The notes below the pieces were generated by a model. It saw nothing but the letters and a program-made list of their open reading frames with translations, did not search any database and was not told the DNA's origin. 64,000 nt of DNA, from assembly GCF_963921235.1 (NCBI RefSeq), contig NC_086097.1, forward strand, positions 140,184,001 through 140,248,000, in the 5' to 3' direction. This document shows, piece by piece, positions 1 through 64,000 of this stretch. The translations under genes and the position numbers were made by a program. Origin of the DNA: Mobula hypostoma. Lineage: Eukaryota. Positions within the stretch are counted from its first letter, which is position 1, and every line of letters begins with the position of its first letter.

Positions 1-1425
1 TGGTAATGCTCCCCAAATCTTCCTGCACTACATTGATGACTGTATTGGTGCTGCTTCATGCACCCATACTGAGCTCGTCAATTTCATCAACTTTGCCTCT
101 AACTTCCACCCTGCCCTTAAATTCATTTGGTCCATTTCTGACATACATTGTCAATCTCTCTGTCTACATCTCTGGAGATAAATTGTCTACCGACATCTTT
201 CATAAACCTGCAGATTTCCACCGTTATCTTAACTATACCTCTTCCCACCCTGTGTCCTGTAAAATTGCTTTTTTCTTTTCTTGGTTCCTTTGTTTCTGCC
301 ACATCAGTTCGAGGATGAGGCTTTCCTTTCCAGGACATCAGAGATATTCTTCTTCAAAGAACGGAGTTTCCCTTCCTCCACCATTGATGATGCCCTCATC
401 TGCATCTCCTCCATTTCCCAAACAAGTGCACTCACCCCACCTTCCTGCGTCTTAATAGGGATAAAGTTCCTCTTATCCTCACCTATCATCCCATGAGTCT
501 CTGCATCCAACACGCCATTCTCTGCAATTTCAGCCATCTTCCATGGAATCCAGTCACCAACCACATCTTTTCCTCCCCCAATTCTCCGCTTCCGTAGGGA
601 TTGCTCCCTCCGTGATTCCCTTGTCCATTCATCCTTTCCAACTATTTCCCTCCTGACACATATCCTTGCAAGCAAGAGATATGCTACACTTGCCCATTTA
701 CCTCCTACCTTACCTCCATTCAGGGCCCCAAACCGTCCTTACAAGTGAGGTAACACTTCACTGCGAATCTGTTAGGATCCTCTATTGTATCCAGTGCTCC
801 TGATGCAGCCTCCCGTACATTGGTGAGACCCAACATAAATTGATGGATGGCTTTGGTGAGCACATCCATTCCATCTGCCAAAAGTGGTATTTCCTGGCGG
901 CCGACCATTTTAATTCCTATCCCCACTCCCATTCCAACATGTTGGTCCATGGCCTCCTCTTTTGTCACGATGAAGCCACTCTCAGGGTGGAGGGAGCAAC
1001 ACTTCATATTCTGCCTAGGTAGCCTCCGATCTGATGGCATGAAAAAGTCTAGTAAAAAGTGTTTAAAAAATTCCCCTCCCATTCTCTCTCCTTTTATTTC
1101 CCACTCTGGCCTCTTACCTCTTCTCCTAACCTGCCTATCACCTCCCCTCGTGCCCTCCTTCTTCCCTTTTCCCCAATGCCCACTCTCCTCTCTTATCAGA
1201 TTCTTTCTTCTCCAGCCCTTCACCTTTCCCACTCACCTAGCTTCACCTATCACCTTCCAGCTGGTCCTCCTTTCCCTTCCACTACATTTTTATTCTGGCA
1301 TCTTTCCCCTTGCTTTCCAGTCCTAAAGAAGAGTCTCAGCCCAAAATGTCAACTGTTCATTCATTTCCATAGATACTGCCTGACCTGCTCAGTTGTTTTA
1401 GCATTTTAGTTGTGTTGCTTTGGAT
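1..1425 (+). mobile_element. Penelope-like retroelement, 3' part (RT C-terminus, Cys linker, GIY-YIG endonuclease, pLTR), decayed and running off the window start
   Basis: YIDD at 29-40, then DIFHKPADFHRYLNYTSSHP, a YPCKQEICYTCP linker and a decayed IYCIQC...YIGET GIY-YIG motif at ~780-830, with frameshifts and stops. Pyrimidine-rich pLTR contains a degenerate hammerhead at 1319-1354. Confidence 0.9.
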
Positions 1426-1810
1426 GGGATAGGGCTGTTTTCTTTGGAGCAAGGGAGGCTGAGAAGTGACCTTATGGTTTTATAAAATTATGGGATGCAT
1501 AGATAAGGAAGACAAGACAATGGCATGGCATGGTGTCTAAAACTAGAGGGCATTGATTTAAGGTGAGAGGGGTTAAGTTCAAAGGAGATATGAGGGGTAA
1601 AATGTTACATAGCGTAGTTGGTATCTGAAATGTGATGCCAGAGCAGGTTTCAAAGGAAGGGGCAGGAGCAACATTTAAGAGGCATCTGGACAGAAAGTAG
1701 AGTAACCAAGCTTATTGGGATATGGAATTAATGCAGACAGGTGGGATTAGTGTATATAGGAATGATGGTCTGCATGGACATAGAGGGCTGAAGGGCCTGT
1801 GTCTATGATA
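1426..1810 (+). mobile_element. CR1 (HER1-like) LINE 3' fragment
   Basis: Decayed LFSLEQGRLRSDL..VYKI and SKTRGH coding remnants and the 3' tail GGGCTGAAGGGCCTGT. Confidence 0.8.
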
Positions 1811-2029
1811 TCCTTTATGAATCATTTACCCCAACCAAGATTACTTAGAGATATTCTGTTTCTTTCTTTTTACTGCTTTTTGGAACTGCTGTGCATAAAT
1901 TGTCCATACGTAATTCTGGGGGATTCAGAGGACCAAAAGGCATTGCAGAAATACAAGATCCTTTTCTTTACAAAAGAACCTCTTGCTATGTTTGATCTAA
2001 CGTACAAATAATCAAACACGACACTTTCG

Positions 2030-3110
2030 ATATATGCAATGAAATATGCAGATAATACCAAGGTTGGCCATGCGGATGACAGTGAAGGGGAAAATCTAAA
2101 TGACAGGAAGATCTAGATGATGTCACTGGCTAGACAATAAAATGGCAAATTGAATTTAATCCAGGGAAGTGTGATGTAATGTACAAGGGGTGATTGATAA
2201 GTTCATGACCTAAGGTAGAAGGAGCCAATTTTAGAAAACCTAGCACACTTATTTTTCTTACATTTACACAATTAGTCCAGTGGTCATGGAGCATACGGAT
2301 CCCTTCTTTGTAGAAGTCGGTGTCTTGGACCTCCAGAAGTGGTCCACAGCAGGGGTGATTGATAAGTTTGTGGCCTATGGTAGAAGGAGATGAGTTATTA
2401 ACTTCAAACTTTCTGCATTTTCACTCAAAGAGTTGAACTGCATGTGCACGTAACGAGAGCTGTATAACTCATCTCCTTCTACTTTGGGCTACGAACTTAT
2501 CAATCACCCCTGCTGTGGACCACGTGATCCAAGACGTTCTCGTCACATGCATGTGCAGTTTAACTCTTTGAGTGATAATGCAGGAAGTTTGAAGTTAATA
2601 ACTCATCTCCTTCTACCTAGGCCACGAACTTATCAATCACTCCTGCTGTGGACCACTTCTACAAAGAAGGGATCCGTATGCTCCACGACTGCTGGACTAA
2701 GTGTGTACATGTAGGAGGGGACTATATTGAAAAATAAATGTGCTAGGTTTTCTAAAATTGACTCATTCTACCTTAGGCCACAAACTTATCAATCACCCCT
2801 CGTATTTGGAGAGAGTGTGCAATATATGAGAAAATATTGAGAATTCTAAAGGGATAGATGGTAGGGCGTTGGAGTGAAGATCCATGGATCCCTAGAAGAG
2901 CAACATGTCAATGAAGTGTTTTGAAAGGTATGCTACACGAATAAATAGGAAGAGTTTATTTCTTTTGGCTGAACTGCTAAAAAGTCTATTATTGTTACAT
3001 GGGCTGAGATAAAGTGATAAGCTTTTTTTTTGCATGCCACACGGAAGTATATTGAGGTAGTACAAAAGGAAGAAAAACAGAATGCAGAATACAGTTACAA
3101 GTATGGGTAG
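2030..3110 (+). mobile_element. Old CR1 RT fragment, interrupted by a mariner MITE
   Basis: KYADNTKVG and KWQIEFNPGKCDVM remnants, continuing as TATTTGGAG after the MITE. Confidence 0.65.
2184..2802. mobile_element. Mariner-derived palindromic MITE
   Basis: TA at 2182-2183 and 2803-2804. TIR is CGAGGGGTGATTGATAAGTTTGTGGCCTAAGGTAGAA. Mariner transposase C-terminus FYKEGIRMLHDCWTKCVHVGGDYIEK* lies at ~2656-2737, with an inverted copy at the left end. Three extra internal TIR copies. Confidence 0.9.
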
Positions 3111-3149
3111 GCAAATAGACCATGATGAGATAGGTTGAAAAATCAAAAG

Positions 3150-3670
3150 TTCATCTTTATCATATAAGAGACCCAATCAAAAGTTTTGACAGTTGCAGGA
3201 TAGAAGCTATTCTTGAGCCCGGTGGTATGTGTTCTCAAACTTTTGCACCTCTTGCTCAATGGAAGGGGGAAGGAGGAAGCAGAATAATTGCTGTCCTAAG
3301 CTGTTAAGTACCCGGCCCAAATGCCGGGACCACAGATTTACAGAAATTGGTAGAGGAATTGATAGGAAGATAGGAGCTATTGGTGGCCAGCACAAATGCG
3401 ACAGGCTTATTGCCCTATCTCTGGATCACAAATCTTCCAAAGTATATGTTCAGGCCAACCCTTTTATTGAGCAATACCGTCCGTGTTCCCCTCCACCATC
3501 GGATTTCTGAATGATCTATGAACCCATGAACACTAGTTTATCATTTGACTTTTGCTCTATTTATCTATTTTTGTAACATGTAGTAATTTTAAAGTCTTAC
3601 ATTGTACCGCTGCCACTAAAACAACAAATTCTTGACACATGTCAGTGAGAATAAATCTGGTTCAGATTCT
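3150..3670. mobile_element. Two Rex1/Babar-type LINE 3' remnants (minus ~3150-3300, plus ~3480-3670)
   Basis: Similar to the ORF end and 3' UTR of other Rex1 copies in this window (ACTGCTGCCACAAAACAACAAATTTC...AATAAA.CTGATTC). Confidence 0.55.
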
Positions 3671-4429
3671 GTGCCAGAGTAGCAAATCAGACAGTTCTGG
3701 AGGAGAAGGAGTTGATCTTTAGCAACTTGCTGCTGTTGAGAGGTTTGCCAAGGAAGGTGCTGAGGACAGATTAGAAAAAACCTTTGGTTTACCGTGAAAT
3801 GCTCTGCCTCCAACTACTCCAGACAAGCTCTGAAGGCAATCATTCTGCAACAGATATCATACTCAGGCCCAGACAATGACCATAATACTCTTAGCTCACT
3901 AATGCAATGAAATATTTATAGCACAAATAGGTTTCAAGTTTAAGAGAAACAGATCAGTAAGGAGCTGCATTTACAATGACTGCTAATGACATTGCTTGAG
4001 GAGGGCATACAGACCAAAATTTGACAGCATTAAGTGATGCATTATTTGCTCTCTGTATCTCATGGGAAGGTAAAGGGTTCCCATAGCTCACACACATCAG
4101 TGATGAAATGGGCATCAACTCAGAAAGCTGGTTCCTGAGGATATAAGAGAGCAAAATGAAATGGGATAAGTTAATTAGAAAAACAATAAAGTATACAGTG
4201 AGGGGAAGATGAGAACACAGTTTGTAAAGATAATGAACCAGGTGAATGATTTCAGAAACAGCTTTGCTTGTTGTATTGGGCAAGTGTAGGATGTTTTGGA
4301 TGGTTGAATTGAGATTGTTCACATCTATAAACATCTTCAAATGTTGTATCAGAAGTCTCTCATTCCTGATAGTACAGGGGAATTTTTCTCATGCTAAATG
4401 GAATGCTATTAGTAACAGTCTCAGCATCG

Positions 4430-4815
4430 AAGATACAACCTTCCTTAACAGGATAAAAGTTATAAAGTTATGAGAGGCACAGACAAGGAAGACAGTCAGG
4501 ATATTTTCCCCAGAGCAGAAATGTCAAATACTGCAGTACAAGTAAGAGAGGAAAGTTTAAAAGAGTTGTGCAGACAAGTTTTTTTTTACAGAGAGTGGTA
4601 CTAGGTGCCTGGAACGAATGGGCTACCAGGGATAGTGATGGAAGCAGATACAATAGTGGCATTTAGGAGGATTTCAGATAGACACACAGAGAATGGAGGG
4701 ATATGGATCATATACAGGCAGAGGAGATTTGGTTCAATTTGGCTCAATTTGGCATTATGTTAAGCACAGATACTGTGGGCTGAAGGGTCTGTTACTGTGT
4801 TGTATTGTTCTATGT
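4430..4815 (+). mobile_element. CR1 LINE 3' fragment
   Basis: FFTESGT/AWN remnants and tail GTGGGCTGAAGGGTCTGTTACTGTGTTGTATTGTTCTATG. Confidence 0.75.
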
Positions 4816-5787
4816 TCCCAGGTAAGGTACAGAATACCTGCCGTCTGGCAGGTGTGAATTGAAGATCCAAGAGATTTCTCTGCTGTTGTGGGCACCATGC
4901 ATCTCCAACAGCAACGAGCAAACTAAAGAACTGCTTGTTATGTTTCTGCTGTATGTGGGATGTGGATGAGCAAAAAGCAGCGTCCATACCTACCACAGCT
5001 AATTTTTCATAGGCATTGAATCAATGAAAGCTCCAATTCTGAGCAGGGGTTTTACATATTATCTACTCTCCCCTTCGAAATGGCACATCCCCACAATCTG
5101 CCACGGCCTCACTGTGTTTGCTAGCCAGACTCCGCACTCAAAATACAATCCAGACCCACCTGGCCTCAAGACACTATTTGGATCCACCTCTCAAGATGCT
5201 ATTTGGATGTGCACCCCTCGAGATGCAGCCCAGTTCTCACTCCTCTGTGACAGTATGCTAGATAATGAATAAGTATTTTACTCTTTAGTACATGTTAGCA
5301 CCTCTGAGAGACCAGGGCTGAGGGAGCCATGTGTGTGCCCTGTTTTGAAATATAGGCCAGCACCCATGAGGGCAAAGGATGTAGACCAGAGACAAGTGAC
5401 AATGAAAATTCACAGTCTGGAAATCAGTCGGAGACATTAGCAGGCAAATATTTCAACATCCTAAGTCATTCCTTGATCCTCTAAAGTTAAAAATTAGCTT
5501 TAATCAAGAGGGTTGGATTAAAATGCACAAAACACTCTTCATTTGTAACCTCCACCAGCCAATCCAAACAAAGATTCATCCTAGCCTCCAAATAAATTTC
5601 AAAATTCATAAAAGCAGTAATCGTTATAGATGTCTTGAGGAACATTTACACACATTAAATACTTGGTGCTTTGTTGCACTGATGGTGCCAAATGGCCTTC
5701 AGTGGAAAACACTTCCAAGGTAGGAGGCTGTGGCTTCAAAACCCTTCAGAGACTTGACCGTAAGGATGGTGGATTCAGAAAGAGGTT

Positions 5788-6135
5788 GGTACTGAGGGGG
5801 CACCAGACTGTGAGGGGGTCAGTAGTGAAGGAATGTCACAATATGAGAGGGATAGCACTGAAAGAGTGCCATATTATGGGAATGCTGTGCTGGGAGAAGG
5901 GTGGTACAAAAGGAGAGTCACACTATGAGAAGGGTGGAGAAGGAGCACTGCATTGTGGGAGTGCCAGTACTGAGGGACCTTTGTGCATTGGGGTGTGGTG
6001 CTGAGGGAGTGTAACACTTTGCAGGGGCTTGGGGGGGGGGGTCAGTACTGTTAGAGAGGTGCTAAGGGAGCACTGCACTGTGGGAGTGCTGTACTGAGGG
6101 AGTGCTACATTGTGGGAGAGGAAGTACTCAGGGAG
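5788..6135 (+). repeat. Degenerate minisatellite (~31-33 bp unit), probably expanded from a DeuSINE/SacSINE-like segment
   Basis: About 10 diverged units of AGTACTGAGGGAGTGCTGCACTGTGGGAG. The upstream 5700-5760 resembles the SINE head (GGCTGTGGCTTCAAAACCCTTCAGAGACTTGA). Confidence 0.7.
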
Positions 6136-6169
6136 TTTTCTTACAGTAATAAAAGCCAGTTGCCTTCCT

Positions 6170-8384
6170 TTAAATCTTTTTTATTAATTATTATTGAAAA
6201 TCAATGAAAATACATTAAAGTAATCAAGTCAAGATGTCAATATGTACAATAAGAATTAAATTATCAAATAACTGATTAACAAAGCTAAACAATATATCAA
6301 TAATAAGAAGAAAAAATAAAATGTTAAAACTATTTTTTTGTTAAAAAGAAAAAAGGAAAAAAGAACTCCTACCAACTAAAACAAAAAAACCCTACTAACA
6401 GAAAAAAAACGAAAAAAAAACCATTGGGACCACAATCTCGGAGTTATATGCCATACAAGCTTCCATAAAAGAAAAACATCCATCTGCCAACTCAAATCCA
6501 TTTAAACAAGAATCAGAAGGGGGCCATCTTAATTAACTCAAATCAATTAATAGTAGCGGGCAAAAGAACCCCACCTTTTCTCAAAGTCAAATGGAGGATC
6601 AAAAGTTCGACCTCTGATTTTCTCCAAACTAAAACATAACATCGCCTGAGAGAACCATTGTATCAAAGTGGGAGCAGAGGCATCTTTCCATTTCAATAAA
6701 ATAGCCCTTCTGGCCAATAATGTAACAAATGCAATTAAATGTTGGTCTGATATAGAAATACTTTGAATATATTGAGGGATTATATCAAACGAAACTGTCA
6801 ATTTATTAGGTTGTAAATTAATTTTTAAAGCTTAAGAAATTGTAGAGAAAATAGATTTCGAAAACTGTTTCAATACAGAACACGACCAAAACATATGCGT
6901 CAATGTAGCTGTCTCAGTTTTACATCTATAACACTGACTATCAACATTAGGAAATATTTTAGACAGTCTTTCCTTTGTTGAATAGTAATGATGTACAATT
7001 TTAAATTGAATTAAAGAGTGACTGGCACAAATTGAAGAAGAGTTAACCAACTTCAAAATTCGCAACCAATCCTCTGTTATCAAGGTCACGTTAAGCTCTC
7101 TTTCCCAATCTTGCTTAATCTTATGTAAAGGATAATTGTACTGTTGTAATAGTAAATTATAAATTTTCCCAATAAAACCTTTCACTAAAGGATTCGTTTT
7201 TAAAATAATGTCTAAGTAATGTCTAAAATCTTGTATATATGGAAAGTTACTTAAATATTCTTGTAAGGAATGTCTGACCTGAAGATATTGCAAGAAATGT
7301 GAGTACGAGAGAGAGTATTTAGTTACTAATTTCTCAAAAGACATCAATCGGCCTTCTTGAAACAGATCCATGAAGGAATAGACTCCTTTATTCCTCCAAA
7401 GAAAAAAAGGGAAGATCACTAAGTGAAGGTTTAAATAAATAATTTCGATAAATTAAACTAAGAAGGTTAAATAATTGCAGATCTCCTTTTTGTCGACTTT
7501 CGAGGGGTACGAGACAAGGATGTCAGTTAAGTCCCCTGTTATTTAATTTGGCCATTGCACTTCGTGAAGCTAAAGATATTCATGGAATTTCCATAACTGG
7601 GACTATTCATAAGATCTCCCTTTATGCCGATGATCTCTTAGTTTATGTTTCGAATCCTGAAGAATCCATTCCTAGTTTATTGAAATTATTAAGTGAATTT
7701 GGGAAGTTTTTGGGATATAAACTAAACCTTTATAAAAGTGAATTATTTCCTCTAAATGATTCTGCTTCTATATATGATGACATTCCTTTTAAAGTTACGG
7801 ATTCTTTTAAATATTTAGGTATTATCATCACTAAAAATTATAGAGACCTTTATAGAGCTAATTTGGTTCCTTTAGTGGATTTTATGAAGCAATTATTTTG
7901 TAGATGGAATCCACTTACACTTTCGTTAGCTGGCCGAAATAATGCAGTTAAAATGATGATTTTACCAAAATTTTTATATGTATTTCAAAATATTCCTGTT
8001 TTTTAACCAATAAGTTTTTTGATCAGGTTGATTCTATTATTTCATCTTTTGTTTGGAATAATAAAAGACCAAGAATTGGAAAATATCATTTACAAAAATT
8101 AAAAAAGGATGGAGGTCCTGCTCTGCCTAACTTAAGAATGTATTATTGGGCTGTTAATACACGTTATGTGCATTCTTGGTTATATTGGACTGATAAAAAT
8201 GAACGACCACCTTGGATTGATTTGGAATTGAAAGCTGTGAAACAATTTTACTTAACTTCGCTATTAGGAGTTTCTTTCCTGTACAACTAGCCAAAATTTC
8301 TAATCTAAATTTATATCCTATGATTAAGCAGTCATTACAAATTTGGTACTAGTTCTGTAATTTTTTATAATCTCAAAAAATTTA
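6170..8384 (-). mobile_element. L1-clade LINE, 5'-truncated with a 5' inversion (3' part minus 6170-7470, inverted RT part plus 7470-8384)
   Basis: Minus: LIQFKIVHHYY...CYRCKTETATLTHMFWSC (L1 ORF2 Cys-rich end) and an AATAAA/A-rich tail. Plus: RGTRQGCQLSPLLF, KISLYADDLLVY, FKYLGI. TSD GCCTTCCT at 6162-6169 and 8385-8392. Confidence 0.92.
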
Positions 8385-9509
8385 GCCTTCCTAATTACTT
8401 GCTAAATCTCCATGTTGACAACTAGTGATCCTCGAATAAAGCTGTCCAGATTCCTCTGAACTCACATTTGCTAAATTCAATTTCCTCATGGTTTCTCATA
8501 GAGTTACCCCTTTGGCCCATTACGCCCACACTGACCTGACCTTCAAATACCTATCTATATTAATCCCGATTACCACCACACAATCCTTCTCTGCGTAACA
8601 ATTTAAGTACTCATCTAGATATTTGTTAAATGTTGTGAGAGTCTCTGCTCTCATCACCTCTCAAGTAAGTGTTCCAGATTTCAATTCCCCTCTGGTGAAA
8701 AAAATCCTCCTTACATTAGGATTCTGTTAGTGCATGACTTCATAGTTTAATGACAAATTTTTCCTAATTCCCAAAGACTGAATTGCCCTGTGAATGTATC
8801 ACCATTATTCACATTTACTACTGAGCAGCAACAGGTACATTCATGGTAAACACCAAAGTAAGATGGGCATTTGCTGCAAATCAGAGTCCAGTTACCCAAC
8901 CCAGCTAAAAGTATCAAGCTCAGGCAGGTGTCTCTGTAAAAAGCTATCTAGTTTCACTAGCCTACATCTTCTCAAAACGCACACTCTATTCCACAGTTCT
9001 GTGCTCTGTTGAAACAGCTGTGAATTTGAAACAAAACCAGAACCATTTATTTTCATATACATTTCTGATCATAATTTATATTATATTTTATGTATTGCAC
9101 TGTACTGCTGCCACAAAACAACAGATTTCATAACATTCGTCAGTGATAATAAAACTGATTCCAAAACTGCTGAAGATACCTGGCAGGTTTCTGTGAAGAG
9201 AGTAACAGAGTCTCTAGGTTGATGACTTTTCCAGTTCGGAATTTCAATTTTTGTCACATTTAGTGAATTTGAAGCTGGGTCAATATTGTTCATTTTCAAT
9301 TTGTCACAATGAAGGTCTGTTGCCAAAGTGTAAAATACCCGCAGTCCTGTTCTCGTTGTGTTTACTGTAAGGTACCAAGCCTAGATGTGAGTATTAGATC
9401 ACAGTTCAAATTGTAAGATCACAAGAATGAACTGCTAAATTCTGTGATGACCTCCCAAAACCAGTCAGTGCCTTCACATGGATTTCAAACAATGAGCTAA
9501 AATTACCAA

Positions 9510-10982
9510 CACGAAATGCTGAAGAAACTCAGCACGTGAGGCGACACCTATGTCAATGAATAAATAGTCGACGTTTTGGCCCAAGACCCTTCATTGGGAC
9601 TAGAAAGGAAGGGGGAAGACTCCCGATTAAAAAGGTTGGGGGGTGGGGGGGAAGGAAGACAAGCAAGAAGGTGATTGGTGAAGCCAGGTGGGTGGAAAAG
9701 ATAAAGAGCTGGAGAAAAAGGAACCTTTATAGGAGAATAGAGTGGGCCGTGGGAGAAAGGAAAGAAGGAGGGATACCCAGGTAGGTGATAGGCAGGTGAG
9801 GAGAAGAGGTAAGAGGCCGGAGTGGAGAATAGAAGAGGGTAGCAGGAGGGAAAAAGATAAAAAAAGTATTACTGGAAGGAGAAATTGATGTTCATGCCAT
9901 CAGGTTGGAGGCTACCTAGGCAGAACAACGTGTTGCTCCTCTACCCTGAGAGTAGCTTCTTTGGAGGCCATGGATTGACATGTCGGAATGGGAATGGGGA
10001 TAGGAATTAAAGTTGTTGGCTACCAGGAAATTCCACTTTTGGGGATGGACTGGAGGTGTTTGACAAAGCAGTCCCCCTATTTACTATGGGTCTCACCATT
10101 GCAGAGGAGGCTGCATTGGGATAAAATAAGACAACCCCAACAGATTTGCAGATTAAATGTTGCCTCACCTGGAAGGAATATTTGGGGCCCTGAATGGAGG
10201 TAAGGGAGGAGGTGCATTGGCAAAAGCTGAATTTTCTGGTGGCCAACCATCTTAATTCCTATGCTCATTCCCATTCCAACATGTTGGTCCACGGCCATCT
10301 CTTTTGCCATGATGAGGCCACTCTCAGTCTAGAGGAGCAACACCTTATATTCCATCCACAAAGGGTAGATAGCCTCCAACCTGATGGCATGAAACGTTTG
10401 GCAAAAGTTTAATTTCCCAGTGGCCAACCATTTTAATTCCTATCCCCATTCTCGTTTGACATGTTGGTTCATGGCCTCTTCTTTTGCCACAATAATGCCA
10501 CTCTCAGGGTAGAGAAGTAATGCCTCATTCTCTCTAGGTAGCCTACAACCTGAAGGCATGAACAACAATTTCTCTTTCTGGCATTTTTTTTTCTTTTCTC
10601 CTCCCACTTCCCTCTTCTATTTCTCACTCTGACTTCTTACCTCTTCTCCTCCTCACTTGCCTATCACTTCCCCTGGTGCTCCTCCTTCTCCCCTTACTCT
10701 CATGGTCCACTCTCCTCTCCTATTAGATTCCTTCTTCTCCATCCCTTTATCTTTTCCACCCACCTGGCTTCACCTATCACCCTCTAGCTTGTCCTCTTTC
10801 CCCTCCCCCACCTTTTTACTTTGGCATCTTCCCCCATCCTTTCGAGTCCCGATGAAGGATCTCGGCCTGAAAAGTCAGCTGTTTACTAATTTCCATTGAT
10901 GCTGACTGACCTACTGAGTTCTCCCAGCATTTTGGTGTGTTGCTCTGGATTTTCAGCATCTACAGAATCTCGTGTAATTGTG
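9510..10982. mobile_element. Penelope-like fold-back insertion: minus arm ~9510-10217, plus arm ~10218-10982 with an internal tandem duplication
   Basis: Both arms hold the GIY-YIG end plus pLTR facing outward, with degenerate hammerheads at 9566-9601 (-) and 10845-10880 (+). 10218-10393 is repeated at ~10398-10562. Flanks GCTAAAATTACCAA (9496-9509) and GCTATAATTACCAA (10983-10996). Confidence 0.88.
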
Positions 10983-11485
10983 GCTATAATTACCAAAGGT
11001 GTGGGAAAGGGAGGACTTGCAACAGCACCATAGGGTATGTTTTCTTGTGGTGCACCTAAGCATTTTTTTCTTGCTGTGAAACAATTCCTCTGCATTCTTG
11101 AAATTTACACTTCAAACTTTAACAACTTATACAGTACAAACCCTTCTGCCATAACATGCAATCACAGACTTAGCCTTATCCAAATATAATCACTCTGCAT
11201 TGCCAGGAAATTGTTTAGCAGTCAGCTTTAAGCTCGTTCACACTTCATAAAAGAGTTCAATGCTCTCATAACCCTTTCACCCAAGCACACCTATAATTAC
11301 AGCTGAACAAATTAAAACCTGCCAAGTACCAACCAATGATGCAAGAGCTTCCCAGGTAACTGGACCTCAGCTGATACTTAAAAGGCACCTTTATAGATCT
11401 ACATCAAATCTGACAACCTATTTTGGAATTTATACCATTAGGGTAACACACAAACTAAATAACACCAATATTTAGGACTGCTCAC

Positions 11486-11620
11486 AAACACGAGAAAATC
11501 TGCAGATGCTGGAAATCCAAACCACACACACAAAATGCTGGAGGAACTCAGCAGGCCAGGCAACAACTATGGAAAAGGGTAAACAGTTGACGTTTCAGGA
11601 CAAGACCCTTCATCAGCACT
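11486..11620 (-). mobile_element. Solo PLE pLTR 3' unit (hammerhead plus tail)
   Basis: Matches the terminal ~135 bp of the other pLTRs in the window. Confidence 0.88.
11585..11620 (-). ncRNA. Minimal type I hammerhead ribozyme motif, core intact
   Basis: Minus strand reads AGTG CTGATGA AGGG-TCTTG-TCCT GAAAC GTC^AACT. The core-adjacent stem I pair is mismatched (G/A). Confidence 0.7.
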
Positions 11621-12679
11621 TCTTATTTTTAATCCCTTGAATGTGGTTGACAGATGCTTTTAAAATTATCGTCAGTGAAAATCTTACCAGCGTTCTGAAG
11701 GAATTCCTTAGCCCGGCTCACCTGAGGGTTCGATCTACTCACCTGTACTCTGGAGCCAAAGTTGACAAGTGACCAGTCCATTAAACAACATGACGAAGGC
11801 CATCAGCCAAGTGACTGAGCACTCATCCACCATCTCCTTCCCCTCAGACTAACTACCCCACTTCACCCTGAGGCAGGGATCTGTTCATGGACAGAATTAA
11901 AGCACAATTTAAGCATGGCTAATTCACACTCTACCTGAGCCGGAGGACAGGTAATCTTTAAATGCCTAGCCTGACCTGAACCAGACACATAGACCTGAGT
12001 CCTAATGGGATAAGGTAAGGTAAGGGCATGTGCAGAAAAATAATAAAAAAACAGCCAGTGCCAGAGTTAGTCAGTAAGTCAGCAATATCTAAATAGATGA
12101 AAGAGCACCAAACTGAAACGATAGCACTATTTCTCTTGCACAGAGACTTCCTAACCTGCCATGTAACTCTGAACCTTCCCCTCCCCCGAGATTTTTATCT
12201 TCTGCTCAAGGAGGAGGAGCTATTCCCTACAAATCCCCACACTCTGCTGGCTTTGTGTAGAACCCCAGGCCCCACAGGTCGACCATCTGTGCCAGTAAGA
12301 GGGCATGTGGGTTTAAAATCCTCTGATCCCTGAGACAAATGTGACACTTCCCATCAGGTTGGGGGATTGGGCTTGGATCAGATAGTTAGAGCCCACACAT
12401 AGGCAATGGATCAAGTGGTCAGACCCCACCCAGGGGCACTGGATCAGCTTAGCTGGGATCAGATGGGCACACTCACGCAAGGGCACTGACCAGTGACCAT
12501 CTTCAGTCGTGACCACGGGAGAGCTGCTGCCAATTCCACAGCAAGGGCTGTCATGGTACATGCCTTGCACTTGGACAAAGCTGATTGTCCAATGAACGCT
12601 GGTCACTCTAACCAGACTCTAGCCAGAATCTCACCCAAGCTACTACCATCAAAAACACCAGAATTCAATACCTTCTCAG

Positions 12680-13245
12680 ACAGAGTTATAGAATACTACA
12701 GCATAGAAACTGTCCCTTCTGCTCATCTAGTCCAAGCCGAACTATTAATCTGCCTTCTCCCATCGATCTGCCCCTGGATTGTAGCCCTCCCCATCCATGT
12801 ACCTATCCAAATTTCTCTTAAATATTGAAATCGAACCTGAAACCCCCACTTCCACAGGCAGCTTGTTCCACACTCTCACCACCTTCTGAGTGAAGAAGTT
12901 CCCCCTTTTTTCTCTGCACTCTTTCAATCTTGATATCTTTCCTGTGACCAGAACTGCACACAGTACTCAAAATTAGGCCTCACCAATATCTTATACCATA
13001 CAGCTTCAACATAACATCCCAACTCCTGCCCAATACTTTGATTTATGAAGTTCAATGTGCCAAAAACTCTCTTTATGACCTTATCTATTTACTGTATAAC
13101 ACCACTTGCAAGGAATTATGGACCTATATTCCCAGGACCCTCTGTTCTACCACACTCCTCAGTGCCCTACTGTTCACCATGTAATTCCTACCCTGGTTTG
13201 CCCTCCCAAAGTGTAACACCTCACACTTGTCTCCATTAAATCCCA
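12680..13245 (-). mobile_element. CR1 LINE 3' fragment
   Basis: Minus ORF RGNFFTQKVVRVWNKLPVEV...FKRNLDRYM and CR1 tail. Confidence 0.85.
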
Positions 13246-14627
13246 TGAAGATGAAGGACACTGCCCAATGCCATCAGCTTAAACCGTGCACCCTTTAATT
13301 GGATGTGGTGGGTGCCAAAATGAAAAGAAGACCAGCATATCTACAACACCTTTCAAATCTTACTCAGAATGTCCTAAAGTTAGTGAGATACTTCTGAAGT
13401 GCTGTCACTGTAGTACAGTAGGAAACACAGCAATTAGTTTTATACAATAAACTCTCAAAATCACAATATCAAAGTTCAAAGTACATTTAGTATTTTGTGG
13501 ACCTATTCTGTTTCTTACTGTCCACTGTTTAAATTGACACGTCTGAGAAATATGCTTATTTTATGTTGCTTGATAATTTCACACACCCACTTCAATAACT
13601 ATCTCTACCTTCAGTCCCACTAGCAAACCTGCTCCGTTACACAGTGCAGAGAGGAAGAGAGTTTCTCAGCACTGATTTGATTGCAAAAAATCTCATGAAA
13701 TCAGGACAAATAAAACAGAGGACAGCTCCCGTTGACTGTCCCCTATAACTCTCTCTTGGTTGGTGAATTTGTGCTGCTTCACATTGAACATGATTTGGAA
13801 GATAAGGATCAGAATTAACTCAGAGTGGGGGTATTCAGTATCTTTTACCAGTGATATTGAGAGACTACATGGTCAGCAGCACCACACTGACCAACTACCC
13901 AATTCAGAAGACTGAGTCTGGAGCAGCTGGAGAATGAACCAACACTGGCTTCCTTTTCCCAACCCACCCATTAATTAGATAAGCATTTGAACATGCATTA
14001 TCACAGTTCTTCAGTGCACTCTACAAAACCCTAAAGGTATTTCATCCTGCTTCTCAGAAGATTATGGGTTCAATCCACAATGTGAAATTAGGTCAACGCC
14101 TGCCAAGCATTTAGAGAGAGTCGTATTGAATAGGTACACATGAGGTGTTAAATGGAATCCTGATTCCCACAGTTGCTTTACAACAGAAATATCATTACAT
14201 TCAAATCTGCAGCACATGATCTGTTTAAAGACAAACAGCTCTGGGTCCTGAAGTTCTCCATTGTCTTTCCATTCACCTATATTGCAGAAGAACAGAGCAC
14301 TTGGAGATTCTCAAAGGAAAGATCTAAAAGGCCAATTCCCCTAAGGACCCCAACAAACTCCTGCTTGGAGAATGGTGAGAGGCATGTTAGGCTGAAACAA
14401 TTTGAGGCAAAGTTTATGTAACAGGTCCCTGGTTATGACTGCACATACTCTGGTATTTCTGCAGTGAGTTTATCATCAAGTTACTTCAGGTGTTTCTGTT
14501 ATTTTGCTCATGACATCCCTGATTTCCTGGGGGTATTCCCACAGACACTGCAACAGCACAGTAGCTCCTGAACACAACTCCCAAGTAGCCTCTGCTGAAC
14601 CACTTAAAACCAGTAAAGAGACACAGA

Positions 14628-14830
14628 GGGACGCTATTACAGCTCAGGGTTCAGGAGTTCTGAGTTCAATTCTGGCACCATTCTGTAAGGAGTCTCTGTA
14701 TGCTCTCTCCGGGGAATGCGTGGGCCTTCACCAGGTCCTCCTGGTTTCCTCCCACAATCCAAAGATGTGCCAGGTTGGTTAATTGGTCATTGTAAATTGT
14801 CCTGTGATTAGGCTAGGGTTAATAGGGTTG
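14628..14830 (+). mobile_element. V-SINE/HE1-like tRNA-derived SINE
   Basis: B-box-like GAGTTCAATTC, then V-domain GCGTGGG...CTGGTTTCCTCCCACAATCCAAAGATGTGC...TAATTGGTCATTGTAAATTG. Confidence 0.8.
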
Positions 14831-15164
14831 TCTAGGAGTTAAAGGGACATCCTATTAGGATGGAATAGCAACCTTGATCAAGACAGTCTGACTTTAAGCT
14901 GTTGCCTCTGAGTCAAATCATGTATGTAGCTGCCTCCACAACTTAATTTCAAATATGTTTTTTTGTGATTTTATTTCCTATTACTAGCACCTGCAGCCCC
15001 CCTTTTTCTTACTTTACTTTTGTAAATGTAAATGTTACTTTTAGCTTTAAAACTTGGCACGTTGTTCACAATAATCATATTGGCGGAATTCTGAGGAAGC
15101 ATTCTTGCCAATCCAAATGGCTTTTCTTTTATTTAAAAAAAGGCATCTTCACTTAAATACTTAC

Positions 15165-15381
15165 ATAACTTTGGAAATCTCAGAATCACCTTTCAGTTGT
15201 TGCCAAAGTCTTGCCATCGTTAGTTCAAATTTCAGTGAAATAAGTTGTCCTGGAGGCAAGCAGCTGCCTTCTTTACCTTGTCCCCTGAGTGCACTATCAC
15301 ACACTGCACCATTAAAGGCTGTACTTTGGTCAAAGGAATCTCCTGCACTGGAATGAAATACTATTGCTGCAGAGCACCAGG
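15165..15381 (-). other. Candidate exon of an unidentified transcript (217 bp)
   Basis: Acceptor CATTTGTCTTCTGTCAG|, donor |GTAAGT, one open frame (WCSAAIVF...DSEISKV). No homology recognised. Confidence 0.2.
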
Positions 15382-16149
15382 CTGACAGAAGACAAATGAG
15401 CAGGTGTATACAGCAAAACTGCATGTCTGTCTGTACTGTATATTCAAAAAAAATCTTCTGAACCCTTCCTGCCTGCTAGAAAGTAATAGGGCACTTACTT
15501 GTATCTGTAACAAACTTCATTTGATCTTTTTAAGGGAAGCCTTGGGCTTCGATTACATTTTAGGTTACTTAATAAAAAAACTTTAATTTACATTGCACCT
15601 CTGCAGTATATTATGTTAGCGGATCCTTCTCCTCATGCAGACTCATTGTAATTTACTTCATGCAGCAGCCAAATAAACAGCAGTAAACAAATGGTCGGGG
15701 GAGGAACGATGAGTCTTTGCCTATTGGAGCCCACTTAAAAAAAGTAAGAGAGAAAATCGGACAGATTGTAATCCTATCATTTGGATTTCAGTCACATCTT
15801 CAGCATTACTGTTATTGTCCAGACTCCTAGTTCCTATTCAGGCTGAGAGCAGACATATTCTGGGCACTATCCATGGAGATAATTCTGGAGTGATGCACTG
15901 GATCATGCGGGTGTTCAAACCAAAATCTGTCCTCCTTTTATACTTTTTCTAGGGACAAGTTGCTTCCACTCCAGTCCTATAGGCTCTGATGTGACTTACG
16001 AGGCTGATATGGCAACTGCATTCTAGGTTGTGGAATAGGAAGGGGATGGGGAGAGGCTTGTGACAGTGGTAATTATCAAATGCTGTGTTCCTTCCATTGC
16101 ATTTGCAGGGTTTCTGTGTGACCCTGTCAAAGGAGTTCAAACCATCACT

Positions 16150-16990
16150 GCCACACTGGGAAGATACGAGCCAGAGGTTGCCAAATGTTGCTGGCAATGT
16201 CAAGTGTTTTTCAAGAGTGCTTTGAAAATATCATTGAACTACTTCCCCTGTCCACCTACTGATCACATTCTGCTACAGCTGTTTCAGAAGTCTTTATTTG
16301 GGTACGTGAGCAACATGGCCTGCTGAACAGACCATTACTGCTGGGGATATCGGCCTGAGAGAAGGTGCCGACCTTCGAATGAAGATGGTGTTGGAAGTGC
16401 CTTGAGCTGTCTGTTGTAGGTGGTCCAATAATAGAAGCAGATAGGTGACTGAGGACAACTGATAGATGGTGAATCGAGGACATTGAGTATCCTAATAAAG
16501 GGTCCTAGCTTGAAACGTTGACTCTCCATAGATACTGCCTGACCTGCTGAGTTCCGCCAGTACTTTGTGTGTTGCACTGATGACTTCTGTGCTTGATTTG
16601 AAGAAATGATTTTCAACCACTCCTATCTACCGTCGGGTAAAGAACCTGCTGAAAGCAGTGGTGAATTGCATCAAACAATGTCTGCCCTTGCTGAGAAGTA
16701 GCTCCCAGATGTGGGAAGTGTGTCATGTTTTCCAAGGTTTCACTATAAATCTTTATTGTCAGACAGAAGTGTTATACAACAGAAGGAAGTTGGTCAAGGA
16801 CATTGAATGCAAGGCCCATTCTTAAGGCAAGTATGCCTCAGTGCATGAGCTGATGAAAACTGGAGCTCAGTCTCAATTGTGCAAAGGCAAGTGCCCGAGT
16901 ACTACAGCCTGACCAGTGCCGCTATGATGATCAGTGTTCTGAAATCAAACGCAGTAGGTTGAACAGTTTTCCAGAAGTCCTGTGCAGGCG
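16150..16990 (-). mobile_element. Ancient RTE-clade LINE fragment, interrupted by a pLTR unit
   Basis: Minus-strand remnants in RTE order: HRTSGKLFNL, TLENMTHFPHLG, WTTYNRQLKAL, GGQGK*FNDIFKALLK. Confidence 0.65.
16488..16577 (+). mobile_element. Solo PLE pLTR 3' unit with degenerate hammerhead
   Basis: CCTAATAAAGGGTCCTAGCTTGAAACGTTGACT...ATAGATACTGCCTGACCTGCTGAGTTCCGCCAG. Confidence 0.75.
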
Positions 16991-17849
16991 CTTCAGTCTA
17001 AATGGAAATTTGTTGGAAGTGAGGTACAGGATTGAGGCAAGAAAGATTGGGGGGAATAAAGTACTTTGCTGCAATGACACAGCCTTACTTCAATTCAGTC
17101 TGCACAAACACAGGCTCTTGTAGATTCACTAGATTATGGCTTGATTTCATTATGAAGCAAATTTATTTACAGAGCTGCAGGCAGCAGAGCATAACTTCTG
17201 GGTGATGGAGTCAGTCTTTAATGAGAGTGAACAAGGCCACATATTGGGATTAGTGCTACTCCTCACATTCCTCTTGGAGTTGTTCTGCTAGGTTCAGATC
17301 TACTCTTCCAGTAGCTGGACGGATTTAGGGAGCACCACAATACAGTTCCAGAGGCCCAGGTGAGGGTTATCACTGTGCCAGAGAGCAGGGAGACCACATA
17401 TATATTTATCACAATCAGATACTGTATATCTCTTTTCCTGAAGATGGCCACAGATGTGGCACCTCTGAGATCCTACACGACCTCTTTGTACCAGGTGTGA
17501 AAGAAAGGTTCTGGCTTTTCACAGCCAAGTTTGACATCCTCAGCTTGTTCTCATAACAGCTACTGATGACAATAGAACTGATAGTTATCCATTTCCACCT
17601 TAACTGTATTTGATGACCTGGTCTCCACCACACTTGGGGGCAGAGAATTCCATAAATTTACCATCATTTCGCCTTTAAATGATTGACCCCCTATATTACA
17701 ACTAGATCCTCTTGTTCGAGATTTTCCTACTAGTGAAAATATCTCAGTATCTACCCTGTCAAGTTTCCTTAAATTCTTATGTTCGAGTCACTGCCCAGTG
17801 TACTTGTACTGTCATCTAACACATTAATGATTGAAAGTCCAGAAGCTAA

Positions 17850-18155
17850 AGCCTGATGGCCGAAGTCAGGAGAACGGAGGCCTGTCCTGAAGCTGCAGTA
17901 CTGTCGGTGTGTTTTTGGGCTGATGGGAGAAAGGTTGGGAGGAAGAAGGGGGACTGGTTTTGCTGATGTTGATTTGTTGCTTGCTGTGTTCTATGTTGTT
18001 CTGTCAAGCATTGTGGGAATGCTATGTAGGCGCCAGAATGTGTAGCGAAGCTTGTGGGGTGTTCCCAGCACATCCTTGGGTATTTTGGTTGTTAATACAA
18101 ACAACACATTCTACTGTATGTTTTGATGTACACGTGGCAAAGAAATCTGAATTTG
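17850..18155 (+). mobile_element. Probable non-autonomous SINE-like element with a Rex1-type 3' tail
   Basis: Ends in ACTGTATGTTTTGATGTACACGTGGCAAAGAAATCTGAATTTGAA, resembling Rex1-type tails. No coding remnant seen. Confidence 0.45.
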
Positions 18156-19380
18156 AAATTATGCCAGCTTCATTACAATGAGGGAGGCCATCTGTGTCTA
18201 GTGTCACTACAGTGGGAGAAGAGTTAAAGTCTTGTATAAAGCAATTGTTCCTTATTTCAATAACATGATTGCACCACTCTGTCAAACTCTCTAACTAGTT
18301 AATGTAATTCTACCTGGTCTAACAGACCTTCCCTTACACACCAAACTGAAGCCAACATTTTCTCACTTCCAAAAAAAGACTACTGTTTTATCTAAGAGCT
18401 GTTGGCTATGAAGTGTACAATTGATTGGAACAAGTAATCTGTTGTCCCTGATAATGAGGATAATTGATTGAAGCGGAAGGAGACATGATGCTACAAGATG
18501 TCAGCCCCATGTCAATGACTCATTATCTTTAGCAAGAAAGTGTGTGTCCTATCCAAACATCATGCTTTAATCATTCAGCCAACGGGACACTACGCTGACC
18601 AGGCTGTGGAAGGATGCCTTGTAAAAAGAAACAGATGCACACTTTAAGATTAATAATAGACACAACCCTCACTGTGTTGTTTAATATGTTGAACTGAAAG
18701 CCTTCATATGAAGGAGAACTACCAACAAATAGTTCTAAAGTAATAGAAAAGTATGATACCAAATAAGATCATTCACTATCTGGTGGTTAACTAGTCTTTA
18801 AGTAACAGTGATCAAGATTTTGAGAATTTTCATATAAAGACTGAAAACATTTAAGTTGAAACCAGAATATTAAATCTTAATAAGAAAATTGTGAAAGGAT
18901 AAGGCATAAATTGGTAGATAGGGAAAACATATTAAAGGTTATGATGGTAAACTGGCAATGGCAAACATTTAAAGGATGTATGTGGTTTACGAGTAATATT
19001 CCCTTAAGGTAAACGGAGTGGACAAACAGTGGCTATCATGAGTTGTTGTAGGTAGCACAAGATCAACGAGAAAGGCCAAAAAAGCACTGGGAAGTAGTCA
19101 GAATTTAGTAAAGAAGGCAGGAAGAGGAGAGTGGAATACAAGGATTGGTAATTGAGGGAAAAAAAGATATGTTGCAATAGTTTCTAAAGGAAAAGATTCA
19201 CAAACCACAGAAGTTTTGAAGGAGGTAGTTGTGAGAATATAAATGTACTGGTTGTCAAAACTGCAAAATCCCATAGGATCCACAACGATTCTCTCAGGAA
19301 TGTTCCAAACATACGCTCACCATGAGGGAGAGAGAGAAGGGAGGGAAGTACAGACCAGATCTGCTCCACAATCTCCCTCA

Positions 19381-20105
19381 GCACAGGTGCACCACAAGAC
19401 TGTGCGCTTACCCCACTACTCTGCTTACTTTATTCTTATGACTGGGCGGCTAAGTACAGCTCCCCTGCTATATTTTAAGTTTGCTGATGACTCCTCTGTC
19501 ATTGGCCAAATCAAAGTTGGTGACGAATCAGCATATAGAAGAGAGGTTGAAAATCTGGCTGAGTGGTGCCACAACAACAACCAATACTAGCAATTTCTGG
19601 AGAAACCTCCAAAAATGTAGTAGATATGGCCCAGTCCATCATGGGTAAAGGCCTTCCCACCACTGAGCACATTTACATGGAGTACTGTTGCAGGAAAACA
19701 CCATCCGTCATCAAAGACCCTATCAGTCAGGCCATGCTCTCTTCTCGCTGCTGACATCAAAAAGGTACAGGAGCCTCAGGACCCATAGGACCCACACCAC
19801 CAGATTCAGAAACAGTTATTACCCATCAACCATAAGGCTCTTGAACCAGAAGGGATAACTTCACTCGCCCCATTACTGAACTGTTCCCACAACCTACGGA
19901 CTTACTTTCAAGGACACATTTCATATTCTCAATATTCATTGCTTATTTATTTATTATTATTTAAATTTTTACTCTTTCTCTTTATATTTGCACAGTCTAT
20001 TGTTTGTTTTGCACATTGCTTGTTACCTGTTCTATTGGGGGTGGGGGTCTTCCATTGATTCTATTGTGTTTCTTGTAGTTACTATAAATGCCTGCAAAAA
20101 ATGTT
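19381..20105 (+). mobile_element. Rex1/Babar LINE 3' fragment with internal deletion
   Basis: FKFADDSSVIGQIKVGDESAYRREVENLAEWCHNN, then LPTTEHIY...IKDP and the 3' UTR. Confidence 0.85.
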
Positions 20106-20129
20106 TAAGAAGGCAGACAAATAATAATC

Positions 20130-20830
20130 ATGCATTTATAAAAAGGGAAATCATGTTTGACAAATCTGTCAAAACTTTTTGAAACTGTAAATAACAGAAA
20201 AGATACTGGCAAAGCAGTTGAGAGGTGGAATTTCAGAATGCTTTTGATAAGGTGTCAATTATTAAATGAAGTTATAGCATGTGGTATTGAACATATTACA
20301 CTGGACTTGAATGAGAATTGGTGAATGGAGGAAAATGATGAATAGGAATGAATGGCCCTTTTCAAGTTGGGAGACCGTGACCAGTGGAAATCACTGCTGG
20401 GGCCTCAACTGTTCACAACCCAATAGTTTGACTGAGAAGATTAAGTATAATATATCCAAGTTTGTAGACATTTACAAACTTAGTTAGCAATGTGGCTACA
20501 GTGAATATAGATCATTTTAGTGGGTGAAGAGAGGCTAGATGAATGAGCAAAGAAATATGAAATATGACATGGAGAAATGACAGGACATCCGCTCTGGCAG
20601 AGAAAAAAATACAGAACAGGTGATATAATTTTTTAAATGCTGAGAAGAGAAAGGAATTGTCTTTCAGTTGGATATGGATAGCCCTGAAAGTTCGTATCCA
20701 AGTTCAGCAAATAATTGCAAAAGATTTTGACCACAAAAATAGAAATGTCTTACACCAAACATATACAGGCAAGTTGAGAACCTCTGTGAAATTGTGTTCA
20801 TGGGTCTGGGCCCCTGAACTAGAACTTTTA
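20130..20830 (+). mobile_element. Old CR1 RT fragment
   Basis: KGKSCLTNL-like and FQNAFDKV remnants, SKF.D motif. Confidence 0.65.
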
Positions 20831-21558
20831 GTAAAGGAGTGGAGAGAGTTTAGTGAAGGTTCAGTAGATTATAATACAGCTAAAATTAGTGGGAAGGTAG
20901 AGGATTGGGAAGCTTTAAAAATTAACAGATGGCAACTAAAAAGCCATAAACATGGAGGTAAACTAGCCAATAATATAAAAAGGACACAGAAAGTAGTTCA
21001 GATACACAAGGAATAAAAGAGAGATGAAAGTTGATACCGGACCACTGAGAAATGACACTGCAGGTAGTAATGTGGGAGAAAGAAATAGCTAAAGAACTTA
21101 AGAGTATTTTGCATCTTTCTTCACTGTGGAAGATTCTAGAAAAATGCCAAAATGCAACAGTGTCGGGGCAGAAGTGAATGCTGTTGCTATTACTAAGGAT
21201 AAGGTGCTTGGAAAGCTGAAAAGTCTGAAGGTAGATAAGCCACCTGGACTACACCCTAGGGTTCTGAAGAAGGTAGCTGAAGAGATGCTGGAGGCATTAG
21301 TAATGATATTTCAAGAATCGCTAGATTCTGGATGGTTCCTGAGGACTGAAAAATTACAAATGTCACTCCACTCTTCAAGAAGGAAGGGAGACAGAAGAAA
21401 GGAAATCATAGGTCAGTTTGCCTGATTTCAGTGGTTGGAAAGATGATGGAGTCTTTTATTAAGGATGGGGTTCCAGAGTACTTGGAGGCACATGAAAAAT
21501 AGGCCAAACTCAGCATGGTTTTCTAAAGGGAAATCTTGCTTGACAAACCTATTTGAAT

Positions 21559-21803
21559 CAACATGCACAACACGCTGGAGGAACTCAGCAGGTCGGGCAG
21601 CAGCTGTGGAAACGAACAGTCTACGTTTCAGACCGAGATCCTTCGTCAGGACTGAAGAGGGAGGGGGCAGGGGCCCTATAAAGAAGGTGGGGGGAGGGTG
21701 GGAAGGAGAAGGCTGGTAGGTGTCAGGTGAAAAATCAGTAAGGGGAAAGATCAAGGGGTGGGGGAGGGGAAGCAGGGAAGGGATAGGCAGGAAAGGTGAA
21801 GAA
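21559..21803 (-). mobile_element. Solo PLE pLTR inserted into CR1
   Basis: pLTR sequence splits the CR1 reading TNLFE|(C)FEEI. GAAT lies on both sides (21555-21558, 21804-21807). Confidence 0.88.
21617..21654 (-). ncRNA. Minimal type I hammerhead ribozyme, best-preserved copy
   Basis: Minus strand reads CAGTC CTGACGA AGGATCTCGGTCT GAAAC GTA^GACTG: perfect 5 bp stem I, full catalytic core, palindromic ACGT helix III and GUA triplet. Predicted cut between 21622 and 21621. Confidence 0.82.
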
Positions 21804-22195
21804 GAATGCTTTGAGGAAATATCAGACAGGATAGACAAAGGAGAGTCAGTGTATTTTGTTTATTTGGATATTAAGTAGGCCTTTGACAAGGTGCTACACA
21901 TGAGGATGCTTAACAAAATAAGAGCCCGTGGTATTATGAGAAAGGCACCACAAAGGATAGAAGATTGGCTGATTGGCAGGAGGCAAAGAATGGGAATAAA
22001 GGTGGTATCTTCTGGTTGACAGCTGGTGACTAGTGGTGTGCCACTGGGGTTGGTACTGGAACTATTTCTTTTCACATTGCATGCTAATGATTTGGATGAA
22101 GGAATTGATAACTTTGTGGCCAAGTTGGCAGATAATACAGAGAAAGGTGGAAGGGCAGGTAGTGTTGAGGGAGCAGGGTGTCTGCAGAAGGACTT

Positions 22196-22638
22196 CAAGT
22201 CAAGTCAAGTTACTTTCTATTGTCATTTCGACCATAACTGCTGGTACAGTACACAGTAAAAATGAGACAACGTTTTTCAGGACCATGGTGCTACATGAAC
22301 AATACAAAAACTACTCTGAACTATGTAAAACAACACAACTACACTAGACTACAGACCTACCCAGGACTGCATAAAATGCACAAAACAGTGCAGGCTTTAC
22401 AATAAATAATAAACAAGACAATATGTACAGTAGAGGGCAGTAGGTTGGTGTCAGTCCAGGTTCTGGGTATTGTGAAGTTTGATGGCTTGGGGGAAGAAAC
22501 TGTTACATAGTCTGGTCATGAGAGCCTGAATACTTCGGTGCCTTTTGCCAGATGGCAGGAGGGAGAAGAGTTTGTATGAGGGGTGCGCGGGGTCCTTCAT
22601 AATGCTGTTTGCTTTACGGATGCAGCGTGTGGTGTAAA
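22196..22638 (-). mobile_element. Rex1/Babar LINE 3' fragment nested in CR1
   Basis: IYTTRCIRKANSIMKDPAHPSYKLFSLLPSGKR...NSFFPQAI and an (ACTTG)3 tail at 22196-22210. Confidence 0.88.
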
Positions 22639-23709
22639 TTGAGGGACAAATTGAGGGAATGGGCAAAGAAGTGGCAGGTGGAATATAATGTATGGAAGTG
22701 CATGGCCATGCACTTTGGCAGCAAGAATAAAGAGGTAGACTACTTTGACATTAGGGAGAAAATTCAAAAATCAGAGGTGCAAAGGGACTTGGGAGTTGTC
22801 AAGCAGGATTCCCTAAAGGTTAACCTGCAGGTTGAGTTGGTGGTAAGGAAAGCAAATGCAATTTTTACCATTCATTTCGAGAGGACTAGAATACAAAAGC
22901 AAGGATGTAATGCTGAGGCTTTACAGGGCATTGGTCAGACTGCACTTGGAGTATTGAGAGCAGTTTTGGGCCCCTTATCTAAGAAATGATGTGCTAGCAT
23001 TGGAGAGGGTCCAGAGGAGGTTCACATAAATGATCTCAGCAATGAAAGATTTAACATACGAGGAGCGACTGATGGTCCTGGGCTACTACTCACTGGAGGT
23101 TAGAAGAATGAGGGTGGAGCTCACTGAAATCTATTGAATATTGAAAGGTCTTGATAGAGCCGATGTGGAGAGGATGTTTCCTATAGTGGGTGAGTCCAAA
23201 ACCAGGGGACACAGCCTTCGAACTGAGGGTCATCCATTTCAGAACACAGTGAGAAAAATTTCTTTAGCCAGATTTGGTGAAGTCATTTGGTATATTTAAG
23301 TTGGAGGTCGATACATTATTAATTAGGGCATCAAAGGTTACGGGGGGAAGGCAGGATATTGCAGTTGTGAGGGATAGTAAATCTGCCATAATAGAACTGC
23401 AGAGCAGACTTGATGGGCTGAATGGCCTAATTCTGCTTCTAGGTCTTATTAATTCTGAGTTTTGGGGTGGCAGTTGGAAAAGGGTTGTTGTGCAGTGGAT
23501 CAAATAGACTAGGCTTGTGTGCCCTACACTATAGATAAAATATGATTTCATACAAACATAGAATGGTTAAAGCTCGTAAGGAGGCCTTTACACCCATCAT
23601 GTCTGTGTCAGCTCTCTGTCATAAATTCCATCAACTGGCCCTTTCTTCATAGCCTTGCAAATATTTCTGTATTAGATAATTATCCAATTCCTACTTGAAG
23701 GAACTTGTC

Positions 23710-24225
23710 TTCAAAGTTCAAAATACATTTATTATCAAAGTATATATAAGTCACCTTATACTACCTTGAGATTCATTTTCTTGCAGGCATTCACAGTAGA
23801 ACAGAGAAATACAACAGAATCAATGAAAAACTACACACAAAGACTGAAAAAAACTGATGTGCAAAAGAAGACAAACTGGCAAATAAAATAAATAAACAAA
23901 CAATAAATAATACCGAGAATGTGAGTTGCAGGGTCCTTGAAAGTGAGTCCATAGATTGTTGAATCAGTTCAAAGTTGAGCTGAGTGAAATTGTCCATACT
24001 GGTTCAGAGGCCTGATGGTTGAAGGTTATTAATTGTTCCTGAACCTAGTGATGTTGGACCTAAGGCTCTCGCACCTCCTTTCTGATGGCAGCAGTAAGAG
24101 GACAACATGGCCTAAATTGTGTGTGTGGGCGGGGGCGGGGGTGGGGGTCCTTGATGATGGATGTTGCTTTGCTGTGGCAGTGTACCTTATAACGTTATAA
24201 ATGTGTTCAGTGGTGGGGAGGTTTT
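23710..24225 (-). mobile_element. Rex1/Babar LINE 3' fragment
   Basis: NLPTTEHIY...LLLPSERR...TRFRN and tail ...ATAATAAATGTATTTTGAACTTTGA. Confidence 0.85.
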
Positions 24226-24287
24226 GATCAGGTTGACAGGCTGTGCATTCCAAATGCACACTCTCTGTAAAAGAATTTCCCCCATGT

Positions 24288-24824
24288 GTCTCATAATCTG
24301 AGGAAAGACATCCTTGCCATAGAGGGAGTACAAAGAAGGTTCACCAGATTGATTCCTGGGATGGCAGGTCTTTCATATGAAGAAAGACTGGATGAACTGG
24401 GCTTGTACTCGTTGGAATTTAGAAGATTGAGGGGGGATCTGATTGAAACGTATAAGATCCTAAAGGGATTGGACAGGCTAGATGCGGGAAGATTGTTCCC
24501 GATGTTGGGGAGGTCTAGAACGAGGGGTCACAGTTTGAGGATAGAGGGGAAGCCTTTTAGGACCGAGGTTAGGAAAAACTTCTTCACACAGAGAGTGGTG
24601 AATCTGTGGAATTCTCTGCCACAGCAAACTGTTGAGGCCAGTTCATTAGCTATGTTTAAAAGGAAGTTAGATATGGCCCTTGTGGCTACAGGGGTCACGG
24701 GGTATGGAGGGAAGGCTGGGTTCTGAGTTGGATGATCAGCCATGATCATAATAAATGGCGGTGCAGGCTCGAAGGGCCGAATGGCCTACTCCTGCACCTA
24801 TTTTCTATGTTTCTATGTTTCTAT
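24288..24824 (+). mobile_element. Young CR1 LINE 3' fragment
   Basis: Uninterrupted LRKDILAIEGVQRRFTRLIPGMAGLSYEERL...NFFTQRVVNLWNSLP and a (TTCTATGT)n tail. Confidence 0.93.
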
Positions 24825-25090
24825 AACTCGCTTCCTCTTTGTTCTCTGGGTACTTGACCTGTCCCCCAACAGGGACAGCCTCCAAACTTCCTCTCTTGCT
24901 TTTATAGCCATCTATCAGATATTTGCTCTCTAAAAACCAAATAATCTATCCTTGTAATCAATGTACTTCATCCCATAAACCGTGTACTCTGATGCCCTCA
25001 GCCCTTCCTATAATGTGACACCAGAATTTGACACAACACTCTGGTTGAACAGTGTTTTATAAGTTCAGCATAACTTTCCCATTTTATAAT

Positions 25091-25256
25091 AAAAACAGAA
25101 CTTGCTGGAAGCACTCAGCTGGTTAGGCAGTACCTGTGAAAAGAGAAAGAACGTTAACATTTCAAATCTACATCCCTTTCCACAGATGCTGCCTGATACA
25201 CTGAGAGTTTCCAGCATTTTCTATTACCATTTGAGATTTCCAGCATCTGCAGTTTT
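25091..25256. mobile_element. Small inverted-pLTR hairpin element (old PLE derivative)
   Basis: Left arm AGAACTTGCTGGAAGCACTCAG...TAGGCAGTACCTGTGAAAAG pairs imperfectly with right arm CTTTCCACAGATGCTGCCTGA...CTGAGAGTTTCCAGCATTTTCT. Confidence 0.7.
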
Positions 25257-27139
25257 AAAAAATTTTCATTCCCATAACCCTATTGAAAAAGGCCAGAATT
25301 GTGCATATCTTATTTACATTTTCTCAACCTACCCTGCCATTTCCAATGATTTGTGCACTCATACCCCAGTCCTGACTGATTCACCCCTTCAATGAAGGAG
25401 ACCGACACCTTTGCCCCTTGTATTATTCTGCATATACACTGCCACAATGTCACAACTCTCTCTGCATTCACATACAGTCAACTGGCACTAATATATCAAA
25501 CTCCCAATTGGTCCAAGTGAATTGTAACCATGTACTAATGGAAGACTCACTCCTTTCCCATGTGGTGGAGAAATTAACAAGCCCTATCTGTTTGCTAATG
25601 TGACAAAGAGCAATGACAAAACAAAAATCTGACAAAATGTGCACCAAGTGCTATTTTCACACACGGAGCACTGGGTATAAGAAATCATATAAATATTCAT
25701 GGAACTATAAGCAGTACACAAAGTAGGTCAGTTCGATTCAGGTGGACTTTGAACCTGAACTCTTGTTTTTCTACCAGACACAGGGACTAGCCCTTGGGTA
25801 TGTTGGATGAAGGTATCTGTGAGGAAAAACCATTGCATTCTGATTAGCTGGGATAGTGTTTCACTGAGTACAGTCTACAGAACAGCTCCTGTGATATCAG
25901 TATCCTGACTGGGACCAGTCTAAGCTTCCAGCCTCTGTATGCTTTCCCTACCTTGGCTTCGCTTTTTGCTGAAACTCTCAGTTACACTTGTTTCTCACTA
26001 TCTGACTATTCCAATCTCACCAAACTAATCTCCCATTTTCCATGGTCCGTAACCTAAAGCCTACATAAAACTCAGCTTCCTGTATACAAACTCACTCTTG
26101 TACTCAAACGCACCCAGCCCTCATAATCAGTGTTGGAGTCATGAGGAAATCACAATGTATAACTACCATCCTTTAAATCCCTTCTTCCCCTCACTCTTCT
26201 CTTGCTCTGCAATCTCCAGCAGCCTGACAACTTACTTCAAATTGGTTGTTCTTCTCTGGCTTCGTGTGTATCCTTCGACCCACAAGAGGCAACTTTAATG
26301 AGTTTGGGAAAATATTATTCTCTAATTTACTAATCAAACATCTCTCATCACATTGTGTTCTAACTGGTCCATTCTCACCAACTCACTTAACCTGTCTATT
26401 CTCTTTACCTGGCCCATAATGTTGGCAGTTAACCACATCATTGTCACAGTAATAAGAGTACCTCCGTAATAGTCATGCTAACAGGAAACACAGAAAATTA
26501 TATTTACAAATGGTTATGGTCCTTGTAAAAGCAGCAAAGTTGGTGACTGAAAAGGTAAATATGATCATTTAACAAATGGATACAAGAGCATTTCTCTAGG
26601 GTGCCGTTTGCTGCATTAAAAACATTAGTTTACTGAGCTGAAGCTGGTATTTAATGTTATATAAAAAAGCAAAAAAAAGTTCTTATCAACAGGGACAATA
26701 AGCCTGGGACAGTTCTGAGTGAAGTTGAGTTGATTTTACAAGTGGAATTTACAATGCAGGAATGTTTAATCTCATTGATTTCTGCAGCCAAGAAGCAAAT
26801 AAATGGACCAATGAAGAATTTCAATCTTCCTTCAAGTGGTTTCCATTCACTGAAATGGTAATCTAGTGATCACAATCTACCCTTTCAAATAGATTCAGAC
26901 TAAACCAGATTTTAAATAGTTAATTAACCATCTAAAAGCTGGCTGTCAGTAAATATTTCATGTAGATCTTACAGCTCTTTCTACAAAGCTCAAAAATATA
27001 AAATGAAATATAAAATGGAACACCACAACTGCCTGGATTTTTTTTTGTATACACTTAAGAGAACATCAAGACATAGGAAAATAGTTCTCTGTAGATGTTC
27101 ATCTGGTGAGTTTTCCTACATGCTATATTGCAGATTAGA

Positions 27140-27505
27140 TTTTTTATCTATATACAAATAAATACAGCACAGAAACAGGTCAAAGTACAAAGTAAAATTT
27201 ATTAGTGTGGACTTTCAGCCCATCGAGTCCATACTAACCATCAACCACCTATTTATAGCGATTCTATGTTTATCTCCTAGTTCCCAGTTTTTTTATGTTC
27301 CCCACATTCCCATCATTCCTCCCAGATTCTACCACTCGCATAATAACTAGAGACAAGTTACAGTGGACAATTAACCCACCAACACACACATCTTTGGGAT
27401 GTGGGTGGAAACTCATATAGCCACAGGGAGAACATGCAAACTCAACATCTGAGCATCCAAGGTCAGGATTGAACCCAGGACTCAGGCATTATGATGCAGT
27501 GACCC
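27140..27505 (-). mobile_element. V-SINE/HE1-like SINE with CR1-type tail
   Basis: Minus: GGGTTCAATCC B box, GAGTTTGCATGTTCTCCCTGTG, TTTCCACCCACATCCCAAAGATGTG and tail GACTCGATGGGCTGAAAG. Confidence 0.75.
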
Positions 27506-29344
27506 TTCTGGTTGTGTCATAGTGCCACTCGCAGATTCTTCAAAGGTTACTTTGATACTGCTCAACCACTTGCTTGGTTTGAGTACATCCTTCTCGGCCT
27601 TAACAACAACTCCACAACTTGTTGGCTTTCAACCACTCCACAACTTGTTACTTTATTTGGCATTGTGAGGAGTTTCAGTTACCAATCTGTAAAAGCAAAG
27701 TTTTAGAGTTACCGAAAAGCACAGTGTTATTGCATGTTGCTATTTCCCCATTTAGTGAACAATTCAGCAAAACTTGGCATTCACATTGTCTCTCACCAGT
27801 AGCTTGGCCTCTTTCAGTTTAGAATCCCATCACAACTCACTCCTTCTCTGGACTTCTCCAGCCCCTGGTGTGGAAATCAAAACTGGTGACAGAAACTTCC
27901 TGCAGCAAATTTGGAGAGCATCTGCTGGTGAGGTGCTGAAGGGCCTCTTTCTGTGCTGCACCATTCTATGACCATGCAGGCAGTTAATTAAACATACTGC
28001 CTTGGGCAACTGGTGTTCTCACTTGAATGGGTAACTTGCTGTATTCTCCTGTGCATATGTGGATAGAAATTGATGGCAGTTAGAACAGAGCTAACCCAAT
28101 TAGCTTCTGCAGGCCCCACCCTAAACAATTTTTACCAGATTACTATTGCTCTACTTCCTATGGAAGAGAGGATCCCATTTGCTAACCCTGCTTTACTCTA
28201 TCCAGATGTTCCTGACATACCAGGTATATCCAGCATTGTGTTCTTAGTCTCGTTGTAGTGAGTGACTGAGGTCTGTTCTCAGTTTCCGCCTCAGTCCTGA
28301 AGTTGACTCCTCCTCATTGTTTTTTCCTCTTCTTCATTAAAAAGAATACGGTGCTATGTTAATTGCTATGTGCAGCAAAGAACCTGTAGACCAGATATCT
28401 CCATCTACAGTAAACAAAACTATTTAAGTCCTCTGACAACTCTGTGCCTCCTAAGATCATGGTGAGATTCTATCTCAAACTACTTTCCTGCCTGTTCCTC
28501 CTACCCCTTTGTTGACCAGTGCCCTAACATCAATTGATCTCAGCATTGAAAACTTAGGGATGGAAGGTTGACAGCTCTGAAGAACTAAATTCTACAGAAA
28601 CCCTACCTTCAGAGGATTTGTCTGTACATTTGCACCAGCATCATGACCACATGAAAAAGCCTGACATGGATCATTGTCAAAGCTGGGGAAATCACTTTCT
28701 CAGCCTGTGCTTCCTCCTACTGGCATTTACAAAAGAAGTTTCTCAGATCTTGCTCCTTAGTTGGATAACTGAGGCCTAGTAGAAAGAGCATTGAGAATAG
28801 AACAGCAAAGTATCCCCATCAATGTGCACTACTGTCTGACTTACTTCCTGCAGGATGAATGGACAGGAATGATAAGATGCTCATGCCTTAGGCAACTCAG
28901 TCAGTATTGTTGGGTATTTACAGACTGATAGTGATGCCAACTCACCCCCTCCAAGAGCACCATCCAGCAATGGGGGGAGGGTATGGGGGGGTGATAATAC
29001 ATTTTAACCCTTACCTTCTCAACTCAACACTTCCCATGCCAAACAAGTGTCAATATTCTAAAGGAAGACTGGGGGTGGGGGGTGGATTTCTTTTAATTTG
29101 ATATCTGTGCGTGGCAGATGATTCCTGAAGTTGCTGCCCTCTTCTGGAGAGACACACATGAAAAAAAAGCATCATTTACAGAATGGGAATGGCCAGCTTA
29201 TCCATCAAATGAAACATTATAAAGAAGGCTGCACTAGAGGCCATTTCTATAGCAAACTATGGATTCAACAGTGCAGCAGCAGAGGTTGCTGTCCAATTTC
29301 TGAGGTCTTGTAGTACAGTTACAGATTGGCATGTATAACATTGT

Positions 29345-30180
29345 GGGCTTCACTGAATTGTGGCTGATGGAAGATTATAGCCGGGAGCTTAACATTCAAG
29401 GATGCACACTGTATCAGAAGGACAGGAAGATTGGCAGAAAAGGTGAGGTGGCTCTGCTGGTAGAAAAAAATGAAATCAATTCATTAGAAAAAGGCCTTTG
29501 ACAAGGTGCTACACATAAGGTGGCTTAACAAATTAAGAGCCCACGGCATACAGGAAAGATACTAGCATGGATAGAGTAGTGGCTGATTGGCAGCCAGCAA
29601 AGAGTGGGAAAAAAAGGGAGCCTTTTCGGGTTTGATACCAGTGACTAGTAGTGTTATACAGGGACTGCTTCTTTTTATGTTATATGACAGAATTGATGGC
29701 TTTGTGGCCAAGTTTGCAGATGATATGAAGATAGGTGGAAGGGCAGGGAGTGTTGAGGAAGAAGAGAGACTACAGAAAAACTTAGACAGATTAGGGGAAT
29801 GGGCAAGGAAGTGGCAGATAGAATACAGTGTCTGGAAGTGTATGGTCAATGAACTTGGGTCAGAGAAATAAAAGCATAGACTATTTTCTAAATGGAGAGA
29901 AAATTCAAACACCTGAGGTGCAAAGAGATCTGGGATGATTCCCAACATGCAGGATGCTGTTAATGTAATTTGCAGGTTGAGTCGGTGGTGGTGAGGAAGG
30001 CAAAGGCAATGAATTTGAAATGAATGTCAAGAGGACTAGAATAGTCAGGGCATGACGGATTGCAGGGAGAAGGAAAGAGATTAGGGCCAGAGGGAAATGG
30101 ATCAGCCATGATGAAATGGTGGAGCAGACTCGATGGGCCAGATGGTCCAATTCTAATCCTACATCTTATAGTCTTATAGA
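29345..30180 (+). mobile_element. CR1 LINE remnants with large internal deletions (EN, RT, 3' end)
   Basis: ELNIQGCTLYQKDR (EN), AFDKV, VAKFADDMKIGG, EWARKWQ and tail GACTCGATGGGCCAGATGG. Confidence 0.85.
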
Positions 30181-31328
30181 CTAACTTCAGGCAGAGGGAA
30201 GACAGAACAGCTGCTTGATCACTGCTCATGCCTTCATACTGATCATTATGAATTATGGAACTTGTAAAGTTCCAAGGTTGTCCAGTTAAATAAATAACAC
30301 ATTCCAGAAATTTGCAAGGAATTCTGAACAAAATATTTGAAGTACTACTTAGAAATTCTTTCAACTCTTATCAAAGAACTCAGAGACAAAGCAGTTTATA
30401 TTGATAATTCGATCTTACTTTGGTAGACAGCCAAGGTCTACAGGTAGAAACAAAGACGAAAGGATGTGACACCCGGGTTGTGCAACTTTAAAATAGAGAA
30501 TCTGATTTAGCATCCCCCTCAGATCCAAACCACCTTACAGCCTACCCAGTAGGCTTAAAATAAAGTTGCAGACAGTTATATCATTTTTTTTATTTGTAGG
30601 GTTGTTGAGATAATCCCTTTCAGTAATTGAGAGGTAAATGTTATTCACAGAACAATGAATTGAACAGTGTTGGTGGATCATCTATAACCACCTGAGATAA
30701 CATATTGGACTTCATGCAAAGAACAGGTTCTTCTGAGAGTGGTGTGCCAGTAATGTCTATCTTCATTCTGTGCCTGGCAGAGCAGGACCTAAGCCAACAG
30801 ACATCCAGTTCAGAGACAACACCACCCCTCATTGTACCGTGGTTGAGCCTTAAATGCTCCTGATCTTGGAGGGAATGCATATCACTCATTCTGAAAAACA
30901 GAGTGAATGATCAGTGGACATCGTTCTCTCCAGTATCCACTGGCTGAATCTCTCCCCACCCCTCGACCTTTCTGAACATCCTGACCTTGAAATCAGGCTC
31001 CAAGAACACTACAAGTTCTTTATGCAAATCCTGTTCTTTATTAGTGCTAGCTCCTCATCTGTGGAGGGACTCTTCATGATCTCAGCCAACAGCAGCATTA
31101 GATTTGATTACACTGCAATTCAATACTTCCCTGCCCATAATCATGTACCTTGATATCAGTTCTAAAACCCAGCGCCCTTAATCTGGAATATACTCCATGA
31201 TTGGGAGAAATCTAAACACAAACATTATTGCAGGGCATCGCCTAATATGTAGTGACAGCAGGAACACTGGCTGCTATTCCTCCTCCACAGCCAAGAACAC
31301 TGTGGGTGGCGGTCACTGCCTGGTACCC

Positions 31329-32560
31329 AGCATGCACTACTCTTTTGAGGTCTATCCACAGATTTTCAATGATGTTTAGGTCAGGGGACTGTGAGGGCCA
31401 TGGCAAAACCTTCAGCTTGCGCCTCTTGAGGTAGTCCATTGAGGATTTTGAGGTGTGTTTAGGATCATTATCCTGTTGTAAGAAGCCATCCTCTTTTCAC
31501 CTTTGGCTTTTTTACAGAGGGTGTGATGTTTGCTTCCAGAATTTGCTGGTATTTAATTGAATTCATCCTTCCCTCTACCAGTGAAATGTTTCCCGTGCCA
31601 CTAGCTGCAACACAAGCCCAAAGCATGATCGATCCACCCCCGTGCTTAACAGTTGGAGAGGGGTGCTTTTCATGAAATTCTGCACCCTTTTTTCTCCAAA
31701 CATACCTTTGCTCATTGCGCCCAAAAAGTTCTATTTTAACTTCATCAGTCCACAGGACTTGTTTCCAAAATGCATCAGGCTTGTTTAGATGTTACTTTGC
31801 AAACTTCTGACGCTGAATTTTGTGGTGAGGACGCAGGAAAGGTTTTCTTCTGATGACTCTTCCATGAAGGTCATATTTGTGCAGGTGTCGTTGCACAGTA
31901 GAACAGTGCACCACCACTCTAGAGTCTGCTAAATCTTCTGGAAGGTCTTTTGTAGTCAAACAGGGGTTTTGATTTGCCTTTCTAGCAATCCTATGAGCAG
32001 TTCTCTCAGAAAGCTTTCTTGGTCTTTCAGACCTCAACTTGACCTCCACCATTCCTGTTAACTGCCATTTCTTAATTACATTATGAACTGAGGAAACAGT
32101 TTCCTGAAAACGCTTTGCTATCTTCTTATAGCCTTCTCCTGCTTTGTGGGCACCATTTATTTTAATTTTCAGAGTGCTAAGCAGCTGCTCAGAGGAGCCC
32201 ATGGCTGCTGATTGTTGGGACAAGGTTTGAGGAGTCAGGGTATTCATAAAACTTTGAAATTTGCATTACCTGGCCTTTTCTAACGATGATTGTGAACAAA
32301 ACATAGCCCTAACAAGCTAATTAATGTCTGAAACCTTGGAAAAAGTTATCTGAGAGCTCAAATCTCTTGAGGTGCCCAAACTTCTTCTTCCTTTCCTTTT
32401 TTTCCCCACTCTAAAATTGTACAAAATAAAAATAATACACTAATCTTGCTTAAAATGTTGAAAAGAATGTTTCATCTTTAACTTTATGACTTTTGGAGAT
32501 CAGTTCATCTCCTACTCACTTAACTATTCACAGTAACAGAAATACTTCTGCATGCCACGG
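31329..32560 (-). mobile_element. Tc1-like DNA transposon, 3'-truncated, transposase pseudogene
   Basis: GEGYKKIAKRF...RPRKLS...RRKPFL, stop at 31792-31794, then WKQVLWTDEVKIELFG and [15 protein letters not shown]. 5' end TA|CCGTGGCATGCAGAAGT (TA at 32561-32562) and inner repeat AAGTTTGGGCACC at ~32371-32383. Confidence 0.93.
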
Positions 32561-33199
32561 TATTTAATGATACTGGTTTTTGGACATCTGGAGGACTGTT
32601 AAGCCAATTTTAAGGGAAACAGACTTGCAAATTATTTCAGGAAGCTTTTTTTTCCTAGCAGAGGGAATGTTGAATCAGATTTCTGCTGCCACCTTTCATT
32701 GTATCAAGTTGTTACATGACTGTGACATGCTCCTAAATCATGGCCATCAATGTCCAAGCAGCTTCAGGATCATTACTGTAATCGTGTGGATTCCCCACCT
32801 CCCTTGTGAAACAATACAGGCACCTTAAACTGGATTTTTGAGTAAAATGCATTCAGTGAGCAGAATTAATTTCAAAGGCCACAGCTGAAAAAGGTTTTAG
32901 TGTTTTTCTGTGTGGATTCCGTTTGAAACAGTGTTGCCTCATCAGGCACCAACTGAAGTGAAATATAAGTGGAATTAATATTGATACAGTAATCAATTCC
33001 CACGGAGAAGCACATACTTCAGTGGGACAAAAGGCCAAGGCTGCTGTGCTTCAAGGTCATGCTCTTAATTCCATTAAGCCAGTCCTGAAGCAATCCAGTG
33101 ATAAAGAGCAATTACAGAAGCTCATTACTTGGAGCTAAGCCAGGCAAGCCAGCTGTTGGATTGCTCTGACACACTTATGTACACGTGTACACACAAAAC

Positions 33200-33575
33200 G
33201 TGGGACATTGCAACCTTGGGGAAAGGAGTACAGTTACCATGGGGATAGGGTTACCCTGGGGACAGGTGTGTGTCTGATGCAGTTACTATGGCGATAATAT
33301 GTTGGGGGGACATGGTTACTGTGGGGACAGGAATGTGTGGGACACTGTCATAGTCGGGACATGAGAACATGGGACACAGTTATTGTGGGGACACAAGCCT
33401 GTGTAATGTGGTTACCATGGGGACAGGGGGTGCTTGGGATATGGTTACTGGGGCTACAGGAGTGAGTGGGACATGGTTACTGTGGGGGTAGGTGTGTGTG
33501 GGTCATGGTTACCTTGGAGACAGGGATATATGGGACACCATTACCGTGGGGACAAGGAGTGTGGGATGTGACAGG
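33200..33575 (+). repeat. Degenerate G-rich minisatellite (~31-33 bp unit)
   Basis: About 11 diverged units of GTGGGACATGGTTACTGTGGGGACAGG. Confidence 0.85.
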
Positions 33576-33579
33576 CTAT

Positions 33580-34770
33580 GTAGAATGTGGAACAGTATGA
33601 GGTCATCCATTTGGCAAAATGGCAGGTTAAATCCCAGGGGGACCTGGACATCCTTGTACTGGGATTACAAAAATCAATGTGCAGACTCAGCAAGTAATTA
33701 GGAAGGCAACTGGCACCAATGAGGAGTAGTCCTGTTTCAATTACATGGGGCCCTGATGAGACCACATCCAGAACACTGTGGAGGTTTCTGACCCTACAGT
33801 GGTTCCCCTAACTTTGCTGATATAACCTGCTTGTAATGACTGAACTGGTTACTCTTCTACTGGTATTTCGTACAGACCTACACTAAATTCCTTGCAGTGC
33901 TTCCTTGCACAGTACTGTTGCCACTGAACAAATTTCATGTCATACAATCAGCAATAGTAAACCTGATTCAGATTCTTTCACTTTTATATGCTCAAGTCAG
34001 CTTTCCCAATCAAAGGAAGGATGAACATAAGAGAGAGAGAATGTAGAGAAGGTTATTCAGATTGATTCCTGGGGTAGCTGGTTTGTCACATTAGGAAGAA
34101 TTAAGCAGAGTTTAGCAGGAAAGTAAATTGAGAAGAAGAGATGGAGGTGACTTCAAAGGAGTAGAGCTAGGTAAGTGAATGAGCAGAGAAACGAAGTATA
34201 ATATGTGAAATCACCCATTATGGTATGAAAAATTAAAAGAAGATTAATTAGGAATGATAACAAAATATTGCAGGTGATTCCTTGGGGAATTGAATACAAG
34301 AATTAGGGAGGATATGCTTCATTCATATAGGGTATTGTAGAGATTAGAACTGGAGTACTGTGCAGAGCATCTGCCTCCTGATTCATGGATGTTGGTACAT
34401 TGAAAGCAATATAGTAAAAGTTTATTAGACTGATACCTGGAATAGATGGATGTCTTCTGGAGAAAGTCCGGATAGGCTTGATGTATTTGCTGATATTTAG
34501 CCGTGTGAGGGGGACTTTATAATAACACACATGATCTGGAGGGGAAGTGGTGTGTTCAAAAATTAGGTAGTCTATTTAATACAGAAATGAGACAACTTGT
34601 AAGTCTCTGGAACTCTGAAAGACCAGTGCAAGCAGAGTCTTTGATTACATTAATAGATGCGAGGGAGTGGTTGAGAATGTGGCTGAGGTTACAATCAAAT
34701 CAGCTACTGATTCCTTTAAATGAGGAAGAGGTTTGAGTGGCCTATTCCTTCTCCTTACTTATATGTTCCT
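33580..34770 (+). mobile_element. Cluster of old CR1 fragments with a short Rex1-type tail at ~33905-33975
   Basis: YEVIHLA, ALMRPHPEHC, LEYCA and FIRLIPG remnants, tail TTTGAGTGGCCTATTCCT. Confidence 0.6.
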
Positions 34771-36970
34771 AATGTTGCCCAGTGACTCTTTGTGGGTCAA
34801 TAGTTATAGCAATCTGCAGTGTGAGCAAAAACACCCAAGGCACTATCCACACAACCACATTTGTAACCAGTTCCTAGCCCAGAAGCAAGAATTTAGCCAA
34901 ATGAAGTGCCATTTCAGCACTCATTCTATTAAAGTAGATTTAAATATACAAGTGCACTGCAAAAATGAAGAATGCAACCAATAATTTCTAACTGAGTGCA
35001 TAATGCCAAAGGTGACTGTGAAATTGGGAGGAAGGTGTGTGAAGTTTTCTAGTGATGGACGTACAGCAAAGTACAACAGTGAACACAGCAGTGATTGGTT
35101 GATGAGGGTCACACTGCTGTGTTACTGAAAATTTTGTTGTTTTTCTCATTGCTAAGCTGTTAAACTACAGTCTGAACCTCACTAGCACTAATATTACCAG
35201 GCACCTGAACAAATCACACACCTGGCACTTCAGTAAAAAGCTTCAGGAAATTATAGGCAGGTAAGGGTTAAAGTGCCTCTCACGTGGTTGTTAGAGTGAA
35301 GACAGCCCATGCGGTCAGACATTGGATGGGATTGAAGGACATTCATGTCAGATTTTTGAAGAACACACTGGACAATCTGTTTATAATCGCATCTTCCAAA
35401 TAGCTGTTCTTGTGCCTGGAAGTGAGGTGTACAACATTCTCACCAAGTGTCAGCAGAGCAAGCATCTCTGTAGAAATAACTTAAATGGATCAGCTGAGCC
35501 AATAATGTGACATGAATGTCAGCTTCCTTCATGGAAGTTTTACATCAACGATAGATTCCTTGTTTCAAATAAATAACCTTTGTATGATTAACAAGGTCTG
35601 TTCTAAGTGAGGTAACTCAGTAAATCACCACTCACTGCACACACACCCATTCTCCCCAGCCCCATTTTATTACTGTTGTTACAGCTCAGGGTCTAAGATA
35701 CAATCAAACAATGTGGAGAACACTTTAAGCCTTAATGTGACTTTGCAACCAAAATTATTTCAATAATGAGATTTGCACAAAGGATCTTTAGGACCTGCCC
35801 TGTGATAATTCAAACACTGTTAATTTTCACCCTACAAAGGAGTAGCTGTTGGATTCTGGATATTATAATCCAGAGGGATGTCAAACTGATCTTGATGCTC
35901 ATAATGATGCTGTGCATTTTATGTGACACATTTTTTTTAACCTGATGCTCCCATCTAATTAAGTTTGAAAATGATGGTTGAACCACGTTTTACAACAAGG
36001 GTGAGGAATTTGCCAATAGGTGCCTGAAATCCAAACTAAAAATAAACCTCCTGATGCATTTACTGTATTAACACACGGACAAAGGACTTTATTGACATCC
36101 AACTGTGCTTCCGTAAGCCAGCTAGTTACTATCCCAGTTACAACCCAGTTATTAATTTCAACATGGTGTGACTCGATAAAAATGAGGATAATTTATGTCA
36201 ATGTCAGAAACTTAAACAATGCACTTTTTAAAAAAGTCAGTATAAAAAGAGGTGCAAATATGTCAAGCTGACAACAATATAAAGGATATGGTTTATACTG
36301 TATGTGAACTGAGATTCTGATATGAACACCATCTACTCAAAGCTAACAGTTCATTGAATTAAAACCATCATGAAACTAGACTCACATTATTTTTCAGCTA
36401 TCAAGAGAAACACGAGTTCAGTGGAATAACTAAATATTGGCTGCCTGCAGAATTTAAGTAAACATCTGATATCAGAGTCTTTGATCAGGTCAAACAATTA
36501 ATTTCAGTTTCCTGATCAAACTAAACCAGAATCCTTCAGTTCCATTCTTAAAAAAGAGCTTACAATAGATAAAGATTTCCACAAATAGAAGTTTATGAAT
36601 TAGACAACTAGGAGCTGAACAACAATCTCTATTGTCCAGAAGATGAAACCTTCTACTGTGGAACAGCTGCTTGGTCCTGGTACACAGCAGTGAGACTGCT
36701 CCACAACAGAGGAAGAAAACCCATTGTTTCCCTTTATCAACAACTGATTGGTGCTGTGGCCTGTACCAGTCACTCCAGACACCCTTAGCATGCCTTCACA
36801 GTACTTGCCAATCTCAGAGGAATCCCCTATCCAGGTCTCACTCATTTGCCTCAGCTAAGTACTCCACAGCAGAATTCCAGGATAATAATCAAAAGGCAGT
36901 AGTCCAAAGTCATTATGAAGATGCAATACTGCTAAGTTCTGTAAGAACATACATATGATCTCCCACCTAC

Positions 36971-37072
36971 CAGTTTCTGACTTCCTTACATGTGCGGGAT
37001 TCTGGGATGTTCCTGAAGGAGAATGGTCTGCTGTTCTCTCCTCCAGCTCGGATTCTGGGATTGTTTGAAAGC
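36971..37072 (-). other. Candidate internal exon of an unidentified gene (102 bp)
   Basis: Acceptor TCTGTTTGCAATTCAG| and donor TG|GTAGGT. The phase 1-1 frame reads (G)FQTIPESELEERTADHSPSGTSQNPAHVRKSET. No homology recognised. Confidence 0.25.
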
Positions 37073-38247
37073 CTGAATTGCAAACAGATAACCATGGTTA
37101 TTGACCTGGGAGAAATCTATCAAAAGCAAAATGCAGCGTATACCAAAAAAAAAACAAAGTGCTCGAAGTACCCATCGGTGAATCGGAAATGGAGTTTACA
37201 TTTCAGGTTGGTCGCCTCCTAACAGAACAGGGGGAAGTTAGTGAGAAAACATAGCCTGTAATAGAAATGGAAAGATTGCAGCACACATGAAACAAGATCA
37301 CTTAGAATGATGACACTCCAGAAGATTCTGTTAATGAGAATAAACTGAACCAGCAATCAATAACGTACTTCCATAGGTAATATTTTAAATGTTACCTCAG
37401 CTACTTGGCATTGTGAACATGTATGTGAAGGAAACAGTTAACTTTGTATATACTACTGCTTGGAACTTGTAAGCAGGGATACGCAGAACTCAGAATTCAC
37501 GGTCTTCATAAGTATGCTCTGGAACTTGGGAGACAGCAAAGTGGAGATTTTAGATCTGCTATAAATGAGTACATCCTCATGTACATATAGATGAGCCCAA
37601 TTACAGTACAGAGTCTGTGAGTCACTGGAAACCATCAGAAAGAACACGAGGAAAAGTTGTTCCCATATTTAAACAGGAGATTCAACCACACCTAAACAAA
37701 ATCAATGTGATCTTCAAATATCCACCAAATCCAATGCACGTTACGCGAGACATTACTGTCCCCTCCCAGTCCAACATCCCCAGCACTGAGACTCTAATGA
37801 CCATCTGTCAGCCTGTTGGACAGGCCACGACATTTGCATATCCGACACCAGATTCCCAGGTAGACATCTGCATATCTACCAGATTCCCAGGTAGACATCC
37901 CTTTCCGGGCTTTCTGCCAGCGGAGTTCAGTAGATTGTCAGAGGTGAAAAGGTGTACAGAGAATAGAATTCAAAGTTGTTCTCAAAACCCTCTTAAGAAA
38001 TGCACATCCGACCTGACAACTTGTACTCCCTGGTCCATAATCACTCAGAAGAGGAGCATTACCCAGGATTGCATTGGGAATCTTGATTGCCTGCATCAGG
38101 AGCACACACAAATGCAGCAGAAACAGTGGAAGGAATGTACCACCTCACAAACTACACCACCATTCCTTCCAACATCACTGTTCCATCTATGGAAGAACCT
38201 GCAGTCCCAAAATTGGACTCATCAGTACGTCAAAACCAATACAACTG

Positions 38248-39133
38248 TACTTTATTGTCACCAAACAATTGATACTAGAACGTACAATTATCACAGTGAT
38301 ATTTGATTCTGTGCTTCGCGCTCCCTGGAGTACAAATCGATAGTAAATAGTAAAAATTTAAATTAGAAATCATAAATAGAAAATAGAAAATAGAAAATAG
38401 AAAATAGAAAAGGGAAAGTAATGTAGTGCACAAAAAACCGAGAGGCAGGTCCGGATATTTGGAGGGTACGGCCCAGATCCGGGTCAGGATCCGTTCAGCG
38501 GTCTTATCACATTTGGAAAGAAACTGTTCCCAAATCTGGCCGTACGAGTCTTCAAGCTCCTGAGCCTTCTCCCGGAGAGAAGAGGGACGAAAAGTGTGTT
38601 GGTTGGGTAGGTCGTGTCCTTGATTATCCTGGCAGCCCTGCTCCAACAGTGTGCGGTGTAAAGTCAGTCCAAGGACGGAAGATTGGTTTGTGTGATGTGC
38701 TGGGCTGTGTTCACGATCTTCTGCAGCTTCTTCCGGTCTTGGATAGGACAACTTCCAGTCCAGGTTGTGATGCACCCTAGAAGAATGCTTTCTACAGTGC
38801 ATCTATAAAAATTAGTGAGGGTTTTAGAGGACAGGCCAAATTTCTTTAGTTTTCTCAGGAAGTAAAAGCACTGGTGGACCTTCTTGGCAGTGGACTCTGC
38901 TTGGTTGGACCAAGTCAGGTCATTTGTGATATTAACCCCCGAGGAACTTAAAGCTTTTGACCTGTTCCACTTGCGCATCACCGATGTAAATAGAGTCGTG
39001 TGGTCCGCTAGTCCTTCTGAAGTCAACAAACAATTCCTTCGTCTTGCTGACGTTGAGGGCTAGGTTATAGTCTTCGCACCATGCCACCAGGTTCTTAATT
39101 TCCTCTCTGTACTCAAACTCATCATTACCCGAG
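38248..39133 (-). mobile_element. Young Rex1/Babar LINE 3' fragment
   Basis: [19 protein letters not shown]...KSFKFLG...TNFYRCTVESIL. Closely matches the reverse complement of 44815-45702. (AGAAAAT)n in the 3' UTR. AACTG on both flanks (38243-38247, 39134-39138). Confidence 0.93.
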
Positions 39134-39594
39134 AACTGGAGCGGAAGCAAGTTATTTGCAGTCACAAGATACTTATAGTAAACTGATGAAACTTCAGGTC
39201 CTCTCCAGGTTACTGACAACTTTCACTTCTGTGAGTCTTTTGTAACCTGAGTGGTTTGCCAGTCACAGCATAGCCACTAACTGAGCTCCCACTCGACAGA
39301 AACTGCTGCAACTTCACAGCAGCTGGCAAATCCATCCTGCTAGTCTCCCAAAAGTTCACTCAATTGTATGGCCTGTGTATAGGCTAGGCATTTGGAGACT
39401 GAAATGTACTGGAAAAACAAAATGGAAACATGGCTACATGACAATCTAGTAAATAACAACTGTCATTAGTGGGGCCAAGACATGCTCTCATCTACCAACC
39501 TCTCAGTCGAGAAGAATGCACATAGGACTCCATCCCTAACAGAATGGTAACAGAAAATTGTAGTGAAATTAAGCAGTAGCTCACCATAATTTTC

Positions 39595-40435
39595 TCAAAG
39601 TTCAAAGTAAATTTATTACCAAAGTACGTATCTGTTACCATATACAACACTGAGATTCTTTTACTCACGGGCATACACAGTAGGTCCAAGAAACACAATA
39701 GAATCAATGAAAGACCACACCCAACAGGACAGACAAACAACTAATGTGGAACGGACAACAAATTGTGCAGATATGGAAGAAAAATCATAATAACAATAAT
39801 AAATAAGTAATAAATATCAAGAGGATGAGATGAAGAGTCCTCTCATGTTGATGAAGTTGTGGGAACAGTTCAGTGATGGGCAAGTGAAGTTGAATGAAGT
39901 TAGCCCCTTTGGTGTGAAAGCCTGATGTTGAGGGGTAATCACTGTTCCTGAACCTGGTGGTGTGTGTCCTGAATCTCCTGTACCTTCTTGGTGGCAGCAG
40001 TGAGAAGACATCATGGCCTGGATGGTGGGGGTCCTTAATGATCAATACTGTTTTCCTGTGACAGCACTCTGTGTAGATGTGCTCAAAGGAGGGGAGGGCT
40101 GATGGACTGGGCCATATCCACTACTTCTTGTACGATTTTCCATACAGGGGAGTTGGTGTTTCCATTCCAGGCCAGGATGAAAGAAGTCAGTATACTCTCC
40201 ACCACACATCTATAGAAGTTTGTTAAGTTTTAGATGTCATGTCGAAAAGTCGAAAATTCGCAAACTTCTAAGGAAATCGAGGTGTTGCTCTGCTTTCTTC
40301 ATAATTGCACTTGTGTGATAGGCAGGTCCTCTGCAACTTAAAGTTATTGACCCTCTCTTCCTCTGATTCCCCCATGAGGACTGGCTCATGGGCTTCCAGT
40401 TTCCTCCTCCTGAAGTCAAGAATCAGCTCTTTGGT
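39595..40435 (-). mobile_element. Rex1/Babar LINE 3' fragment
   Basis: TKELILDFRR, IIKDPHHPGHDVFSLLP, TTRFRNS and tail AATAAATTTACTTTGAACTTTGA. Confidence 0.88.
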
Positions 40436-43334
40436 GGTAGTGACACCCATAGTGGCAGCTACATAAGGAAATAGCAGATGGGCTGCAGCACAACTGAGGA
40501 AACACTTTGGAACAATCTTTCAGCACATGATTTTTTGAGGGGATATTTGGCCAAGATAGAATGGTTTACATTGAGGCAGGTGCAGATGGCATGAGGGAGC
40601 GGGAGGACCTGAGGTTTTGGATATAATATCAAAACCTTACCAAACCCAAACCCACCCGTCTAAACACAGGCCTGCCCAAACTAAAGCAGACCCTGCCAGG
40701 TCTGAAATGAGTAGCCAGTCTCCAGCCAAGACAGTTTTGAGCTTTTAACACAGGAAAAGAAAGAAGGCAGTAGCAGTAGCAAAGAGTGAAGCTATGGAGA
40801 AAGTTTAAAATGAACACAGAAGCTACTTGTGAATAGCTGGGATAAGAGCCAAGAGTGTTGAGCTGTATCAAATATGAATCATTACATTCTGAGTTAGTTT
40901 ATAGAACTCTAGGTTTGATAATGAGCATGAAAGCCTTGAGATGATTAAAAAAAGCAAACTCTCAGAAGTTTGAGAGAATGTCAATGTAAGTAAGTAGTGC
41001 CTTGGTGCAGTAATCTCAAATTCAGGCTAGAGATTTGAGGCTCAAAAGTCAACAGAAATAGGTGACTTCTTTAGGGGATGGTGGATATGTGGGGCTCTGC
41101 ACAAAGAGGTAGCTGTTTGTGGAGGTGGCCAGGAAAGTAGGCGTAAAATGAATAAGGAGCTATGAGGAAGGGTGACTGAGCCCAGAGAACAAAGCTTTTG
41201 GCAAGGGTCAAATACACTGTGTTTGCTCTTGTATCGGGTGAGAGAAGACCAATTCAGTTAGAAATGAGTACAGCATTGGAAGGTGATCTCATTAACTAGT
41301 ACAAGTCAACATTAAGTTTAGAAGTAATACCACTAAAGGGTACCATGTAGATCAGGAAAAACAGCAAGCAAAAACGAAGCCCTAGGCTTGCTGGAGGTAG
41401 TGAAGCAGGAATGGTGGGAAAGAACACTACAAAAGCCCCAAATACTCAGCACACAAAGAGGAATGGGCCATATGGGACAGACCCAGGTGGTGGACAATGG
41501 GGGGTGCAGTTAGAAGATAAGAACCGATACTGTGAGCGAGAATAGTGGCGACTGTGGCAAGTTCTGGACATTGACAATGGAGACTACTGTTTACCAGCTC
41601 TATCAGGAGGTGGAATAATTCCAAACAAGGGCAGCAGCAGTGACACAAAACTGCAACCTGTGGACATGTTTTGAGGCCTACAGGTTTCATTTATCATTAA
41701 TTGTGAAATTTTCAGGGTATGGTAAAGAACAGTTCAATTGGAATGATGGTATGTGGAAATATTCAGACTGAATTATATCAGCTTCCCAAAGCATACCAAA
41801 GGAAGTATCACAATCTCTTCCAAAAGAGCAATGCTATAATCAGAGAAGATAAATCTCCCTTTAGCACTTTCTAAATCAGCACTGCTGCTACATGTGTTTG
41901 TGAACTGCAATGACTGGGAGTCTAGAGTTCCGACTATAACAAAACCCACATCACACTGAAGTTTCTAATTAACACTCCTTGCATGTTATGGAATCATATT
42001 TTCTGAGGTACCTCTGAGCATTTAGGGGATAGTGTATAGCTCTCTTTGCTGACAGAATGTGAATTAGCAAGAACGGCTTGCAGGAGATGGTGTGAAGGAG
42101 CATTCCAAATTAATGTTGGGGTACAACAACATGCTCTTTTGTTAAGTATTTTTAAAAGAAAATGATTCAAGTAGTAAATGGTTTAGGGAGTGATAACTGA
42201 AAGCAAAACTTAAAAATAATAAATCTTAGAAAATCATCAACAGAAGAGTGAAAATTCATAACACGAGCGACAGGATCTGAAAATCACCTTTCTTGTAGAA
42301 TCTATTGTTAAAATACGAAGTAAAAGCAGATCCTGTGTGCACTGATTCTTCAGTTTGCAACTAAAAATCATTTTTCTTATTTTATGCACTTAAGGGTCAC
42401 TACAACCGGTAGAGGCTGAGTCTTGCCTGAATCTGGTCATTCTGTGGACCACCGGAGAAAAGGGGAGTGTCTAAAAAGGCTTTCATCAGATGCTGAATCA
42501 AATATCCCCCTCCCTCTGGAGACTGGAACAAAGCCAGAGAAAGCAGATTTTCCAGATGTGAGCTAATAAACACTGTTAAAGAAGAGACAGTTTGCCCACT
42601 ATTCTATTCTGGCATGCACAGATGCCCTGATCTTAAGCTGTGTAACCTAGGTTATTGATTCTGGGTTGTACAACACTGTTGAGCTGGTCATTCCATACAA
42701 GAAAGTTAACTTCAGCAAGTGAACGTGGATGAGATATTTTTAAAAAATAGACAAAAATTAAGAAAAATATTTAATATTTTCCTGAATTAAATAACGGATA
42801 TTAGATTTTATATTGCTTATTTTTTTCTGTGTCCTTGACTTAATGAGATGTACATAGCATTGAAGTAAATGGAGTTTCGAGGGTATTGTTACAAAACTTT
42901 ATAAAGAGTGGTATTAAGGGCTGGCAAATTAATTTTCCTACTTCAAGACAGAACTTAAGACACATGAAATAAATACTAAGAGTAATAAAAGCAAATGAGT
43001 ACTGAAATGCAATGTAAAATATTTAGATGAATGAAACTGTATTCTGTCTGGAATTGTTATCCATGGTCATGCCTGGTTATGAGGACAATTAAACATCCCT
43101 TTATTGTGCATAGGTAAAATACTACAGTTACAATGGAAAACAATGTGTGCAATAAAAGGCAGTTGAAACTAGTGAAATAGTCCATTATTCATAGTAAATA
43201 GTGGGGAAAGACAGAAATATTACTGATCCTAGGCGTGTTCTGAAACCAAGTTCCAAATGCAATCTGAACATGAACGAGTAAAAAATAGAAACAATTCAGC
43301 CTTCATGAGTGTGCTGTCACTCATTAAGATCTTT

Positions 43335-46300
43335 GACCTCAGTCCCTGCGCTGAAGTGCTTTGAGTAATAGGTCATGTCTGGAATTTAACTCTTGCCTGA
43401 GCAAGGACTTTGATCCACTGCAATTTGCTTAGCACTGCCATAGAACCTACAGTGGACAGAGACTCGCTGGCTCTCACCGACCTTGGATCACTTGGATAGC
43501 AGCAATACCGACGACAAGAAACTGAAGCAGGAGGTCACGGTGTCAAAAGTAGTGTCACGTTGTACTGAGGAAATGGATGAGGTCCTCCGTGACTGCTTTG
43601 AATCGGTGGACTGGTTAGTATTCAAGGACTCGGCAGCTAACCTCGATGAGTATGCCTCAGCTGTCACGGACTTTATTTGGAAATGCACGGAGGACTGTGC
43701 GTCTCGCAAGACGATGCAGGTACTCCCTAACCAGAAGCTTTGGATGAACTATCAGGTCAAGTCCCTCTTAAAGGCTAGAGCTGCAGCTTTTAGGTCCGGG
43801 GATACCAGTCGCTACACGGAATCAAGGCATGAACTCCGGAAAGCCATTAAGGACGTCAAGAGGCAATATCGAGCCAAGTTGGAAACCCAGGCTAACCAGA
43901 GGGATGCCAGTAGCCTATAGCAGGGTCTAAATGAGATCACTGGGCTCAAAGAAAAGGCTGGGAATATCAATAACTGTGGCACTTCTCTTCCTGACGAACT
44001 TAACGTATTCTACACAAGATTCGAACAGAAGAGGAGGGTCCTGCTCCCTCCGGATGAACTGGACCTGGTGGCATCGAGATTCATCGTCACCTAGCAGGAC
44101 GTTAGAAGAGCCTTCCTGAAGATAAATCCAAGGAAGGCGACGGGCCCAGATGGCGGCCCGGGACGGGTTCTCCGGGCCTGTGCAAGCGAGCTAGCTGGAG
44201 TGTTTGCTGATATCTTCAACTGCTCCTTGCTTCAGTCTAAGATCCCTCGTGTTTTAAGAAGGCAACAATAATCCCAGTGCCGAAGAAGAGCAAGGTAGCA
44301 TGCCTGAATGACTATCGACCTGTGGCTCTGACTTCAATTGCTATGAAGTGCTTCAAGAGATTGGTTATGGCACACATCAACCACAGCCCAGCGGACAACA
44401 TCGAAGCTTTGCAATTCGCCTACTGGAGCAACAGGTCAACGGCAGATACCATCTCTCTGGCCCTACATTCCTCCTTAGAACATCTGGAGAATAAAGACAC
44501 ATACATAAGGCTCCTTTTCATTTACTACAGCTCTGCCTTTAACACCATCATTCCAAATAAATTGATTCCTAAGCTCCGGAACCTGGGCCTCAGCACTCAG
44601 ATCTGCAGCTGGATCTTCAACTTCCTCATAGACAGGACCCAGGCTGTAAAAATAGGGGACAAGCTCTCCTCTACAATCACTCTGAGCACTGGTGCCCCAC
44701 AAGGCTATGTACTCACCTCCCTGCTGTACTTACTGTACACCCATGATTGTGTAGCCAAGTTTCCATCAGACTCAATATATAAGTTTGCTGATGACACAAC
44801 AATTGTAGGCCGTATCTCGGGTAATGATGAGTTTGAGTACAGAGAGGAAATTAAGAACCTGGTGGCATGGTGCGAAGACAATAACCTATCCCTCAGCATC
44901 AGCAAGACGAAGTAACTGGTTGTTGACTTCAGAAGGAGTAGCGGACCGCACGACCCAATTTACATCAGTGGTGCGCAAGTGGAACAGGTCAAAAGCTTTA
45001 AGTTTCTCGGGGTCAATATCACAAATGACCTGACTTGGTCCAACCAAGCAGAGTTCACCGCCAAGAAGGCCCACCAGAGCCTTTACTTCCTGAGAAAACT
45101 AAAGAAATTTGGCCCATCCCCTAAAACTCTCACTAATTTTTATAGATGCACCATAGAAAGCATTCTTCTCGGGTGCATCGCAACCTGGTATGGAAGTTGT
45201 CCTGTCCAAGACCGAAAGAAGCTGCAGAAGATCGTGAGCACGCGCAGCACATCACACAAACCCATCTTCCATCCTTGGACTCACTTTACACCGCACGCTG
45301 TTGGAGCTGTGCTGCCAGGATAATCAAGGACACGACCCACCCAGCCAACACACTTTTCGTCCCGCTTCCCTCTGGGAGAAGGCTCAGGAGCTTGAAGACT
45401 CGTACGGCCAGATTTGGGAACAGCTTCTTTCCAACAGTGATAAGACTGCTGTACGGATCCTAATCTGGATCTGGCCATGCCCTCCAAATATATGGACCTG
45501 CCTCTTGGTTTTTTTTTTGCACTACCTTACTTTCCATTTTTCTATTTTCTATTTATGATTTATAATTTAAATTTTTAATATTTACTAATTTTTAATATTG
45601 TTAATATTTAATATTTGTAATCCAGGGAGTGGGAAGCACAGAATCAAATATTGCTGTGATGATTGTATGTTCTAGTATCAATTGTTTGGCGACAATAAAG
45701 TATAAAGCTGCTGTTTTTTGATTACAGCTTGAACACCATCATTCCCTCAGTACTAACTAACAAGCTTCAGAACCTTGGATTCTGAATCTCCCTCTGCAAC
45801 TGGATCCTTGACTTCCTCATTGGGAGACCACAGTTAAAATGTGGATCACAATAACACTCTCCTCTTCGCGGACAACCAATGGAGTTGCAGCTCAAAGTGC
45901 ATTCTTAGCCCACTGCTCTATTCTCTCTACACTCACGACTGTGTGGCTAGCCACAGCTCAAACAGTTACTGATGACACCACTATTGTTGGTAGGACCTCA
46001 GGTGGTGACAAGGAGGCACATATGAGTGAGAGAGAGTGGCTGATTTAGTTGTATTGCAACACCAACTGTGCACTCGAACCCAGTAAGACCAAGGAATTGC
46101 TGGACTTCATGAAGGGGAAATTGGGAGAACACACACCAGTCCTCATTGAGGGGTCAATGGGGGAAAGGGTGAGAAGTTTCGGGTTCCTGGATGTCAACAT
46201 CTCAGAGGTTCTGTCCTGGGGCCAATATATTGATGCAATCATGAAGAAGGCATGCTAACAGCTATACTACATTAGGACTTTGAGGAGATTTGGTATGTCA

Positions 46301-46747
46301 CCAAAGACTAGTAAATTGCTACACATGTACCATTCAGAGCATTCTGACTGGTTGCATGACAGCCTGGCATGGAGGCTCCAGTGCACAGGAGCAATAGAAG
46401 CTGCAGAGGGTTGTAGACTCTGTGAGATCCATCATGGCTACAAGCCCCCACACCATTGAGGGTATCTTCAAAAGGAGGTATCTCAAGAACAGATCATGCA
46501 CCATTAAGGACACTGACTGCTCAGGACATGCCTTCTCCTTACCACCATCAGAGAGGAGGTACAGGAGCCTGAAGACCTACACTCAAAAGTTTTAAGAACA
46601 GGTTCTTCCCCTTTGCCATCAGATTTCTGAACAACCCATGAACTCTACCTCACTATTCCTCTTTTGCACTATTTATTTATTATGGTAACTTATAGTAATT
46701 TCTAATGTCTTGCAGTGTACACTGCCACAAAACTACAAATTCTGATT
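43335..46747 (+). mobile_element. Older Rex1/Babar LINE split by a younger Rex1 (pieces ~43335-43509 and 45707-46747)
   Basis: LKCFE...DPLQFA...LDHLDSSNT stops at 43509 and resumes as LLFFDYS at ~45707, then CNWILDFL, DDTTIVG and KTKELLDF. Confidence 0.85.
43510..45706 (+). mobile_element. Young Rex1/Babar LINE, 5'-truncated, RT pseudogene
   Basis: [58 protein letters not shown]. Several in-frame stops and frameshifts. Tail GACAATAAAGTATAAA. Confidence 0.95.
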
Positions 46748-46789
46748 TCCTTACAAACCGCCAGCAGTACGAATTCCAAAGGTTCGTTT

Positions 46790-48700
46790 GCCCATGGTAA
46801 AACTCCCCTGTTCCCTGACCTCAATAGCTGACCTTTGATTATGAGATTTTGACCACCAGGTTTAGATTCCCCAAACAGCACACATTCAATTCTGCATCTT
46901 CCCTACTGAACCCTGAGACCCTTTTGTATATTTTGGGGAGATCACCCATCATTTTCTCAACTCAAAGGAGTATAACTCCAGCATTCTTAACCACTCCTCA
47001 TCAGGTTGAACTTGCAATCCAGGAACTAATCTGGAGAACTGTCACTACTCTCTGTCTCACCCTGTCCTTCTCCACTTCCTCCAACCCTCCCAACCCCCCT
47101 TCATCTCCACCCCTTCCTCCAAACACTCCCCAACCATCCTGCCCCACCAGACCTCGACATTAAAAAAAAATTGATTTTTCTGAGCAGATGGATGACCTCA
47201 TGTTTTCCAACATTATATTCCACCTGTCTTGTCCTTGGACAATTGGAGATATAACTCCAGCCACACACCCAAACTATGTGACCTTCCATTGGTTGAGGTT
47301 GACCATGGATGTTACATCCTGGTCATCTACGTTGCTGGTGCAGCACTGCCTGCAGCTGATGAAACCAATGAGAGAGTGGCAGTCTCTATTGCAAAGGTTG
47401 CATCTATAAGTGATCTCAGCTCTGCTGGATGCAGCGTTCCTTTCCGTGGGCCCATTTGCCTTCTATAGCTTTCAGGAATTTTTCCTCACCTGACTTAAAA
47501 TGTTGTTTCAGAGTATTTCTCCAACTAATGCAGTTGGCTACAAACTCCTCCCAGGACTCAGTGTTGATGTTCAGCGCCTTCAAATCCCGCTCGCAGACAT
47601 TTTTGTAGTGTAGTTGCAGGCGCTCAGTGTTCTCTTGCCTGAAGCCAGCTCACCGTGCCAGATGTCTTTTGGGATGCAGCCATCCTGCATATGGTAGACA
47701 TGGCCCAGCCAGCAGGGTTTTCACCCAAACCACTGAGAGAAATGATGAGCCATTGGGGTTTCAGGAGTAATCCTTGTGGCATTCCATTGAACTCACCAGT
47801 CTAATCCAAAAATTATACTTACCCTACAGTTCTCTGCCATTAGCCAATTTTCAATCCATGCCAAAATACCCCAATATCAGGTGCTCTCAGTTTGTTCACA
47901 AGGTTTCTTAAAGTGTAAATACATGAAAATATGAATAAGGAGTGGAAACAGACACTCACCCTTCACAATTACCCAGCTTTAAACCAGATCATGGCTGATA
48001 TGGTAGTAGCTTCCAAACCACAAACTATCTGCAGTAACCTTTCACCTTCTGTTTATCAGGAACCTACAGCTACCTTAAAAGTACTCAGAGTCTGTTTCTT
48101 CTCCTCTATAAGGAAGACAGTTCCAAAGATTCACTTTCCTCTGAAATAAAATAAATCACTTCATTTCTGTAAATGAGTAATCCTTTGAACAGTGAGCCCT
48201 GGTTCTAGATTTTCCCTACAAAGGAAACATCCCCCTTCACATTCACCCTGCCAAGACCCCTCAGGATCTTATATGTTTTATTCAAGTCCATTGTCACTCA
48301 TCTCAAATCCAGCAAATACAAGCCTGGCCTGTCAAACCTCTCATCAGTCAACCCACCTGGTCTTGGTATTACAATAGGAAATCTTCTCTGAACTATTTCC
48401 AATACACAAACATCCTTCCTTATTCAAAGAGACCATTTCTGTACAAAGTACTCCAGATATGGTCTCACCACTGCTCTGGATAACCATATCCTTACCTTCC
48501 TACTGTTGTATCTAATTCCCCCAACAATAAAAATTTGCAATGGTTACCATTCCTAATTGCTATGTCCCTATATACGAGCATTTAGAAAATCAGGCACTTG
48601 AATACTCGAACCCTCTGTATTTCACAGCTCAGCAATTACGCACTAATTATTTTCTGGTCAAAATAGATAATTTTCCTAGGGCAGGTATAGTGGCATTTGT
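46790..48700 (-). mobile_element. Cluster of old CR1 fragments (minus) surrounding an RTE fragment
   Basis: QVEYNVGKHEVIHL at ~47180-47230 and LVRP.LEY.V at ~48440-48470, plus other CR1 3' remnants. Confidence 0.6.
47275..47714 (-). mobile_element. RTE-clade (BovB-like) LINE 3' fragment
   Basis: Minus: WLGHVYHMQDGCIPKDIWHGELASGKR...YKNVCERDLKALNINTESWEE...WR, and terminal LCNRDCHSLIG. Confidence 0.85.
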
Positions 48701-49359
48701 CCAATTCATGATATTGTACTTCACAAAGACATGGCAATCCCAGGTAAAGTTGCATCATATCCACAGCTCAGAGGAAGATCAGAATCTAAAGTGAAGCATT
48801 TAGATATAATAGAGCTGGCACAAAGTCAGAAACAGCTGTCCTGTGGAAAATATTAATATCTGTACATTCCATGTAGCTGAGGTATGAACAAAATTCAGAA
48901 AGTACTCATGGAGGGTGTGATTATTAGAAGAACATAATTATCGTAAAGGCAACAACACACACCTAGTGGCTGAAATGACTGTGTAGGCAGCTTCATGTTA
49001 ATTCTTGTGGTTTATCACAACCATTAGAATGGACTAACATATAATAACACAGTCTCAGAGCACTTACTATCTGATGAAAAATTGTACTGCAGCCAAAACC
49101 CCAGTTAAATAAACTATCTCAGTGAAGCATCTGCACATGGGAATGCTCACCTGCATTTATTACACCAGGGAGAGGCCTCACATTTAAGGCATTATCAAAT
49201 CTTTTGTCTTCATGGGTATTGCTGGTTCAGTTGCACCTTCTCACAGTAACTGTTATTTTAGATTTCTAGCTCTGACAGTTTGTTTTTCCTTTTGAAACCT
49301 GGCAATGCTCGTTGGTCCTGCTGAGGGATTGTTTTTTCATATGTTTCTTCATATGAGCG

Positions 49360-49563
49360 GCTGGAAGTCTGAAATAAAAGCAAAAAGTCTGGAAGCACTC
49401 AGTAAATCAGACAGCATCTGTGGAAAGAGAAATGAGTTAACAAAATAGGTCAACGATCTTTAATTCTGATGAAGTATCCTTAACCTGAAATGTTAACTCT
49501 TACTCTCTTTCTGAAGATGCTGTCTGACCTAATGAGGGTTTTCTGCATTTTCTGTTTCATTTC
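49360..49563. mobile_element. Small inverted-pLTR hairpin element with a central hammerhead remnant
   Basis: Imperfect ~72 bp inverted arms (49371-49442 and 49491-49563). AATT CTGATGA...CCT GAAAT GTT AACT at 49462-49498. Confidence 0.75.
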
Positions 49564-49939
49564 AAAAACCCTACAGACTTAGAAAATGTGGCATTGCAAC
49601 TCCTGGGCTGATGGGGAGGTGCAGGGTTCAGCAGTCTTGTATTTGGTGTCTACTGCCAGGGAGGAAAGTATGCACACTACTCACTCTTTACTGTAAACCC
49701 AATCGAGCAGATGGGAAGACACAGCCAGTAGCATCTATGTACAGCAGTGCTTGCTGAATCTATCCTGGCACCAGAGCTTCCATCTGGCTCTTTGACAAGT
49801 CAGCCCAGTATAGAACTTGCAGGAGATCACCCTGGTGGTGGTGTCCTGAACCGTAGTGGTGATCGTGGGTTGGAATATCAAAGGATGGAGCTTCCACCAC
49901 CCTGCCCCATTCCACACTGGATTGAAAAGGTCGTTGTAG

Positions 49940-51960
49940 AGAAATATAGCTTGGAAGTAGGCAATTCAGCCCACCATATTCATGCCAACCAGTGGGCACC
50001 CATCCACCTTAATCCCAATTTTCAGCACTTGGCCTGTAGATATCTAGACACTTCTTAAGTGCTATTAGTGCTCCCCACTCATTGGGTGAAAAATTTCTCC
50101 CTCAGATACCCTCTGAATCTCTAACCCTTTACCCGAAATCGATGTCCTCTAGTTTTATTCACATTTGAAGGGGAAAAGATTCCTATAGACTACCCTTCCA
50201 TTTTATATACTCCAATCATGTTCCCTCTTAACCTCCTCTGCTCCAGGGAGAGCAAAGCCTCTCCAGTTTATCCTCATAATTAAATCACTTCACCCCATGC
50301 AACATCATGGTGACTCTCTTCCACACCTTTTGCAGCTCTATCACAACTTTCTTACAGCGTAATGACTCTACCATTTATGGTGTACAGTATGTCCCAGCCT
50401 CATTAGTACTTCCAAAATGCTTTACCTCACATTTACTGGATTAAACTCTATTTGCCATTTCACAAACATCGATATCACCCTGTAGCTGCAAACCACCCTC
50501 CACACTGTCAACAACTCTACCAATCTGTGTGATCTTCCTCCTACATTCACATCCAAGTAATCCACACATTACAAACAGGAAGGGTCCCGGCACCAAGAAA
50601 CACCAATAGTTACAGGGATCCAACCACAAAAATAGCTCTCTTCCATCAATCACCCAGTCTCCTATTACCAAGCCAGTTTTGGACCTAATCTGCTTTGGAT
50701 CGCATGCACCCTATCCTTTTGGACCAATATCCCATACGTGACCTTCTTGAAAGCTGTATTGAAGTCCATGTAAACCACATCTAGTATACTTTTTTTTGTG
50801 TGCCATACTCTGCCAGAGCCTCGGCGACCACTTTTCAAGTGGTTGTATTGGAGGAAAGATTCTGTGAGTGGTCCCCCACGTCCTTCTCACAGCATAGATC
50901 TTTTTTTTATGAGGCCCAGTTGCGAGCTCAACACTCAACCCAGCACGGATGGAAAGCATGCCCGGGAGTGGCCCAACTGGATTTGAACTCGGGAACCTTC
51001 GCTGCGGAGTCCGGTGCTGATGTCACTGCGCCACCAGCCGGATATACTTTGTTACCTCTTCAAAAGATCCATTCTGAATAATCAGATAGGAACTTTCCTT
51101 GACAAAGCCATAGTGGCTATTTCTGATTAGTCCCCATCTTTCCAAGTGATCATTCAGCCTGTCAGTCCTTTCTAGAAACCTCCCAGCTGCTGACGTTAGG
51201 CTCGCAAGTCTATACAGGTTTTCTCAGGTTACAAAGGGTTCCATTCCTACAAACTGTCAGAAGGTCAGAGATGCAGATGTGAACAGAATTCTCAAGCAGC
51301 AGCAGCAGATGCCAACAGCCCCACAACAGCCAGCAAATCCATCTTCCACATACTTGTTTCCTTTCTAAACACCTACCTTCACCTTTTATACTCTTGGCCT
51401 CCCACATATCCTGTGATACATTTATTTTTTCCTTTTTATTCAATTCTTGATATCTCATGACATGCTGGGTTCCCAGTTATTGCTAACCGTGACTTTCACT
51501 CTTACAGAAACACAATGGCCCCGAACTTACACAATTTCTTTTTTGAATGCTTCCTAATGTGCAAATGTAGACTTATCACAAGTAGATGTTCCTAATCTAC
51601 CTTTGCTAGGATCTGTTTTATTTTAATGATTCTGCCTCCCAGCTCGATTTAAGACTTTTTCTTTCCTGGTCCATCCATTATTATTTGCATGACACTGAAA
51701 TGTAAGAAATTATGGTCACTATTTCCAACATGCTCTCCACCAACAGTCCCTCCACTTGACCAACTACATTCATAAAATAATGTCTACTAGAGCTCCTTTC
51801 TTTAACGGTCTACTACATACTGTGTCAAAAAGCTCTCCTAGACACACCTCAAAATTCCCCCAACCCCCACCTCCTCACTCCCCCCCACCCCAAACACTTT
51901 GCTGAAGCAATCCCAGTCAAAGTTTGGGAAATTAAAATCCCCCAGTACAATAATCCAATT
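49940..51960 (-). mobile_element. Old CR1 LINE with internal deletions (EN to 3' end)
   Basis: Minus: IIVLGDFNFPNFDW (APE endonuclease) at ~51910-51955, MDFNTAFKKV (RT) at ~50740-50770, tail near 49945-50000. Confidence 0.75.
50793..51042 (-). mobile_element. tRNA-derived SINE with 8 bp TSD, nested in CR1
   Basis: A box TGGTGGCGCAGTG, B box GAGTTCAAATCC, short A tail. TATACTTT at 50785-50792 and 51043-51050. Confidence 0.85.
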
Positions 51961-52717
51961 TGCCCATAATACTATGGGATGAAGAAGATTGAGTGTTAGT
52001 TCTTTGAAGCATTTGGGATTCTAAGGGTCTCAGGGAATTATAAAGCCTTTAAATTCTCTCCCTCGTGGCTTTTTATAATGGGGGTTGTAATGAGTTAAAA
52101 CAGTTTGAATTACTTCATTTATGGAGAATACAGCAAGGGAAGGTAGCCAGGAGTGCACTGGAATCAAGCTCAAAGGGGCAAAGCCACTGATGTAATATTT
52201 CTAAAAATGCTGACAGTTAAAAAAGCCAATGGTATTTGAATTGAATTACAAGAGAACAAGATATCTTGCTACAATTACACAAGGCTTTGTGAGACCACAT
52301 CTAGAGTACAGTGAGGTTCACCCAAGAATGGATACTTTAGGTGGAGTGTACTGTAAAGGTTCACTGATCCAACAATTCCAGGTCCAAGGCAACTGAAAGG
52401 AAGGAAAGAAACAAACAAGGGGCAACAGTAAGGGAAACCATCAATCTGTGAATTACTGTATGAAGATACCAAATGAAATCACGTTTAATTATTATTCAAA
52501 CCATACATAGATATAGTAGAATGAGACAGCCTTCCTCTGGGGCCAAGGTGCAAAACATTCAAAGTAGCAAGCAAACAAAAATAGTGAGTGACATTCAAAA
52601 AGCGAGTAGCATAATTCAAAATAATGAGCAAAGAAGCATATTCACTTGAAGTCAAAACATATACATAGTCCAAGACCCTGTGCGACAATGTCTTGCAATC
52701 AATGGTACAGTATCCCA

Positions 52718-54844
52718 CAGGGGCGGCGCTAAGGTCCCAGTAGAAACTGCAATAGCACCAGCGTAGCACCACCAATAAGTTAACTGAAATTTCACGTACA
52801 AATGCAGCTGCTTTGGTTTCTCTGTATAGTTTTGAATACAGCTTATTTCTCCAGTTGATCTAGTGAAACAGCGCTCCCAATTACCATAGCACCCACACAG
52901 CAATAAAGGTAGAAACTCTGTCAGATCCGCTCTACACTTCTGCTTATTCGTTCGTTGTCAATGTCTTGCCGTTGCTGTTCTCAGATCAGTTAAGCTGATC
53001 TAAGTTCACTTAAGGTGGTGATGTCACTCACTCTCACTCACACGAGAGATTGATTGTATACATACATTGTGCAGGATCCAGGTGCAGATCCATGGTCTTG
53101 CGAGACTAACGGATGCCACACAAACCCATTGTACTTTTACAAGCAAGCGTGGGCCTGGCACAAGCATTACTTTGGCCAGCGTGAAAAATGGATCAATTTT
53201 TAATGAGAAAATGACCTCATCCAGAGGAATCAGTGGTGTCTCAGCCTGAGCATGTCTTAATTGAAAGTGACATGCAGAAAGAAGTAAATGGGGATGAGGT
53301 AGAGGAACAAGAAATGGAGCAGGATTCGGAAGAGAACATGGATGAAGCTGCTCTTAGTGCTAGTGGGAATACTGTTAGCGATGTTAGCCAGCAGCTGAGG
53401 AAGGACCCCGTCGACCAGCATTGAAAAAGTACGCTTCGCTGCTCGCAACAGTTTGGCAATCAGCAAAGGAGTTTTATTCGTGGCTGGTTTGACTGACTGG
53501 AATATTTGATCACGAAAGATACTACGTTCTGCTTCGCATGCAGGCATTTCCTGTGTGGAGGACATGGGTTTCATTCTGAGTCTACCTTCACTATCACCGG
53601 TTACCGCAACTGGCAGAAAGCTACCACAGCTTTCAAAACCCACCGTGTAAATGCAGCTCATAAGTTTGCTATGGAGGCATGGGCTGAATTCAGATTGAGA
53701 AAACAAGACAGTTCAAGATTGGGAAATATGTTTGAGAAAGGACATGCAAGGATTGTCCAAGAAAATCGTGAGTATACGAGAGCTGTGGTTGAGTCTCTAG
53801 CAAGGACAGACAGTGAATGACACAATGGAATTTCTAGCTCCAATGAGACCCTACCGCGATGCATTTATAGATTTATACAAACTAATCTGCATATTACTGA
53901 CTACCTGTGACATCTGCCTCATGCAAACGGAGTTTCTCTTGCCTCAGACGCCTCAAAAACTACCTAAGGAATAGCAGTGGCGATGCTCGGAACAGCAACT
54001 TGGCCTTGTTGGCCATAAACAGCCGGAGGACCAAAGCACTTGACATCCAGAAAATCCTTGATGCTTTCACCACCAATCACAACAACGGACGGATTGTGCT
54101 TCTCTGAAAACCATCAATGGTGAGTGCAGTTGATTTTTTAAAACATTTGGGTCAAGACTAAAGCTGATCATTATTATTATTATTTTGTGGTGGATACCCC
54201 ATAGTCCTTATGTTTCCAGCAAATGCTAAACTATTACATTTACTGCTATTAAGTCTACTGGTTTTGCTTAGACTTCCAAGCAGTGATTCTGTTGATTTTT
54301 GTTTTAAATTCAGTAGCCGAATTAATTGAGGTATTGCATGGTCAGAGTACGATTTGTCCAACTCCTGGTAAAGCCTTGCATCTATTGTTTGCCTTATTTG
54401 ACTTTAATAACGGTGTATCTTTTGGCATTGTCTGTCTATATAATGCAAATAGCAGTGGACATTGTGGGTTAGTGTTGTGTTTTTCAGTTGAAAAGCACGC
54501 ATTTGACGCCGATTGTGGGATTGGTGCGTGATTCACGTTGCGCGCGTGGGGGTCGGATGCTCTGTTGGTTTGTTTGTTTATGCTCTGTGTAGCCCGGGTT
54601 GTCTCCAATGCTGTTGACACTGTCACAGTTCACTTCTATACTATATTTATCAATTGCTGTTGCTTGTGAATCAACAGAGGCATTTATAGTAGGCACATAA
54701 TGCTTGAAACTGACTTTTGAACGCCACGTGTCTGGCCTTGCGAATACATACTGTATTACTATAGGGTACATCCCTTAGCACTATCACTGAATAATTCAGC
54801 CCCACCGTAGCACCAGCAAGAAAAAATCTCTGGCACCGCCACTG
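52718..54844 (+). mobile_element. hAT DNA transposon (Tip100/ZMYM1-like), internally deleted and non-autonomous
   Basis: Perfect 8 bp TSD GTATCCCA (52710-52717, 54845-54852). Imperfect TIRs CAGGGGCGGCGC / CAGTGGCGGTGC. Subterminal TAGCACCA repeats at both ends. Confidence 0.93.
53230..54107 (+). pseudogene. hAT transposase remnant: TTF-type zinc finger fused to the hATC dimerisation region
   Basis: FCFACRHF...FTITGYRNWQKATTAFKTH...AH then ENREYTRAVVESL, joined at ~53800 to DAFIDLYKLI...PVTSASCKRSFSCLRRLKNYLR...LALLAIN. The DDE core is missing and there are frameshifts. Confidence 0.88.
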
Positions 54845-55956
54845 GTATCCCAGCAGATGCCTGCAATCCAGCCTGTAATTCCACTGCTTGAACATGGGAG
54901 GGCAGCACTGATGGGAGCCAGAATTTAGCTGAGCGTAGACACCATACTGTAGCACTTCTGTGTCTCTCACCTGGTCTCTGGCAGCAGGCAAGCCCAAGGC
55001 TTAAGGCCTAGTCCTTGCTACAACCAGGGCTACACAGCTCCCATGTCATCTGTTCCACCTCCAGACAAGGGCAACAGGCCTGTGGCAACTTACATTATCA
55101 CTGTCCAACAGAGTCTCATGATTGCAAGTGAAATGTCTAAGACAATTTCCCTCGGTTATACTGCACTAACTTTGATAATTCCAAGTAGAGGCAGCAACAC
55201 AGACTGCAGCCAGGTCAGCTCTTCCAAGCCCAAATCGGCTCTTCTGACATTCTGGCAGGTTCTTCTGATATCCTGACCATTTCCTTCAACATCCCGGCCG
55301 CTCCACCAACACCAATCCAACTACTGTGATCAAAGAGCAGCTCACTGATAGAGTATCCCTGAAGTACCAGAAGTTCTTGGAATAGAACTGTCTTTGGATC
55401 ATAAAAAACAAAGTTTACAAAGAAAAAAGGATTTTCGGTTGGCCCTGAGAGGCCGCTGCATTTGCACACGCCACAATCTTACCAGAGGAGCCTTGGGAGC
55501 ATGATTTGAAGTGAATGAGTCTACCAACAGGTGTGTATCTGCACCTCTAGTCAGTAACTGATTTGGATCAAGCCTTGTCTCACCAGAAACAGGACGAAAG
55601 TACTGTTGCAAATGGTACTAAAGGCCAGTGCAGGTTATGAGGGGTTACTACTGTTGTATCCTACAAACATTTGTTGATCATGCTGTCATCCAAGCAGCTT
55701 CCAAACTCCCAGGGAAGGAAAGATACTCTGATAACTGATGGCAAGGACCAATGCATTAAATGGTAAGATCGTAAAACAAAGTATGAGCTTCCTGGGCTCA
55801 CTATGAACAGGAATAGTTTACATTTCACTAATTATTGGGAAGTAACTCTTATTCCATAATACTTCCTTCAGGACATAATCACAACTCAGCATGTAAAGCC
55901 TGTTCAAATGCAAGATGATTTTAAAATTAATTGAGGGATGGGCATAAAGAAAAAAA

Positions 55957-56168
55957 AACATAGAAGAAGGACATTCAGCCCCGTGTGTTTGTTCTGCCTT
56001 TCAGTGAGGTTCTGGCTGATCTTCACCTTCCTGCACTGACCCACATCTGTGGTTCCTTTAATATCTAAAAGTTTGTCAATCTCTGTCCTGAATATAATCA
56101 GCACCTGAGCTCAAGGTCCCTTGAGTAGGGAATTCCCAATATTCACCACCTTCTAGGTGGAGAAATTT
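55957..56168 (-). mobile_element. CR1 LINE 3' end
   Basis: Minus: VVNIGNSL...IIFRTEIDKLLDIKG and CR1 tail. Confidence 0.75.
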
Positions 56169-56688
56169 TGACAGTGCTTTCCCAATCACATCTACTTACA
56201 GTAGTTACTGACTGAGGAAGCAGTGTGTTTTTTTTTAGCTTCATGGATTGTAAATACATTCAACGTGTCTGCACCTTTTACACTGTTCAACAAACCGATT
56301 AGCAGCTTAAAGAGGTATAAAATTCAGAAACATATCTGGCATACCTATGCTTCCATATGTAGTAAAATACCAATTCTTATTAACTTGGATTTAACAGTGA
56401 AATTGCAACTATTAACTAGAATGTTTAACATTCTGAGAATGAGATATCATAGACTGACACTAGTCCCTACAATGTAGAAGCAGAAGGAAGAAATATTGAT
56501 CAAATGTTCCTGCAGAAAATACTTCCTTTATAATTCAGGTAATTGATTAAATGCCACACATTTGCAGTTTAAATAAAATTGAACTGGTTAATTAACTTGC
56601 ATTGAAAAAAAATCAACTCTGAACACAAGTAAACAACAATGATGATGTTCAAAGTGAGAATGGCTTCAAAATAATGTGAGTGACATCA

Positions 56689-56815
56689 TGACGAAGGGTC
56701 TCGGCCTGAAACGTCGACTGTACCTCTTCCTATAGATGCTGCCTGGCCTGCTGTGTTCACCAGCAATTTTTATGTGTGTTGCTTGGAATTCCAGCATCTG
56801 CAGATTTCCTCGTGT
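56689..56815 (+). mobile_element. Solo PLE pLTR 3' unit, 5'-truncated inside the hammerhead core
   Basis: TGACGAAGGGTCTCGGCCTGAAACGTCGACTGTACCTCTTCCTATAGATGCTGCC...CAGCATCTGCAGATTTCCTCGTGT. Same young subfamily as 61974-63330. Confidence 0.9.
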
Positions 56816-57446
56816 ATGGTATTTTAAAATCAGGTAAAAACAATAACAATATTGCACTAATACAACTGGTGCAGTATCATTTAATGTACGTGGAGGGAAA
56901 GGACTACTTGCAATTTACTGAGATTCCTCATCCCAGATGCAGCTTGCAGGAAAACTTGGAACAGCCCAGAACTGGGCACAAGAGAGAAATTCATTTCACA
57001 GAGTTAAGGCATTGTTTTTATGCAAATGAAGATGGTTCAGACAAGTGGAAAAGTGTAGACACTCCTGCAAGAAACGTGCCCTGTTTTGAACCAATTGTTT
57101 CACCATTTGATATCCAGTTTGATTTTAGACCAGTTAATTTGGAGGAGCTGATTACTGATAACTGCAACAAACCAGTGTACTGACCCATGGTACTACACCA
57201 TCAAAGGTGGGAAAGGGAGGGAGCTATGGAAAAGTGAAAATAAAAATTAAACTTTTAAATTTGAAGCATTGCTGAATCAGAACCCATGTTGCTCAGCACA
57301 GTGAATAGAACAGTCAGAGTTAAAGCTAGGCAGTAGAGCTTTGGAAGACAGAAGCAGAGAGTAGGAACAGGAGTAAGCCATTCAGACCACTCCGCTATAG
57401 CCCATCAGCCTAAATCAGTACCTTGCTTCTGCTTCCTCCCGACATC

Positions 57447-57610
57447 CAGAATCAGAATCAGGTTTATTATCACTGATATATGTTGTGAAATTTATTGTTT
57501 TGTGGTAGCAGTATAGTACATACAAAAATTACTAAAAGTTAAAAGAAATATAATATAGTGCAAAAAAGAGCAGAATAGTGAGGTAGTTCTCATGGACCAT
57601 TCAGAAATCT
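57447..57610 (-). mobile_element. Rex1-type 3' UTR remnant
   Basis: CAGAATCAGAATCAGGTTTATTATCACTGA is the reverse of the tail seen at ~3640-3670 and ~9130-9160. Confidence 0.7.
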
Positions 57611-57789
57611 AAAATCCCTTCAAATTGACAGTCAAGGTAATAATGGAGAGCAGTCAGGTGCATTTTAGAATGGGTAGAATTAAAGAAATCAAGGATGGGG
57701 ATGACGGGGATAAAGTTTCAGGCATGGCAGTGTGGCGTTAGAAGATGTTACAGAGGTGGAAATGGGTCAAGATTCATAGAAATTAGGGA

Positions 57790-59420
57790 TAGTCAAGGAA
57801 GGGAAAGATTTAAAAGCAGCCCAATGGAGAAACTTTTTTACACAGGGGATGGTGGATATATGGAATGAGCTGTCAAAAGAAGTTGTAGAGGTGGGTACGA
57901 CTACAATGTCTAAAAGATATTTAGACAGGTTCATGGATAGAAATGTTTAGAGGGTAATGGGACAAATGCAAATGAGACTAGGCTAAATGGGTTTAAGGTC
58001 AGAGGTTTATAAAGGAGATCAGGGAAGTCTAAAGGAGCTCATTTCCTCACGCAAAAGACAATGTGTATTTGAAATGAGTTGCCAGAAATAGTAGTTGAAG
58101 TGGGACACATTAGTAGCATTTAAAAGCCACTTATATAAGTACATAGATAGGAAAGGTTTAGTGGTCTATGGGTCAAACGTGGGCAAGTGGGACTAGCTCA
58201 CTGAGCAACACAATCGGCATTGAGAAGTTGGATCAAAGGGCCTGTTCCTGTGCTGCATCACTCTATGTTTTAATAGCTACGTGTGTGGGTGCCATACCTT
58301 ATAAACTTCGCTGAGTTTTTGAAGAGATGAGCAAAGATAATTGATGAGGGCATGGCAGTAAATGTTATCTACATGGACTTTAATGCTTTCTGCAAGGAAC
58401 TTCATTGTTGGCTTATCTAGAAGATTAAGGCATATAGGATGCATGGAAACTTGGTAGAATGGATTCAATATCAGCTTGGCCAAGATGACAGAGGGTAGTG
58501 ATGGAGGGTTGTTATTCTGACTGGATGTCTGTGACTTGCTGTGTTTTGCAATGATTGAACCTGGGATCACTGTTTTTGATGTACATAAACAATTTGGATG
58601 AAAATGTGGGTGGTCTACAGACAACACAAAAATTATTGGAGTTATAGATAGTGAAGAAGGGTTTTCAGCAGGATATACAGTAGATCAGCTGGAAATGTGG
58701 CAAATGGAGTTCAATCAGGACAAGTATGAGATGTTGCACTCTGGGAAGTCAAGTGTAAGGAAATGACTGGACTCTAAAGGAGCACTGATCCACAGAGGGA
58801 TCTTGGGGTCTAAGTCCACAGCTCCTTGAAAGTAGCAACACAAGTGGATAGGGCAGAAAAGATGATGATGGCAGTAAAGATCAACATCATTGGTTTGGAT
58901 ATTGAGTAGAAGAGTCAGGAGGTCTTGATACAGCTGTATACAATTTTGGTCATGCCACATTTGGAATATTGGTTCTGGTTCTGTTTACTGCATTATAGGA
59001 AAGGTGCTTTGGAGACGGGTGCAGATAAGATTGCCTGAATTAGAGAGTATCAGCTATAAGGAGTGGTTGGAGAAACTTGGATTTTTTTCCTCTGAAGAAT
59101 CAGATGTTGAAAAGTGTACAGTATTTAAAATTATTAGAGGCATGGATAAGGTAGGTAGTGTTTATTCCCAGGGTGGAATATCAAATATTAGAGGATATAG
59201 CTTTAAAGTGAGCAGGGAGCATTTATAGATTTAATGCAAGTTTTTATTTTACACAAAGAGTGAGAGATACATGATGGAAATAAATCTGTCAGTAACATTT
59301 AAGGGGCATTTAGACAGAAAAATAAACAGGAAGGGAATGGAGAGATATAGACCATTTATCGGCAGATGGGATTAGTTTCAATTGGCTTTGTGATCAGCAG
59401 GGATATCATGGTGCGATGAT
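57790..59420 (+). mobile_element. Three head-to-tail CR1 fragments
   Basis: Two short 3' ends (~57800-57990, ~58010-58270), then an RT-to-tail fragment (EFFEE, IYMDF, WQMEFNQDKYEMLH, LVMPHLEY, SYKEWLEKLG). Confidence 0.8.
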
Positions 59421-60744
59421 ATTGTGTTTGCTGACCACAAAGCTTTAAACCCTATCCGTTATAGAAAGCTACAGGTACCCTCACTAAAGTGAGATTATAC
59501 TGTAACTACTTACTCTTCAAAAGCTAGCTCACTTCCCTGTTTATCCTCCATGGCATGTTTAGCTGCCAATATCCACTATTTGAGCAGTGGGCCCCCTCCC
59601 TACCAAGGAGGAGATACTTCCAGCTAACAAAGTTTAAATACAGTTCATTTATTTTTAGTGATACATGATTAAATCTAGACAAAATTCTTAAACCACACAG
59701 AAAACCTCTGAGTTTTAAGATCTTAAAAAAGATTTCCAAATTAAAAATGATTTCTAAAGTAGAAAAGATTTCCAAAACACAGATACAATTCCTATAAGTT
59801 AAAAAGACATACCCATGAGTCACAGATGAACAAATCATCTGTTCTAAAAATTGAAGGCAGCAGAATAGATTCTAGTTCACCCTGTGTTTTTGTCATTCTG
59901 CTTGATGTTCCTGGGCCATGACTAATAAGCCTGCCAGCTCTCTACATTTATACTGTTTTTCTGCCACTTAGTTGACTTCACACGTATATGATAGTTTTTC
60001 TGATACCATTTTACACAAACTGCCTAAAAGCTTCTGGAAATAAGAATTTCCAGATTCCTACAATTAATGCTGTGAAGATGACTCTTTAAGCACTCAAACC
60101 TTTCAACTACTAACAGATCAGCCATTTGATGTGCTAAGTAATAGTATCAATCTGCTCTGTAAGCTTCCTTGAACTAAATAATTTAGCCATATTGTCTGGT
60201 TTGAAACAAGCTCAATTAAATAACTCTATTGCTTTACATTTCAAGTCTTGAGAAATTGACCCAGGTGATGTGAACCAGCATCCTGTGTTCTATAGACAGT
60301 GCGTTTGTTCAGCTGTCCTTTTAACTTCAGATTGACTATCGCTTGCCATTTACATTAAGAACTGAAGACTGGTTCCCATTTATGTCAAGAAGCTAAGCAA
60401 AGAATATTAGTTGGAAGTTTATCTTACTCAACACCACCCTTGACGTTTCAGCTGCTACGTTGGAAAGCTGAGCTTGGCACAAATGGAAAGTCCCCTGGCC
60501 CCAGACAGTGGATATCTATCACAATGGGCCAAAGGGCCTGTTCCTGTGTAGTACTGTTCCATGTTCCATGGCACAATCTACAGTTCTGTGCTCCTGCTAC
60601 AAAGCCCTGGTCATCTAGCGTCAATACTGGAAGTTCCAATAAGTAAAATTCCCCAGTGGAGCAAAAAAGGGAATCTGCATGGGAATCACAGGCACACAGT
60701 CCTGCTGTTTCCTTAAACTGATGCTATTAATTCAATGCTGTATG

Positions 60745-61875
60745 TGTTACTGGATCGCGAATTTCCTTACTTGTAGACCCCAGTCAGTTCAGAATGGCAA
60801 CAACATCTCCTCCACGATCTCCATCAACATAGGTGCACCAGAGGACTGTTTGCTGAGCCCTGTTCTACTCACTTAACGAATAGGACCGTGCGGCTACGTA
60901 CACAATGCCATATTCAAATTTGCTGATGACACCACTGTTGTGGGCCGAATCGAAGGTGGTGGTGAATCAGCATACAGGAGAGAGATTGAAAAATTGGCTA
61001 AGTGGTGTCATAACAACCTCTCAATCAATGTCAGCAGACTAAGGAACTGATTATAGACTTCAGAAGAGGGTAACCAGAGATCCATGAGCCAGTCTTCATG
61101 GGAGGATCAGAGATGGAGAGGGTTAGTAACTTTAAATTCTTGGGCGTTACTATTTCAGAGGACCTATTCTGGACCCAGCATGCAAGTGCAATTGGGAAGA
61201 AAGCACAGCAGCCCCGCTACTTCCTTAGGCGTCTGCAACGATTTGGCTGATATCTAAAACTTTGACAAACTTCTATAGAAATGTAGTGCAGAGTATATTA
61301 AATGGCTGCATTATGGCCTGGTATTGAAACACCAATGCCTTTGAACGGAAAATCCTACAAAAGGTAGTGGATTCGACCCGTCCATCACGGGTAAGCCCTC
61401 CCAACCACTGAGCACATCTATGAAACACTGTTACAGGAAAGCAGCATTCATCATCAGAGATCCCCACCACCCGGGCCATGCTCTCTTCTCACTGCTGCCA
61501 TTAGGTAGAAGGTACAAGAGCCTCAGGACTCACACCAACAGGTTCAAGAACAGTTACTACTCCTCAACCATCAGGCTCTTAAATAAAAGAGGATAACCGC
61601 ACTCACTTTCCCCATCACTGAAATGTTCCTAAAATGATCTCACTTTAAGGACTCTTTATCTCATTATCTCATGTTCTTGCTATTTATAACCATTTATTTA
61701 TATTTGCATTGCACAGTCTGTTGTCTTCTGCACTCTGGTTAATCTTTCATTGATCCTGTCATAGTTATTATTCTATAGATTTGCTGAGCATGCCCACAAG
61801 AAAACAAATCTCAGAGATGTATATGGTGACATATACGTACTTTGACAATAAACTTTACCTTGAATGTTGAACTTT
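60745..61875 (+). mobile_element. Rex1/Babar LINE 3' fragment
   Basis: WIANFLTCRPQSV, GAPEDCLLSPVL, FKFADDTTVVG, TKELIIDFRR, FKFLGV, DPHHPGHALFSLLP and tail AATAAACTTTACCTTGAA. Confidence 0.9.
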
Positions 61876-62070
61876 ATTCAGTAATTACATGATGCAGCAG
61901 TTACAACGCATTTGAATGTATTCAATACATTGCAATAGGAGGTCACAGTGAGGGTTGATAAGAATAAATAAGTAAACATGAGGAAATCTGCAGATGCTGG
62001 AAATTCAAGCAACACACACGAAAAATGCTGGTGAACGCAGCAGGCCAGGCAGCATCTATAGGAAGAGGTA

Positions 62071-62108
62071 CAGTCGATGTTTCGGGCCGAGACCCTTCGT
62101 CAGGACTA
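62071..62108 (-). ncRNA. Minimal hammerhead ribozyme motif (helix III ACGT changed to ACAT)
   Basis: TAGTC CTGACGA AGGGTCTCGGCCC GAAAC ATC^GACTG. Confidence 0.72.
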
Positions 62109-63254
62109 GCTAAAAGAAGAGATAGTAAGAGATTTGAAAGTGGGAGGGGGAGGGGGAGATCCGAAATGATAGGAGAAGACAGGAGGGGGAGGGATGGAGC
62201 TAAGAGTTGGAAAGTTGATTGGCAAAAGGGATACGAGGCTGGAGAAGGGAGAGGATCATGGGACAGGAGGCCCAGAGAGAAAGAAAGGGGGAGGGAAGCC
62301 CAGAGGATGGGCAAGGAGTATAATGAGAGGGACAGAGGGAGAAAAAAAAGAGGAAAAAAAAATAAATAACAGATGGGGTATGAAGGGGAGATGGGGCATT
62401 AACAGAAGTTAGAGAGGTCAATGTTCATGCCATCAGGTTGGAGGCTACCCAGATGGAATATAAGGTGTTGTTCCTCCAACCTGAGTGTGGTTTCATCTCG
62501 ACAGTAGAGGAGGCTGTGGATAGACATATCAGAACGGGAATGGGATGTGGAATTAAAATGTGTGGCCACTGGGAGATCCTGCTTTCTCTGGCGGACAGAG
62601 CATAGGTGTTCAGCGAAACGGTCTCCCAGCCTGCGTCAGGTCTAGCCAATATATAAAAGGTCGCATCGGGAGCACCAGACGCAGTATATAACCCCAGCCG
62701 ACTCAGGGGTGAAGCGTCGCCTCACCTGGAAGGACTGTCTGGGGCCTTGAATAGCGGTGAGGGAGGAAGTGTAAGGGTACTTGTAGCACTTGTTCTGCTT
62801 ACAAGGATAAGTGCCGGGAGGGAAATTGGTGGGAAGGGATAGGGGGGACAAATGGACAAGGGAGTCGCGTAGGGAGCGATCCCTGCGGAAAGCGGAAAGA
62901 GTGGGGCAGGGAAAGATGTGCTTAGTGGTGGGATCCGGCTGGAGGTGGCAGAAGTTACAGAGAATTATATGTTGGACCCGGAGGCTGGTGGGGTGGTAGG
63001 TGAGGACCAGGGGAACCCTATTCCTAGTGGGGTGGCGGGAGGATGGGGTGAGAGCAGATGTGCGTGAAATGGGAGAGATGCGTTTGAGAGCAGAGTTGAT
63101 GGTGGAGGAAGGGAAGCCCCTTTCTTTAAAAAAGGAGAACATCTCCTTCGTCTTGGAATGAAAAGCCTCATCCAGAGAGCAGATGCGGCGGAGACGGAGG
63201 AATTGCGAGAAGGGGATGGCATTTTTTCCATCTCTTACTATCTCTTCTTTCAGT

Positions 63255-63292
63255 TAGTCCTGACAAAGGGTCTCGGCCTGAAACGTCGACTG
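63255..63292 (+). ncRNA. Minimal hammerhead ribozyme motif (G8 changed to A, likely inactive)
   Basis: TAGTC CTGACAA AGGGTCTCGGCCT GAAAC GTC^GACTG. Confidence 0.68.
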
Positions 63293-64000
63293 TACCTCTT
63301 CCTATAGATGTTGCCTGGCCTGCTGCGTTCAAGAGTAAATAAGTGGCTGTTTTGACTAGTTGTGAACTTCAAGACTTTAATTAGTATCTGCAGGTTGTTA
63401 TACATTGAATTTTAAGTATGACCCAACAACTTAGCAGTTCAGTGTTACTACATAAATTTGAGTGTTACCATAAATAAATTAAGGAAAAGCTATCAATTTG
63501 CATTACCAGCCACACTTTAACCCATGCCCAATTTACAACAGAAGTGGTAATCCTTCAAGCTATAAACATCAGATCAAAACTTTGATCTCAACATAGTAAA
63601 TTTGTGAGCTCATCAAGTGCCTGTAAAATTGCAGAGTACAACACAGCTGCTTATTGTTAAAATTACTCCAGTTATGATATTAAAATAGAAATTCAATTAA
63701 TACTCTACAAGACTGCTATTTAATAAAACTGTTCTTTAAAGTTGCGGTAATTTTAGACATAATATTTTACAATAATTCAGTATTCTTTAACTAGAATAAA
63801 GCCTATCTGTTAGAATATTAACAATTTTGACCAGAGTTGCAAACACTAATCTGTCAAATTTCAGATAATCTACAATGCTACCCTTCAAGTGTCTGATACA
63901 GGCACTAGTACAAATCACCATAGGACAGGGTTTCACTGGTAGCTTTTATAGCCAGTTTACTTCAGCAACTGGCTGAATCGTTGGGAATTTGACTGCAACA

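What the first reader, a model, noticed from the sequence alone, without database searches (positions are those of the whole stretch)
21617..21654. High-copy minimal hammerhead ribozyme carried by the Penelope-like pLTR (10 copies in 64 kb)
Seen: the motif AGTC-CTGAYGA-AGGGTCTCGGCCY-GAAAC-GTH-GACT recurs at 1319-1354(+), 9566-9601(-), 10845-10880(+), 11585-11620(-), 16488-16523(+), 21617-21654(-), 49462-49498(+), 56689-56720(+), 62071-62108(-) and 63255-63292(+). The 21617 copy has the full core, a perfect 5 bp stem I and a GUA triplet. The 49462 copy swaps the core-adjacent stem I pair from C-G to T-A, a compensatory change. Established: CUGANGA / GAAA / NUH is the hammerhead core, and PLE pLTRs encode minimal type I hammerheads whose palindromic helix III is thought to work through dimers. 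Inference: helix III here is only ACGU and cannot close within one copy, so cleavage would need two same-strand copies. At this density any long host pre-mRNA crossing the region could carry pairable ribozyme halves.
Basis: partly seen in the sequence, partly recalled or inferred. Interest (0 to 1): 0.72.

Follow-up and report, generated by a model that had tools for sequence, protein, structure and literature searches.

The report
Decayed Penelope retroelement hammerhead motifs
The repeated 38-base motif matches the already described minimal hammerhead ribozyme carried at the end of Penelope-like jumping genes, but all ten copies in this window are mutated leftovers that are likely inert, so the catch is correct and the kind is ordinary.

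Summary
All ten sites exist and lie in the 3' repeat (pLTR) of a Neptune-type Penelope-like element, on its sense strand. They are decayed: 0 of 10 match the quoted consensus, 4 of 10 keep the catalytic core, and 2 of 10 also keep both stems. The flagged 21617 copy has a G10.1·U11.1 wobble and is predicted to misfold (stem II probability 0.01). The family is a genuine minimal hammerhead: 36 of 46 protein-selected relatives carry the core on the sense strand after the ORF (antisense 4 of 46), with covarying stems and a covarying helix-III palindrome. Within the window the core decays as fast as its flank (9.2% vs 9.1%; few copies, low power). The 49462 'compensation' is likely a subfamily trait. 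Host pre-mRNA cleavage is unlikely here: the plus strand has no competent enzyme half, the best minus-strand partners are 12-40 kb apart, and inverted neighbours would pair first. No host gene was identified. The motif was described in 2014 (PMC4209133), and this scan has reported the same thing before in this genome and in others. Cleavage was not tested.

The parts
21617..21654 (-). Flagged minimal hammerhead motif: 5-bp stem I, intact core (C3 at 21649), extra A after A9, 4-bp stem II closed by G10.1·U11.1, ACGU palindrome, GUA triplet; predicted scissile bond 21622/21621
   Evidence: Predicted to misfold: stem I and stem II pair probabilities 0.01
21559..21803 (-). About 245-bp 5'-truncated Penelope 3' end (pyrimidine-rich 3' UTR, motif, downstream block) that carries the flagged copy; flanked by a 4-bp duplication at 21555-21558 and 21804-21807; interrupts a CR1-type LINE reverse transcriptase remnant
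   Evidence: The LINE reading frame runs on across the insertion; CR1 label recalled from the motif, not from a call; similarity to other pLTR copies
62402..63226 (-). 3' part of the Penelope-like ORF: RT thumb, cysteine linker, GIY-YIG endonuclease; two in-frame stops
   Evidence: 58% identity over 96% of the query to a Stegostoma protein, E 7.9e-94; relatives carry RVT_1 and GIY-YIG; Pfam GIY-YIG E 0.0013, 19.4 bits, below the 22.6 cut-off; homology starts at 63226
62071..62108 (-). Best-folding copy: intact core, G10.1-C11.1, stems I and II predicted (P 0.97, 0.98), but G16.2 is A (AUC triplet, palindrome broken); about 290 nt after the ORF stop; element ends near 61974
   Evidence: 77% of laid DNA depth reads G at 16.2, and loose ends mark 61974
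63230..63332 (+). Inverted pLTR arm at the 5' end of the 62071 insertion; holds the 63255-63292 copy (G8A)
   Evidence: 94% complementary over 102 nt to 62032-62133
2..1431 (+). Older Penelope remnant: frameshifted RT end, linker with three cysteines (CX4CxxC), endonuclease, 3' UTR and the 1319-1354 copy (G5A, G12A)
9495..10987 (.). Head-to-head inverted insertion with endonuclease fragments; arms carry the 9566-9601(-) and 10845-10880(+) copies, both U4C
11481..11621 (-). Solo pLTR tail starting at the outer edge of the motif; copy 11585-11620, core intact, pair 2.1-1.1 broken
16489..16604 (+). Solo pLTR tail; copy 16488-16523 (G5A, G8A)
25074..25251 (.).
49347..49595 (.). Inverted pair of the second subfamily, junction at 49461/49462; plus arm holds copy 49462-49498 (core intact, U2.1-A1.1, stem II broken)
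56686..56826 (+). Solo pLTR tail of the young subfamily, truncated inside the core (C3 and the 5' strand of stem I missing); copy 56689-56720

Best explanation
The motif lies in the 3' repeat of a Neptune-type Penelope-like retrotransposon and matches the known minimal type I hammerhead; it likely cuts only when two same-strand repeats of an intact element pair up, and the ten mutated copies in this window are likely inert leftovers. Shown: position after the RT-endonuclease ORF on the sense strand, core sequence, covarying stems across relatives, mutations in every window copy. Inferred mechanism: an intact element is transcribed with a pLTR at each end, about 3 kb apart. The two motifs would swap strands so that A15.1-C15.2-G16.2-U16.1 of one pairs with the same four bases of the other, and each core would cut its partner after the NUH triplet. 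This is probably slow and helped by the element's own protein. Reverse transcription then scatters 5'-truncated tails, often with an inverted arm, and these appear to decay without selection on the core.
For: ORF identity and position. Relatives chosen by protein alone: core on the sense strand 79-366 nt after the ORF in 36 of 46 loci, antisense in 4 of 46; in the 34 distinct hits pair 2.1-1.1 holds in 33 (A-U 14, U-A 16, C-G 3), G10.1-C11.1 in 32, 15.2-16.2 in 30 (C-G 25, U-G 3, U-A 2), the extra A in 34; first three stem I pairs 97 of 102 against a shuffled mean of 57, maximum 75. Covariation score 0.887 vs 0.216 shuffled, 0 of 500, on a 19-sequence set that was preselected for pairing. L013 and L040 show repeat-ORF-repeat with two same-strand motifs 3066 and 3152 nt apart. 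In public contigs, loose ends from another subfamily fall at 62070 and 62107, bracketing the motif. Decay in nine window copies: core 9 of 98 sites changed, downstream block 22 of 242, Fisher p = 1.0. Literature: monomers inactive, dimers weakly active (PMC4209133); the anole element's hammerhead cleaves only with the element's protein (PMC11167929).
Against: No cleavage assay was possible. The core-versus-flank test rests on nine copies and has little power; non-CpG core sites changed slightly less (5 of 80 vs 22 of 242, p = 0.49), and 3 of those 9 copies keep the whole core against about 2 expected under neutral decay. No full-length element of this species was available, so the tandem layout comes from distant relatives. 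10 of 46 relatives had no core within 420 nt. Rfam gave no hammerhead match at gathering score in the window or at E up to 10 in 61900-63500. The anole study found that cleavage is not needed for insertion in vitro and saw no RNA-seq read ends at the site, so the biological role is itself unsettled.
Confidence: 0.88

Rival explanations
1. Dispersed same-strand copies pair inside a long host pre-mRNA and cut it; for example the 62071 core acting on the 21617 site, or the 21617 core on the 9566 site.
For: Four copies keep the core. Enzyme and substrate halves can come from different copies, so a copy with a dead core can still be a substrate (follows from the double-hammerhead layout, PMC4209133 Fig. 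1 legend). The repeat is present in two runs guessed to be RNA: 10,504 and 7,461 contig pieces laid. Other intronic hammerheads are conserved in amniote genes (PMC6155905 passage).
Against: No plus-strand copy has core plus stems. On the minus strand the workable pairs are 12 kb (21617/9566) and 40 kb (62071/21617) apart; the first needs a copy predicted to misfold, the second has a C·A mismatch in the 4-bp helix III. Inverted neighbours 1.1 and 5.1 kb from 62071 would form duplexes of about -188 and -231 kcal/mol, against about -8 for the double hammerhead. No sign of selection on the core. No host exon was recognised.
Confidence: 0.04
2. The motif is kept in the active lineage mainly as a protein-binding or folding signal in the pLTR, and cleavage is incidental.
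For: Hammerhead mutants did not affect insertion in vitro and no read ends were seen at the site in the anole element. Naiad elements spread without hammerheads (10.1101/2021.04.23.441226 passages). Both arms of one insertion here share U4C, which suggests that a core-defective RNA was still copied (one event). U11.1 makes up 44% of laid DNA depth.
Against: The catalytic positions themselves, not only the stems, are nearly invariant across very different relatives (alignment), and a C3G/G8C double mutant partly restored cleavage in the anole element.
Confidence: 0.07
3. The resemblance to a hammerhead is a chance feature of one repeat family amplified many times.
For: All window copies descend from one or two source elements, so they are not independent; Rfam finds nothing.
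Against: Same core, same place and strand, different but paired stems in 36 of 46 protein-selected relatives; simulated sequence of the same size gives 0-1 descriptor hits per strand, none of the minimal palindromic type.
Confidence: 0.01

Closest known systems
Minimal hammerheads (min-HHR) in the pLTRs of metazoan Penelope-like elements (Cervera and de la Pena 2014, PMC4209133)
   Same: Type I topology, 4-5 bp helix I, one extra nucleotide between 9 and 10.1, no loop 3, palindromic 15.2-16.2, location in the pLTR, mostly dispersed solo copies; reported there for Xena, Poseidon and Neptune elements of fishes.
   Different: Stem II is 4 bp here against 7-8 bp in the Schistosoma family; 7 of 10 window copies have G·U at 10.1-11.1; the parts of that paper I read do not mention cartilaginous fishes; local density here is 10-12 motifs in 64 kb, counting decayed copies.
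Poseidon element PAc of Anolis carolinensis (Frangieh et al. 2024, PMC11167929)
   Same: Endonuclease-bearing Penelope-like element with a pLTR hammerhead, a tail on one end, AT-rich targets.
   Different: PAc is of the Penelope/Poseidon clade; this element has the cysteine linker of Neptune/Nematis. PAc cleavage was shown and needs protein; nothing is shown here.
Non-LTR retrozymes of animals (10.64898/2026.07.22.740005)
   Same: Type I hammerheads derived from Penelope pLTRs; reported in one chondrichthyan genome.
   Different: Retrozymes are head-to-tail tandem units each with a hammerhead; here the copies are solo or head-to-head, and the nearest same-strand pair is 2.0 kb apart.
Domesticated intronic type I hammerheads of amniotes (RECK and others; PMC6155905 passage)
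   Same: Type I hammerhead core in vertebrate non-coding DNA.
   Different: Those are conserved single loci; the copies here sit in transposon debris and show no conservation beyond their flank.

Membership tests
Metazoan PLE min-HHR | Core CUGANGA / GAAA / NUH | tested here: met
   Intact in 4 of 10 window copies including 21617; found in 36 of 46 relatives allowing one mismatch
Metazoan PLE min-HHR | Type I topology with short helix I and helix II that covary | tested here: met
   both stems intact in 2 of 10 window copies
Metazoan PLE min-HHR | [quoted passage not shown] | tested here: met
   A in 10 of 10 window copies and 34 of 34 distinct relatives
Metazoan PLE min-HHR | G10.1-C11.1 pair | tested here: inconclusive
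   G-C in 3 of 10 window copies and G·U in 7, including 21617; G-C in 32 of 34 relatives; U11.1 in 44% of laid DNA depth. Met by the family, not by the flagged copy
Metazoan PLE min-HHR | No loop 3; palindromic 15.2-16.2 | tested here: met
   ACGU in 21617; 15.2-16.2 complementary in 8 of 10 window copies and 30 of 34 relatives, with a U-A alternative
Metazoan PLE min-HHR | Located in the pLTR on the element's sense strand | tested here: met
   About 280-290 nt after the ORF at 62071 and 1319
Metazoan PLE min-HHR | Self-cleavage as a dimer | not testable with these tools
   Needs an assay; contigs cannot show RNA ends; the dimer energy calculation did not discriminate
Neptune-type EN+ Penelope-like element | RT followed by C-terminal GIY-YIG endonuclease in one ORF | tested here: met
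   only the 3' part of the ORF is in the window
Neptune-type EN+ Penelope-like element | CX2-5CxxC zinc-finger linker between RT and EN | tested here: met
   Three cysteines in the 2-1043 remnant, two in the 62402-63226 copy; shared by Neptune and Nematis
Neptune-type EN+ Penelope-like element | Placement in the Neptune clade by RT phylogeny | not tested
   No tree was built; Neptune versus Nematis rests on the linker and on vertebrate occurrence (recalled)
Neptune-type EN+ Penelope-like element | 5' truncation, inverted 5' arm, tail on one end | tested here: met
   Four head-to-head pairs; the 63255 arm ends about 60 nt earlier than the 62071 arm
Non-LTR retrozyme | Two or more consecutive head-to-tail units each with a complete hammerhead | tested here: not met
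   No such array among the 13 segments
Rfam hammerhead families | Match to a curated covariance model | tested here: not met
   0 matches at gathering score; no hammerhead family at E up to 10 in 61900-63500. Likely because those models need helix III (inference)

The most novel reading that the evidence does not exclude
In a genome this rich in the motif, young intact copies inside host introns are cut by trans-dimer formation, helped by the element's protein when it is expressed, so the family acts as a genome-wide conditional RNA-cutting burden; the common G10.1·U11.1 form and the core-defective lineages would be attenuated variants selected under that cost.
Probability: 0.05. Interest if true: 0.65.

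Novelty: new member of a known kind. Interest (0 to 1): 0.14.

Why it matters
As found, it matters little: it extends a motif described in 2014 to a cartilaginous-fish Penelope family. The family could still be useful material. It is abundant, has at least two subfamilies with different stem I sequences, and about half of the laid depth carries a wobble at the usually fixed 10.1-11.1 pair, so a genome-wide test of orientation bias in introns could ask whether these ribozymes cut in vivo, which remains open for Penelope elements. This window and the flagged copy are poor substrates for that test.

Tried and rejected
Dimer energies: all same-strand and self pairs of window copies put the double hammerhead 13 kcal/mol or more above the best alternative, but 14 intact relatives gave gaps of 5.5-19.7, so this calculation does not separate live from dead copies and is not used as evidence. 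Stem II probability was more informative: 0.99 or more in 12 of those 14 relatives against 0.01 for 21617. Rfam: nothing relevant. A DNA pattern from the downstream block found 0 matches in viral and metagenome contigs, so no same-family DNA loci were obtained. No whole genome was held, so copy number and intron orientation bias were not measured; summed contig depth is not a copy number. Read laying: the raw-read run X21 held nothing (0 laid); no pile-up of starts or ends, which contigs cannot show; none of the 15 joints shown (91 more not shown) falls on the scissile bond; one single-contig joint near it (62074 to 61975, X16) is too weak to use. A-to-I editing of inverted copies: differences richer in the RNA-guessed runs were not limited to A>G, so no support. 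Splicing at the acceptor-like sequence after the motif: no joint among those shown supports it. Host gene: 12 long ORFs scanned in Pfam gave only transposon domains in 4 and nothing in 8; the 245-aa ORF at 37569 had no homologue; shorter ORFs were only read by eye; a six-frame Pfam scan did not run. Whether a gene spans the window is open. The 49462 pair as a compensation event in that copy: rejected in favour of a subfamily trait. Lunse et al. (RNA Biol 14:1499) could not be read; I saw only its title in a reference list.

Full report
Observation. All ten coordinates hold a recognisable copy of the motif. The loose core pattern gives 3 matches against 0.38 expected, and 0 of 100 shuffles reach 3. 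The copies are much more decayed than the finding implies. None of the ten matches the quoted consensus. Six have core changes, two more (11585, 49462) keep the core but have broken stems, and only 21617 and 62071 keep core and both stems. The flagged 21617 copy has the stated 5-bp stem I and GUA, but its stem II is closed by G10.1·U11.1, and two substitutions create competing hairpins: the predicted fold is not a hammerhead (-11.1 vs -6.6 kcal/mol; stem probabilities 0.01). The 62071 copy folds stems I and II (0.97, 0.98) but has A at 16.2, which breaks the palindrome; 77% of laid DNA depth reads G there.

The element. Upstream of 62071 on the same strand lies the end of an ORF with two stops, 58% identical to a Stegostoma protein (E 7.9e-94); its longer relatives carry RT and GIY-YIG domains (Pfam GIY-YIG below cut-off). 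A second remnant at 2-1043 keeps a CX4CxxC linker, which marks Neptune and Nematis elements; I built no tree. The motif follows the ORF by about 290 nt, and the element ends about 100 nt further on, near 61974. Inverted 5' arms and a tail on one end fit the published insertion structure. The flagged copy sits in a roughly 245-bp tail that interrupts a LINE reverse transcriptase remnant with a 4-bp duplication; the LINE frame continues across it. The host is inferred to be a cartilaginous fish from the protein hit.

Is the family a real hammerhead? I fetched 80 loci by protein similarity alone (the best 80 of 389 confirmed). Of the 46 with a mapped ORF end and at least 200 nt after it, 36 carry the core on the sense strand 79-366 nt downstream (one mismatch allowed, no pairing required), 4 on the antisense strand, and 10 have none within 420 nt. 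Among 34 distinct hits, pair 2.1-1.1 holds in 33 with three pair types, G10.1-C11.1 in 32, the 15.2-16.2 palindrome in 30 (including U-A in place of C-G), and the extra A in all 34. The first three stem I pairs hold in 97 of 102 cells against a shuffled maximum of 75. These relatives fall into a limited number of families, so the counts are not independent events. A 19-sequence alignment, preselected for pairing, gives a covariation score of 0.887 against 0.216. L013 and L040 are repeat-ORF-repeat units with same-strand motifs 3066 and 3152 nt apart, the layout in which a dimer could form. In public contigs laid on 61950-62450, loose ends from another subfamily fall at 62070 and 62107, so the motif is shared where its immediate flanks differ; the block downstream of it is also shared between subfamilies.

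Are the window copies under selection? In nine copies (49462 left out as a different subfamily) the core differs from the majority at 9 of 98 sites and the downstream block at 22 of 242 (p = 1.0); non-CpG core sites 5 of 80 (p = 0.49). Three of the nine keep the whole core against about two expected. This fits neutral decay but has little power. The U2.1-A1.1 pair at 49462 belongs to a second subfamily whose 3' strand recurs at 49426 and 25142; it is one lineage-level change with a single 5' strand to show it.

Host pre-mRNA. Six copies are on plus and four on minus. No plus copy has core and stems. On minus, the workable enzyme-substrate pairs are 21617 with 9566 (12 kb; the enzyme is predicted to misfold) and 62071 with 21617 (40 kb; mismatch in helix III). 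A transcript crossing 62071 would also contain inverted copies 1.1 and 5.1 kb away, predicted to pair at about -188 and -231 kcal/mol against about -8 for the double hammerhead. The absolute dimer gap is not evidence, because intact relatives score similarly. Two runs guessed to be RNA hold the repeat, but contigs show neither strand nor ends. No host exon was recognised; that check is incomplete.

Mechanism. Shown here: anatomy, strand, covariation and decay. From the literature: single minimal motifs do not cleave and dimers cleave weakly (PMC4209133; I read parts 1-2 of 4, not the supplements, which may list further taxa); the anole element's hammerhead cleaves only with the element's protein, is not needed for insertion in vitro and leaves no detected read ends (PMC11167929, parts 1-2 of 4); a review states the dimer model (PMC6765202, passages). 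Inferred: in an intact tandem element two pLTR motifs would swap strands through the four-base palindrome and cut the precursor, and the dispersed tails are by-products.

Comparison and novelty. It works like, and is a member of, the metazoan Penelope min-HHR class; the flagged copy departs only at 10.1-11.1, and activity is untested. It is not a retrozyme array. Two library searches listed no paper on these motifs in sharks or rays, while a 2026 preprint reports hammerhead retrozymes in one chondrichthyan (10.64898/2026.07.22.740005; part 1 of 5 and passages). Also seen as passages only: 10.1101/2021.04.23.441226 and PMC6155905. Earlier notes of this scan reach the same verdict in this genome and in others; they are unchecked and not counted as support, and their genome-wide counts were not verified. 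Verdict: a correct catch of a known kind, with the functional extension unsupported. Interest 0.14.

Noticed in passing
window 62084; copies 10845, 11585, 16488, 21617, 49462, 56689, 63255: Position 11.1 is U in 7 of 10 copies while G12A, the mirror product of the same CpG, occurs in 2; U11.1 is 44% of laid DNA depth and 58% and 52% in the RNA-guessed runs. It may be a trait of a source lineage and not only CpG decay.
   Followed up: partly
window 9566-9601 and 10845-10880: Both arms of one inverted insertion share U4C, suggesting the template RNA already had a defective core. U4C also occurs in L015, L032 and L067.
   Followed up: no
window 11585, 16488, 49461/49462, 56689: At least 5 of the 13 pLTR segments begin at the outer edge of the motif or inside it; none begins at the predicted scissile bond (by eye).
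   Followed up: no
window 62053-62070(-) and equivalent places: A pyrimidine tract ending in YAG follows the motif by about 15-20 nt in most copies and looks like a splice acceptor; Penelope pLTRs can hold introns. No supporting joint was among those shown.
   Followed up: partly
window 62073-62078 region and 49491-49496: In both subfamilies the six bases centred on the scissile bond are palindromic (GUCGAC in one, GUUAAC in the other); this is not general among the distant relatives.
   Followed up: no
protein P0002, C-terminal end: The Stegostoma protein appears to read through the 3' UTR into the hammerhead motif, judged from its last residues; inference from the peptide only.
   Followed up: no
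L026:323 and L013:1028: In these relatives the long open frame begins inside the hammerhead motif, as reported for the anole element.
   Followed up: no
window 31245-32265(-), 53215-54104(+), 6550-8290, 38248-39134 and 44241-45702: Other transposon remnants: Tc1-type transposase (Pfam), a likely hAT piece (recalled resemblance), an inverted LINE pair with RT and zf-RVT domains, and two 91-93% identical RT-bearing copies in opposite orientation about 6 kb apart.
   Followed up: no
window 33307-33554: Degenerate 32-bp tandem repeat.
   Followed up: no
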